Shown piece after piece: positions 1 through 37,387 of a DNA stretch of 37,387 bases. The translations under genes were made by a program, and so were the position numbers. Source of the stretch: an uncultured Desulfobacter sp. (GTDB taxonomy: Bacteria > Desulfobacterota > Desulfobacteria > Desulfobacterales > UBA2156); contig CAZSON010000002.1 in NCBI GenBank assembly GCA_964608375.1, positions 1 through 37,387 on the forward strand. Direction: 5' to 3'. The notes below the pieces were generated by a model. That model searched no databases and was not told the origin of the DNA. It worked only from the letters and a program-made list of their open reading frames with translations. Positions within the stretch are counted from its first letter, which is position 1. Every line of letters starts with the position of its first letter.

Positions 1-520
1 GAAAGACAATCCCTTTTTCTCTGCATATGGCAGACAGTTCTGAAATCGGTTCAATTGTTCCAATTTCGTTGTTAGCATGCATTACCGATACCAGAATCGT
101 TTGAGGGGTTATTGCCTTTTCCAGACGCGCTGGGTCTACCAAGCCGTATTCGTCCACTTTAAGGAAAGTCACCTCAAAATCCATTCGCTCGAAGAATCGA
201 GCGGAGTTGAGAACCGAGTGGTGTTCAATGGCAGAGATGATGATATGCTTTCCTTTTTTCTGCCTGGCAAAAGCGACGCCCTTGATCGCAAGATTGTTGG
301 CTTCAGCTCCAGATGAGGTGAAAATTATTTCTTCGGCATTTGCACCAATGAGCTTTGCTATCTTCTGCCGCTGCTCCTCCATAACCTCCTTAACGTTTGA
401 ACCGATGTCATAGACCATAGAAGGATTCCCAAAATACTGATCAAAATAAGGAAGCATGGCTGCGATGACTTCTCTTCTCACCGGTGTGGCTGAGGCATGA
501 TCCAAATAAACCTGCTTCAT
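1..520 (-). CDS. nifS: Cysteine desulfurase (NifS/IscS family), N-terminal ~173 aa only; the gene continues past the window start
   Basis: Absent from the ORF track because it runs off the edge. My reverse-strand translation from ATG at 518-520 gives MKQVYLDHASATPVRREVIAAMLPYFDQYFGNPSSMVYDIGSNVKEVMEEQRQKIAKLIGANAEEIIFTSSGAEANNLAIKGVAFARQKKGKHIIISAIEHHSVLNS..., a canonical NifS/IscS N-terminus. AAGGAG Shine-Dalgarno (complement of 527-532) lies 6 nt upstream. Confidence 0.85.
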   Translation of the reverse strand, partial: MKQVYLDHASATPVRREVIAAMLPYFDQYFGNPSMVYDIGSNVKEVMEEQRQKIAKLIGANAEEIIFTSSGAEANNLAIKGVAFARQKKGKHIIISAIEHHSVLNSARFFERMDFEVTFLKVDEYGLVDPARLEKAITPQTILVSVMHANNEIGTIEPISELSAICREKGIVF

Positions 521-531
521 ATCGAGCTCCT

Positions 532-780
532 TCATTTAACCTTCCGAATATAGAGTTTGTAACAATCCTCGTCTTCCTCTACACCGATAAATTCCTGGCC
601 ACACTTTTCGCACCACTTAGGAATATCTTCCAGAGCGCCGTCATAATCGGTCAGCACTTCCAAGATCTGTCCCTTTTTTAGGCACTTTAGCTTGTCACCC
701 GGTTCCAGGAGATGGAGAGGACACATACGGCATACCAGGTCTAAAGTGGCATCAGCTGACTGTTTATCAACAAATTTCAT
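532..780 (-). CDS. tusA: TusA/SirA-like sulfur carrier protein (82 aa)
   Basis: MKFVDKQSADATLDLVCRMCPLHLL... carries the TusA-type Cys-Pro active-site loop, with matching size and fold pattern. I prefer the ATG at 780 over the track start at 807, because 780 sits 2 nt after the cysE stop with an AAGGGGA SD. The gene lies between cysE and nifS. Confidence 0.7.
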   Translation of the reverse strand: MKFVDKQSADATLDLVCRMCPLHLLEPGDKLKCLKKGQILEVLTDYDGALEDIPKWCEKCGQEFIGVEEDEDCYKLYIRKVK

Positions 781-782
781 TT

Positions 783-1802
783 TTATTCCCCTTTTTTTCC
801 ATGACACCTCTTTTGATGAGCCGATTTCAAACCGCCCGATCGACTATGATTCCCGATGTAGACCAGTTCCGGCTTTTTTAACACCACTTTCGTGTCCTGG
901 GGGACGCTTTCCGTAATCCATACATTTCCACCGATAATCGATCTGGCGCCTATTATCGCCTTCGCACCTAACAAAGTCGCATTTGAATAGATAATCACAT
1001 CATCCCCAATGGTGGGATGCCGCTTCTGGTTCCTGAATTGATCGATCTCGTCCGCCGGAAGGGATAAAGCGCCCAGGGTCACGCCCTGGTAGATCCTCAC
1101 CCGGTTTCCGATTTCCGTGGTTTCTCCTACGACCACACCGGTACCATGATCGATAAAAAAGCGTTGCCCGATTGTTGCACCAGGATGAATATCAATACCG
1201 GTGCGACTATGGGCATATTCGGTCATCATTCGCGGCAAAAGTGGCACCTTCATTTCATAGAGGTTATGCGCCATACGGTAAACGGAAATGGCGAACAGCC
1301 CGGGATAGCTGAAAATAATTTCATCATAGCTCTTTGCCGCAGGATCTCCCGCATAGGCCGCATCAATGTCTCCTGCCAGCATCGCCTTTAAATCAGGGAG
1401 TGATTGGATAAATTGAAACGCGGTTTTATGACTCGTTTCCAAACATTTCGAGCAGGGCATATCCAAACGGAGGCACTCATGCTGAATAGACAGAACAATC
1501 TGTTGTGAAAGCCGATTAAAAAGGGCCATCGCCTCCTGACACAAAAAAGGCTCTAAATTGATCGGGTCCATCCGGGTTTGGATGAAATATCCCGGAAAGA
1601 TCAGGCGTCTGGCCTGTTGGATGATCTCAATGACCGAGGTCTGAGACGCAATCGGTGTAATGTCCACGTGTTCGAAAGACAGGGCTTTTTCTTCAGAAGG
1701 GCCCAACAGCTGCTGAACGGTAGTTGGGACTGTTTCATAAAACCGGGTTACGGTTTCGCTATCCCTTTTAATTTGCTTTGATTTTAAAGATGGAACGGTC
1801 AT
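783..1802 (-). CDS. cysE: Serine O-acetyltransferase, long form with N-terminal extension
   Basis: DPAAKSYDEIIFSYPGLFAISVYRMAH..., GIDIHPGATIGQRFFIDHGTGVVVGETTEIGNRVRIYQGVTLG and a hexapeptide-repeat C-terminus are classic CysE motifs. Confidence 0.9.
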   Translation of the reverse strand: MTVPSLKSKQIKRDSETVTRFYETVPTTVQQLLGPSEEKALSFEHVDITPIASQTSVIEIIQQARRLIFPGYFIQTRMDPINLEPFLCQEAMALFNRLSQQIVLSIQHECLRLDMPCSKCLETSHKTAFQFIQSLPDLKAMLAGDIDAAYAGDPAAKSYDEIIFSYPGLFAISVYRMAHNLYEMKVPLLPRMMTEYAHSRTGIDIHPGATIGQRFFIDHGTGVVVGETTEIGNRVRIYQGVTLGALSLPADEIDQFRNQKRHPTIGDDVIIYSNATLLGAKAIIGARSIIGGNVWITESVPQDTKVVLKKPELVYIGNHSRSGGLKSAHQKRCHGKKGE

Positions 1803-1882
1803 TTTCAGCTACCCTCTTAATTTTTAATAAAATGTTGAAACCGCCAAATCGACTTTCAAACCGATTTGACCCTTGCAGATTA

Positions 1883-1911
1883 ATAATACCACAATGTAGT
1901 ATGAATGTCAA
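1883..1911 (-). promoter_or_regulatory. Sigma70-type promoter for cysE-tusA-nifS
   Basis: Minus strand reads TTGACA (complement of 1906-1911), a 17-nt spacer, then TGgTATTAT (extended -10; hexamer is the complement of 1883-1888). It lies about 80 nt upstream of the cysE ATG. Confidence 0.6.
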
Positions 1912-2041
1912 CCGGTTGAGCTTAAATGCCGGGCATATTCTCCATCAGATTTCCTGCGCGTGGTCACACTTTCCATCCATCCGGGCAACCAAAATGAATC
2001 GTTCTGATCGGATGTTTTTTTATGCGGTTAAAAAACAACAG

Positions 2042-3145
2042 TTAACCTGATCGGATGGCCCGTTCAATATAGCCACCACCAAGTACGGTATCTCCACTGT
2101 AAAAGACTGCTGACTGTCCAGGCGCTACCGACATCTGAGGGGTGTCAAATACTATTTTAGCCTTATCGTTTCCATGTGGAAACAGCGTTGCCGGAATCTC
2201 TTTATGGTTCAACCGGATCTTTGCATCTATCCGGTGTTGTCGGTCAAGCCGATCGATAGCCACCAGGTTAAGGTCCTTTGCGATCAACCCTTTGCAAAAA
2301 AGACTCTCCCTGTTACCAACAACGATCCGGTTGTTTTCAGCATCAATTTTCGTCACATAGAGCGGCCGGTCCGATGCAATCCCCAGCCCCCTACGCTGCC
2401 CGATGGTGTAATGGATGATCCCTCTATGCCGTCCCAGGAGATTTCCATCTTCATCCACTACATCGCCATCCTTTGTCTCCTCCTCCCTGAAAAGAGCCGC
2501 ATAGTCTTTGCCAGCAATAAAATCCTGACTTTCCGCCCGGTCGGCTGTTTCAAGTTCCATAGATCGTGCCATTTTTCTAACCTCCGCCTTGGTGTAATCG
2601 CCAAGGGGAAAGAGGGCGCGGGAAAGCTGATTTTCAGTTAACCGATAAAGAAAATAGGTCTGGTCTTTTGACCGGTCTTCAGCCTTTTTAAGCAGCACCT
2701 TTCTGCCGGTTTTTTCCAGCTTTGCATAGTGCCCGGTGGCAAAAAACTGAAAACCCAATCCTTTTTCCATCGCCTTTGCCAAAAGAAAGCCGAATTTTAT
2801 TATTTGGTTGCATACCACGCAGGGATTCGGTGTTCTCCCCATGAGATACTCACGCTTGAAATATCCGATAACATGCTTTCTGTACGCTTCTCTCAGGTCA
2901 AACGTGTAATATGAAATGTCTAGTTTTTTACAGACCTGTGCAGCCGCTTCAACATCCTCTGTTTCCCCCGGACCATAACATCCGTGTCTTCCGATCTCCT
3001 TGAGTTGCCCAGGACCATCAAATATCTCCATGGTGACACCGACCAGGTCATAGCCTTTTTCTTTGAGCAGTGCCGCAGCGACCGAAGAATCAACCCCTCC
3101 GCTAAGCCCGACGGCAACTTTTATTTTGTCATGCGGTGTTACCAT
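2042..3145 (-). CDS. mnmA: tRNA-specific 2-thiouridylase MnmA
   Basis: PP-loop KVAVGLSGGVDSSVAAALL, RTPNPCVVCNQIIKF and DQTYFLY motifs. Start chosen at the internal ATG (MVTPHDKIKVAV) 1 nt after the upstream gene stop; the track start 3202 overlaps that gene. Confidence 0.9.
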   Translation of the reverse strand: MVTPHDKIKVAVGLSGGVDSSVAAALLKEKGYDLVGVTMEIFDGPGQLKEIGRHGCYGPGETEDVEAAAQVCKKLDISYYTFDLREAYRKHVIGYFKREYLMGRTPNPCVVCNQIIKFGFLLAKAMEKGLGFQFFATGHYAKLEKTGRKVLLKKAEDRSKDQTYFLYRLTENQLSRALFPLGDYTKAEVRKMARSMELETADRAESQDFIAGKDYAALFREEETKDGDVVDEDGNLLGRHRGIIHYTIGQRRGLGIASDRPLYVTKIDAENNRIVVGNRESLFCKGLIAKDLNLVAIDRLDRQHRIDAKIRLNHKEIPATLFPHGNDKAKIVFDTPQMSVAPGQSAVFYSGDTVLGGGYIERAIRSG

Positions 3146-3146
3146 C

Positions 3147-4142
3147 TTAAAACGCATCCAGAAACATGGTTTTTTTCTCTCCCCCATGCCGGTGGGTAAC
3201 ACGGGCGGTATTCCGAACAGATGATGTGGTATATGCTGCCAATTTCCCGAGTGCAGTCTTTAAATCGCTTCCCTGAAGAATCACGGTGGGACCGGAAAAA
3301 TCAAATGGAACAAAGAGATGATCACTCTCTTTCCAAAGATTCCTCAACACATTGCATTCATTTTCATCGCGTGCGACAATCACCTTGTCGCCGCTTTCCA
3401 GTCGAAAATGCCTTCCTGTCTTAAGAAGGGGGATATCTCCCATGGATGGGTTTTTTGTGAACATAAAATAATCACGTATTCGCTCTGCAAAATTTTTGTC
3501 GGTCAAAAGACAACCGCCTGCCGGGCAGGGATAATCACGGATACCCTTCTCAGCGGCGAGCGAAATCTGAGTTTTCCTTGACCGCCCGGTAATCGCCAAC
3601 AATTTATTCCTATCGACCCACCCTTGACGTTCCGGAACTGTCGGTTCAAAATGTGCGGCCGAGAGGGGTCGTAAAAGATACTCCGGGAAGCCGGATTCCG
3701 CTGCGATCATCTCCATCGCACGCTTGTGTTGAGACATGGGACGCTGGCCAAGGACTTCACCGGTAAACATAAAATCCGCCCCTATTTTTTGCATGTATTC
3801 ACCGGCTTTTATTATTTTTATGATCCTGCAGTCGATACACGGATTCATCTGGGACCCATACCCGTGTTTCGGATGCTTCACCATATCCAGATATTCATCT
3901 CTCAACGCGATTTGCTTAAGCGATACGCCGCCCAGTCCTTTTACGGCCGTGACAGCCGCTGCACATCCTGCTTTTTTTGGTGTACAGGTGCAAAAGGGGG
4001 AGGTAAAGTTGACGGCACACACCTCAATCCCCTGCTCCAGCATGAGTTTGGCGGCAAGCGTGCTGTCGAGTCCACCGGACAATAGACCGACCGCTTTTGT
4101 CATTATTTTTGTCGCGTGCATCGACAATAGTCCTTTCACCAC
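3147..4142 (-). CDS. PP-loop ATPase, ThiI/MnmA-related (putative tRNA or cofactor thiolation enzyme)
   Basis: AVGLLSGGLDSTLAAKLMLEQG PP-loop (SGGxDS), NPCIDCRI and PCPAGGCLLTD cysteine motifs. Start is ambiguous: GTG 4142 or 4139 overlaps the upstream TGA, and ATG alternatives exist at 4121 and 4103. Confidence 0.65.
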   Translation of the reverse strand: MVKGLLSMHATKIMTKAVGLLSGGLDSTLAAKLMLEQGIEVCAVNFTSPFCTCTPKKAGCAAAVTAVKGLGGVSLKQIALRDEYLDMVKHPKHGYGSQMNPCIDCRIIKIIKAGEYMQKIGADFMFTGEVLGQRPMSQHKRAMEMIAAESGFPEYLLRPLSAAHFEPTVPERQGWVDRNKLLAITGRSRKTQISLAAEKGIRDYPCPAGGCLLTDKNFAERIRDYFMFTKNPSMGDIPLLKTGRHFRLESGDKVIVARDENECNVLRNLWKESDHLFVPFDFSGPTVILQGSDLKTALGKLAAYTTSSVRNTARVTHRHGGEKKTMFLDAF

Positions 4143-4888
4143 TCGAATCCGATGAAGACCGTCGGCCCCTTAAACGTGAGATCGACATCCAGGGGAAGGC
4201 TTTTCTCTTTGGCATCAATATTGATTTGTCGATAACCGGCGCCGATATGGAATCGAGATGCAAATCTGGCCAACACAGATACCTGAAATTCAAGATAATC
4301 GGCCTCAACATCACTAATCTCCCAGGTACCGCCCAGCAGGGAAGCGCGCAACCTTAAAAATGAAAAAGGATCGCTCTCGACAAAGCCGCCAAAAAACAAC
4401 ATGCCGGAATCAACATCCGCTCTTTCGGACCCGTTTCGAGCAGAAGCGGCTTTTGCCTCGATGGCGAAATATTCCCCTCCAATCATCAATCCGCCGTGAA
4501 ATGCTTCAGGACCGAGGTTAAAACGGTAAAGACCTTGCATCACGGTCATTTCGATGGAACTTGAAATATTTTCATTTATGTTAAATATCTTATCCCCGAA
4601 ATGAATTGTACGATCGATTGCATTACTTGCGGAAGCGTCCAGCTTGAATATGGATAGGCCAAACTGATGGGTGTTACCGATAATAAAGCGGATGCCTGGA
4701 ACCGTTTCAGTGTCTCCGTACCCAAAATCATTCTCAAGGTCTATCTTTTCCCCTTCGAGCCCATCGATGCCGACCGAAGCCTGACCTTCGGGCTTCATCA
4801 ACCAGAAAAATCCCTCTACCTCCCCTAAAGCCCAGGCCGGGACTGCGGAAAACATCCAGATAACACAAATAGTCATTATTTTAAGCAT
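4136..4888 (-). CDS. Outer-membrane beta-barrel protein (porin/OMP-like), unknown specificity
   Basis: N-terminal signal peptide MLKIMTICVIWMFSAVPAWA, alternating amphipathic beta-strand pattern, and a C-terminal aromatic residue (…VFIGFEW) typical of BAM substrates. Confidence 0.6.
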   Translation of the reverse strand: MLKIMTICVIWMFSAVPAWALGEVEGFFWLMKPEGQASVGIDGLEGEKIDLENDFGYGDTETVPGIRFIIGNTHQFGLSIFKLDASASNAIDRTIHFGDKIFNINENISSSIEMTVMQGLYRFNLGPEAFHGGLMIGGEYFAIEAKAASARNGSERADVDSGMLFFGGFVESDPFSFLRLRASLLGGTWEISDVEADYLEFQVSVLARFASRFHIGAGYRQINIDAKEKSLPLDVDLTFKGPTVFIGFEW

Positions 4889-4911
4889 GTTATATTTTCC
4901 TTCTTTAAAAC

Positions 4912-6198
4912 TCAGCGTTTCCTTTTATCGATCGGGATATACTTCATTTTTTTGGGCCCGATGTAAATCTGGCGGGGTCGGCTGAGCTTCCAGTTGGGGT
5001 CATCTGCACTCTCCTTCCACTGGGCGATCCACCCCGGAAGGCGACCGATAGCAAACATGACCGTAAACATATTGCTAGGTATGCCGATGGCGCGGAGAAG
5101 AATGCCGCTATAAAAATCGACGTTTGGATAAAGATTATGTGAAATAAAATAATCGTCCGTCGATACAACCTCTTCCAGTTCCTGTGCGATGTGGAGCAGA
5201 GGGTCTTGTACATTGAGTTTTTTCAGGATGTTACCACAAGTCTTTTTCATAATCTTGGCACGGGGATCATAGGTTTTGTACACCCGATGACCAAAACCCA
5301 TCAGTCGAAAGGGATCCTTTTTGTCCTTTGCCTTTTCTACCGCTCGAGACACATTGCCGCCTTTTTCCGCAATGTCGGAAAACATTTCGATAACCGCCTG
5401 GTTGGCGCCTCCGTGCAGGGGACCCCACAGGGCTGCAATGCCGGCAGAAATGGCAGCATAAAGATTAACCCGCCCGCTTCCCACCAACCTCACCGCTGAA
5501 GTTGAACAGTTCTGTTCATGATCGGCGTGTAAAATCCAAAAAGTGTTCAGGGCCCGGACAAGCTCCTTATCGATAATATAGGGTTTGACAGGATTGTCGA
5601 ACATCATATTCAGAAAGTTTGCACAATATGAAAGGTCAAAACGTGGATAGATTACTTTATGCCCCCTGGAAATTCTATAAGACATGGCAGCAAGAGTGCG
5701 GATTTTTGAAATCAAACGAGTCACCGTAATGTTGATCTCCTCCTCCACGGTCTGAAGCTCTGGATAAAAGCTCTTCAATGCGTTGACCATCGACGAGAGA
5801 ATCCCCATGGGATGGGAACCTCTCGGAAAATTTTGAAAGAAAAACTGCATGTCCTCATGCATCATCGATTGATCATTCAGAAGAACAGAGAAGCGGCGCA
5901 ATTCATTTCGAGTTGGTAAGACACCATTGATCAAGAGATATGCCGTCTCTGTAAACGTGGATCGCTCGGCGAGTTGCTCAATCGGAATTCCACGGTATCG
6001 AAGTATGCCCTTTTCACCATCCACAAAGGTGATGGCGCTGGAGCAGCTCCCTGTATTGGGAAATCCTGGATCAAACGTGATCAATCCGGTCTCTTGCCGC
6101 AATGAAGTAATGTCGATAGCCTTCTCATTTTCCGTGCTGGTGATTAGGGGCAGCTGATAAGTTTTTTTCCCATGAACAAGTTTTACATATTCACTCAT
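4912..6198 (-). CDS. gltA: Citrate synthase
   Basis: 428 aa with GFGHRVYKTYDPRA, LHADHEQNCSTS and GPLHGGANQ signature motifs. Confidence 0.92.
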   Translation of the reverse strand: MSEYVKLVHGKKTYQLPLITSTENEKAIDITSLRQETGLITFDPGFPNTGSCSSAITFVDGEKGILRYRGIPIEQLAERSTFTETAYLLINGVLPTRNELRRFSVLLNDQSMMHEDMQFFFQNFPRGSHPMGILSSMVNALKSFYPELQTVEEEINITVTRLISKIRTLAAMSYRISRGHKVIYPRFDLSYCANFLNMMFDNPVKPYIIDKELVRALNTFWILHADHEQNCSTSAVRLVGSGRVNLYAAISAGIAALWGPLHGGANQAVIEMFSDIAEKGGNVSRAVEKAKDKKDPFRLMGFGHRVYKTYDPRAKIMKKTCGNILKKLNVQDPLLHIAQELEEVVSTDDYFISHNLYPNVDFYSGILLRAIGIPSNMFTVMFAIGRLPGWIAQWKESADDPNWKLSRPRQIYIGPKKMKYIPIDKRKR

Positions 6199-6382
6199 AT
6201 TTTACCTCATATTGCATCGGATGCTCAATTTTTTAGGGAACGGTTTTTATTCAGAGATGGATCTGATCCCGAAAAATCTTTTTATATGCCATAAATCTTA
6301 AAAAAAGTCAATACAAATGACCACTTTATTAAAGAGCCCTGTAGTTCTCTTTTTATCTTGCAATAATTTTTCTCTCTCCCCC

Positions 6383-6409
6383 TTGACATCCGGTAACGTA
6401 TTGTATATT
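6383..6409 (+). promoter_or_regulatory. Candidate sigma70 promoter for the DUF882 gene
   Basis: TTGACA at 6383-6388 and TATATT at 6404-6409 (15-nt spacer, slightly short), about 45 nt upstream of the ATG at 6453. Confidence 0.4.
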
Positions 6410-6452
6410 AGAACTTTAAAAAATTTTCGACATATGAACACAAACCAAAATA

Positions 6453-6998
6453 ATGCAATGTAATCGTCGTTATTTCCTCAAATTCGGAATCTTTTCTGCG
6501 ATAGCTTCTTTCCAGCCGGCTCTCGCATTTGCATATGCAAAGCGGTCTTTGCCTTCCCGCAGATCGCTTTCCTTTTATAATACGCAAACTACCGAACGCC
6601 TTTTTGTCAACTATTATCGTAAAGGAAAGTATCAACCGAATGCACTGGAAGAGATTAATTATATCATGCGCGATCGCCGTACCGGAGAGATCAAGACGAT
6701 AGATATCCGGCTCCTTGACCTGCTTTGTGCCATTTCATTGAAACTCAATACACGTTCACCCTTTCATATTATTTCGGGATACCGATCGCCGTCCACAAAT
6801 GCCATGTTGCGCAGGAAAAATCGGCGGGTGGCTAAACATAGCCTGCATATAAAAGGAATGGCGGTTGATATCCGTCTGCCGAAGATCAAAACCGCTTTAT
6901 TGCGGAGGGTAAGCGTGAAGCTGAAGCAGGGGGGAGTGGGATATTACAGAAGGTCAAATTTTGTGCATGTCGATGTCGGCCGAGTACGGTACTGGTGA
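6453..6998 (+). CDS. DUF882 / peptidase M15A family protein, YcbK(MepK)-like murein endopeptidase, Tat-exported
   Basis: Twin-arginine signal MQCNRRYFLKFGIFSAIASFQPALAFA. ISGYRSPSTN, HSLHIKGMAVD and FVHVDVG match the YcbK/DUF882 zinc-peptidase pattern (H…D…H). Confidence 0.8.
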   Translation: MQCNRRYFLKFGIFSAIASFQPALAFAYAKRSLPSRRSLSFYNTQTTERLFVNYYRKGKYQPNALEEINYIMRDRRTGEIKTIDIRLLDLLCAISLKLNTRSPFHIISGYRSPSTNAMLRRKNRRVAKHSLHIKGMAVDIRLPKIKTALLRRVSVKLKQGGVGYYRRSNFVHVDVGRVRYW

Positions 6999-7040
6999 TC
7001 CCCAAACCGAGGTGTAAATCTTAAGTTGATAAATAAACTT

Positions 7041-8753
7041 TCACGGCCTTGGCGGTCTTTCCGCCAGCGCTTTATCAAGAGGCCTGTCACGGTCGTAAAT
7101 ATCATCTCTAAAATGAATTTCCCCTGTTTTATCCACCCAGGCAGTCCAATAGAGCAAATGAACGTTGAGCGGATTTGAAATTCCAATTGATCTTGTTTTA
7201 CCGCGATCAACTGCAGCCATAATCTTTTCTTTTGTCCAATTTGGATCATCTTTTAGCAAATAGACCGCAAGCTTCACCGGTTTTTCAGCACGGATGCAGC
7301 CGGAGCTGAAGCTTCGGATGTTCTTTTGAAATAATTCCTTACCCGGCGTATCGTGAAGGTATACGGAAAATCTATTCGGAAACATAAATTTTAAACGTCC
7401 GAGGGCATTTTGAGGCCCTGGTTTCTGAACCAGTCTATATCGAAAGCCCCTGCGGTTTACTTTCGACCAGTCTATAGACCTTGGATCTATCGATGGTGCG
7501 CCGGTTTGCCAGTTTGCATATACTGTCATATTATGAAGAGACAGATAGTTGTGGTTTTCACGAAGTTTTGGGAGAATGTCCTTCACGGCGATACTCATCG
7601 GGACATTCCAAAATGGATTAAGTACAATGTATTTCATTTTTGAGCTAAAAACAGGTGTGCGCCGGTAAGTTCTCCCTACAACAACGCGCATATCCATTAC
7701 GGTTTCCCCATGTTCAATGAGGCTTAATTTAAAGTCCGCAATGTTGACCAGGATATAACGCTGGCCGAGGTTTCGGGGAATCCAGCGCCAACGTTCCATG
7801 TTCAATTCGATCTGTCGTGCGCGCGCTTTTGCCGGAACATTTAGAGCAGCCCTGGTTTCCGGCCCGACAATGCCGTCACTTTTTAAACCGTATATTTCTT
7901 GGACGCCACGGACGACTTCGTCCAGTTGTTCGTCAAAAATCTGACCATTTTCCTCTGCCATAGATTTTGAGTCATCGAAAAACAACAGTCGTTTACGCAG
8001 TTTTTCGACACGCTCTCCCCGATCTCCTATTTTCAGACTCGATCCAGAAGCGAGATGCGGCCAGCCGCCATTTTTTGCAATTTTTCGGTAACGTATCAGC
8101 ATCTGTCCGAGTCCGGTATACCCTGGATGAGAAGGCTTGAGTTTGTCTAAAGTTTTTCTTATTTGATTCGTATCGAGCGCGGCCTGAAGAATATCGACCA
8201 GATTTACTTCGTGGGTAAAGACAAACCATCCGGTATGGATCGTTTCGGGGTTGACCCGACCCGCCAGCAGGTGAGAACTGTACATAAGAAAAGAATCCGT
8301 AAGAAGTAGATCGAAGTCTGCCATATCTTTCGCAGAAGGCGGTATTTTCTTTAAATGTCTCTCCTCCGCCTCAGCGAGTAACGCTTTAATTTTGGCCAGA
8401 TGATAATCCTCAGGGTTCAGTCCCTCCTGGTCAGCCACCTGGATCGCCGCAATCAGCGCTTTTGCTTGTGAAGAAAATTCCTTATCTGAAATCCACGCGG
8501 GTTTAAAATCTCTTTGGCGATAAAACCGGGGAATGACTGAAATGCCGCAAATAATTTCGCCCTGACAGACAAACTTTTTTTTGCGATCGGCGGACCCGAC
8601 CCCGCTGCGCAAGTGGGCAGTGATTGTCTCAGAGAGGGTTTCGGTCGCCCAAACCGGCCAGGTCGTTGTCTGATGGAGAAAGATAATAAAAAGACCCCAT
8701 AGAAATAATAAAAACGTCGCACGTGTCTTCGAAAATTTTTGTTTTTCTCTCAT
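7041..8753 (-). CDS. L,D-transpeptidase, YcbB/LdtD family (PG-binding domain plus YkuD catalytic domain)
   Basis: 570 aa with a signal peptide and a peptidoglycan-binding-like segment (LKSDGIVGPETRAALN). YkuD-type catalytic region YLHDTP…FSSGCIRAEKP has the conserved His and Cys. Confidence 0.85.
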   Translation of the reverse strand: MREKQKFSKTRATFLLFLWGLFIIFLHQTTTWPVWATETLSETITAHLRSGVGSADRKKKFVCQGEIICGISVIPRFYRQRDFKPAWISDKEFSSQAKALIAAIQVADQEGLNPEDYHLAKIKALLAEAEERHLKKIPPSAKDMADFDLLLTDSFLMYSSHLLAGRVNPETIHTGWFVFTHEVNLVDILQAALDTNQIRKTLDKLKPSHPGYTGLGQMLIRYRKIAKNGGWPHLASGSSLKIGDRGERVEKLRKRLLFFDDSKSMAEENGQIFDEQLDEVVRGVQEIYGLKSDGIVGPETRAALNVPAKARARQIELNMERWRWIPRNLGQRYILVNIADFKLSLIEHGETVMDMRVVVGRTYRRTPVFSSKMKYIVLNPFWNVPMSIAVKDILPKLRENHNYLSLHNMTVYANWQTGAPSIDPRSIDWSKVNRRGFRYRLVQKPGPQNALGRLKFMFPNRFSVYLHDTPGKELFQKNIRSFSSGCIRAEKPVKLAVYLLKDDPNWTKEKIMAAVDRGKTRSIGISNPLNVHLLYWTAWVDKTGEIHFRDDIYDRDRPLDKALAERPPRP

Positions 8754-8824
8754 TCGGTTATATCTTCAGCTTAGGTTCGCCCCCAACTGCAAGGGCAAAT
8801 AGAAGCTCCTGGGTCATAGATCCA

Positions 8825-9763
8825 TTATCTCCCGTGATACTTCTCTTCAAATGTTTTAACCAGGTTGGTCATGGCCACATAAAAGGGTGTCGGGACTCCA
8901 TTTGCACGAGCATAATCTACTATCTTTCCCCCCAAAAAATCTATTTCTGTCGGTTTATTATTTGCGATGTCATGGCACATGGAGTCTTTGTGGCTGCCGA
9001 CCTTGTCTAGGTATTCGAGGGTCTGTTTAAGATAATCTTCCCCCAGGTCATAACCGACCGCCTTTGAAACAGCCATGGCCTCTTGAAAACAAGCATTTGC
9101 TATTTCTCTTGTGGGCGAAAAATCCAAAGCCTCTTTTATGGTCAGGTTCGTAATCGCACAAATTGAGGCCATGGTGCATTTCATGATCATTTTTTCCCAT
9201 ACATAACGCCTGATGTCATTGACGAATTCCGTCTCCAACCCGCAATCGGTAAGCATTTTGGCAATCTGAAACCCCAGGCCTCGATTCTTTTGGGCAAATT
9301 CTCCGATATGGTTGGGCCGGTTGAAAAAGGCCGCTGTCGCGACCCCCGGGTTTTTCAATGAAACTCCAAAATTCAGTGATACTCGGAAGACGGCTTCGGG
9401 GCCGAACCTGTCCGCCACAAGGTCTTCCGGTCCCAGGCCATTTTGCATGGAAATAATCTTCATTCCGGGACGATAAATTGTTTCAAGTTCATCAAGGACT
9501 TTTTTGAGGTGAAAAGTCTTTGTGGAAAGAAAAATAAGCGTTGGGTCAAAGTAACCCAACGCGTCAATCCGGCTGGAAAAATTTTTAACCGCTCCCTTGA
9601 AAGTCAAAGCTCCTGTAACTGTGATACCTTCTTTTTTGAGTATCTCACCCTGTTCAACCTTGCGACCGATAAGAACGGTTTCCGGGTATTTTCCGAGCAG
9701 TGCGGCCGCCAGCACACAACCGGTAGCCCCAATCCCCACAACCGCCATCCGGTGTTCTTCCAT
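8825..9763 (-). CDS. panE: 2-dehydropantoate 2-reductase (ketopantoate reductase, ApbA/PanE family)
   Basis: Rossmann motif VVGIGATGCVLAAALL and 312 aa length. The C-terminal part (SMCHDIANNKPTEIDFLGGKIV) matches the PanE signature. Confidence 0.75.
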   Translation of the reverse strand: MEEHRMAVVGIGATGCVLAAALLGKYPETVLIGRKVEQGEILKKEGITVTGALTFKGAVKNFSSRIDALGYFDPTLIFLSTKTFHLKKVLDELETIYRPGMKIISMQNGLGPEDLVADRFGPEAVFRVSLNFGVSLKNPGVATAAFFNRPNHIGEFAQKNRGLGFQIAKMLTDCGLETEFVNDIRRYVWEKMIMKCTMASICAITNLTIKEALDFSPTREIANACFQEAMAVSKAVGYDLGEDYLKQTLEYLDKVGSHKDSMCHDIANNKPTEIDFLGGKIVDYARANGVPTPFYVAMTNLVKTFEEKYHGR

Positions 9764-9889
9764 GTTGTTTTTCCTTACTTTTAACCGGTTCGTTTATCTG
9801 TTAATACGAATTTGAAACAAATGGCTGTCTCTCTCATAATAAGGCAGGTAGAAGCTTTCATCAAGGTCAAGTTCATATGAGTAATGTTT

Positions 9890-10885
9890 TTATGCAATGG
9901 CATTAAGGCGCTGATCGGATATCTTCTGTAAATCATTTAGGTATGATTTGATCAATTGTAACGTTTCATCTTCAGATGCAATTTGCTTTATCGATTCCCG
10001 GAACTTGCTGCTGCGCGGGAGTCCTTTTACAAACCAGCCGAGACGGCTGCGCATCATATAACACCCCCGCTTTTCACCCTGGCATCTTATGGTGGATTCC
10101 ACATATTGTTTCATAATTTCAAACCGCTGGTCAAGGCTCACAGATGGGATTTCCTCACCCCGAAAACAGGACAGTATTTGGAAAAATATCCATGGATTTC
10201 CGATTGCCCCCCTGCCGATCATCACTCCGTCACATCCGGTCGTCTTTTGCATCAAAATCGCATCTGCCGCCCCTTTGATGTCTCCGTTTCCGATGACCGG
10301 TAAGGATACCGTTTTTTTTATTTTTTCGATAATGGTCCAGTCAGCGGTTCCGCCAAACCCCTGGATAGCGGTCCGTGGATGGATAGTGACGGCATCTACT
10401 CCGCATGCATCGGCAATTTCAGCAATGTGAAGGGCCTGGTTACCGGACCGGTCCCATCCGGATCTCATTTTTACGGTCAGGGGAATGGTTATCGATTTTC
10501 GAACCGCCTTTATCAGAGCCTCCACCTTTTTGGGCGTATCCATCAGAGCCACGCCCGCTCCGGTTTTGATCACCTTTTTGACCGGGCAGCCAAGATTAAT
10601 ATCGAGTATACTGGCGCCTTTTGATTCAACGATAAGAGCCGCTTCAGCCATAATGTCAGGATCTGAGCCAAAAAGCTGAATGGAGAGCGGTTTTTCTTTT
10701 GGATCACTGCTCAGCATCTTCTCGGTCTTTTCCGATTTTTGAACCAGGCCGTGGGCACTGATCATCTCTGAACAGACCAAGGCACATCCCATCTCCCTGG
10801 CCAACAGCCGAAATGGAAGATTGGATATTCCGGAAAGCGGTGCCATAACCAGGTTATTATCTAAAAGAAGGGCGCCGATTCTCAT
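9890..10885 (-). CDS. dusB: tRNA-dihydrouridine synthase (DusB-like)
   Basis: MAPLSGISNLPFRLLAREMG, DINLGCPVKKV, and HPRT…G…ADW motifs of the Dus family. Confidence 0.88.
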   Translation of the reverse strand: MRIGALLLDNNLVMAPLSGISNLPFRLLAREMGCALVCSEMISAHGLVQKSEKTEKMLSSDPKEKPLSIQLFGSDPDIMAEAALIVESKGASILDINLGCPVKKVIKTGAGVALMDTPKKVEALIKAVRKSITIPLTVKMRSGWDRSGNQALHIAEIADACGVDAVTIHPRTAIQGFGGTADWTIIEKIKKTVSLPVIGNGDIKGAADAILMQKTTGCDGVMIGRGAIGNPWIFFQILSCFRGEEIPSVSLDQRFEIMKQYVESTIRCQGEKRGCYMMRSRLGWFVKGLPRSSKFRESIKQIASEDETLQLIKSYLNDLQKISDQRLNAIA

Positions 10886-10910
10886 TCATGCACCTGTCCG
10901 ACGATATTTT

Positions 10911-11795
10911 CTAAATAGAGGGGTTTGCATAACAGAAAAGACAGTTATGATGGCACGGTTGCATGTGATAAGATCCAATATCAACCGAGACCATGCATCC
11001 GCACCCCTTGTTTATCCGCTGACCCGCATCTTTTTTCAAAGAAAGACAGCCGCCAAAAATTCTAATAAGCAGATCGTTTGGGATGCAAGCGCTTTGTGTG
11101 ATGGCCGATGATGCGGGCAGAACATTGATGATCCTTTTTTCACAACATGTCTGAAGTTGTATGTTTTTCCCTTTAAGCTCCTGCTCCATCGCAAGCAAAA
11201 CCTTTTTTTTCTTTTCGATGCCGGGATCGACGAATGAAAATCCGGGTATGGATTCGTTTATTTTTCGGACCCGTTTTTGAATTTTCGGATAATCATCCAT
11301 AAAACTGGTGATACACCTTGAGATTCCGTTTTGGGCGGCTCTATGGGCGATGCGCGGAAAATCATCGAAATTGTCCCGTATTCCTCTTTTTTCTGTCTGA
11401 TAAAAACAGATGGGGTCAAATCTCCAGGTAATAGTCTCAGGTGCAAAACGATCAGTCAAGACGTCCAGTTGATCGAGGCGTTTTTCCAGGGGTGGAACAT
11501 TCGGCTCAAGCCGTGGGGAATCCGAGTTGAGGGTAAAGTTAAAAAAGAGATGGTATCCCATCTCTTTCAGTCTATCGCCATACCCTTCATTTATGAAAGG
11601 ATCAAAATTTTTTGACCAAAATACGATAGTGTGGACTTTTTCGGGTGTTGATGGCAGGATGGATACACGCTTGTTGTAAGGATTGGTAATTTCAAATATT
11701 CCCTTTTCAATCTGCTTCATAAACCATTTCATATAAAAGGCAGGGATATCGGTCCTTCTGGAAGCAGAGATTACGATGCGGGTGGGAGATTCCAT
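10911..11795 (-). CDS. DUF1848 domain protein (uncharacterised, C-terminal CX3CX2C cysteine cluster)
   Basis: ISASRRTDIPAFYMKWF N-terminus is typical of DUF1848. The C-terminus GCGCMVSVDIGSYHMQPCHHNCLFCYANP contains a radical-SAM-like CxxxCxxC. Confidence 0.7.
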   Translation of the reverse strand: MESPTRIVISASRRTDIPAFYMKWFMKQIEKGIFEITNPYNKRVSILPSTPEKVHTIVFWSKNFDPFINEGYGDRLKEMGYHLFFNFTLNSDSPRLEPNVPPLEKRLDQLDVLTDRFAPETITWRFDPICFYQTEKRGIRDNFDDFPRIAHRAAQNGISRCITSFMDDYPKIQKRVRKINESIPGFSFVDPGIEKKKKVLLAMEQELKGKNIQLQTCCEKRIINVLPASSAITQSACIPNDLLIRIFGGCLSLKKDAGQRINKGCGCMVSVDIGSYHMQPCHHNCLFCYANPSI

Positions 11796-12142
11796 CAGTT
11801 ATTTTTTTTCATCTTTTTCAGTGATATCACCTTTGCGGAGTGTGAACCGTTTTTCGGGAATTTTTTTTTCAAAGATGTGTCTTCTTTTTTTGAATTTTCC
11901 GGACATATTACCCTTTCCAGCTTTATTTTTTTCCCATCCATAGTAAAGGTATCACCGTTAATATAGGAATCTCTTAAAATCCAGGTCACGCTCTGGAGCG
12001 GCAGCTGCAAAAAAAGCAATTTTACATGGTACCAGCCTGCTTTTATATCCGGAAAAATCTCTTCAATTCTGGCAAAAACAAGCGGTTTCTCTTCAACATA
12101 TAGCAGTACAATATCGTTTTCCTGTGACATCTTCTGGATCAC
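11795..12142 (-). CDS. Hypothetical protein, 115 aa, with a Lys-rich tail
   Basis: ORF whose TGA overlaps the DUF1848 ATG (ATGA at 11793-11797). I recognise no motifs. Confidence 0.45.
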   Translation of the reverse strand: MIQKMSQENDIVLLYVEEKPLVFARIEEIFPDIKAGWYHVKLLFLQLPLQSVTWILRDSYINGDTFTMDGKKIKLERVICPENSKKEDTSLKKKFPKNGSHSAKVISLKKMKKNN

Positions 12143-12183
12143 CTCTTTATCTAAGCCCGGTTTGAACAGGATTCAAAACGGTT

Positions 12184-13272
12184 TTATCCGTATTTTTTTT
12201 CAAATGCCCTCATAAAATCGACCAGGGCGGAGACCGCCTCAACCGAGGTAGGATTATAAATCGATGCCCGGCACCCGCCTACAGATCGGTGTCCCTTAAG
12301 ACCACCCAGACCGTTTTCCAAGGCGTTTTGGACAAATATCGCCTCCAGATCTTCATTGGGTAGGCGAAAAGTAATGTTCATCATCGAACGGCTTTCCGGC
12401 ATTGCCGTACCTCTGTAAAAACCGCTCCCATCGATTACGCTGTATAAAAGTTCCGCCTTTTTACGATTGATCTGTTCCATTTTTCCAAGACCACCGATGG
12501 TTTCCTCCAACCACTTCAGTACCAGGTGGATCACATAGATGCCAAAACAGGGCGGCGTGTTATAGAGCGAGTTTTTTTCAACAAAACTGGTGTACTTTAG
12601 CATCGTCGGCAGATGATCCGGTACACGTTCGAGCATATCGTCTCTAACAACGACCATACACACCCCTGCTGGTCCTATATTCTTCTGAGCACCGGCATAG
12701 ATCAATCCGAATTTCTCCAGGTCAAAGGCTCTCCAAAAAATATCTGAGGACATGTCTGCGATCAGCGGAACATCATCTGTATCCGGGAACGACGACCACT
12801 GGGTACCTTTAATGGTATTGTTTGATGTAATGTGGCAGTAGACTGCATTGCTGCTGCATTGAATATCCTTCGGAATATAAGAAAAATTCTTATCTTCCGA
12901 TGATGCTATCACGTTCACGCGTTTCTGCTGTATCCTTGCCTCTGTAATCGCCTTTGTCGACCAGTTTCCGGTATTAATGTAATCCGCCGGGGTTTCCCCA
13001 TTTAAAAAATTCATCGGAATCATGCAAAATTGCATGCTGGCGCCCCCTTGGAGGAAAAGAACATGAAATTTTTCGTCCAGCTTGAGAATGCGCCTTACCC
13101 TGGCGATGGCATCCTCTATGACATCTTTAAACCATTTGGATCTGTGGCTGATCTCAATAATCGACATCCCGGATCCGGCGAAATTGAAAAACGAACCTTG
13201 GATTTCTTCCAAAACAGGAAAAGGAAGTGCAGCAGGCCCTGCATTGAAATTATATATTCTTTTTCTCTTCAT
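12184..13272 (-). CDS. serC: Phosphoserine aminotransferase
   Basis: YNFNAGPAALP N-terminus, 362 aa, and overall SerC pattern (…IYAGAQKNIGPAG…). Confidence 0.92.
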   Translation of the reverse strand: MKRKRIYNFNAGPAALPFPVLEEIQGSFFNFAGSGMSIIEISHRSKWFKDVIEDAIARVRRILKLDEKFHVLFLQGGASMQFCMIPMNFLNGETPADYINTGNWSTKAITEARIQQKRVNVIASSEDKNFSYIPKDIQCSSNAVYCHITSNNTIKGTQWSSFPDTDDVPLIADMSSDIFWRAFDLEKFGLIYAGAQKNIGPAGVCMVVVRDDMLERVPDHLPTMLKYTSFVEKNSLYNTPPCFGIYVIHLVLKWLEETIGGLGKMEQINRKKAELLYSVIDGSGFYRGTAMPESRSMMNITFRLPNEDLEAIFVQNALENGLGGLKGHRSVGGCRASIYNPTSVEAVSALVDFMRAFEKKYG

Positions 13273-13581
13273 CTATTTTCTCCATATTGAATCAAAACTG
13301 ATGTGTCTGGTTTCCTTAAGCGAATCCACCGGATCACGAACCATGGTTTATCCCCGACAGGTGTGGAGCGCATCCATCTATTCAGATATGAAAAATATGT
13401 CAACGGAAAATTTAAAGAGACATTGATGACGCTTCGTGTTGACAAGGAACCCTGATTGAAAATAAACTTTAAAAGATAAATGCAAAACGAACCTGTTTGA
13501 ACACCGTTTCAGCCGACATTGCATCGCTACCTTAGATCCTGCAATATAGGTATAGATCCTAAAAAAAGAAAGCGCATAAAA

Positions 13582-14907
13582 ATGAAAATCTATAACTTTC
13601 CTTCAAAAGAGGCTGAAAAAAGACTTTCAACCATTATCAACCGTGGTTTAGGTTACAAACAGAAAGATTTCCTAGAGGTTACCCGTATTCTGGATGATGT
13701 CAAGAAAAACGGCGACCGGGCACTGGTAGAATATATCCGTAGGTTTGATGCCCCTGACATTACAGTGAATACTTTGAAAACAACGGAAAAAGAGATGAAT
13801 AACGCTGCATCTTTAGCCGATAGGTCATTTAAACAGGCTTTAGGTCGTGCAGCATCACAAATAACGTCGTTTCATCAGAGGCAACTCAAGACATCATGGA
13901 TTGATACGAATCGACCCGGAACCCTCCTTGGACAGTTAATCAATCCGGTCGGATCAGTCGGGATATATGTTCCGGGTGGAAGGGGTGGAAACACCCCATT
14001 GGTTTCGTCAATACTGATGTGCGGCATTCCGGCCAGAATAGCCGGTGTAGAAAAGGTGGTTATGGTAACGCCGCCTACCTCAAAAGGAGGTGTAAATCCC
14101 TATCTTCTTTTTGCTGCAAGGAAAGTCGGAATTCGTGATGTTTATAAAGTCGGAAGTGCCTGGGGAATCGCCGCGTTGGCCTTTGGTACTGAGACGGTCC
14201 CGAAAGTGGATATGATTGCAGGACCCGGTAACATCCACGTTTCCATGGCAAAAAAAATTGTGGCAGATCTTGTCGGCATAGATTTGATCGCCGGACCGAG
14301 TGAAATTCTGATTATCGCAGACCGGACCGCAAATCCGGAATTTATCGCCGCAGATCTCCTTTCTCAGGCGGAACATGATCCCCTGGCTTCAGCTCTGTTG
14401 GTGACCGATTCGCCTGAAATCGGCGGCGCTGTTGCCCTGGCCATTCGGGCGCAGCTGGAAAATCTTTTGCGTAAAGAGATTATCCAAAAATCGCTTTCCC
14501 GGTATGGGGGCATCCTGGTGGTGCCTGATTTAGACACCGCTGTGGCAATCTCAAACCGCATTGCACCGGAGCATCTTGAACTGCATATCAAGGATCATTT
14601 TGATTACATCGGACAAATCCGTAATGCGGGCGCTGTGTTTGCAGGAGACTACACCCCTGAATCGGTTGGGGATTATATGGCCGGACCCAATCATGTGCTC
14701 CCCACCGCAGGTACGGCGCGATTTGCCTCAGGCCTTTCGGTAGACCATTTTATCAAAAAAACAAATATCCTTCACTACTCCCGTTCTGCCTTCAATCAGG
14801 AAGCAAAAGCGATCATCCGCTTGGCTGAAATCGAAGGGCTTGATGCACATGCGCATTCTATCAGGGTTCGATTTCAACATCGTAAGGGTAATAGGCGAAG
14901 ACCTTGA
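13582..14907 (+). CDS. hisD: Histidinol dehydrogenase
   Basis: GDRALVEYIRRFD, YVPGGRG…PLVSSILM, AGPSEILIIAD, SQAEHD and APEHLEL motifs. ATG at 13582 (MKIYNF) is preferred to the upstream TTG at 13519. Confidence 0.92.
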   Translation: MKIYNFPSKEAEKRLSTIINRGLGYKQKDFLEVTRILDDVKKNGDRALVEYIRRFDAPDITVNTLKTTEKEMNNAASLADRSFKQALGRAASQITSFHQRQLKTSWIDTNRPGTLLGQLINPVGSVGIYVPGGRGGNTPLVSSILMCGIPARIAGVEKVVMVTPPTSKGGVNPYLLFAARKVGIRDVYKVGSAWGIAALAFGTETVPKVDMIAGPGNIHVSMAKKIVADLVGIDLIAGPSEILIIADRTANPEFIAADLLSQAEHDPLASALLVTDSPEIGGAVALAIRAQLENLLRKEIIQKSLSRYGGILVVPDLDTAVAISNRIAPEHLELHIKDHFDYIGQIRNAGAVFAGDYTPESVGDYMAGPNHVLPTAGTARFASGLSVDHFIKKTNILHYSRSAFNQEAKAIIRLAEIEGLDAHAHSIRVRFQHRKGNRRRP

Positions 14908-14929
14908 ACAGATTGGTGAAAATGGGAAC

Positions 14930-16027
14930 TTAATAAATCGATTTAGTAGACGCGGCGTCGAAGATATGAAGGTGATTGAGGTTGAAAGCCAGTTTTGTCT
15001 TCTCTTTGGGATGCACAGCCCTTCTTCCCTCGCATTTTCCGATTATCTTCAAACCTCCGGTGTCAAGGTGCATATAGGTTTCGCTGCCTAAAGGCTCGGT
15101 AACTACTATTTCGGCGTCAAACTTCCAGTCGTCCGGTATATCGTTGCGAGCCTCCTCTAAAAAAATATCCTCCGCGCGCAGTCCCATCACAATTTTTTGT
15201 CCCTCACTAATTTTAGCGTCAGGTTTATCGGGAATCGGCAGTTTAAATCCAGCTGGGAAACTAATGCTTAGTTTTTCGTCGTTTTTGTTAATCGTCCCAT
15301 CGATCAGGTTCATAGGCGGACTTCCAATAAATCCCGCCACAAACGTATTCACCGGATTCTGGAAAAGCTCGATAGGATCCCCGACCTGTTCAATATAACC
15401 ATCTTTCAAAACGACAATTCGGTCACCCAATGTCATGGCTTCCACCTGATCGTGTGTTACATATATGATAGTGTTTTTCACTCGTTGATGGAGTTGTTTG
15501 ATCTCCACTCGCATTTGGGTTCTTAGTTTAGCGTCAAGATTTGATAGAGGTTCATCAAAAAGAAAAATATCCGGATTCCGGACAATGGCTCTTCCCATCG
15601 CCACTCTTTGTCGTTGACCACCGGATAGCTCGGATGGTTTTCTGTTGAGGAGTTCCTCAATATTTAAAATCCTGGCAGCGTTATTCACCCTTTCCCTGAT
15701 TTCAGGTTTGGGTACTTTTTGGAGTTTTAACGCAAACGACATATTGTCAAAAACATTCATGTGAGGATACAAAGCATAGTTCTGAAATACCATCGCGATG
15801 TTTCGATCTTTGGGCAGGATGTTATTCACCACGCGATTGCCAATCACGATCTCTCCTCCGGTTATTTCCTCAAGGCCCGCAATCATGCGAAGCGTAGTAG
15901 ATTTACCACATCCCGAAGGACCCACCAAAACGATAAACTCATCGTCTTTAATCGCGAGATTGATAGAATGTACTACTTCATGTTCGCCAAACTTTTTAAC
16001 TAGGTTTTTTAATGCTATGGTCGTCAT
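14930..16027 (-). CDS. ABC transporter ATP-binding protein, MalK/UgpC/MsmK type (CUT1 sugar importer ATPase with C-terminal TOBE-like domain)
   Basis: Walker [10 protein letters not shown], signature [14 protein letters not shown], Walker [13 protein letters not shown], and a 365-aa length that includes a regulatory C-terminal domain. Confidence 0.9.
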
Positions 16028-16197
16028 AAGATCTCTCCGGAAGCGATCACGGTTCCGGTTTCTCTGTTTCCGCTTTTTAATCGAATTGCCATAATGGCAT
16101 CGGCGCCATCTTGTATTGCCTCCAAAAAGGCCACAGCACCAAAGATCACTCGTTTACTTTTGTAACCTGTCCGACCAAATATCTTTTCTGTAATCAT
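16024..16197 (-). CDS. Small protein, 57 aa, possibly TOBE/Mop-like
   Basis: [63 protein letters not shown] lies 5 nt upstream, and the stop overlaps the ATPase start (ATGA at 16024-16027). The longer track ORF (to 16329) is probably an over-extension. The TOBE/Mop resemblance is from memory only. Confidence 0.45.
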
Positions 16198-16391
16198 GAT
16201 GTCTCCAAAATTAGTCGAATAATGGTTGATGAGAGAAAATTTTTTCGGTGAAAAGAGTATCGCAAAAAAAGACAATTTTACAAGTGATAATTGAAGATTT
16301 ACTTTAAAATGCCCTATTTCTTCTGGCAAATTGCAGAATTATCTGCTAGTTTCGGTGCATACGTTTGCATAATTTAAGATGGAGGATGGTC

Positions 16392-18206
16392 ATGAAGGAG
16401 GATATAAAAGATTTTGAAATGCAAGCTGCGAGAAACCTGCTTCAGGGGGAATTGCCAAAAATTGGCATTCGTCCTACTATCGATGGACGTCTGGGAGGGG
16501 TTCGAGAGTCACTTGAAGCCCAGACAAGACATATGGCGTTGAATGTTGCCCGCTTTTTATCCGACAACTTGAGACACCCTGATGGAAGCCCGGTCGAATG
16601 TGTGGTGGCTGACAGGTCTATCGGCGGAGTGGCTGAATCGATAATGGCGGCTGAAAATTTCAGACAAAAAAACGTGGGGGTATCCATAACAACAACACCG
16701 TGTTGGTGCTATGGCAGCGAAACGATGGAAATGGATCCCAGCATTCCCAAAGCCATATGGGGATTTAATGGCACGGAACGGCCTGGTGCGGTTTATTTGG
16801 CGGCAGCTTTAGCCGCCCATAACCAAAAAGGCTTGCCGGCATTCAGCATTTACGGCAGGCATGTTCAGGATGCCGGAGATACTGAAATTCATGAAGATGT
16901 CCAGGACAAGCTGATTTCTTTCGCAAAATCCGGTTTGGCGGTAGCCACCCTGAGAAATAAATCCTATTTGTCTATGGGCTCTGTTTCCATGGGAATCGCC
17001 GGTTCAATCGTAAACGAAAATTTTTTCCAGGAATATCTCGGAATGAGAAACGAATACGTCGATATGAGCGAGTTTACCAGACGAATCGCGGAGAAGATTT
17101 ATGACACTCAGGAATTTGAATTTGCTTTGGGTTGGGTAAAGAAATACTGCAAGGAAGGTCCGGATGAAAACCCTCCTTCTACCCGGAAGTCACGAGCCGA
17201 AAAAGATCTGGAATGGGAAACGGTCGTTAAGATGACGATGATTGCCCGGGATTTGATGGTTGGCAATCCAAAATTGACTGACCTGGGGTATGGAGAGGAA
17301 GGACTGGGACGTAATGCGATTTTATCCGGTTTCCAGGGGCAACGACAGTGGACCGATTATTTTCCGAACGGCGATTTTATGGAAGCAATATTGAACTCTT
17401 CATTTGACTGGAACGGTATCAGGCAGCCGTACCTGGTAGCGACTGAAAATGACTCCTTAAACGGAGTTTCCATGCTATTCGGCCATCTTCTGACCGGTAC
17501 GGCACAGGTGTTCTCGGATGTGCGGACGTACTGGAGCCCGGAGGCGGTAAAACGCGTAACCGGAAAAGAGCTGGAAGGCAAAGTTCAAAATGGTATTATT
17601 CATCTGATAAATTCCGGCTCGTCCGCTCTGGATGGTTCAGGTGAACAGATGGTTAACGGCAATCCAGCGATTAAACCATATTGGAAAATCACCTCAGAAG
17701 AAGCAATTCGGTGTTTAGAGGCGACCTCTTGGTGTCCTGCAATTAGAGACTATTTTAGGGGTGGTGGCTATTCCTCCAAATTTGTAACAAGAGGGGGGAT
17801 GCCGATAACGATGTCGAGAATAAACCTGATAAAAGGAGTGGGTCCTGTGATGCAAATCGCCGAAGGTGAAACAGTGGAGCTACCGAGAGATATGCATGAT
17901 ATTTTGGATCAACGCACCAACATCACCTGGCCGACAACCTGGTTTGTTCCGAGGCTGACGGGCCGGGGAGCATTCAGGGATGTATATTCGGTTATGGCTA
18001 ACTGGGGAGCGAATCATGCTGCTTACAGTTATGGCCATATCGGGGCGCAGTTAATTACTTTGGCTTCGATGCTGCGCATTCCGATCTGCATGCATAATGT
18101 TCCCACGGAGAAGATCTATCGACCGAGCGTCTGGGGCGCCTTCGGCATGGATTCAGAAGGATCCGATTATCGGGCTTGCGCTAACTTTGGTCCTTTATAT
18201 GGATAG
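16392..18206 (+). CDS. fucI: L-fucose isomerase
   Basis: Near-colinear with my recollection of E. coli FucI: [99 protein letters not shown] and [16 protein letters not shown] precedes the ATG at 16392 (alternative ATG at 16386). Confidence 0.95.
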
Positions 18207-18293
18207 ATTCAATATCTTGAGCTATATCCTGACTAACGCGTAATTTGGGCACAACATGATTGGCAACTTTTTTGTGAAAGCTTCAGGGGTAAG

Positions 18294-19769
18294 ATGATAA
18301 CTCAATATGACATCAACTCCCAATTCCTCGCTTTGGATTTCGGAGCTGAAAGCGGGCGCGGTGAACTCATTACACTGTGTGAAAATAAGATTTACATTGA
18401 AGAAATCCATCGTTTTCCCAACAGACCGGTAAATCTCTGCCGAACGCTATGCTGGGATTTCCCTTTTCTTTTTGCGGAATTGCTAACAACCTTGCGAGTG
18501 TGTGCAGATAAAAACCTGTCTTTAACCGGAATTGGCATCAGTACCTGGGGTGTTGATTTTGGTTTGCTGGGAGAAGATGGGAAAATCCTGGCCAATCCGG
18601 TTCATTATCGTGATGCGCGCACAGATAAAATCGATGAATATTCGGACTTAATCATGTCCAAAGATGAGATATTCGCGGCGACAGGGTGTGAACCATGGAA
18701 TATCAGCTCGTTATTTCAATTATTAGCGATGCAGAGAGACCATTCTCCCATCCTGAAAATGGCCTGTTCTTTTTTGAATATGCCCGACCTGTTTAATTAC
18801 TGCTTGACCGGGAAAAAAGTCTCAGAGCGTTCTATCGCAAGTACCTCTAATTTAATGCAAATAGATGGCGATTGGTGTCGGAATATCATTCACCAATTCC
18901 AATTACCCGACATTTTTGAAGAACTGGTTGAACCGGGATCGGTAATTGGCAACATGAGCCCTGAAATCGCCCCCCAGCCAAATATGGCAAATGTTCCGGT
19001 CATTGCAACCTGCAGCCATGACACGGCTGCTGTAGCGGCCGCCGTACCTGCGAGCGGAGACAATTGGGCTTTTTTAAGTTCGGGAACCTGGAGTATTCTG
19101 GGCAGGCTTCGCAGCGAGCCGGTCACGACCCCGGAATTCCTGGAGAACGGATTTAGTAATGAATATACGCTCGGCGGTTGGTTTTTGTGCCGCAATATTA
19201 TAGGTCTTTGGTTGATACAAGAGCTTTACCGCAAGTGGGATACATCAGCCGATCCCTGGAACTACAAGCGGATGATGGAAGAAGCTTCCCAAGCCAAATC
19301 CGGACTCATAATAGATGTTGCCGATAAGTGTTTGCTGGCGCCGGATGATATGGAAGAATCCCTGTTGGATTTAACGCGCCGTTTTCAACAGCATTTACCA
19401 GATTCCCGCGGAGAACTGATCAGGTGTGTACTTGAAAGCCTGGCGCTTGAGTATGCTTATCGCTTGGAATTATTGTGCGCTCTGAGTAAGGAACAAGTGG
19501 ATTCATTATTCCTGGTAGGCGGAGGAATCGCCAATAAACTACTTTGCCAGTTAACGGCCAACGCATGTCAAATACCGGTATACGCCGGAGCACAGCAATG
19601 TACGTCTCTAGGCAATGCCTTAACGCAAGCCTATGCCCTCGGCATAATCAAAGAACCTGGTGAAATTCGCCGCATTATGCGCAATAGTTTTGAACTTACA
19701 GCTTATGAACCGATGGATCCCTCCTTTTGGATTGACAAGCTCTTCAAGTATAAATCCTTGACCATCTAA
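18294..19769 (+). CDS. FGGY-family kinase of the rhamnulokinase (RhaB) subfamily; by context probably L-fuculokinase
   Basis: LALDFGAESGRG, GISTWGVDFGLL, HYRDARTD, ATCSHDTAAVAAAVPA, FLSSGTWSILG and NIIGLWLIQE parallel E. coli RhaB motifs. Confidence 0.85.
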   Translation: MITQYDINSQFLALDFGAESGRGELITLCENKIYIEEIHRFPNRPVNLCRTLCWDFPFLFAELLTTLRVCADKNLSLTGIGISTWGVDFGLLGEDGKILANPVHYRDARTDKIDEYSDLIMSKDEIFAATGCEPWNISSLFQLLAMQRDHSPILKMACSFLNMPDLFNYCLTGKKVSERSIASTSNLMQIDGDWCRNIIHQFQLPDIFEELVEPGSVIGNMSPEIAPQPNMANVPVIATCSHDTAAVAAAVPASGDNWAFLSSGTWSILGRLRSEPVTTPEFLENGFSNEYTLGGWFLCRNIIGLWLIQELYRKWDTSADPWNYKRMMEEASQAKSGLIIDVADKCLLAPDDMEESLLDLTRRFQQHLPDSRGELIRCVLESLALEYAYRLELLCALSKEQVDSLFLVGGGIANKLLCQLTANACQIPVYAGAQQCTSLGNALTQAYALGIIKEPGEIRRIMRNSFELTAYEPMDPSFWIDKLFKYKSLTI

Positions 19770-19798
19770 TATTTTCAGGAGAAGATAAAGCAGAAAAC

Positions 19799-21805
19799 AT
19801 GAACTCGAAAAATCACCGATTGGCAAAAGGCTATATGAATAAAGTCCTTTATGTTAATCTTAGCAGAGAGTCATATCACTCAAAACCGATTGATCTAAAA
19901 ACCGCAGAACTGTTTTTTGGCGGCCGGGGTTTCGGAATCTGTTTTCTTTTTGAGCATTTTAAGAAACTGCAACAAGAAGGCAAATATAAGAATCCTTTTG
20001 CCGAAGTAAACCCGCTTTCACCCGACAATGTGATTGTCATCGCAACCTCACCCGCAACAGGAACCAAGATGCCGACTTCCGGAAGATTTCACATGAATTA
20101 TAAATCTCCCTTAACCGGAGCTTTGGGAAGTACCAATGCCGGAGGGCGATGGGCGGTTGAATTTAAGAAATCCGGTTATGACTTGCTGGTATTGACCGGC
20201 AAGTCTCCAAAGCCGGTCTATCTCGTGATTTCAAGTGCCGGCGTTGAGTTTGTGAAGGCCGATCCTCTCAAAGACCTGACTTCAATCGAAACCAGAACTG
20301 CCATAAAGGAAAATCTTTCCAAGAAAGCGCAAGTTCTGACCATCGGAGCAGGGGGAAAAAACCTGTCCTATTTTGCATCCGTATTGAGCGACAGAGGTAA
20401 AGCTTTTGGAAGGGGCGGGGGTGGTGCTGTTTTTGGATCAAAAAACCTCTATGCCATCGCAGTCCGTCCCGGCCAGGAAATGGCCATCGAAGTTGCCAAC
20501 GAAAAGAATTTAGAGCTTAAAAATAAAAGCGGGGCTTCTTATCAGGCCATGTTAAAACTCAATCTGGGCAAATTCACAAAAAAGGAAGAACATTTCGGAA
20601 TATTGTCTTCCATGGGGTCGTTAGGAATTTTGGGAATGGTCGACAATTTTGATCAACTTGTTCATAACAATATGCGGGATACTGATCATGACCCAGCCGA
20701 CATTAGAAAGATCAACGGTGAAGCCTTGAGAAACCACGCTAAAAACGCAAAACCAGGTGAAACTAGGATTGAGGTCAAGAGGGGTACCTGTTTTAACTGC
20801 CCGATTACATGTAAAAGAGAAACCAGGCTCATAGATGGTCAGGGGAACCTAATCGAGGCTGGCGAAGGGCCGGAATTTGAATCAACAGCGCTGATGGGGG
20901 CCAATTTATCCATATATGATCTGGCAATCATAACCCAGGCCGTTTATCTGGCAAATCATTACGGCCTCGATACCATCTCCCTGGGCGCAACCATCGCCTC
21001 GTTTTTTGAGCTTTATGATGTTATGGCTGAAAAGGCCGAAAATCTTCCACCACTTGAAAAAAAATTTTTAGAGGAAATAGAGGATTTTATTTCGCAATAT
21101 GGAACACCAGGTTTTGGAAAATCTGAATTACTGATTCCATTGGTGCACTTGATCGGCAAAGCGGAGGGAATCGGCAGGCAACTGGCAAAGGGTTCTTATC
21201 GATTCTGTGAACGTTATGGTCATAAAGAACTTTCGATGAGTGTGAAGAAACTGGAGCTGCCGGCCTACGACCCTCGAATGTCATTCAGCCAGGCGTTGTG
21301 TTATGAGATGAATAACCGGGGAGGATGTCATTTGGAAGGCGGTTACACGGCCCCGCATGCTTACTGTGCGGGTTATGCCGAATGGCCTGCCGATAGAATA
21401 GAAGGTACACCCTTGATAGCCAAAAACGCCGCCCTGAAAAACACGACCCTCGATATCATCTGTGCTTGTGCATATGGATCATTCTCATTAAATCTGGATG
21501 AATATGGTGCCTTGATCAGCGCAGTTACCGGACTTGAATACAATTCAGGAACTCTTAAAGAACTCGCCCGTCGGGTTATCACGCTGGAAAAGGTCTTTAA
21601 CATTCTGTGTGGATTGACTCGGGACGATGACTGGCTTCCGGATAGGTTTTATTCGGAAACCATCCGGGCAAAGGACTTTACGGCAATCTGCCGGCGGGAA
21701 GAATTTCAAAAAATGCACCATGAATATTATGATTCCCTCGGGTGGGACAGGAATGGCAAACCGACCGAAAAAACCTTGAAGGAATTGCAATTATTAGAAA
21801 TCTAA
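19799..21805 (+). CDS. Aldehyde:ferredoxin oxidoreductase family (tungstopterin/[4Fe-4S] AOR)
   Basis: MNKVLYVNLS…FFGGRGFG N-terminal AOR domain, GRGGGGAVFGSKNLYAIAV, a Cys motif CFNCPITCKRE, and EGPEFES. Alternative start at ATG 19835 (MNKVLYVNLS). Confidence 0.88.
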   Translation: MNSKNHRLAKGYMNKVLYVNLSRESYHSKPIDLKTAELFFGGRGFGICFLFEHFKKLQQEGKYKNPFAEVNPLSPDNVIVIATSPATGTKMPTSGRFHMNYKSPLTGALGSTNAGGRWAVEFKKSGYDLLVLTGKSPKPVYLVISSAGVEFVKADPLKDLTSIETRTAIKENLSKKAQVLTIGAGGKNLSYFASVLSDRGKAFGRGGGGAVFGSKNLYAIAVRPGQEMAIEVANEKNLELKNKSGASYQAMLKLNLGKFTKKEEHFGILSSMGSLGILGMVDNFDQLVHNNMRDTDHDPADIRKINGEALRNHAKNAKPGETRIEVKRGTCFNCPITCKRETRLIDGQGNLIEAGEGPEFESTALMGANLSIYDLAIITQAVYLANHYGLDTISLGATIASFFELYDVMAEKAENLPPLEKKFLEEIEDFISQYGTPGFGKSELLIPLVHLIGKAEGIGRQLAKGSYRFCERYGHKELSMSVKKLELPAYDPRMSFSQALCYEMNNRGGCHLEGGYTAPHAYCAGYAEWPADRIEGTPLIAKNAALKNTTLDIICACAYGSFSLNLDEYGALISAVTGLEYNSGTLKELARRVITLEKVFNILCGLTRDDDWLPDRFYSETIRAKDFTAICRREEFQKMHHEYYDSLGWDRNGKPTEKTLKELQLLEI

Positions 21806-21812
21806 GAGTCAA

Positions 21813-23237
21813 ATGGAATCAAATAAAAAGATAACTGATAATAAAGATCGTATATTTGAAAGAATACAAAAAATCGGAACGGCGATTTCCTTAGTTAACG
21901 CCAATAATACCCATAGCGGCAATCTTTCCATGCGTGATCCGTCTGATCCTGACTTATTTTATATTACCGCCAGCGGCTCGCAAGGAGGCCGTCTGATCAA
22001 ACATGATATAGTGCCTATACATTTTTCCGGAGTAAGTTGGGGAGATGCACGAGGTTCGACCGAATCAACGATTCATAGAAAGATCTTGAATATTCCAGGA
22101 GTAAATTCTGTAATTCATGCCCATTATATGCATAGCACATTTATCTCATTCGATACCAAAGATAAGCAGTTATTCCTTAGGTTTTTAGGAACCGACAGCC
22201 ATGAAAGAGAAGAATTTCTTTTTTATCCGGTTGATCTGATAGGTGCTTATTCCATTGGAGGCGTCAAGGTTGGAAGTTACGAACAACCGGTAGGATCTTG
22301 CGAGATGGAAGAAAGAATTCCTCAATACTTAGGCGAAAACATCTTAACGATTGTAAGAGGTCACGGTCCGTTTGCCAGGGGTTCTTCACCCGAAAATGCC
22401 TTTCATTACCTGAGTGTTTTAGAAAACAGCTCCATGCTGGCGATATTCCTCCGAAGAAGAGGTGTCGACATCGGTCGAATTCAAAAATCGATCATTGATT
22501 TGGGAAAAGATAAGTTTTTCCCGGTTGATCCCGGTATCTCAGAAATGAACGATTCTCCCAAATTTGAGATCAATGACCCATCTGTGCTGGAGGATTTTCG
22601 TATCAGGCTGAATTATAATTACCGCCAATCCATAGGCGCTTTTGGAACCGGATCAATGAGCCATAAGATCTCTTCAAAGGAGATGATCTTTTGTTCATTG
22701 TCTGCCGTTCCCGAAAACTTCGAGTTTCCTCTATGCCGCACCACCATCAGTTTTCGGGCGGACGATTCATTAGACTTAAGGCTACATAAGCTGATTTATC
22801 AACATACACACCAGAATTCTTGTATGATTACGTCAAGTCCACTGGCAACTGCAGAAGGTATGGCAATTTTGGCAGAGGAATATGGTATGCAAGTATTGTT
22901 AGACATCGAAACTAAAATTCCTTATCTGGCCAAAGACCATCCCGTGGTAAAGCCGATAGACGGCGAAGCTATTTACCTGAATCCCAGAGTAGGACTGGTT
23001 GACATTTCGCAGTTGACCGACATGACACCGGACAACCCGATTCTCAATATGCTCCGCTGGCATAAAGGCTGCTGCATCGTTGCCGGGTATGCCGTCATCT
23101 CAACAGGAGAAGCGACACTGGAACAAGCCGCACACAATGCGGCATCCGCCGAAAGAATAGCCAAGTTTCGTTCCGAAGTCTTTATTAATGAAAAACTGCT
23201 AAAAGGGCCGTCAGTTGAGGTGTTCGAGCCGCTGTAA
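21813..23237 (+). CDS. Tandem class II aldolase/adducin-domain protein (N-terminal domain FucA-like and intact, C-terminal domain degenerate)
   Basis: N-domain: HSGNLSMRD, STESTIHRKI, SVIHAHYMHS and VRGHGPFARG (Glu plus 3 His zinc/catalytic pattern). C-domain repeats the fold pattern (GTGSMSHKIS, DLRLHKLIY, CCIVAGYAVISTGEATLEQAAHNAASAERIAKF), but the His ligands are replaced (SCMITSSP, VAGYAV). Confidence 0.8.
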   Translation: MESNKKITDNKDRIFERIQKIGTAISLVNANNTHSGNLSMRDPSDPDLFYITASGSQGGRLIKHDIVPIHFSGVSWGDARGSTESTIHRKILNIPGVNSVIHAHYMHSTFISFDTKDKQLFLRFLGTDSHEREEFLFYPVDLIGAYSIGGVKVGSYEQPVGSCEMEERIPQYLGENILTIVRGHGPFARGSSPENAFHYLSVLENSSMLAIFLRRRGVDIGRIQKSIIDLGKDKFFPVDPGISEMNDSPKFEINDPSVLEDFRIRLNYNYRQSIGAFGTGSMSHKISSKEMIFCSLSAVPENFEFPLCRTTISFRADDSLDLRLHKLIYQHTHQNSCMITSSPLATAEGMAILAEEYGMQVLLDIETKIPYLAKDHPVVKPIDGEAIYLNPRVGLVDISQLTDMTPDNPILNMLRWHKGCCIVAGYAVISTGEATLEQAAHNAASAERIAKFRSEVFINEKLLKGPSVEVFEPL

Positions 23238-23281
23238 TCAATAGTCAGTGAAAGAGGTCTTGATAAACTGCAGCAATCTGA

Positions 23282-24049
23282 TTATGCATCATTACCCCCG
23301 GTTAAAATCGATTTTACACTTTTTAGAATCTTTTCTTTTGCAGCATTACCGTATGCAAGATTTGCGTCCTTAGCACTGCGCGAATACCATTTATCATCTT
23401 TATACTTATCCATATTAACACCTTCCGGGCAGAACGCCATCATGAGAGACATCTCCTGCTTACCGGTGTGATCGATAGGAAACTCCTTTTGAATTTCAAC
23501 ATCAAGCAATGGATGCAAACGAATCCAACTAAACGGGTCTGTTTGAGCTTTATGATCTGAATAATAATTTTCCATGTCATCTCGACCCCACCAATCTTCA
23601 CCGCGTTCTTTTTCTAAAAAGTCAAAAGTTGCTTGTCTGGCGGCCAACTTGAAAGCCAGATCTGTAGGCATACCGGAAATGAAGTTTTCACTTTGATGAT
23701 GAATAAAACAGTGAATATTCTGGAAACCGGTGCGAAGCAGGCTGGAAAACAGATGACGACCAAAAGTATTTAAGACTTCTGAGGTAACATGGATAGAGCC
23801 TTTGCCACCTTCTGGAGATTCAACGACATAACTAGCTGCACCATAATAAAATGGTGGCAAAATAATCATATCAATCTCTTTTTCCAAAAGCGCCATAGTT
23901 TTGACAACCAATAGCGTATCAACACCCATTACCGAATGCTCGCCGTGGTACTCCAGTACACCAAGTGGTAAAACAACCGGCCAATGATCCTTTATTGCTT
24001 TTCGGATTTGATCAGGAAACATTAATTCAAACCGCATATAATACTCCAT
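23282..24049 (-). CDS. Creatininase-family amidohydrolase
   Basis: LPLGVLEYHGEHSVMGVDTLL (E-x-H…D metal motif), IHHQSEN, and HTGKQEMSLMMAFCPEGV match the creatininase fold family. Confidence 0.75.
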   Translation of the reverse strand: MEYYMRFELMFPDQIRKAIKDHWPVVLPLGVLEYHGEHSVMGVDTLLVVKTMALLEKEIDMIILPPFYYGAASYVVESPEGGKGSIHVTSEVLNTFGRHLFSSLLRTGFQNIHCFIHHQSENFISGMPTDLAFKLAARQATFDFLEKERGEDWWGRDDMENYYSDHKAQTDPFSWIRLHPLLDVEIQKEFPIDHTGKQEMSLMMAFCPEGVNMDKYKDDKWYSRSAKDANLAYGNAAKEKILKSVKSILTGGNDA

Positions 24050-25213
24050 TTATAAAATTTCGATTAATTCTGTTTTGTATTTTGACAGCATGTCACATCC
24101 ATCTTCTGTCACATGGATGCCGTTTTCCCAGCGTAACCCGAAATTAGCGGCTGCTAAAAACGTGTCCACCTGAAATGTCATATTGGGAACAAATCTATAT
24201 TCTGAATTTGACTCTACCCACGGTTCTTCAACTTCCATCATACCCAGACCGTGTGCCGGACCATAAAGATAATTGTCACTGCAACCTTGAGCGACAATAA
24301 ATTTGTAAAACTTATCAACAACCTCTTTTGCAACGACTCCGTTTATGAGCCATTCGTATGTTTTAAAATGCGCTTCCAGACCAATTTCAAGAAGTTTCCG
24401 CATCTCGTCAGTTGCCTTACCCATTACAATTGGCCTGCCGATACTTGGAGAATATCCATCGATACGGGCACCGAGGTTTATCTGAACCATATCGCCTTGC
24501 TGAATCACCCGATCTGTTGCACGCCCGATCGCGTTGTTACTGTTTGCGCCGGAAAGAACATAAACAGGATGCGCTTCATATTCGCCACCAAACTCATAAA
24601 TATACTTTTGGATATGACCCACAATTTGGGTCTCGGTCATACCGGGTTTGATGAATGGTATTACCTGTTCAAAAACCTTTTCCGATATTTCAAAAGCTTC
24701 TTTCAGAATCTCAATCTCTGCCGGACTTTTAATTTGTCTTAACTCAGAAACAAGTTTCGAGTGAAAAATCTCAGCATTCGGAAAAGCGTTGATGATCGCT
24801 TGATAAATCGGAACCGGCAGGATGGCTAAACCACATATTCCTATTTTTTTAAATTTTGCAAGGCCACCGGAATTTTCGGCAATACTTTCAAAAGTATCCA
24901 GCTCAATACCTGGATAGGCGGGTTCAGCCGACTCTCTATACTCAAGCATCTTGGCAATGTTTTTAATCTTGCTTCGACCCTCGGCAAATGTTTCAGATTC
25001 GGGCCCGATAATCAAAGTCGGTTTACCTTCTTTCGGGATAAAAATACCCCCTGTTTCAAATAGTGGCCAATAGTTGCTGAAATATCGTACATTAGCAAAA
25101 TCAGCTTCATGACTGTGTGCGATAATGGCATCAATACCATCTGCAGCCATTTTTTTTTGAGCCGCTGCAATTCTTGCCTGATACTCGGTGTTTGAAATTT
25201 TTTTCATTGTCAT
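24050..25213 (-). CDS. M24 pita-bread-fold protein with creatinase/prolidase N-domain; canonical dinuclear metal ligands partly lost
   Basis: 387 aa aligned from memory to M24B prolidases. GDMVQINLGARIDGYSPSIGRP replaces GDxxxIDxG…Y.SDITR (both Asp ligands become Asn and Ser). AHGLGMMEVEEP keeps the His. FQVDT replaces TIEPG. LRWENG keeps the last Glu. Confidence 0.75.
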   Translation of the reverse strand: MTMKKISNTEYQARIAAAQKKMAADGIDAIIAHSHEADFANVRYFSNYWPLFETGGIFIPKEGKPTLIIGPESETFAEGRSKIKNIAKMLEYRESAEPAYPGIELDTFESIAENSGGLAKFKKIGICGLAILPVPIYQAIINAFPNAEIFHSKLVSELRQIKSPAEIEILKEAFEISEKVFEQVIPFIKPGMTETQIVGHIQKYIYEFGGEYEAHPVYVLSGANSNNAIGRATDRVIQQGDMVQINLGARIDGYSPSIGRPIVMGKATDEMRKLLEIGLEAHFKTYEWLINGVVAKEVVDKFYKFIVAQGCSDNYLYGPAHGLGMMEVEEPWVESNSEYRFVPNMTFQVDTFLAAANFGLRWENGIHVTEDGCDMLSKYKTELIEIL

Positions 25214-25262
25214 TCATCCTTACTTTAAGATTTGTTTAGTTTCTCTTGGGAAATGGGTCGTT

Positions 25263-26765
25263 TCAATCGCTCTCCTTTTCGCCCCGGGGCCGGCTGAGCA
25301 GGTGCCGGGTTGAATTATAGAGCTCCCGGTACCTCGCATACCCTTCATCATAAATCGCTTTGGATGTTTCACTCGGGGTGATCTCTGCTTCCATGCGCAC
25401 CCACCGGCTTATCTCATTGATACTGTTGAAATAATTGCTTCCTACAGCTGCCAGGAATGCATCACCGTAACAGGCGCCCAGCTTCTGCCGGGCAAGGTTT
25501 TGCGGGCATCCGGTGATATCTGTGATTATCTGCATCAATTGGCGGCTTGCGGAGGCTCCTCCGGTTGCCAGAATTCGGTCGGCCTGGGCGCCTGCTTTTT
25601 CCATCTCCTCAATATTATGCCGGATTCCGTAACCGACAGCTTCCTGAAGAGAACGGTATAAATCTCCCGCAGTGCTGGAAAGAGACATTCCGAAGAATAC
25701 CCCCTTGGCAGCGGGATCGTGCAGTGGGGTTCTTTCTCCGGCAAAATAAGGTAAGGTAGTGATGCCTCCTGCACCGGGAGGAGATTTCATTGCCAGGTTT
25801 TCCCATTGCGCAACACGCCTACCGGGAAAGGTTTCCCCCAACCATTTAAACATACTCCCTACGGTGGACATGCCTCCTGTCAGAACGAAGGAGCCGGGCT
25901 CCAGAAAATTTGACGCCCAGAATGAGCGGACCGGCTGCAGGTTTTCAGTTTTTAAGATAAAGAAGTTGCTGCTGCCGTACATCATCATCATGTCGCCTGT
26001 TTTTTCCACTCCTGCAGCAAGCGCCTCCGAAGCCGCATCGGTTGTGCCGGTTACGACAGGCACTCCAGGCGGTAAGCCTGTCAGTTCCGCCGCCTTTTGG
26101 GTAAGTTCCCCGGCGACCTGAGTGCTCCATAAGAGCTCGGAAAGTTTTTCCATCTCCGTAATGAAACCGGCAAGGGATTGGTCCCAGGTTCTTTTTTCTA
26201 AATCGAAGATCGGGGCATATCCAATGGCACTATAGATATCCAGCGTGTATCTACCGGTAAGTTTGTAAACCAGGTACCCGGAGGCCGTCAGAATCTTTGA
26301 GGTTTTTTGCCAAACCTCCGGTTCGTTTTTCCGTATCCATAGGATTTTCGGACAACATGATTGGGAGGAGAGATCCTGTCCTGTTTTAGCAAAAATTGCC
26401 TCGCGACCGAGCTTTTCTTCAATCTCCCGAACCTCCTTCTCTGCCCGCGTATCGATTCCGTAAAGAATCCCGGGACGTAGCGGCTTTCCCCCTTTATCTA
26501 AAGGCAGTACACAGGGGCCGATGGTACTTACGGCCAGCCCTTTGATCGCTTCTTTGGAATATGGCAGATTGCTCAACAGCTTTCGGCACAGCAACTGGAA
26601 GTCCCCCCACCAGATCCGGTCCGCATCCTGCTCATACCATCCCGGCTGAGGCATTGACATCTTATGAGGAACGGATGCCTGACAGAGCACATTTCCTTCA
26701 ACATCAACAACGGTCGCTTTGGATGAACCGGTCCCGATATCTACCCCTAGAAAACATTCGTTCAT
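25263..26765 (-). CDS. FGGY-family carbohydrate kinase (xylulokinase/gluconokinase-like), substrate unknown
   Basis: FLGVDIGTGSSKATVVD, TGTTDAASEALAAG, and ATGGASASRQLMQIITDITG motifs of FGGY N- and C-domains. Confidence 0.85.
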   Translation of the reverse strand: MNECFLGVDIGTGSSKATVVDVEGNVLCQASVPHKMSMPQPGWYEQDADRIWWGDFQLLCRKLLSNLPYSKEAIKGLAVSTIGPCVLPLDKGGKPLRPGILYGIDTRAEKEVREIEEKLGREAIFAKTGQDLSSQSCCPKILWIRKNEPEVWQKTSKILTASGYLVYKLTGRYTLDIYSAIGYAPIFDLEKRTWDQSLAGFITEMEKLSELLWSTQVAGELTQKAAELTGLPPGVPVVTGTTDAASEALAAGVEKTGDMMMMYGSSNFFILKTENLQPVRSFWASNFLEPGSFVLTGGMSTVGSMFKWLGETFPGRRVAQWENLAMKSPPGAGGITTLPYFAGERTPLHDPAAKGVFFGMSLSSTAGDLYRSLQEAVGYGIRHNIEEMEKAGAQADRILATGGASASRQLMQIITDITGCPQNLARQKLGACYGDAFLAAVGSNYFNSINEISRWVRMEAEITPSETSKAIYDEGYARYRELYNSTRHLLSRPRGEKESD

Positions 26766-26780
26766 TTTTTTCCATTTTTT

Positions 26781-27848
26781 TTATAGAAGGATTTTTCCAC
26801 GCTGAAGAATCGGATCACCATCAAGAAGAACGCAACCTTCGTTGCGGATATCCTTTACAATATCCCAGTGTACTGGAGATTGATTCGTTCCGCCGCATTC
26901 CGGATAAGCTCTTCCCAAGGCGATGTGAATTGTTCCACCGATCTTCTCGTCGATGAGGATGTCATTGCAGAATCTATCAAGCATGAAATTTGTACCAAAG
27001 GCAAATTCCCCGGGAAGGGATGCCCCTTTAACTCGACCTATTATCGACTGAAAAAACTCCTTTTCCGTAGATGCGCAAGCATCTGTTAATTCTCCATTTT
27101 CCCAGGTAAGTCGAATGTCCCGGATAAGCCTGCCTCCAAGAATACCCGGGCGCTCGAAGGTGATCGTTCCATTTACGGTTTCAATTACAGGGGCGGTTGC
27201 TATCTCCCCGTCCGGCATGTTGATTTTTCCTGCGAATGAAATCCACTTGCGTCCCTCTACTGAAAAAGAGAGATCTGTATTCTCTCCGGTAATCCGTATT
27301 TGCTTGCCTTTATTCAGCCGGTCACACCAGACGTTCCACTTTTCCGCCTCCTTTTCCCAGCTCAGAAAGCAGGAATTAAAGAACATGTCTGTGATGGTCT
27401 CCTCGTCGGTTTTCGCCTGCTGGGCGAAGGCACTGTTGGGAACTCTAACCAGGCACCAGCGGGTTTTCGCCCATCTTTTTTGAGATACAACTCCCATGGC
27501 TGCCTGGTTGGCTGCAAGTTTCTCTGCGGGGATATCCTGGAGTTCAAATAGATTGTGGGCACCCCTTAGACCAATGTAGACATCCGCCCATTCCATACCC
27601 CAAATCTCCATTTCAGGAATCCATTCTATCTGTTCCCGGTTTCCGTGTTTCAAAACAGAGCGGCGGAGGGTTTCTGAACGAAACTGAACCTGCGGAAAAG
27701 CTCCGACCTTGATTGCCGCCAAGTACACACCTTTTGCCAACGGATAGGTTTCAGGCTCAACCATAGCTATCATAACGCGATCCCCAGGTACAACCCGGGT
27801 GGAGTAGTTAACCAGGATCTCTCCCAGTTTTTCCCAGCGTTTATCCAT
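26781..27848 (-). CDS. M29-family aminopeptidase (AmpS/PepS-like)
   Basis: MDKRWEKLGEILVNYSTRVVPGDRVMI N-terminus, …GEFAFGTN…DEKIGGTIHIALG C-terminal motif, and 355 aa length. Confidence 0.7.
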   Translation of the reverse strand: MDKRWEKLGEILVNYSTRVVPGDRVMIAMVEPETYPLAKGVYLAAIKVGAFPQVQFRSETLRRSVLKHGNREQIEWIPEMEIWGMEWADVYIGLRGAHNLFELQDIPAEKLAANQAAMGVVSQKRWAKTRWCLVRVPNSAFAQQAKTDEETITDMFFNSCFLSWEKEAEKWNVWCDRLNKGKQIRITGENTDLSFSVEGRKWISFAGKINMPDGEIATAPVIETVNGTITFERPGILGGRLIRDIRLTWENGELTDACASTEKEFFQSIIGRVKGASLPGEFAFGTNFMLDRFCNDILIDEKIGGTIHIALGRAYPECGGTNQSPVHWDIVKDIRNEGCVLLDGDPILQRGKILL

Positions 27849-28656
27849 CTTCCTTCCTCATGCGACGGACAATATCCATAAAGGCTGTTACTCTGGATTG
27901 ATCTACTTCATTATTGAAGACGCCGTCCCGCTTGAAGGTAGTAGCGGTTACGGTTCCGTCAGCAATGAAAAGCTGTTCCTTTATGTTTAATAGACTTACG
28001 CCGGTATTAGCGAAAACTGGTGTATCAGGTACAGCATCCTTCACCTTTTTCAAAGTTGAGGAATCTGTCTCAGACCCCGCGGTAAGTCCGGAAACACAAA
28101 GTGCGTCCGGTTTGTTGTTGAATACTGTAGAACGGGCAATGTCAGCAACATCCCGCTGTCCCAGATAGGAAGCTGCTTCAGGAACAATATTAAACATGAG
28201 TTTTATATCTTCACCACCGATGCGATGCTGATGCCGGATAACTTCGCCGCAGTTGGTGTTCCAGAGACCAAAATCACTCGCATAAACACCGGTGAAAATC
28301 TCCCGGACAAAGAGAGCATCAGTTGCAACCGCCAGATCGATAGAGGCCTTTGGATCCCAGAGGACGTTTACTCCAAAGGGTATTCTTATATCATGTTTCA
28401 GTTCGCCGATTATCCTGGCCATCGTTGTACAGGTTACCGGTTCCACATCAGTCAGGTAAGGGAGACTGAACTCGTTTGAAAACATAACACCATCGATTCC
28501 CCCATTTTGAAGAGCAATCAGATCTTTTCTGGCCAGATCCAGCACCCATCCAATCCCCTTGTCTCTTTTATATCCTGGATCTCCCGGAAGGGCCTGAAGA
28601 TGGCACATGGCGATTATCGGTTTTTTTACTTGAAATACCTCTTTCAGCCAACTCAT
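27841..28656 (-). CDS. BtpA/SgcQ-family TIM-barrel protein
   Basis: KPIIAMCHLQALPGDPGY N-terminal motif, DGVMFSNEF, and 271 aa length. AGGAG SD lies 5 nt upstream of the ATG at 28656. Confidence 0.75.
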   Translation of the reverse strand: MSWLKEVFQVKKPIIAMCHLQALPGDPGYKRDKGIGWVLDLARKDLIALQNGGIDGVMFSNEFSLPYLTDVEPVTCTTMARIIGELKHDIRIPFGVNVLWDPKASIDLAVATDALFVREIFTGVYASDFGLWNTNCGEVIRHQHRIGGEDIKLMFNIVPEAASYLGQRDVADIARSTVFNNKPDALCVSGLTAGSETDSSTLKKVKDAVPDTPVFANTGVSLLNIKEQLFIADGTVTATTFKRDGVFNNEVDQSRVTAFMDIVRRMRKEDG

Positions 28657-29108
28657 TTTTTCTCCTTGGTTGTGAGATTACGTTCCTACCCCTGTTATCC
28701 AGTATGGTATATTTGGTGGATCCTGTCGAACCCCTAGACCGCCGGTAAGCATAATATACTTTTTGAAACGAAGATTGTCAAAAGTTATCCAAGTGATTTC
28801 TCGTACCAGAAACCCCTAGTGTTTGCGTATACGTCGATCAGAGGGGATGTATTCGGAAAAGAATAATAATCATATCTCATTTTTTGGTTGACAAACTTGT
28901 CTGGCTAAATTAATTCTTTTAAAAGAATCGATCTGTATTAACTGTAAAAACGAAGTGTTATTGCTTTAACAGTGAATCGATATTTGCAGACATTCTTAAG
29001 GCAATGGGGAGAGAAGAAGCGCGTTAAATCTTTTTTTTCACGAAAGGTACCAATCTGCGTAACATCTGTTGGACTGTTATGGAATGTAACAATTAAAAGG
29101 AGGATTTC

Positions 29109-30764
29109 ATGATGAATGAAAAAAAGATCACTCGGCGAAGATTTATTAAGGATTCAGCAATTGCCGCAGCAGGAGTAAGCGCTCTTGCCGTGGGAACAAC
29201 CAGTGGACTGAGCCTGCTCACTCGGGAAGCCCATGCTCAGAGCAACCTGAGGACTGAAATCCTGAAAATCCCCGGGGTCGGGAAGGGTTCCCCTACCGAC
29301 TCAGACTGGCAGAAAGTTGGTGCAATGTGCTTGGGGTCCACAAAGGACAGTGTGTCTAAAGGTGAATTCAAGGGCGTAAAACTTACCTTTATGGGGCTCA
29401 ATAATCAAAACCTGCATAATTTTTTGTTTCGCGGTTTCCTGAAGCCCTGGGAGGCTTACACAGGTGCTAAAATAGACTGGATCGATCTTGCTCAGGCCGA
29501 TTACAACGCACGACTACAACAAGCAATTGCTACAGAAACGGTTGACTTCGACATCATTGAAATGGGCGCCCCGTTTGAAGGCGATGTGTGTGGAAAGGGG
29601 CTAGCCTCTGAGATGCCGGGTTGGGTCAAGCAGCAGATCCAGATGGATGATTATGTCGCTTATTTGAAAGCCCCTGTCGGGACCTGGAACGGCAAGACTT
29701 ATCGTATCTCAATCGACGGTGATTGCCATAACTTTAACTATCGTACCGACTATTTTTCTGATACGGGTTTGGCCAAAGCCTGGAAAACCGAAGGCCACGA
29801 GGGCGAATGGGAGGTTCCCAAAACCTGGCAGAAGGTTCAGGAAGTGACCAAGTTTCTGCACGGGAAGAAATTTCAAGGCATGGATGCATATGGATATCTC
29901 GATCCTGCGAAGGGCTGGGGTGGGTTCGGTTTTTACTTTTTGGAAAGCCGTGCCACCGCTTACGCGAAACACCCCGATGACAAAGCATGGCTATTCGATG
30001 CGGATACGATGAAGCCCCGGGTCAATAATCCGGCCTGGGTTCGAGCGATTCAGGATGTGATCGACGCCCTGCCCTATGAACCCCCCAATCAACTGAATGC
30101 CGATCCGGGCACTACAGCCTTCCAGCAGTTTCTGGCAGGCACCGGTTCGATGGTATCCTGGTGGGGAGATGTCGGATCCATGTGCAAGACCAGTGATTCC
30201 TCTGTTGTCGGAGATGTAACCGGGTTCTCCATCTTGCCTGGTTCAGATGATGTTTACAATTCAAAGACCGGTAAATGGGAGAAGCTCCCAAGCGGTCCAA
30301 ACTTTGCACCGAACATGGCCTACATCGGTTGGGGTGTTTACGTAATGGCAAGGGTTGACGGCGATTCGAAAAAACGCAAGGCCGCCTGGAGTGCTGCAGC
30401 CCATATTGGTGGTAAAGACATATCTCTTTGGACTGCTGCATACCCATCCGGTTTCCAGCCCTACCGTCAGAGTCACTTCAATATATCCGAGTGGGTCGCG
30501 GCCGGTTACGATAAGCCATTTATCACCTCCTATCTGAAGTCTGAAGCTGACTCATACAACCATTCCAATGCGGCGATTGAACCTCGCATCCCGGGAATTT
30601 TCCAGTACTACAGTACGGCAGAGGATGAACTGGCCCAGATATTCGCCGGTAAATACTCGGCTCAGGAAGGCGCTGACAGGATTGCGGCGGCGTGGGAGAA
30701 GCTCACCGATCAAATCGGCAGGGAAAAACAGATCAAGCTGTATAAAGCTTCGCTTGGATTATAA
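29109..30764 (+). CDS. ABC transporter substrate-binding protein (family 1, CUT1-like), unusually long (551 aa), Tat signal
   Basis: Twin-arginine signal KKITRRRFIKDSAIAAAGVSALAVG…AHAQ and a solute-binding fold pattern. AAGGAGG SD is upstream, followed by two CUT1 permease genes. Confidence 0.8.
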   Translation: MMNEKKITRRRFIKDSAIAAAGVSALAVGTTSGLSLLTREAHAQSNLRTEILKIPGVGKGSPTDSDWQKVGAMCLGSTKDSVSKGEFKGVKLTFMGLNNQNLHNFLFRGFLKPWEAYTGAKIDWIDLAQADYNARLQQAIATETVDFDIIEMGAPFEGDVCGKGLASEMPGWVKQQIQMDDYVAYLKAPVGTWNGKTYRISIDGDCHNFNYRTDYFSDTGLAKAWKTEGHEGEWEVPKTWQKVQEVTKFLHGKKFQGMDAYGYLDPAKGWGGFGFYFLESRATAYAKHPDDKAWLFDADTMKPRVNNPAWVRAIQDVIDALPYEPPNQLNADPGTTAFQQFLAGTGSMVSWWGDVGSMCKTSDSSVVGDVTGFSILPGSDDVYNSKTGKWEKLPSGPNFAPNMAYIGWGVYVMARVDGDSKKRKAAWSAAAHIGGKDISLWTAAYPSGFQPYRQSHFNISEWVAAGYDKPFITSYLKSEADSYNHSNAAIEPRIPGIFQYYSTAEDELAQIFAGKYSAQEGADRIAAAWEKLTDQIGREKQIKLYKASLGL

Positions 30765-30774
30765 TAAAATTAAT

Positions 30775-30814
30775 AACAATCGGCTGACGGAAATTACACC
30801 GTCAGCTGATTGTT
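30775..30814 (+). terminator. Strong intercistronic stem-loop after the binding-protein gene (partial terminator or mRNA stabiliser)
   Basis: AACAATCGGCTGACGG (30775-30790), loop AAATTACA, then CCGTCAGCTGATTGTT (30799-30814). This gives a 16-bp stem with one G:U pair, followed by a weak U-run (ATCTTTG). Confidence 0.55.
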
Positions 30815-31012
30815 ATCTTTGATCATCTTCGATCGCTTTTAGTTTGTCACATTTCAGGGATGGGTTGTTGGAGTCAAAGCGCTCCAATCTCTTCAGCTTT
30901 TATTTCACTGTAGACATTCAGCGTATCGATTCAAAAAGATGGATCTTTTGCCCGATCACCGCCCGCCTAACGTACTTACAAGAAGTGATTTCAAATATAG
31001 GACCAGGTTTTA

Positions 31013-32137
31013 ATGGCTAGTTCGTCAGTGCTGGATGGTCAAAAGCATTACAAAGTTGGTATCGAGGATATTTCCGTAAGTCGGAAGAGACTCGGACGGG
31101 GAATGATTTTTCTTGCCTCTCTCATTCTGGCGGTGGTTATTTTTCTTCAAATCCTGTACAAAACTGAGGCCATCACAGTAGGTTTTGATACCTGGCGCGC
31201 AATTCTTTATGCATATCTTCTTTGGGCGGTTGCCCTGGTTATTGGACAGGTGCTTATCAGAGGAGAGCTTGGCAAACGAAGCCTGTTTTTGCTGCCCGCT
31301 CTTTTATTTACTATTTCGCTGGTGATCTTTCCAACTTTTTTCGGACTGTATATATCGTTTACAGACTGGAATCTTAGTTCTTTTGAAGGCCGCCATTTCA
31401 ACGGCTTAGACAATGTTCGGGAACTCATTCAGGATACCTACTACTGGAACGCGCTAAAGAATACAGTCTATTACATTGCAACGGTGGCAGTGGAATTTGT
31501 TATTGCCTTTTCTTTAGCGTTGTTAATAAATACCCGTATCCGTGCCCGCAAGTTTTTTCGCATTGCTTTTTTGATGCCTTTCATGTTAAGTCCTGTTGCT
31601 GTCAGCTGGATGATTGGCAAGTCACTAATGGAATATCGTTTTGGCCCGGCCGCTAGTTTCGCGCGTTTTCTTGGGTGGGACACACCGGCCTTCTTCTCTA
31701 CTCCATGGCTGGCTCGATTCAGTATCGAAGTGATGGATGGATGGATGTTTATCCCATTTATGATGATCCTCCTGCTGGCAGGTCTGCAAGCCATTCCAAA
31801 GGATATTCTGGAAGCCGCCAAAATGGATGGGGCCAATGCCAGGCAGTCATTTTTAAAGGTAGTATTTCCGTTAATGGTTCCTGTTAGCATTACGGTTATA
31901 ATTCTAAGGATCATTTTCAAGTTGAAACTCGCAGATATTGTGATCAACGTGACAGCAGGAGGGCCAGGAGGGGCGACTGACACCGTCACGAGTTACATCT
32001 ACCGCGTCTATCGGGAGCGATCCAATGTTGGGTATGGCACCATGCTCGCCGAAATTTATTTAATTCTTATTATCATTTTGATGTTGACCTTATTAAGCCT
32101 GATAAACCGCTGGAGAAAAAAACGCCAGCTAGCGTAA
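31013..32137 (+). CDS. ABC sugar transporter permease (MalF/UgpA-like, extended N-terminus)
   Basis: Multiple TM helices and an EAA-loop region EAAKMDGANARQSFLKVVFPLM. The true start may be the internal Met (MIFLASL…). Confidence 0.85.
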   Translation: MASSSVLDGQKHYKVGIEDISVSRKRLGRGMIFLASLILAVVIFLQILYKTEAITVGFDTWRAILYAYLLWAVALVIGQVLIRGELGKRSLFLLPALLFTISLVIFPTFFGLYISFTDWNLSSFEGRHFNGLDNVRELIQDTYYWNALKNTVYYIATVAVEFVIAFSLALLINTRIRARKFFRIAFLMPFMLSPVAVSWMIGKSLMEYRFGPAASFARFLGWDTPAFFSTPWLARFSIEVMDGWMFIPFMMILLLAGLQAIPKDILEAAKMDGANARQSFLKVVFPLMVPVSITVIILRIIFKLKLADIVINVTAGGPGGATDTVTSYIYRVYRERSNVGYGTMLAEIYLILIIILMLTLLSLINRWRKKRQLA

Positions 32138-32177
32138 CCGGTCATTTTGTCAATCAAATTATGAATGGAGCTCTTAA

Positions 32178-33101
32178 TTGGCCTCTTCTATTATCAGGAG
32201 TCATTTCTATGACCGTGAAATAAACCGGCGGTTCAACGTCCTTTTGATCCGTATTTTCATATATTTTGGATTGCTCTTCTGGGCATTCATCTGTCTCTTT
32301 CCCGTTTACTGGACAATAACGACGACCTTTAAGGCAGCAGTCAACGTTACACAGGGCCATTTGATCCCCTGGGTTGACTTCGAACCAAAATGGATTGGAT
32401 TGCGTTCACTTGGCCTTTCGCCGGATACGATTTTTGAAATCTCAACCGTCCGGAATGAGTTCCTCAAGCGGCTTTCAAACAGCGTCATTGCTTCAATTGG
32501 CGCTTCTACCCTGGCCGTTTTGATCGGATCCCTGGCCGCATATGGCCTCACGCGTTTCCAATACAAGTTCGGCTTCTTTAAAAACAAGGATATTTCATTT
32601 TTCTTCCTGTCTCAATTGATCTTACCACCTGTTGTTTTGGCACTGCCATTTCTGGTTCTTTACAAGGAATTAGCCTTGCTTGACACCAAGGTGGGGCTCA
32701 TCCTGTTATACACACTCATGGTGTTGCCTATTGTTATCTGGATCATGCAAGATCAATTCAGCACCATCCCGATCGAGCTGGAAGAGGCGGCATTTATAGA
32801 TGGTTTATCGGTTTGGGGTGTTTTCCTGCGAATTGTAACGCCGCTCTCATTTCCCGGAATGGTAGCCTCCTTCATCCTTTGCTTCGTGCTCAGCTGGAAC
32901 GAATACTTTTTTGCCGCTTTATTGACCAGCACCAGCGCGAAAACCTTACCGGTTATGGTCGCCAGCCAAACAGGATCCCAGGGAATCAGTTGGTGGTCCA
33001 TGGCGGCGCTTTCCGGTATGGCCATTCTCCCCCTGGCGCTGATCGGACTCTTTCTTGAAAGCTACATCGTCAAAGGGCTGACCGCAGGGTCGGGGAAATA
33101 A
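32178..33101 (+). CDS. ABC sugar transporter permease (MalG/UgpE-like)
   Basis: EAA loop EEAAFIDGLSVWGVFLRIVTPL and 6 predicted TM segments. TTG start has a GGAG SD 7 nt upstream. Confidence 0.85.
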   Translation: MASSIIRSHFYDREINRRFNVLLIRIFIYFGLLFWAFICLFPVYWTITTTFKAAVNVTQGHLIPWVDFEPKWIGLRSLGLSPDTIFEISTVRNEFLKRLSNSVIASIGASTLAVLIGSLAAYGLTRFQYKFGFFKNKDISFFFLSQLILPPVVLALPFLVLYKELALLDTKVGLILLYTLMVLPIVIWIMQDQFSTIPIELEEAAFIDGLSVWGVFLRIVTPLSFPGMVASFILCFVLSWNEYFFAALLTSTSAKTLPVMVASQTGSQGISWWSMAALSGMAILPLALIGLFLESYIVKGLTAGSGK

Positions 33102-33120
33102 ACCCAAAAAAGGAGTTCCC

Positions 33121-33213
33121 ATGGGCCAATTACCGTACTGGATAGGCAATTTCCCTTTTCCGCCTGATAAAAAGAAGCCAATTGTTATCAGCCGATCTCA
33201 AACGTGGACTTGA
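33121..33213 (+). CDS. Possible 30-aa small ORF or decayed gene start
   Basis: ATG at 33121 is preceded by AAAGGAG (AGGAG at 33111-33115, 5-nt spacer). It translates to MGQLPYWIGNFPFPPDKKKPIVISRSQTWT, with no recognisable family. Confidence 0.2.
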   Translation: MGQLPYWIGNFPFPPDKKKPIVISRSQTWT

Positions 33214-33380
33214 CAAAGTTCCGGAAAACTGGTTGCACCAGATTCAAAAGATCTGTTAGGTTGATTCGATGGTCTGCTACAAATGCTGGGGAAAAATGAG
33301 ATCGGTACCTGCATTTTTAAAACAATGATCTGATCCGGATTGAGACCGGCGAAAAGGGGAGCGAATAGAAGAGGTTGGGT

Positions 33381-34421
33381 ATGAAAAAAATTGACGAAAA
33401 GATTGATGCAGCCCAGCTCAAGCCGGCACCGAAGATCAGTCGCAGGGAATTCATTAAGTGCACCGGTGTGGCGGCCGGCGCCTTGTTGCTGGGATTAAAG
33501 GGAGGGCCAAGTATGGGGACCGTGAAAAAAAGCCGCGTTTCTTTCGTTCATACCCGGGACCGTGAAGCGGGGGTGGCACAATCCATCGACGCGCTGGGGA
33601 ACAACCCTGTCAAAAACAAAGATGTCTTAATCAAGCCCAACTTCAACACGTCTGACGAGGTTCCGGGCTCGACCCATAACGACACACTGACGGCCCTCGT
33701 CAAAAAACTCTGGGACATGGGAGCCAAATCCATCAGCCTCGGTGAGCGCAGCTATCCGCCGACCCGGGCGGTCATGGCGGCGAAGGGCATCGTGCCCCTG
33801 ATGGACGAACTCAATGTCAAGATCATCGATTTCGATGAGCTGGAGGAAAAAGACTGGGTCAGGGTCGATGCCCCCGAATCTCACTGGAAAAACGGCTTTC
33901 GTGTGGCACGCCCGATTCTGGATGCCGACTGCTTGGTTTCCACCTGCTGCCTGAAGACCCATCAATACGGCGGAGTGTTCACGATGTCGCTGAAGCTGCA
34001 CGTGGGTGTCGTACCCACCTCGCGCCACGGATATGACTACATGTCCGAGCTGCATGCTTCTCCGCATCAGCGCAGGATGATCGCCGAAATCAATGCCCCC
34101 TTCAAACCGGACCTTGTCGTCCTGGACGGCATCGACGCTTTTGTGGACGGCGGACCCATGACCGGTAAAAGAGCCGAAGGCAATCTTTTTCTGGCTTCAG
34201 CAGACCGGGTGGCGATCGATGCGGTCGGTCTGGCAGCTTTGAAGCACCTGGGCAGCAACGCACAGATTATGAACACCAAGATATTTGAACAGGAACAGAT
34301 TGCCAGAGCGGCAGCGCTGGGTTTGGGCGCCGCCTCCCCGTCTGAAATCGACCTGATCGCTGCCGATACGCCAAGCCGCAATTCTCGCAATGCTATCGAA
34401 CGCCTTCTCAATCAAGGATAG
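33381..34421 (+). CDS. DUF362 domain protein with Tat signal peptide
   Basis: SRREFIKCTGVAAGALLLG twin-arginine signal. DUF362 motifs VLIKPNFNT, CLKTHQYGG…SLKLHVG, VLDGIDAFVDGGPMTG and DRVAIDAVG. The ATG at 33381 is preferred to the TTG at 33375. Confidence 0.8.
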   Translation: MKKIDEKIDAAQLKPAPKISRREFIKCTGVAAGALLLGLKGGPSMGTVKKSRVSFVHTRDREAGVAQSIDALGNNPVKNKDVLIKPNFNTSDEVPGSTHNDTLTALVKKLWDMGAKSISLGERSYPPTRAVMAAKGIVPLMDELNVKIIDFDELEEKDWVRVDAPESHWKNGFRVARPILDADCLVSTCCLKTHQYGGVFTMSLKLHVGVVPTSRHGYDYMSELHASPHQRRMIAEINAPFKPDLVVLDGIDAFVDGGPMTGKRAEGNLFLASADRVAIDAVGLAALKHLGSNAQIMNTKIFEQEQIARAAALGLGAASPSEIDLIAADTPSRNSRNAIERLLNQG

Positions 34422-34502
34422 GGTTTTTTCGCAGCGTGCATTCTCCCGTGCCCTGAATATGGTGGCTGTTGCGTATTAGCATTGACACCTAAGATCCGAA
34501 TC

Positions 34503-34934
34503 TCATCCGTCCGAGAGCCTCGTCTTGCACCCTTTTACGATCTGATCTTCACGCAGGTCTATCCGGATTTGACGGTAAGAGAGGCCATGAAGATTGGTGG
34601 GGAAAACCGACCGTCCTGGATCCAGCGGAGGCACTGGGATCGGTTCGGCGAAGCCATCGCGATCTTCGGCTATACCGTAACTGGCCTGTTCTTCTTTGAC
34701 GAAATATTCGCTTTTTGGGTTCGAGCTCTCCTTTATCAGGCGATCATGTTTCTCAAGAAAAGCATCGGAAATGTACTTGAGGAAAATGAGGCCGAGGACG
34801 ACGTGTTTGTATTCAGCGGCATCCATATTGCCGCGCAGCTTGTCGGCAGCAGCCCACAGCTTGTCCTCGAATCCGAGGTTGCCTGCCTGCCGCGACGCTC
34901 GCGGCGCTGAGCATCTATTGGACGGCCCAAGCAT
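34503..34934 (-). pseudogene. hsdM: Truncated type I restriction-modification methyltransferase (HsdM) N-terminal fragment
   Basis: [41 protein letters not shown] (complement of 34758-34880) is the hallmark HsdM N-terminal domain. Similarity decays after about residue 95 and the frame stops at 143 aa, whereas intact HsdM proteins are several hundred aa. No methyltransferase core, hsdS or hsdR follows. Confidence 0.7.
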
Positions 34935-35028
34935 GGAAGGATAAAGAAATATGCCGAAGAGAAATTAAAAATTGTCAAGAATCTGATTGAATCATTGGCA
35001 TCTATGACTAAGAAAGCTTTCACACCGA

Positions 35029-35268
35029 TCAATTTTCATATATCCATCCAAAAACCGTGGTACGCCCACCTTCAAGGAGCAATGTAAGCACATCAGATGC
35101 ATTGCGCACTGTGGCCAGAGCCGCGCGAGCGTCCGTCGCGTTCTGTAGAAAGAATCCAGATCCGCAGTTCACCAGGCCCGCAGGTACAGAGAACAGACGT
35201 AGGCCGTCTTTCTCTGAAAATTGTCCAGCCTCGGGGAGGGTCGCACTTAGCTTATTTGGCTGTATCAT
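35029..35268 (-). CDS. Hypothetical 79-aa ORF, possibly a gene remnant
   Basis: An ORF only, in GC-rich gene-poor DNA upstream of the hsdM fragment. I could confirm no motif. Confidence 0.2.
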   Translation of the reverse strand: MIQPNKLSATLPEAGQFSEKDGLRLFSVPAGLVNCGSGFFLQNATDARAALATVRNASDVLTLLLEGGRTTVFGWIYEN

Positions 35269-35502
35269 GATTAGCCTTTTTTGTCATGCAATTATTTGCT
35301 TTTCCTCACAAGCGTTCAGGAAGCCACCCAATGATCCTAATATCCCCACCCTTGCTGATTCTGCCCCTCAATACTCTCCGATCGGGCTATTAGGCTTCGT
35401 CAGGCGTGCCTCCTCTTCATGGGAAACGTTGGTGCAGATCGAGTCAATTGAAGTTTTAGCTCACTTTCCAATTATGTCAATTCAAACATAGATCATGACA
35501 TC

Positions 35503-37387
35503 TTACAACCAAAGCCAGCCGAGCGCTTCTACGCCAAGATAAATCGGCTCATCATCTCTTTTGTCAGGATATAATTCATTTGCCAACACCCTCTTTAACT
35601 CATGATAAGGGATCATACAGGATCTTGTTCCTGTTTCCGATACTGGATTGACATCAAAATAATTGTTTTTGACGATATCAAAATCCCTTTCATTTAAGTC
35701 ATACATTTCTTTGAGATATTTGATTTTATCTTCTTCCGTCTCCGCATGATCATAATTCACAGAAGCAATTGCCAGATCATAGATGACCCTGTTCCTGCGA
35801 TTTGCTACGATCAGCTTTTCAAAATGCGGTTCATACATTTTCAGTTTATTGTCCGAGGCGACCGCTTCTTGTATTCTTTTCAGCTTTCCCATGATGTTTG
35901 GCCATTCTTTTATCGCTTCTTCAATTCGCGGTATATCTTTTTTCTCTACTTTATTTCGGGCAAAAGGAAATTCCGTAGGGAATATCTTCAGCTGGCTTTC
36001 ATGGATGGTAAACATATTCTTTAACACAAAAAGTATATCATCGCCTAACTCCTCACCAAATACCGCTTTTAGAGCGTATGTGTAGAAATCTTCAGCTTCC
36101 CTGTATGCACCCCAGCTATAGTATGCGTGGGCAAACAGGTGTATAAAAAATCCGTACCATTCAAACATATACCCATTCGTTCCCTTTACTCCCAATTTGG
36201 CAGAACCGACATGTTGACGAATATCCTCTTCCAGGAACTGATCGTTAGCCTCTTCCTCGCATCTTAAGCCATTTGTGCGAAATATCCGGATCAACCTGCC
36301 AAAACATGAAGACACGGCATTGCTTTCTGTATCTCTTCCCCAGATCCTGTCTTTGCCAAATGCTTCAATCCATTTCTCAAACTCGCTGTCAGGAACGTAA
36401 AGCCCGGGCGCCCAGAATAGTCCCACGTCATGTGGCACACTGCTTACCATCTCCTTCATTGCATCGGCCGCTTTCTCAAGCGGCGGCTGTCTCCATGCTC
36501 TGATGCCTATCTTGCAGTTTGGGTTTTCTTCCCTTATTACTCCATACAAGGTATGTAAAAGCTTTCTATTTGCGATATTTTTTGCCTCTTCGGGTGAGTT
36601 CACCTTTTTTAAATAGTTTTCTTTGCAATTATCGCAATCACAATACCAAAAGGCTTCCTCGCTTTCTTCAAAATCAATGCCGTCATATCCAAGCTGGATG
36701 ATTCTTCTAAAAGATTGCTTTAAATATTCGATGGATTCGTCATTACTTAAACACAATCGGTCAAAGTCATTGATATATTTGCTGCCTTCAGGCAGTTTCA
36801 TTCGTTTCTCTTTATAGATACTCGGGTATCCACCGTTATAGCTGTTTAACCCTACGTATGCAAAAAAAGATACGTCCAGTTTGTGTCCATATGCTATCAG
36901 TTTACTTAAAAATTCATCCGAAAGATTGGGGTGTAAATATTCAACAGTGATCCAGTTTCTGCTTTCTTTGTTCCATACCTTCATCCTGTAATTGCTCAGT
37001 ACAGTTTCAGGATATTCATCAAACTCAAATGGCCAGTAACCGTACATGCACATATTAAACTGGTTTATTTTAAAATCAGAACATATATTTAAGTACTCCA
37101 CCCATTCCTCATACCCCCAAAGCTGCATATCAAAACCCAGTCTGCCATAGCCTGCATACCATCCAAACGTATTTGATACAGACCGCTGCTCTATTGCAGG
37201 CCAATCTTTGATATACGCCTCTTCCATGTAGTAGCTGTCACCGGCATTTTTAAACAGTTGTTTTAAAGTTGAGAGCCCATTGACCAAACCATTTTTTTGT
37301 TCGTAAATTATTTCAATGCTGCTTTCTTTAATATCTAATATGTATCCCTGTTTGAGAAACAGTGCTTTGTTCTCACATTCGAACCGA
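35503..37387 (-). CDS. Putative glycoside-hydrolase-like protein (GH20-type N-terminal domain plus TIM-barrel-like region, DUF4838-like); N-terminus lies beyond the window end
   Basis: The frame stays open upstream of the track start (37287) to the window edge: …RFECENKALFLKQGYILDIKESSIEIIYEQKNGLVNGLSTLKQL. This resembles the GYxLxI…I.I.a….G.fyG.qTL.QL module that precedes hexosaminidase-type barrels. A CDCDNCKENY motif lies mid-protein. The gene is AT-rich relative to its neighbours. Confidence 0.4.
   Translation of the reverse strand, partial: RFECENKALFLKQGYILDIKESSIEIIYEQKNGLVNGLSTLKQLFKNAGDSYYMEEAYIKDWPAIEQRSVSNTFGWYAGYGRLGFDMQLWGYEEWVEYLNICSDFKINQFNMCMYGYWPFEFDEYPETVLSNYRMKVWNKESRNWITVEYLHPNLSDEFLSKLIAYGHKLDVSFFAYVGLNSYNGGYPSIYKEKRMKLPEGSKYINDFDRLCLSNDESIEYLKQSFRRIIQLGYDGIDFEESEEAFWYCDCDNCKENYLKKVNSPEEAKNIANRKLLHTLYGVIREENPNCKIGIRAWRQPPLEKAADAMKEMVSSVPHDVGLFWAPGLYVPDSEFEKWIEAFGKDRIWGRDTESNAVSSCFGRLIRIFRTNGLRCEEEANDQFLEEDIRQHVGSAKLGVKGTNGYMFEWYGFFIHLFAHAYYSWGAYREAEDFYTYALKAVFGEELGDDILFVLKNMFTIHESQLKIFPTEFPFARNKVEKKDIPRIEEAIKEWPNIMGKLKRIQEAVASDNKLKMYEPHFEKLIVANRRNRVIYDLAIASVNYDHAETEEDKIKYLKEMYDLNERDFDIVKNNYFDVNPVSETGTRSCMIPYHELKRVLANELYPDKRDDEPIYLGVEALGWLWL

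Follow-up and report, generated by a model that had tools for sequence, protein, structure and literature searches.

The analysed DNA, a contiguous stretch of 37,387 nucleotides from an uncultured Desulfobacter sp., a bacterium of the sulfate-reducer type from sediment (the stretch is further referred to as the window), carries four genes on the forward strand separated by gaps of 87, 29 and 7 nt. They encode an L-fucose isomerase (FucI), an FGGY-family ketose kinase, a protein of the aldehyde:ferredoxin oxidoreductase (AOR) family and a tandem class II aldolase, below called Ald2 (Table 1). The coordinates, common direction and gaps given in the initial annotation match the open reading frames (ORFs) of the last three genes exactly. 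The ORF of fucI is open from a TTG codon at 16365; the ATG at 16392 is its likely start, since GGAGGA lies 5 nt upstream and, in the longer ORF, the matches to the FucI models begin at residue 28. At its 3'-end the operon is convergent with a creatininase-family gene at 23282. On the other side it is flanked by the divergent gene of an MsmK/UgpC-type ABC ATPase, which takes the same position in nine related loci (L001, L003–L005, L024, L025, L027, L036 and L038) and thus is a conserved neighbour of the operon within the Desulfobacterales lineage.

Table 1. Genes and conserved protein motifs of the fucI–kinase–AOR–Ald2 locus (positions in the window).
Feature	Coordinates	Strand	Evidence
fucI, L-fucose isomerase, first operon gene	16392..18206	+	NCBIfam equivalogs and three Fucose_iso Pfam domains
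FGGY-family ketose kinase, FucK/RhaB type, predicted L-fuculokinase	18294..19769	+	FGGY_N and FGGY_C
AOR-family gene, 668 aa, predicted L-lactaldehyde:ferredoxin oxidoreductase	19799..21805	+	PF02730 and PF01314
Ald2, tandem class II aldolase, 474 aa	21813..23237	+	PF00596, residues 29–209
MsmK/UgpC-type ABC ATPase, divergent from the operon	14930..16027	-	NCBIfam NF008653, 499 bits
AOR: CFNCPITC, three of four [4Fe-4S] Cys ligands (C331, C334, C338)	20789..20812	+	Aligned with Cys288/291/295 of Pyrococcus furiosus AOR
AOR: GPEFES, equivalent of catalytic Glu313 of P. furiosus AOR	20867..20884	+	Alignment to 1aor
AOR: GLDTIS, first pterin-binding Asp motif (D391)	20963..20980	+	Alignment to 1aor
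AOR: NNRGGCH (H511, equivalent of catalytic His448), then clade-specific conserved loop ...AYCAGYAEWP	21311..21388	+	Alignment to 1aor
AOR: LDIICAC, second pterin Asp (D552) and fourth [4Fe-4S] Cys (C557)	21449..21469	+	Aligned with D489...C494 of 1aor
Ald2: N-domain catalytic core, STES (E84), IHAH (H102, H104), RGHG (H184)	22056..22367	+	Invariant in 59-sequence alignment

A simple scan detected no convincing terminator inside the operon; the counts from the promoter and terminator scan were no better than those for shuffled sequence and hence are uninformative. No Rfam family matched upstream of AOR or of the operon at gathering thresholds, and the window contains neither a tungstate transporter nor a Moco/Tuco riboswitch. 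The ferredoxin motif CxxCxxCxxxCP is absent from every frame of the window, and no FucP, FucU or FucR gene was found there. Among window ORFs of at least 120 aa there are no PF00171 or PF00465 proteins, which bears out, for the window, the earlier statement that it lacks homologues of aldA and fucO. The sequencing runs matching this region are DNA-type metagenomes from microbial mat, hydrothermal vent and marine sediment, and the sole RNA run from a matching sample contained none of it.

FucI exceeds the cut-offs of both isomerase models (1079 bits against 775 for NF008220, 1062 bits against 850 for TIGR01089). The kinase is assigned less specifically. Its best NCBIfam match is rhamnulokinase, under the cut-off (344 vs 528 bits), and the Escherichia coli FucK-type model TIGR02628 gives 124 bits with a cut-off of 471. 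Its best relative of solved structure is L-fuculose kinase from Streptococcus pneumoniae (4c23, 280 bits), followed by E. coli rhamnulokinase (2cgj, 234 bits).

The AOR protein contains the AFOR_N (PF02730; 8.6e-60, 202 bits, cut-off 29.8) and AFOR_C (PF01314; 3.2e-90, 303.5 bits, cut-off 27) domains and matches the PDB sequences 9g7j, 1aor, 9mqx and 8c0z with E-values from 1e-95 to 1e-80. Its AF2 model (pLDDT 91) is superimposed on four solved tungsten AORs (9mqx_D, 9g7j_A, 1aor_A and 8c0z_A) with TM scores of 0.92–0.95 and rmsd of 2.2–2.8 Å, and, according to this model, the protein has the three-domain AOR fold. The iron-sulfur ligands C331, C334, C338 and C557, as well as E359, E361, D391, D552 and H511, are invariant across 46 relatives, and residues 523–530 are nearly invariant in the same set. 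The stretch formed by NNRGGCH and the following loop has the lowest internal model confidence (pLDDT 62–69). As far as the alignment and the model can tell, the enzyme looks catalytically competent.

The AOR scores far below the cut-offs of the equivalog models for GAPOR (NF040818, 46 bits vs 1300) and the YdhV-type enzyme of E. coli (NF007354, 146 bits vs 868), and assignment to the GAPOR, FOR, YdhV or BamB type was rejected based on the scores and the tree. No gene for a WorS-type polyferredoxin or other subunit adjoins AOR, no ORF with an Fe-S motif is present in the window, and no recurrent cluster of small-subunit genes adjoins AOR in the 80 loci considered below. By its sequence the protein would be a single-subunit pyranopterin enzyme of Class I type, with tungsten or possibly molybdenum, two metals that sequence alone cannot separate. 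The fold does not imply specificity for lactaldehyde, because AORs typically have a broad substrate spectrum.

The initial annotation called the aldolase FucA-like. This description holds for class II membership and the N-terminal domain, but the protein is not a plain FucA, since it has a tandem form of 474 aa. The Pfam Aldolase_II match (PF00596) is limited to residues 29–209, and the C-terminal half searched alone gives a weak match to the same family (E = 3e-4, 21 bits). Every NCBIfam FucA model is missed by far. The AF2 model (pLDDT 90.6) has as its best structural matches the FucA structures 2flf and 2fk5 (TM 0.86), and the structure search also retrieved the class II aldolase of 5-deoxyribose disposal from Bacillus thuringiensis (6btd/6btg). 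The four catalytic-core residues E84, H102, H104 and H184 are those that we take to correspond to Glu73 and the zinc ligands His92/94/155 of E. coli FucA. Judging by the alignment, Ald2 consists of an intact FucA-like N-domain and a divergent C-domain that lacks these histidines and the metal yet is strongly conserved, with H325, H376, D383, E385, K418 and H441 among its conserved residues. The second domain has a second aldolase fold and is not an SDR. A decayed remnant was considered for the C-terminal half and ruled out by conservation equal to that of the N-terminal half. Although the fold has been studied in depth, its tandem architecture in Ald2 is undescribed. From sequence and model, Ald2 is predicted to be an aldolase of L-fuculose-1-phosphate, and also of rhamnulose-1-phosphate.

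The genomic context of AOR was surveyed in two directions. The forward survey comprised 18 genome loci with AOR orthologues (60–93% identity), 16 of them with available downstream sequence, and in all 16 Ald2 directly follows AOR. The records carry the labels Desulfobacterales, SAR324, Neomarinimicrobiota, KSB1, 'Cytophagia' or unclassified; in Ca. Vecturithrix AOR is likewise followed by a tandem aldolase. The reverse survey, seeded on Ald2, yielded 80 non-redundant loci, 70 of which could be assessed upstream, and AOR lies directly upstream on the same strand in 70 of 70, down to 46% AOR identity. Pair-bearing loci come from several phyla. Pairwise distances of AOR and Ald2 are strongly correlated (r = 0.92, n = 48), compared with 0.65 for either protein and the adjacent kinase.

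The surroundings of the pair are variable. Counted in non-redundant groups, they include the FGGY kinase (41), RhaA (12), genuine FucI (8), LutA/B/C (10), LarA (3), fucosidase (4) and rhamnosidase (3), and FucI and RhaA never occur in the same locus of the pair. A model fucose locus is SorC–fucosidase–AOR–Ald2–GH92–FucI–LutABC–kinase, and a model rhamnose locus is kinase–RhaA–AOR–Ald2–LarA...rhamnosidase. Genes for lactate handling (LutABC or LarA) repeatedly follow the pair. Even among close relatives of the source lineage, eight loci (L003, L005, L025, L027 and L035–L038) are without fucI. The initial annotation described the AOR as embedded in a fucose operon. AOR does recur with fucose loci, but the conserved unit is the AOR–Ald2 pair (70/70), found also in rhamnose loci, rather than a fucose operon that has gained an AOR.

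The AORs linked to Ald2 form a discrete clade with members of about 670 aa, conserved inserts and a loop of their own, and at most 41% identity to any other AOR. At the edge of the clade the scores fall from 878 bits to 415 and then to 319 or less. In the tree, all 56 aldolase-linked AORs and P0123 fall into a single clade (SH-like support 100, stem 0.60). The phylogeny that the initial annotation had suggested as a check thus puts AOR in a separate, long-stemmed clade, with the five PDB proteins outside. Judged by these PDB proteins, it does not group with the characterised AORs sensu stricto (PfAOR, AaAOR and ElWOR1; 'clade 87'). The context switches between FucI and RhaA at least three times inside the clade. 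Outside it, the sister P0126 is part of an AOR–aldolase pair (aldolase of 442 aa) beside RhaA and a kinase, P0150 belongs to a FucI–AOR–aldolase (475 aa)–kinase locus, and P0129 is an AOR with a single-domain aldolase. Hence, the linkage between AOR and aldolase is deeper than the AOR clade.

We suggest that the four genes would constitute an anaerobic, phosphorylative L-fucose pathway. FucI would convert L-fucose to L-fuculose, the FGGY kinase would form L-fuculose-1-phosphate, and the tandem class II aldolase would cleave it to DHAP and L-lactaldehyde. The AOR-family enzyme would then oxidise L-lactaldehyde to L-lactate, and two electrons would leave it via the [4Fe-4S] cluster for a ferredoxin or flavodoxin whose gene lies elsewhere. 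In this step it would substitute for the NAD-dependent AldA, or FucO, of the textbook pathway. Lactaldehyde, the intermediate in this conversion, is toxic. More generally, AOR and Ald2 may form a self-contained, horizontally mobile two-gene module for the conversion of deoxyketose-1-phosphate to DHAP and lactate, which different lineages would insert into fucose (FucI) or rhamnose (RhaA) loci and often extend with LutABC or LarA, so that lactate could be taken onward to pyruvate. The pathways of fucose and rhamnose converge only at DHAP and L-lactaldehyde; L-lactaldehyde is the only aldehyde common to both, and lactate is the product of its oxidation. The oxidation of lactaldehyde to lactate by AOR, already proposed in the initial annotation, is supported by the two-way comparative genomics (16/16 and 70/70), by the occurrence of the pair in both fucose and rhamnose contexts, and by LutABC and LarA. 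The substrate, reaction direction, metal and electron acceptor of AOR are those that we infer, and we consider the explanation as a whole, a fucose pathway with a ferredoxin-linked AOR step from lactaldehyde to lactate, to be probable.

The proposed pathway would share with the L-fucose pathway of E. coli the first three steps, the gene types and the products DHAP and L-lactaldehyde. The last step differs, being performed in E. coli by AldA (aerobically) or FucO (anaerobically) and here, as proposed, by a pyranopterin/Fe-S enzyme of the AOR family; further, the aldolase has a tandem structure of 474 aa, its second domain being metal-less, and the kinase is not of the E. coli FucK type. In its logic the system, if the proposed reactions are correct, comes closest to RhaEW (YuxG of Bacillus subtilis and Caur_2283 of Chloroflexus aurantiacus; Rodionova et al. 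2013), in which turnover of the aldolase requires the coupled lactaldehyde dehydrogenase (PMC3870299). RhaEW is always encoded in rha loci, and some rhamnose regulons add lldEFG, that is, lutABC (PMC3870299). In RhaEW a class II-like aldolase of rhamnulose-1-phosphate is tightly coupled to lactaldehyde oxidation, with DHAP and L-lactate as products, and a coupling of this kind is proposed here for Ald2 and AOR. There is no homology between the oxidising parts: RhaEW has an NAD-dependent dehydrogenase of the short-chain type fused to its aldolase, whereas here the partner is a separate AOR, presumably linked to ferredoxin.

Among enzymes of its own family, AOR resembles the Class I AORs (1aor, and 9g7j from Clostridium autoethanogenum) in the fold (TM 0.93–0.95), in the Fe-S, pterin and catalytic residues, and in having a single large subunit without an adjacent polyferredoxin gene; Class I of the tungsten oxidoreductases (WOR) is defined by the large subunit only, with ferredoxin as acceptor (Putumbaka et al. 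2026, PMC13328260). It is 32–37% identical to these enzymes, about 60 residues longer due to ordered inserts, and placed in a separate long-stemmed clade. A precedent for an AOR-family enzyme dedicated to one aldehyde of a sugar pathway, which replaces an NAD-dependent dehydrogenase and reduces ferredoxin, is GAPOR of P. furiosus (PMC13328260), although it belongs to another clade and its substrate and pathway are those of archaeal glycolysis. Lactaldehyde is oxidised in vitro by WOR1 of Eubacterium limosum (PMC11725836), a relative of 9mqx; this is a five-subunit electron-bifurcating enzyme of Class IV, and lactaldehyde is one of its many substrates. Desulfofundulus kuznetsovii, in which Adh1 and an adjacent AOR mediate alcohol oxidation, forms lactaldehyde and lactate when grown on 1,2-propanediol (PMC13541210). 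Neither WOR1 nor the D. kuznetsovii AOR has a link with an aldolase or with the catabolism of deoxy sugars.

Two other explanations are unlikely but deserve consideration. According to one, AOR is a broad-spectrum aldehyde detoxifier, comparable to P. furiosus AOR or the WORs of the gut, that is merely co-expressed with sugar catabolism, and lactaldehyde is handled by AldA or FucO encoded elsewhere. The characterised Class I AORs are indeed broad-spectrum enzymes assigned to detoxification (PMC13328260), and a substrate-specific signature is absent from the AOR sequence. However, these detoxifiers have no fixed pathway partner, whereas the AOR studied here is tied to an aldolase; the adjacency in 70 of 70 loci and the co-divergence of the two proteins would not be expected of a partnerless enzyme. 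Moreover, the clade is discrete, with its own inserts and loop, genes for lactate processing follow the pair, and no gene of the aldA or fucO type recurs near it: when 135 additional neighbours were analysed, the 25 most frequent families included neither PF00171 nor PF00465.

The second explanation, to which we assign a similarly small probability, is that the pair serves mainly another ketose-1-phosphate and aldehyde, and fucose and rhamnose are two of several feeders. Candidate aldehydes are glycolaldehyde from D-ribulose-1-phosphate (D-arabinose degradation via FucI, FucK and FucA), and acetaldehyde or methylthioacetaldehyde from 5-deoxy- or 5-methylthio-ribulose-1-phosphate (the DHAP shunt). 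The fuc enzymes of E. coli also process D-arabinose, and the retrieval of 6btd/6btg by Ald2 agrees with the 5-deoxyribose variant. Many pair loci are without FucI or RhaA in the available sequence; some have neither isomerase nor kinase there (e.g. L006, L007, L019 and L023), and therefore the pair may serve other ketose-1-phosphates too. A xylose-isomerase-like TIM barrel lies directly upstream in L042, L046 and L048, and the FucI-like protein of L051 and L053 has only 24–25% identity. On the other hand, the isomerase of the window is a full-scoring FucI equivalog, sugar-specific genes, where present, are fucosidase and FucI or rhamnosidase and RhaA, LutABC and LarA point to lactate as the product, and no gene of the MtnK/MtnA type recurs among the neighbours.

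Finally, acetogens and Thermoanaerobacter use their AORs in vivo to convert acids to aldehydes, but a reductive role of this AOR, with reduced ferredoxin making lactaldehyde from lactate for propanediol or for aldol synthesis of deoxyketose phosphates, is highly improbable given the catabolic neighbours (glycosidases, isomerases, kinases and transporters), the lack of a lactaldehyde reductase accompanying the pair, and the redox potential of acid/aldehyde couples, near −580 mV, so that oxidation would be strongly favoured once the aldolase supplies the aldehyde.

Three or four fates are established for lactaldehyde derived from fucose and rhamnose: it is oxidised with NAD (AldA, RhaW), reduced to propanediol (FucO, RhaZ) or processed in microcompartments. 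Our literature searches found no published description of a route combining AOR and aldolase, apart from one speculative sentence in a 2022 paper on metagenome-assembled genomes (MAGs), and the novelty assumed in the initial annotation stands in this respect. Such a route is likewise missing from the classification of tungsten oxidoreductases published in June 2026 (PMC13328260).

A more far-reaching version of the proposed oxidative pathway can be put forward only tentatively, and we regard it as rather doubtful in its entirety. AOR and Ald2 might form an obligate physical complex in which lactaldehyde is channelled from the zinc to the tungsten site; the C-domain of Ald2 might complete the N-domain site and dock AOR, with the AOR inserts and the loop following H511 as the docking surface. 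Coupling to an aldolase might then define the whole AOR superclade, including the versions with single-domain aldolases, and the breakdown of polysaccharides rich in fucose or rhamnose (fucoidan, mucin, rhamnan) in anoxic marine sediments might be tungsten-dependent across several phyla.

If the oxidation of lactaldehyde by AOR is confirmed, it would add a further and energetically better anaerobic route for this aldehyde, with a dedicated ferredoxin-linked enzyme. The potential of the aldehyde/acid couple is sufficiently low for the reduction of ferredoxin, and reduced ferredoxin could power H2 formation, ion pumping of the Rnf type or sulfate reduction. A defined role is available for only five of the 92 AOR/WOR clades (PMC13328260), and one whole clade would acquire a concrete physiological substrate and pathway. 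Annotation would improve for the numerous MAGs that at present label these genes simply 'aldehyde ferredoxin oxidoreductase' and 'class II aldolase', and the supply of tungsten (or molybdenum) would be linked to the way in which fucose- and rhamnose-rich glycans of algae and hosts are turned over in anoxic sediments.

The first gene of the fuc operon encodes, as judged from its sequence, an unambiguous FucI: it matched two NCBIfam equivalogs above the cut-off (1079 and 1062 bits) and the three fucose-isomerase domains of Pfam, and GGAGGA precedes its ATG at 16392. The ORF list reproduces the operon layout of the initial annotation, with intergenic gaps of 87, 29 and 7 nt. The kinase had been described as RhaB-like; rhamnulokinase is indeed its nearest NCBIfam model, but the score is below the cut-off, and among solved structures the S. 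pneumoniae L-fuculose kinase (4c23) is the nearest, followed by the E. coli rhamnulokinase. Scanning all remaining ORFs in the window (120 aa or longer) against Pfam and NCBIfam revealed neither PF00171 (aldehyde dehydrogenase) nor PF00465 (iron alcohol dehydrogenase), so the earlier statement that the window contains no aldA or fucO is correct. No fucosidase gene was found in the window. A binding protein and two permeases without an ATPase, together with the orphan MsmK-type ATPase, whose gene diverges from the fuc operon, may form a sugar importer; the ABC binding protein has no Pfam match at 1e-5. In the closest relatives (L001, L004 and L055) about 0.9 kb of additional sequence lies between msmK and fucI, encoding a 290-aa ORF with weak similarity to aldo-keto reductases; the window is devoid of this segment.

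Coordinates of features in the window and, where a locus is named, in other genomes and metagenomes
Feature	Location	Strand	Source or remarks
msmK (MsmK-type ATPase)	14930-16027	-
Place without the ~0.9-kb msmK-fucI segment	16043-16075
fucI	16365/16392-18206	+	ORF list
FGGY kinase	18294-19769	+	ORF list
AOR	19799-21805	+	ORF list; 668 aa, both AOR Pfam domains
Loop after His511 of AOR	21311-21388		residues 505-530
Tandem aldolase (Ald2)	21813-23237	+	ORF list; 474 aa
Binding protein and two permeases	29109-33101
Additional msmK-fucI segment	L001:1051-1980
Remnant of FucI C-terminus	L035:430-567
PAS/methyl-accepting chemotaxis protein	L020:12093-13385
Distant AOR and single-domain aldolase (P0129)	L107:7001-13437
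467-541-aa protein without Pfam match	L018:11751-13154; L058:516-2141; L067:2760-4361; L096:216-1721
570-576-aa protein	L051:2570-4006; L053:11020-12459
PF01261 protein	L042:1-513; L046:263-1171; L048:2711-3613

By sequence, the AOR is nearest to four tungsten AORs (E from 1e-95 to 1e-80): those of C. autoethanogenum (9g7j), P. furiosus (1aor) and Aromatoleum (8c0z), and a bifurcating WOR1-type enzyme (9mqx). Its AlphaFold model (pLDDT 91) matches these structures with TM of 0.92–0.95 at 32–33% identity. Residue-by-residue alignment located the [4Fe-4S] ligands (CxxCxxxC with C331, C334 and C338, and the distal C557), the pterin motifs GLDTIS and LDIICAC, and the catalytic Glu and His in GPEFES and NNRGGCH, respectively; all of these are invariant in 46 relatives. 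Inserts modeled as ordered helices make the protein some 60 residues longer than the AORs of known structure. Internally, model confidence is poor (pLDDT 62–69) only in the loop HLEGGYTAPxAYCAGYAEWP directly following the catalytic His511; this loop is nearly invariant within the clade and could act as a lid, contact the cofactor or serve as the interface to a partner. Since no polyferredoxin small-subunit gene adjoins it, its sequence places the AOR in Class I of Putumbaka et al. 2026 (PMC13328260), the enzymes that consist of a large subunit only. The predicted metal is W or Mo, between which the sequence does not discriminate.

When 1.84 billion representatives (clustering at 50% identity) were searched exhaustively with HMMER, one full-length representative of this AOR group was retrieved (57% identity, 878 bits). 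The next best match was a single protein (41%, 415 bits), and all others had at most 39% identity and 319 bits, with full-length ones at about 32–39%. The phylogeny suggested in the initial annotation was built from 56 AORs of the studied loci, 69 representatives and five PDB proteins. All aldolase-linked AORs form one discrete clade (support 100, stem 0.60 substitutions per site), and all characterized AOR-family enzymes in the tree fall outside it.

A survey of gene neighborhoods was run in both directions. The forward search with the AOR, retaining one genome per species, yielded 18 loci labeled as Desulfobacterales, SAR324, Neomarinimicrobiota, KSB1, 'Cytophagia' and unclassified bacteria; the tandem aldolase was the next gene in all 16 loci with downstream sequence. 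The reverse survey, a metagenome scan seeded with the aldolase alignment, produced 80 loci, and in each of the 70 with upstream sequence the AOR directly precedes Ald2 on the same strand, its identity to the AOR of the window being as low as 46%. Dereplication of all loci at 97% nucleotide identity left these counts the same (70/70 assessable groups, 80 total). Pairwise distances of AOR and Ald2 correlate with r = 0.92 (n = 48); the kinase-bearing subset gives 0.96, and either protein with the adjacent kinase, only 0.65. The sole interruption of the pair seen is a PAS/methyl-accepting chemotaxis protein gene in L020. The label of one 'uncultured Cytophagia' bin (L004, CAZIKB010000175.1) is doubtful, because its msmK-fucI-kinase-AOR-Ald2 proteins are 92–93% identical to those of the Desulfobacterales window.

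The AOR–aldolase linkage extends beyond the clade. In the sister P0126 the AOR is followed by a 442-aa aldolase, with RhaA and a kinase adjoining, and around P0150 the order is FucI-AOR-aldolase (475 aa)-kinase. A distant AOR (P0129, 36% identity) precedes a single-domain 204-aa class II aldolase, hence the coupling also exists with aldolases of ordinary size. A gene similar to FAD/Fe-S D-lactate/glycolate oxidases lies near the latter pair.

Ald2 had been annotated as FucA-like. Its best structural matches (model pLDDT 90.6, pTM 0.92) are indeed L-fuculose-1-phosphate aldolases (T. thermophilus 2flf/2fk5, TM 0.86), but it is not a plain one: the first half is a class II aldolase domain, to which a very divergent second copy (E = 3e-4) is attached. 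In 59 sequences the N-domain retains E84, H102, H104 and H184, which we take to correspond to the catalytic Glu and the three zinc-binding histidines of FucA, as known from E. coli. These histidines are missing from the C-domain, which is conserved equally well and has its own invariant residues, including H325, C337, H376, D383, E385, K418 and H441. As the FucA active site is situated between neighboring subunits, Ald2 may reasonably be regarded as a pseudo-dimer made by fusion, in which a single site works; the C-domain possibly also contacts the AOR.

Non-redundant groups of the pair contain an FGGY kinase (41 groups), RhaA (12), genuine FucI with at least 60% identity (8), LutA/B/C (10), LarA (3), α-L-fucosidase (4) and α-L-rhamnosidase (3). 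LutABC are responsible for lactate oxidation, and LarA, for lactate racemization. FucI and RhaA were never seen in the same locus of these groups, and within the AOR clade the context has changed between the two on at least three occasions. One fucose locus reads SorC regulator-fucosidase-AOR-aldolase-GH92-FucI-LutA-LutB-LutC-kinase, and one rhamnose locus, GH1-kinase-RhaA-AOR-aldolase-LarA followed further by a rhamnosidase. In 135 further neighbors of the pair, the 25 commonest families include neither that of AldA nor that of FucO.

Several other arrangements were observed. In several close Desulfobacterales relatives (L003, L005, L025, L027, L035, L036 and L038) divergent msmK is followed by kinase, AOR and Ald2 without fucI. 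Immediately before the kinase, L035 keeps a 46-aa leftover of the FucI C-terminus (residues 564–604, 61% identity), so fucI was probably present in the ancestor of this group and lost in some lineages, among them that of the Olavius Delta-1 symbiont type (L005). A 467–541-aa protein adjoining RhaA/AOR/Ald2 in six non-redundant loci may be a transporter or a component of the rhamnose pathway, in either case undescribed. The 570–576-aa protein at the isomerase position in L051 and L053, only 24–25% identical to FucI, may be a divergent FucI/AraA-superfamily sugar isomerase of other specificity. In three loci without FucI and RhaA, the gene immediately preceding the AOR encodes a xylose-isomerase-like TIM barrel, possibly another isomerase or epimerase supplying the pair.

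The phosphorylative fucose and rhamnose pathways converge only at their end products, DHAP and L-lactaldehyde, and the simplest reading of the gene contexts is that the pair would turn either deoxyketose-1-phosphate into DHAP and lactate. In the window, FucI would convert L-fucose to L-fuculose, the kinase would produce L-fuculose-1-phosphate, the tandem aldolase would split it into DHAP and L-lactaldehyde, and the AOR would oxidize the latter to L-lactate, yielding two reduced ferredoxins. This scheme builds on what was observed: the identity of the genes, the cofactor ligands, the structure of the clade, and the pairing of the genes and their contexts; the substrate, direction, metal and electron acceptor of the AOR step are what we infer. 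Acid/aldehyde couples have potentials of about −580 mV, so ferredoxin-linked oxidation is feasible and would keep reducing power that AldA would give off as NADH. Lactate is a standard electron donor for an organism of the Desulfobacterales type.

Another aldehyde, such as glycolaldehyde from D-arabinose or products of a DHAP shunt, is a possible substrate in loci without FucI or RhaA, which is partly compatible with lactaldehyde oxidation; it is not favored in the window. If the AOR were a general detoxifier, with AldA or FucO encoded elsewhere, its adjacency to the aldolase in 70 of 70 loci, its co-divergence with Ald2 and the lactate genes beside the pair would be hard to reconcile with this role. 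Reductive operation of the AOR does not fit the catabolic gene context. The predicted ferredoxin-linked lactaldehyde oxidation put forward initially is supported by strong comparative evidence, that is, pairing, co-divergence, and fucose/rhamnose and lactate genes.

Full-text literature searches (AOR or tungsten with lactaldehyde, fucose, rhamnose and fuculose) found no published AOR–aldolase arrangement and, in agreement with the initial annotation, no description of this step in the fucose pathway. The nearest published statement is one sentence on MAGs in Williams et al. 2022 (PMC9324843). The June 2026 WOR classification, according to which a defined role is known for only five of 92 WOR clades, uses none of the words fucose, rhamnose, aldolase and lactaldehyde (PMC13328260). 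Ferredoxin and tungsten likewise do not appear in a study that compares rhamnose pathways; RhaEW described there is the closest analogue of the AOR-Ald2 pair in logic (PMC3870299). Experimental precedent exists for lactaldehyde activity of AOR-family enzymes. Both the AOR family and the phosphorylative pathway for deoxyhexoses are of known kinds; their combination is, as far as we searched, unpublished.

Follow-up and report, generated by a model that had tools for sequence, protein, structure and literature searches.

Two gene modules, BtpA-M29-FGGY and M24-creatininase, joined in a putative minus-strand operon of Desulfobacterales

The window (the whole stretch of 37,387 nucleotides analysed, from an uncultured Desulfobacter sp.) holds five consecutive genes for a BtpA/SgcQ barrel, an M29-fold enzyme, an FGGY kinase, a Creatinase_N + M24 protein and a creatininase-fold protein. 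The question is whether these genes constitute one catabolic system, as a sequence-only reading had proposed, and what kind of compound the products would process.

Gene arrangement and the facing importer

The ORFs of the window place all five genes on the minus strand, tightly packed and at the coordinates claimed before (Table 1). The proposed spacings hold in part. By ORF coordinates the BtpA and M29 genes overlap by 8 nt, and gaps of 15 nt (M29 to FGGY) and 49 nt (FGGY to M24) follow. The M24 stop and the creatininase ATG abut by longest-ORF coordinates, but this abutment is lost on closer reading. The second ATG (24037) is the most likely start of the creatininase-fold gene: GGAG stands 6 nt upstream of it, the N-terminus of the protein then fits that of its spirochaete orthologue, and the gene called on an identical contig (L001) likewise encodes 251 aa. 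The distance from the M24 stop to the next start is then 12 nt. For the M24 gene the most likely start is Met3 (25207), a residue invariant in the subfamily and preceded by AAGGA 9 nt upstream. The resulting product of 385 aa equals the gene call on L001.

Table 1. Coordinates of the operon, the candidate promoter and the transport genes in the window.
Feature	Position	Strand	Remarks
Creatininase-fold gene	23282-24049	-	255 aa as ORF; module B
Creatinase_N + M24 gene	24050-25213	-	387 aa as ORF; module B
FGGY kinase gene	25263-26765	-	500 aa; module A
M29-fold gene	26781-27848	-	355 aa; module A
BtpA/SgcQ gene	27841-28656	-	271 aa; first in operon; module A
Candidate sigma-70-type promoter	28753-28781	-	TTGACA-17-TATATT, 11/12 matches; upstream of BtpA
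Putative solute-binding protein (SBP551)	29109-30764	+	551 aa; CUT1-type importer; divergent from operon
ABC permease, MalF/UgpA-like	31013-32137	+	BPD_transp_1 53.6 bits; best NCBIfam UgpA, MalF
ABC permease, MalG/GlcU-like	32178-33101	+	BPD_transp_1 59 bits; best NCBIfam GlcU, MalG
MalK-type ABC ATPase	14930-16027	-	ABC_tran, OB_MalK, TOBE_2 domains

The 452-bp divergent region between the BtpA gene and the importer contains the best sigma-70-like site in positions 19000-37387, spanned by an imperfect 11-nt inverted repeat (28756-28766 / 28778-28788). The site is treated as a candidate promoter, since the overall promoter and terminator counts in the region equal the shuffled-sequence level.

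The divergent genes were correctly taken for a CUT1-type ABC importer: two encode BPD_transp_1 permeases, and SBP551, which has no Pfam or PDB match, is 30% identical to a protein of a distant Caldilineaceae locus (L040) that scores as SBP_bac_1/8. SBP551 carries a twin-arginine-like signal peptide (N-terminus MMNEKKITRRRFIKDSAIAAAG). Seven Desulfobacterales loci encode it at 90-93% identity, transcribed away from BtpA, and the SBP551/permease set lies opposite BtpA in 7/7. The importer is likely energised by the MalK-type ATPase, which in the window is separated from the five genes by a fucose-type operon. In a Desulfosarcina MAG (L005) the MalK orthologue (88% identity) directly follows the creatininase gene on the same strand, and MalK orthologues also flank the island in three further relatives (L004, L007 and L008). 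The island is a mosaic, with fucose-type genes inserted to varying extent between the operon and MalK.

Distribution of the two modules

M29 orthologues are present in 227 species-level genomes. Neighbourhoods were compared at 54 species-level loci bordered on each side by 3.5 kb or more of sequence, a partner being counted if it was on the same strand and within 4.5 kb of the M29 gene. BtpA accompanies M29 in 52/54 loci and FGGY in 44/54; M24 does so in three and creatininase in four, all of them in Desulfobacterales. The BtpA-M29-FGGY trio (module A, the core) spans Desulfobacterales, Spirochaetota, Chloroflexota, Acidobacteriota, Atribacterota, Halanaerobiales and one cyanobacterial bin. 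Identity across phyla is unusually high (BtpA 66-80%, M29 61-72%), and relatives retain the 8-nt overlap of BtpA and M29. The adjacency of the three genes, recurring in dozens of species, is more than chance, and module A is a widespread, uncharacterised, putatively sugar-processing trio. The five genes as a set do not recur as a conserved unit; a single Desulfobacterales lineage has brought together two modules that are independent of each other.

The M24 and creatininase genes (module B) form an orthologous pair of their own, separate from the core. In spirochaetes, too, a creatininase-fold gene comes after the M24 orthologues (65-69% identity), the two members of the pair being 69% and 59% identical to their spirochaete counterparts. 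These Spirochaetota pairs occur without module A and adjoin LacI regulators and GH123-like genes; more distant M24 orthologues are paired with Polysacc_deac_1 amid glycoside hydrolases. Module B is an accessory pair that stands alone in spirochaete glycan-related loci. Among close Desulfobacterales relatives L008 lacks M24, L007 lacks M24 and creatininase, and L004 lacks FGGY and M24, although relatives differing in module B have shared genes 80-95% identical. Module B is dispensable in these relatives and so may be a mere neighbour.

The juxtaposition could then be fortuitous, the pair being an unrelated passenger in the mosaic island with another substrate, as in the spirochaete glycan loci. 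Its patchy presence, its independent and distant contexts and the variable fucose-type insertions all favour this explanation, as does a GC3 of 0.35 (creatininase-fold) and 0.37 (M24) against 0.43-0.55 in the core genes. The pair nevertheless has the same orientation as the core, with gaps of 55 and 12 nt from the corrected starts and nothing resembling a terminator between FGGY and M24, and the arrangement is kept in four species-level genomes. In L005, where MalK follows creatininase, the pair sits between core and transporter genes. Moreover, the L040 locus combines the core and an SBP551-like importer with two other peptidase-family genes, M81 and M19, a combination that arose independently. 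A passenger origin is accordingly rated as rather unlikely.

Predicted folds and active sites

Pfam profiles bear out all five family assignments made from the sequence. The M29 protein scores 182.6 bits with Peptidase_M29 and matches no NCBIfam model. Its structural model resembles PepS, AmpS and AmpT (TM 0.86, 0.83 and 0.81); E215, E281, E301 and H308 align with metal and catalytic residues of AmpS, and H327-x-D329 corresponds to the last ligand motif. These six residues comprise five metal ligands and the catalytic Glu, and none of them varies among 15 orthologues. The protein is predicted to be a binuclear metalloenzyme of aminopeptidase-like fold that has kept its metal ligands. Hydrolysis is not assured, because the fold also includes non-peptidases, namely the dioxygenase NicX and CgnB/CgnE. 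The kinase (FGGY_N 180 bits, FGGY_C 119 bits) scores 310 bits with the XylB model TIGR01312, under the cutoff of 380. In the PDB it matches the uncharacterised kinase 3IFR best (257 bits), with xylulokinases next. It resembles xylulokinases and is not a XylB equivalog.

In module B, the M24 protein (Peptidase_M24 119 bits, Creatinase_N 40.7 bits) has prolidases as its best PDB matches. Relative to the prolidase ligand set, two Asp residues are replaced by N246 and S257, a second-shell His by V328 and a Glu by D350, and H321 and E363 are kept; no variation is seen at S257, H321, V328, D350 or E363 among 19 orthologues. The metal site is thus remodelled in a way that is conserved across the subfamily, and with two Asp ligands lost the protein is not a canonical peptidase. 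The creatininase-fold protein (Pfam Creatininase 91.5 bits) keeps equivalents of E34, H36, D45, H120, H178 and E183. Its scores with TIGR04448 (69 bits, cutoff 235) and IolN (45 bits, cutoff 245) and with P. putida creatininase (35 bits only) point to a metal amidohydrolase fold that is not a creatininase orthologue. The idea of three amide-bond hydrolase folds in the operon therefore has to be qualified: the metal site is intact in the M29 protein, two Asp ligands are missing from the M24 protein, and the creatininase-fold protein scores low against a real creatininase.

The Pfam names of the module B proteins, and their conservation as an adjacent pair, might suggest the classical pathway from creatinine through creatine to sarcosine and urea. 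This is hardly credible given the creatininase scores, the prolidases as nearest solved relatives of the M24 protein (zero creatinases in 72 PDB hits at E<1e-5), the glycan-related nature of the pair's other contexts, and the lack of sarcosine-oxidising genes among the annotated ORFs of the window.

Could the three peptidase-family proteins be ordinary peptide trimmers beside sugar genes? Several E. coli peptidase genes lie within sugar PTS clusters, and YpdE/YpdF and FrvX are sometimes interpreted in this way; YpdE and YpdF act as peptidases in vitro, and the M29 active site is of the aminopeptidase type. This explanation is nonetheless very improbable: M29 is tied to BtpA across phyla, as a housekeeping peptidase would not be, the M24 protein is short of two metal ligands, and the neighbour scan found no peptide (Opp/Dpp-type) transporter recurring beside the core.

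The BtpA protein scores 307 bits with Pfam BtpA and 329 bits with TIGR00259 (cutoff 153). Its AlphaFold model (pLDDT 86.7) has HisF, GGGPS/PcrB, TrpA, KDPGal aldolase and RPE as nearest folds (TM 0.5-0.6, 12-18% identity), and on this basis the protein models as a phosphate-binding (beta-alpha)8, or TIM, barrel.

Possible substrates and comparison with the sgc operon

The sequence-only reading inferred uptake of a sugar-amine, sugar-amino-acid or glycated-peptide type of compound, on which the gene contexts give evidence in both directions. Outside this lineage the core lies among pentulose/triose-type genes, not peptide genes: CUT2 (monosaccharide) importers, DeoR and LacI regulators, Dak kinases (DhaK/DhaL), ribulokinase-like and xylulokinase-like kinases, an RPE-like epimerase and beta-hydroxyacid dehydrogenases. 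Scores of the CUT2 binding proteins are 169-192 bits with the D-ribulose binder AauA (9I1M) and 242-324 bits with 5BRA. A BtpA paralogue clade of about 45% identity (Thermus, Brucella, Shinella, Labrenzia, Rhizobium) likewise has FGGY, DeoR and sugar ABC importer genes beside it and is paired with an SDR dehydrogenase, so that the BtpA-FGGY tie spans the whole BtpA family; the sole apparent FGGY-BtpA fusion is an assembly frameshift. Such a pentulose/triose-type context needs no C-N hydrolysis, which counts against a conjugated substrate, as does the finding that four of five paralogue-clade contexts are without a hydrolase. Among 266 further neighbours scanned in bulk, no C-N hydrolase recurred consistently.

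These contexts would suit a plain sugar or polyol pathway without any conjugate. The M29 metal centre would then carry out a non-hydrolytic reaction, such as the aldose-ketose isomerisation known from xylose isomerase, and module A would supply an isomerase, a kinase and an epimerase/aldolase for a rare sugar of ketopentose-like type, with M24 and creatininase uninvolved. Besides the purely carbohydrate-type neighbours and the paralogue clade, the non-peptidases of the M29 fold and the absence of module B from 50/54 loci argue for it. Against it stand the invariant ligands and catalytic Glu of M29, a hydrolase signature. In addition, SgcQ-type BtpA is accompanied by a metallohydrolase in all three contexts sampled: M29 here, M42 in E. 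coli, and a PIG-L deacetylase in Sinorhizobium and Phyllobacterium. A common requirement for hydrolysis accounts for three different folds in the same role more readily than convergent isomerases would, and we know of no M29 or M42 protein that is a sugar isomerase. The plain-sugar pathway is considered unlikely.

Given the directly established gene order, families and folds, active-site conservation or remodelling, SgcQ orthology and co-occurrence statistics, we give roughly an even chance to the operon being a composite catabolic unit that handles a small sugar derivative, possibly an N-substituted one, its substrate and chemistry being inferred. In one Desulfobacterales clade, modules A and B would be expressed from one putative promoter, opposite the CUT1-type importer and with MalK nearby. 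A conjugated or N-substituted sugar would be imported, and module B, the M29 enzyme or both could remove the non-sugar substituent by hydrolysis. The ketose- or pentulose-like sugar set free in this way might then be phosphorylated by the FGGY kinase, and the BtpA barrel may bind the sugar phosphate and isomerise, epimerise or cleave it into central metabolism.

The sequence-only reading knew of no characterised pathway with this composition, and none emerged: no database match places the orthologues in one, and NCBIfam equivalog scores fall far under their cutoffs. Its view of BtpA as a family without established enzymology is likewise upheld, as a sequence search of the PDB returned no relative, a literature search found no paper on BtpA, and the E. 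coli sgc operon was called uncharacterised in July 2026 (PMC13343008). The parallel with sgc is closer than had been guessed. The window BtpA and E. coli SgcQ share 69% identity over 268 aa, full length and gap-free, and are by this measure orthologues. In sgc, phosphorylation is via the PTS, whereas module A has an FGGY kinase and lies beside an ABC importer; SgcX has a binuclear exopeptidase fold (M42) unrelated to the M29 protein of the window. By analogy, module A may be regarded as equivalent to the orphan sgc operon of E. coli, with ABC transport and a kinase in place of the PTS.

Layout and neighbors of the five-gene locus

The sequence-only reading had described five tightly packed minus-strand genes for a BtpA-family protein, an M29 aminopeptidase, an FGGY kinase, an M24 creatinase-like protein and a creatininase, divergent from a CUT1-type ABC importer. 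An ORF check confirmed the positions of all five, and Pfam profiles assigned each to the proposed family well above the gathering score (see table). The described spacings are correct for the ORFs as originally called, but two of them change when the starts are revised. The second ATG of the creatininase-fold gene (24037) has a GGAG 6 nt upstream, and a start there agrees with the N-terminus of the spirochete ortholog and with the 251-aa call on L001, a contig identical to the window. Judged from these sequence features, 24037 is most likely the true start, and that of the M24 gene is most likely the subfamily-invariant Met3 at 25207. With these starts the junctions upstream of the M24 and creatininase-fold genes become 55 nt and 12 nt, which is still tight. 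An Rfam scan of the window returned zero matches, and promoter and terminator scans were overall at chance level.

Coordinates of the features discussed, in the window and in relatives (L-numbered loci)
Feature	Location	Strand	Content or profile match
Creatininase-fold gene	window 23282-24049	minus	Creatininase 91.5 bits
M24 gene	window 24050-25213	minus	Creatinase_N 40.7 bits; Peptidase_M24 119 bits
FGGY kinase gene	window 25263-26765	minus	FGGY_N 180 bits; FGGY_C 119 bits
M29 gene	window 26781-27848	minus	Peptidase_M29 182.6 bits (cutoff 27)
BtpA gene	window 27841-28656	minus	BtpA 307 bits
MalK-type ATPase gene	window 14930-16027		OB_MalK and TOBE_2 domains
Operon convergent on the five genes	window 16365-23237	plus	L-fucose-isomerase-family protein (613 aa); FGGY kinase (491 aa); tungsten-type aldehyde:ferredoxin oxidoreductase (668 aa); class II aldolase (474 aa)
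SBP551, putative binding protein	window 29109-30764	plus	551 aa
DUF362 gene	window 33375-34421	plus	TAT signal
Short overlapping ORFs	window 34482-34934	both	HsdM_N fragment (minus); weak HipA_C fragment (plus)
594-aa ORF	window 35503-37287	minus	no Pfam family
RuBisCO-like gene after M29 gene	L084 10001-12702		followed by Cupin_2 protein
RuBisCO-like gene after M29 gene	L034 10001-12276
URO-D-family genes beside core	L086 1166-6875		with CN_hydrolase and formyltransferase
URO-D-family gene	L091 7608-8813		adjoins spirochete M24-creatininase pair
Apparent FGGY-BtpA fusion	L085 7580-9951		702-aa call
BtpA paralog and FGGY kinase	L097 5726-11289		Rhizobium leguminosarum pRLN4, NZ_CP025016.1
BtpA paralog locus without kinase	L054 9986-14728		Leptolinea tardivitalis YMTK-2, NZ_BBYA01000010.1; M29, DeoR, BtpA paralog (44% identity), 533-aa Amidohydro_3

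The divergent CUT1-type importer is real. The window holds the two MalF/MalG-type permeases and the MalK-type ATPase that such an importer needs; both permeases are BPD_transp_1 proteins, with top NCBIfam matches to MalF/UgpA and MalG/GlcU. In the Desulfosarcina MAG locus L005, a MalK ortholog directly follows the five-gene operon. Searches of SBP551 against Pfam and the PDB gave no match; its N-terminus resembles a twin-arginine signal peptide. In seven Desulfobacterales genomes its counterparts share 90-93% identity, and a Caldilineaceae protein (L040) that itself weakly matches SBP_bac_1/8 (37-38 bits) is 30% identical to it. Its position and signal peptide are consistent with a putative binding protein, and among the CUT1 binding proteins it would seem to form a highly diverged branch.

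The operon convergent on the five genes resembles an anaerobic route for a 6-deoxyhexose (fucose-type); the aldehyde:ferredoxin oxidoreductase would oxidize the lactaldehyde formed. Within the class II aldolase of this operon, the C-terminal 245 aa gave no Pfam or PDB match. Insertion of the fucose-type genes between the five-gene operon and the MalK gene is variable among relatives: L005 has none, and L007 and L008 have only the kinase. The DUF362 gene, downstream of the permeases, has a GC content of 0.56 and a GC3 of 0.67, well above its neighbors. It was not detected beside the permeases in relatives and therefore probably lies outside the system. The HsdM_N and HipA_C pieces beyond it look like remnants of restriction-modification and toxin genes at an island edge, and are followed by the 594-aa ORF.

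The BtpA-M29-FGGY core

Homologs of the M29-like protein number more than 5,500 at E<1e-10. With one genome scanned per species, M29 relatives turned up in 227 species, and all window proteins were compared by tblastn with 80 retrieved loci. Among the 54 loci whose flanks extend 3.5 kb or more on each side, a BtpA gene lies on the same strand within 4.5 kb of the M29 gene in 52 (96%) and an FGGY gene is present in 44 (81%). The corresponding counts are 3 (6%) for M24 and 4 (7%) for creatininase. Co-occurrence of the five families, a check suggested in the sequence-only reading, thus stands for BtpA and FGGY with M29 and fails for the other two. The latter are confined to close Desulfobacterales relatives and vary even among those: all five genes are present in L003, L005 and L009; L008 has the creatininase gene without M24; L007 lacks both; and in L004 the M29 gene is followed by a truncated creatininase gene, with FGGY and M24 absent. 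Because M24 and creatininase are rare and variable, the conserved unit is the trio BtpA-M29-FGGY, not the quintet.

The trio is found in Desulfobacterales, Spirochaetota, Chloroflexota, Acidobacteriota, Atribacterota, Halanaerobiales and one cyanobacterial bin. Identities across phyla are very high (BtpA 66-80%, M29 61-72%, FGGY 40-63%). The BtpA and M29 genes overlap by 8 nt; this overlap is conserved and hints at translational coupling of the two genes, perhaps also at a complex of their products. The genomes nearest the window in the M29 scan are a Desulfobacterales MAG (HyVt-363), the Olavius Delta 1 symbiont and a Desulfosarcina MAG.

The BtpA family (PF03437) comprises thousands of sequences, among them a cyanobacterial photosystem I biogenesis factor. 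The window protein is 69% identical to SgcQ, the BtpA-family protein of the E. coli sgc operon, over 268 residues, full length and without gaps, and is therefore its ortholog; the parallel with sgc drawn from the sequence is borne out. It scores 329 bits against TIGR00259 (BtpA/SgcQ; cutoff 153). It does not reach equivalog level for the photosystem I factor (NF045918, 152.7 bits against a cutoff of 400; the host belongs to the Desulfobacterales). The family had been said to lack established enzymology, and this agrees with our searches: in the literature library searched, no paper dealt with the enzymology of the BtpA family or with a pathway of BtpA, M29 and FGGY, and no BtpA-family structure was found in the PDB by sequence. 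The AlphaFold model of the window protein is a (beta-alpha)8 barrel (pLDDT 86.7, pTM 0.88). All of the solved folds nearest to it are barrels that bind phosphate, namely HisF, GGGP synthase/PcrB, TrpA, KDPGal aldolase, ribulose-phosphate 3-epimerase (RPE) and PriA, at TM scores of only 0.5-0.6 and 12-18% identity. The invariant loops S189-G190, N217-T218-G219 and D233-G234 are candidates for one or two phosphate sites in this model.

The family is compact: 190 representatives at E<1e-30 are nearly all single-domain. The longer proteins are chimeric calls of neighboring genes (DeoR, FGGY_C or HAD fragments, as in cluster representatives P0243, P0294 and P0316) or bear unannotated extensions. 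An apparent FGGY-BtpA fusion in a long-read metagenome (L085), considered as Rosetta-stone evidence, was rejected because two frameshifts in the assembly produced it: the FGGY part naturally stops at a TGA (9113-9115) in a different frame, and a second frameshift lies within the gene. No such fusion occurs among the top 150 BtpA representatives.

The FGGY kinase is xylulokinase-like, and its closest PDB match is the uncharacterised structural-genomics kinase 3IFR. Neither a XylB equivalog (TIGR01312, 310 bits against a cutoff of 380; NF011601, 181 against 912) nor an LsrK equivalog (NF008187, 166 against 528) was accepted.

The M29 model superposes on PepS, AmpS and AmpT with TM scores of 0.86, 0.83 and 0.81. 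The AmpS metal and catalytic residues Glu253, Glu319, Glu343, His348 and the motif His381-x-Asp383 have counterparts in the window protein: E215, E281, E301 and H308 were read off the alignment, and H327-x-D329, in the stretch beyond the aligned region, probably corresponds to the motif. All six metal and catalytic residues are invariant in 15 orthologs, and the window protein possesses the five metal ligands and the catalytic Glu of M29 peptidases. No NCBIfam model matches it, and annotated plasmids hold no close ortholog (best 36% identity). The structural ranking continues with proteins that are not peptidases: NicX dioxygenase and crocagin CgnB/CgnE. These share the fold, so a non-hydrolytic role is possible, and the strongest rival explanation of the core builds on such a role: a plain rare-sugar pathway in which the M29 protein is not a hydrolase. 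The invariant metal and catalytic residues speak against this rival, and the surroundings of the core for it.

Core surroundings, the M24-creatininase pair and a proposed pathway

ORFs from 86 loci were clustered and their representatives annotated, and Pfam-annotated contigs were also used. Genes near the core in other phyla encode a CUT2 monosaccharide importer (30-40 loci), a DeoR regulator (26), Dak1 and Dak2 (19 and 18), CUT1 permeases (13-14), a beta-hydroxyacid dehydrogenase (12), an RPE-like epimerase (11), a ureidoglycolate-lyase-like cupin (9) and a RuBisCO-like protein (7). None of the recurrent neighbors (RuBisCO-like protein, cupin, DhaK/L, dehydrogenase, second kinase and RPE) reaches an NCBIfam cutoff. 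The core-associated CUT2 binding proteins match PDB entries 5BRA (242-324 bits) and 9I1M (169-192 bits). The latter is EHEC AauA, a high-affinity D-ribulose binder; the tie to D-ribulose rests on this match, which is weaker than that to 5BRA. A single same-strand array on one Anaerolineae contig comprises the importer, FGGY, BtpA, Dak1/2, M29, the RuBisCO-like protein and the cupin. The surroundings of the core in other phyla are those of a pentulose- or triose-type sugar, with no peptide signature. This accords with the plain-sugar explanation.

In seven Chloroflexota loci (L084, L034 and five others) a gene for the RuBisCO-like protein comes after the M29 gene. The protein is nearest the MtnW/YkrW type (196 bits against a cutoff of 409). 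A bisphosphorylated ketose intermediate would fit its presence alongside FGGY and Dak kinases. URO-D-family (uroporphyrinogen decarboxylase/methyltransferase-like) genes lie beside the core in about six loci and are accompanied in L086 and L087 by CN_hydrolase and formyltransferase genes. In the Caldilineaceae locus the core stands beside M81 and M19 peptidase-family genes and the SBP551-like importer.

BtpA genes of cultured bacteria occur in related settings. On Sinorhizobium/Phyllobacterium megaplasmids an SgcQ-type BtpA (64-66% identity) is the last gene of an operon encoding a sugar-phosphate isomerase, a PIG-L deacetylase, a Gfo/Idh/MocA oxidoreductase and an alpha/beta hydrolase, divergent from DeoR and a CUT1 importer. 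A paralogous BtpA clade at about 45% identity (Thermus, Brucella, Shinella, Labrenzia) is found with DeoR, FGGY, an SDR dehydrogenase and a CUT1 importer. Association of BtpA with an FGGY kinase, DeoR and a sugar importer therefore extends across the family. The paralog locus of Leptolinea tardivitalis (L054) has M29, DeoR and Amidohydro_3 genes and no kinase.

A rule that BtpA always accompanies a C-N hydrolase was rejected: a bulk Pfam scan of 266 further neighbors found amidohydrolases only sporadically, and four of the five paralog-clade contexts have no hydrolase. The metallohydrolase partner is specific to the SgcQ-type clade, where it is present in all three contexts sampled (folds M29, M42 and PIG-L), and the three-fold pattern holds for those three contexts only. 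The three different folds are more readily explained by a common hydrolytic need than by isomerases that arose convergently.

On the Rhizobium leguminosarum plasmid pRLN4 (L097) genes for two isochorismatase-family hydrolases and AtzF (allophanate hydrolase) are immediately followed, on the same strand, by the BtpA paralog and FGGY genes, with a "sugar" CUT1 importer upstream. BtpA paralogs of this type are present in 64 Rhizobium plasmid records. The hydrolases correspond to the characterised TrtA-BiuH-AtzF triuret/biuret genes (PMC7948467). The arrangement hints that the natural substrate of this operon may be a sugar-ureide rather than free biuret.

The M24-creatininase pair has contexts of its own. 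M24 orthologs number 1,873 at E<1e-20 and reach 65-69% identity in Spirochaetota. On two spirochete contigs the M24 ortholog is directly followed by a creatininase-fold gene 59% identical to that of the window; the pair adjoins LacI regulators, a URO-D-family gene (L091) and GH123-like genes, and no BtpA, M29 or FGGY gene lies within 9 kb of it. More distant M24 orthologs pair with a Polysacc_deac_1 (CE4) deacetylase amid glycoside hydrolases. Because the pair has its own orthologous contexts, the five-gene operon is a junction of two independently existing modules. GC3 is 0.35-0.37 in the two genes of the pair and 0.43-0.55 in the core genes.

The nearest solved relatives of the M24 protein are prolidases. 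At the positions of the prolidase ligands Asp, Asp, His, Glu and Glu (3Q6D) it has N246, S257, H321, D350 and E363, and V328 takes the place of the second-shell His. This pattern is kept in 19 orthologs from many phyla, and the site is thus remodelled, not decayed. The complete ligand set of M24B Xaa-Pro peptidases is absent, and that assignment was rejected (PepQ NF040821, 103 bits against a cutoff of 630), as was a creatinase ortholog, since no creatinase is among the PDB hits at E<1e-5 and prolidases are the best. The new, widespread subfamily, with members in the window and in L091-L094, has a creatininase-fold partner in Spirochaetota and Desulfobacterales, or a CE4 deacetylase in loci of glycan degradation, which suggests an uncharacterised non-peptidase enzyme of glycan degradation. 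The creatininase-fold protein keeps most catalytic and metal residues, and its scores against the NCBIfam creatininase, IolN and MftE equivalogs are far under the cutoffs.

According to the second rival explanation, the pair is a passenger only. Its scarcity beside the core and its separate contexts are compatible with this; its tight junctions within the operon are compatible with a role in the pathway.

Gene order, orthology, folds, site conservation and co-occurrence statistics are the observations on which the following route is proposed. The FGGY kinase would make a sugar phosphate, and the phosphate-binding BtpA barrel would isomerise, epimerise or cleave it. The M29 enzyme would act hydrolytically on this same small substrate. 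In this Desulfobacterales lineage, the CUT1 importer and the M24-creatininase pair may adapt the module to a compound that is larger or bears different substituents. A sugar-amine or sugar-amino-acid substrate is possible. In its most extended form this reading is a speculative one that we consider unlikely to be correct as a whole: SgcQ-type BtpA would be a new class of sugar-phosphate-converting enzyme, working with an interchangeable M29, M42 or PIG-L partner and a kinase or PTS in a widespread, undescribed pathway for small N-linked sugar conjugates (aminoacyl, acyl or carbamoyl amino-sugars, glycosylamines), and the Desulfobacterales operon would be an extended version with two further amidohydrolases for a larger conjugate.

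If true, this would provide the first BtpA-family enzymology and deorphanise the E. coli sgc operon. In at least 227 species of many phyla, SgcQ orthologs are accompanied by a sugar kinase and an enzyme of aminopeptidase fold. The comparators have interchangeable parts (M29, M42 or PIG-L; PTS, or ABC importer plus kinase), which makes the problem experimentally approachable. Candidate substrate classes are ketopentose-like sugars and their N-substituted derivatives, and cultured, tractable hosts include E. coli, Sinorhizobium fredii, R. leguminosarum, Thermus thermophilus and L. tardivitalis.

Comparison with known systems

No characterised pathway had been thought to share this composition, and none matches: all NCBIfam equivalog scores are below their cutoffs. 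The M29 protein has the fold, the Pfam family (PF02073) and the metal and catalytic residues of the peptidases AmpS, PepS and AmpT. It differs from them in identity (18-23%; profile match to AmpS, 77 bits), in being about 55 residues shorter (355 aa against 408-418) and in belonging to a tight subfamily locked to BtpA and FGGY genes. Creatinine degradation uses the same two folds as the M24-creatininase pair, also encoded by adjacent genes, but neither window protein is orthologous and the other contexts of the pair are glycan-related. It was rejected (TIGR04448, 69 bits against a cutoff of 235; the creatininase 1J2T, only 35 bits).

The Lsr autoinducer-2 system (LsrACDB, LsrK, LsrF, LsrG, LsrR) is analogous in logic to the core as found in other phyla: the common scheme would be a CUT2 importer, an FGGY kinase, a TIM barrel acting on the phosphorylated product and a repressor sensing a sugar phosphate. 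LsrB and LsrK are among the weaker matches; LsrB, at 65-87 bits, is well under the 5BRA and AauA matches of the core-associated CUT2 binding proteins. The systems are not orthologous, as BtpA is not the DeoC/FbaB-type barrel of LsrF and LsrG is absent. Polyol and pentulose operons (dehydrogenase, then FGGY pentulokinase, then phosphosugar epimerase) resemble the contexts of the BtpA paralog clade in their SDR, FGGY, DeoR and sugar ABC importer genes. They resemble the window in its xylulokinase-like kinase and in the presence of RPE among the structural neighbors of BtpA. BtpA, however, falls outside the RPE, AraD-type class II aldolase and AP-endonuclease-2 TIM families, and these pathways have no aminopeptidase-fold enzyme, unlike the core with its M29 protein.

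The closest system is the sgc operon of E. coli K-12 (sgcXBCQAER, on the KpLE2 island), reported as uncharacterised in July 2026 (PMC13343008). It remains an orphan despite that dedicated transcriptomic and knockout study, in which deletion mutants were not impaired in growth on any of 190 carbon sources and the operon was induced on nitrogen-containing poor carbon sources (PMC13343008). Like the window, it combines a BtpA barrel with a binuclear exopeptidase-fold protein and a means of sugar phosphorylation, and its SgcR and SgcE are mirrored near the core in other phyla by the DeoR regulators and RPE-like epimerases, at only 24-26% identity. Neither of these two families, nor any PTS EIIA/B/C domain, is present among the window ORFs scanned. 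Uptake and phosphorylation depend on a PTS in sgc and on an ABC importer and FGGY kinase in the window. The exopeptidase-fold partner is SgcX, an M42 protein, in the former and M29 in the latter, with no significant similarity between them (best E 1.9), and the sgc operon has no M24 or creatininase gene. The window operon is thus an sgc-like cluster in which ABC import and an FGGY kinase take the place of the PTS and M29 that of M42, and to which the M24-creatininase pair is added.
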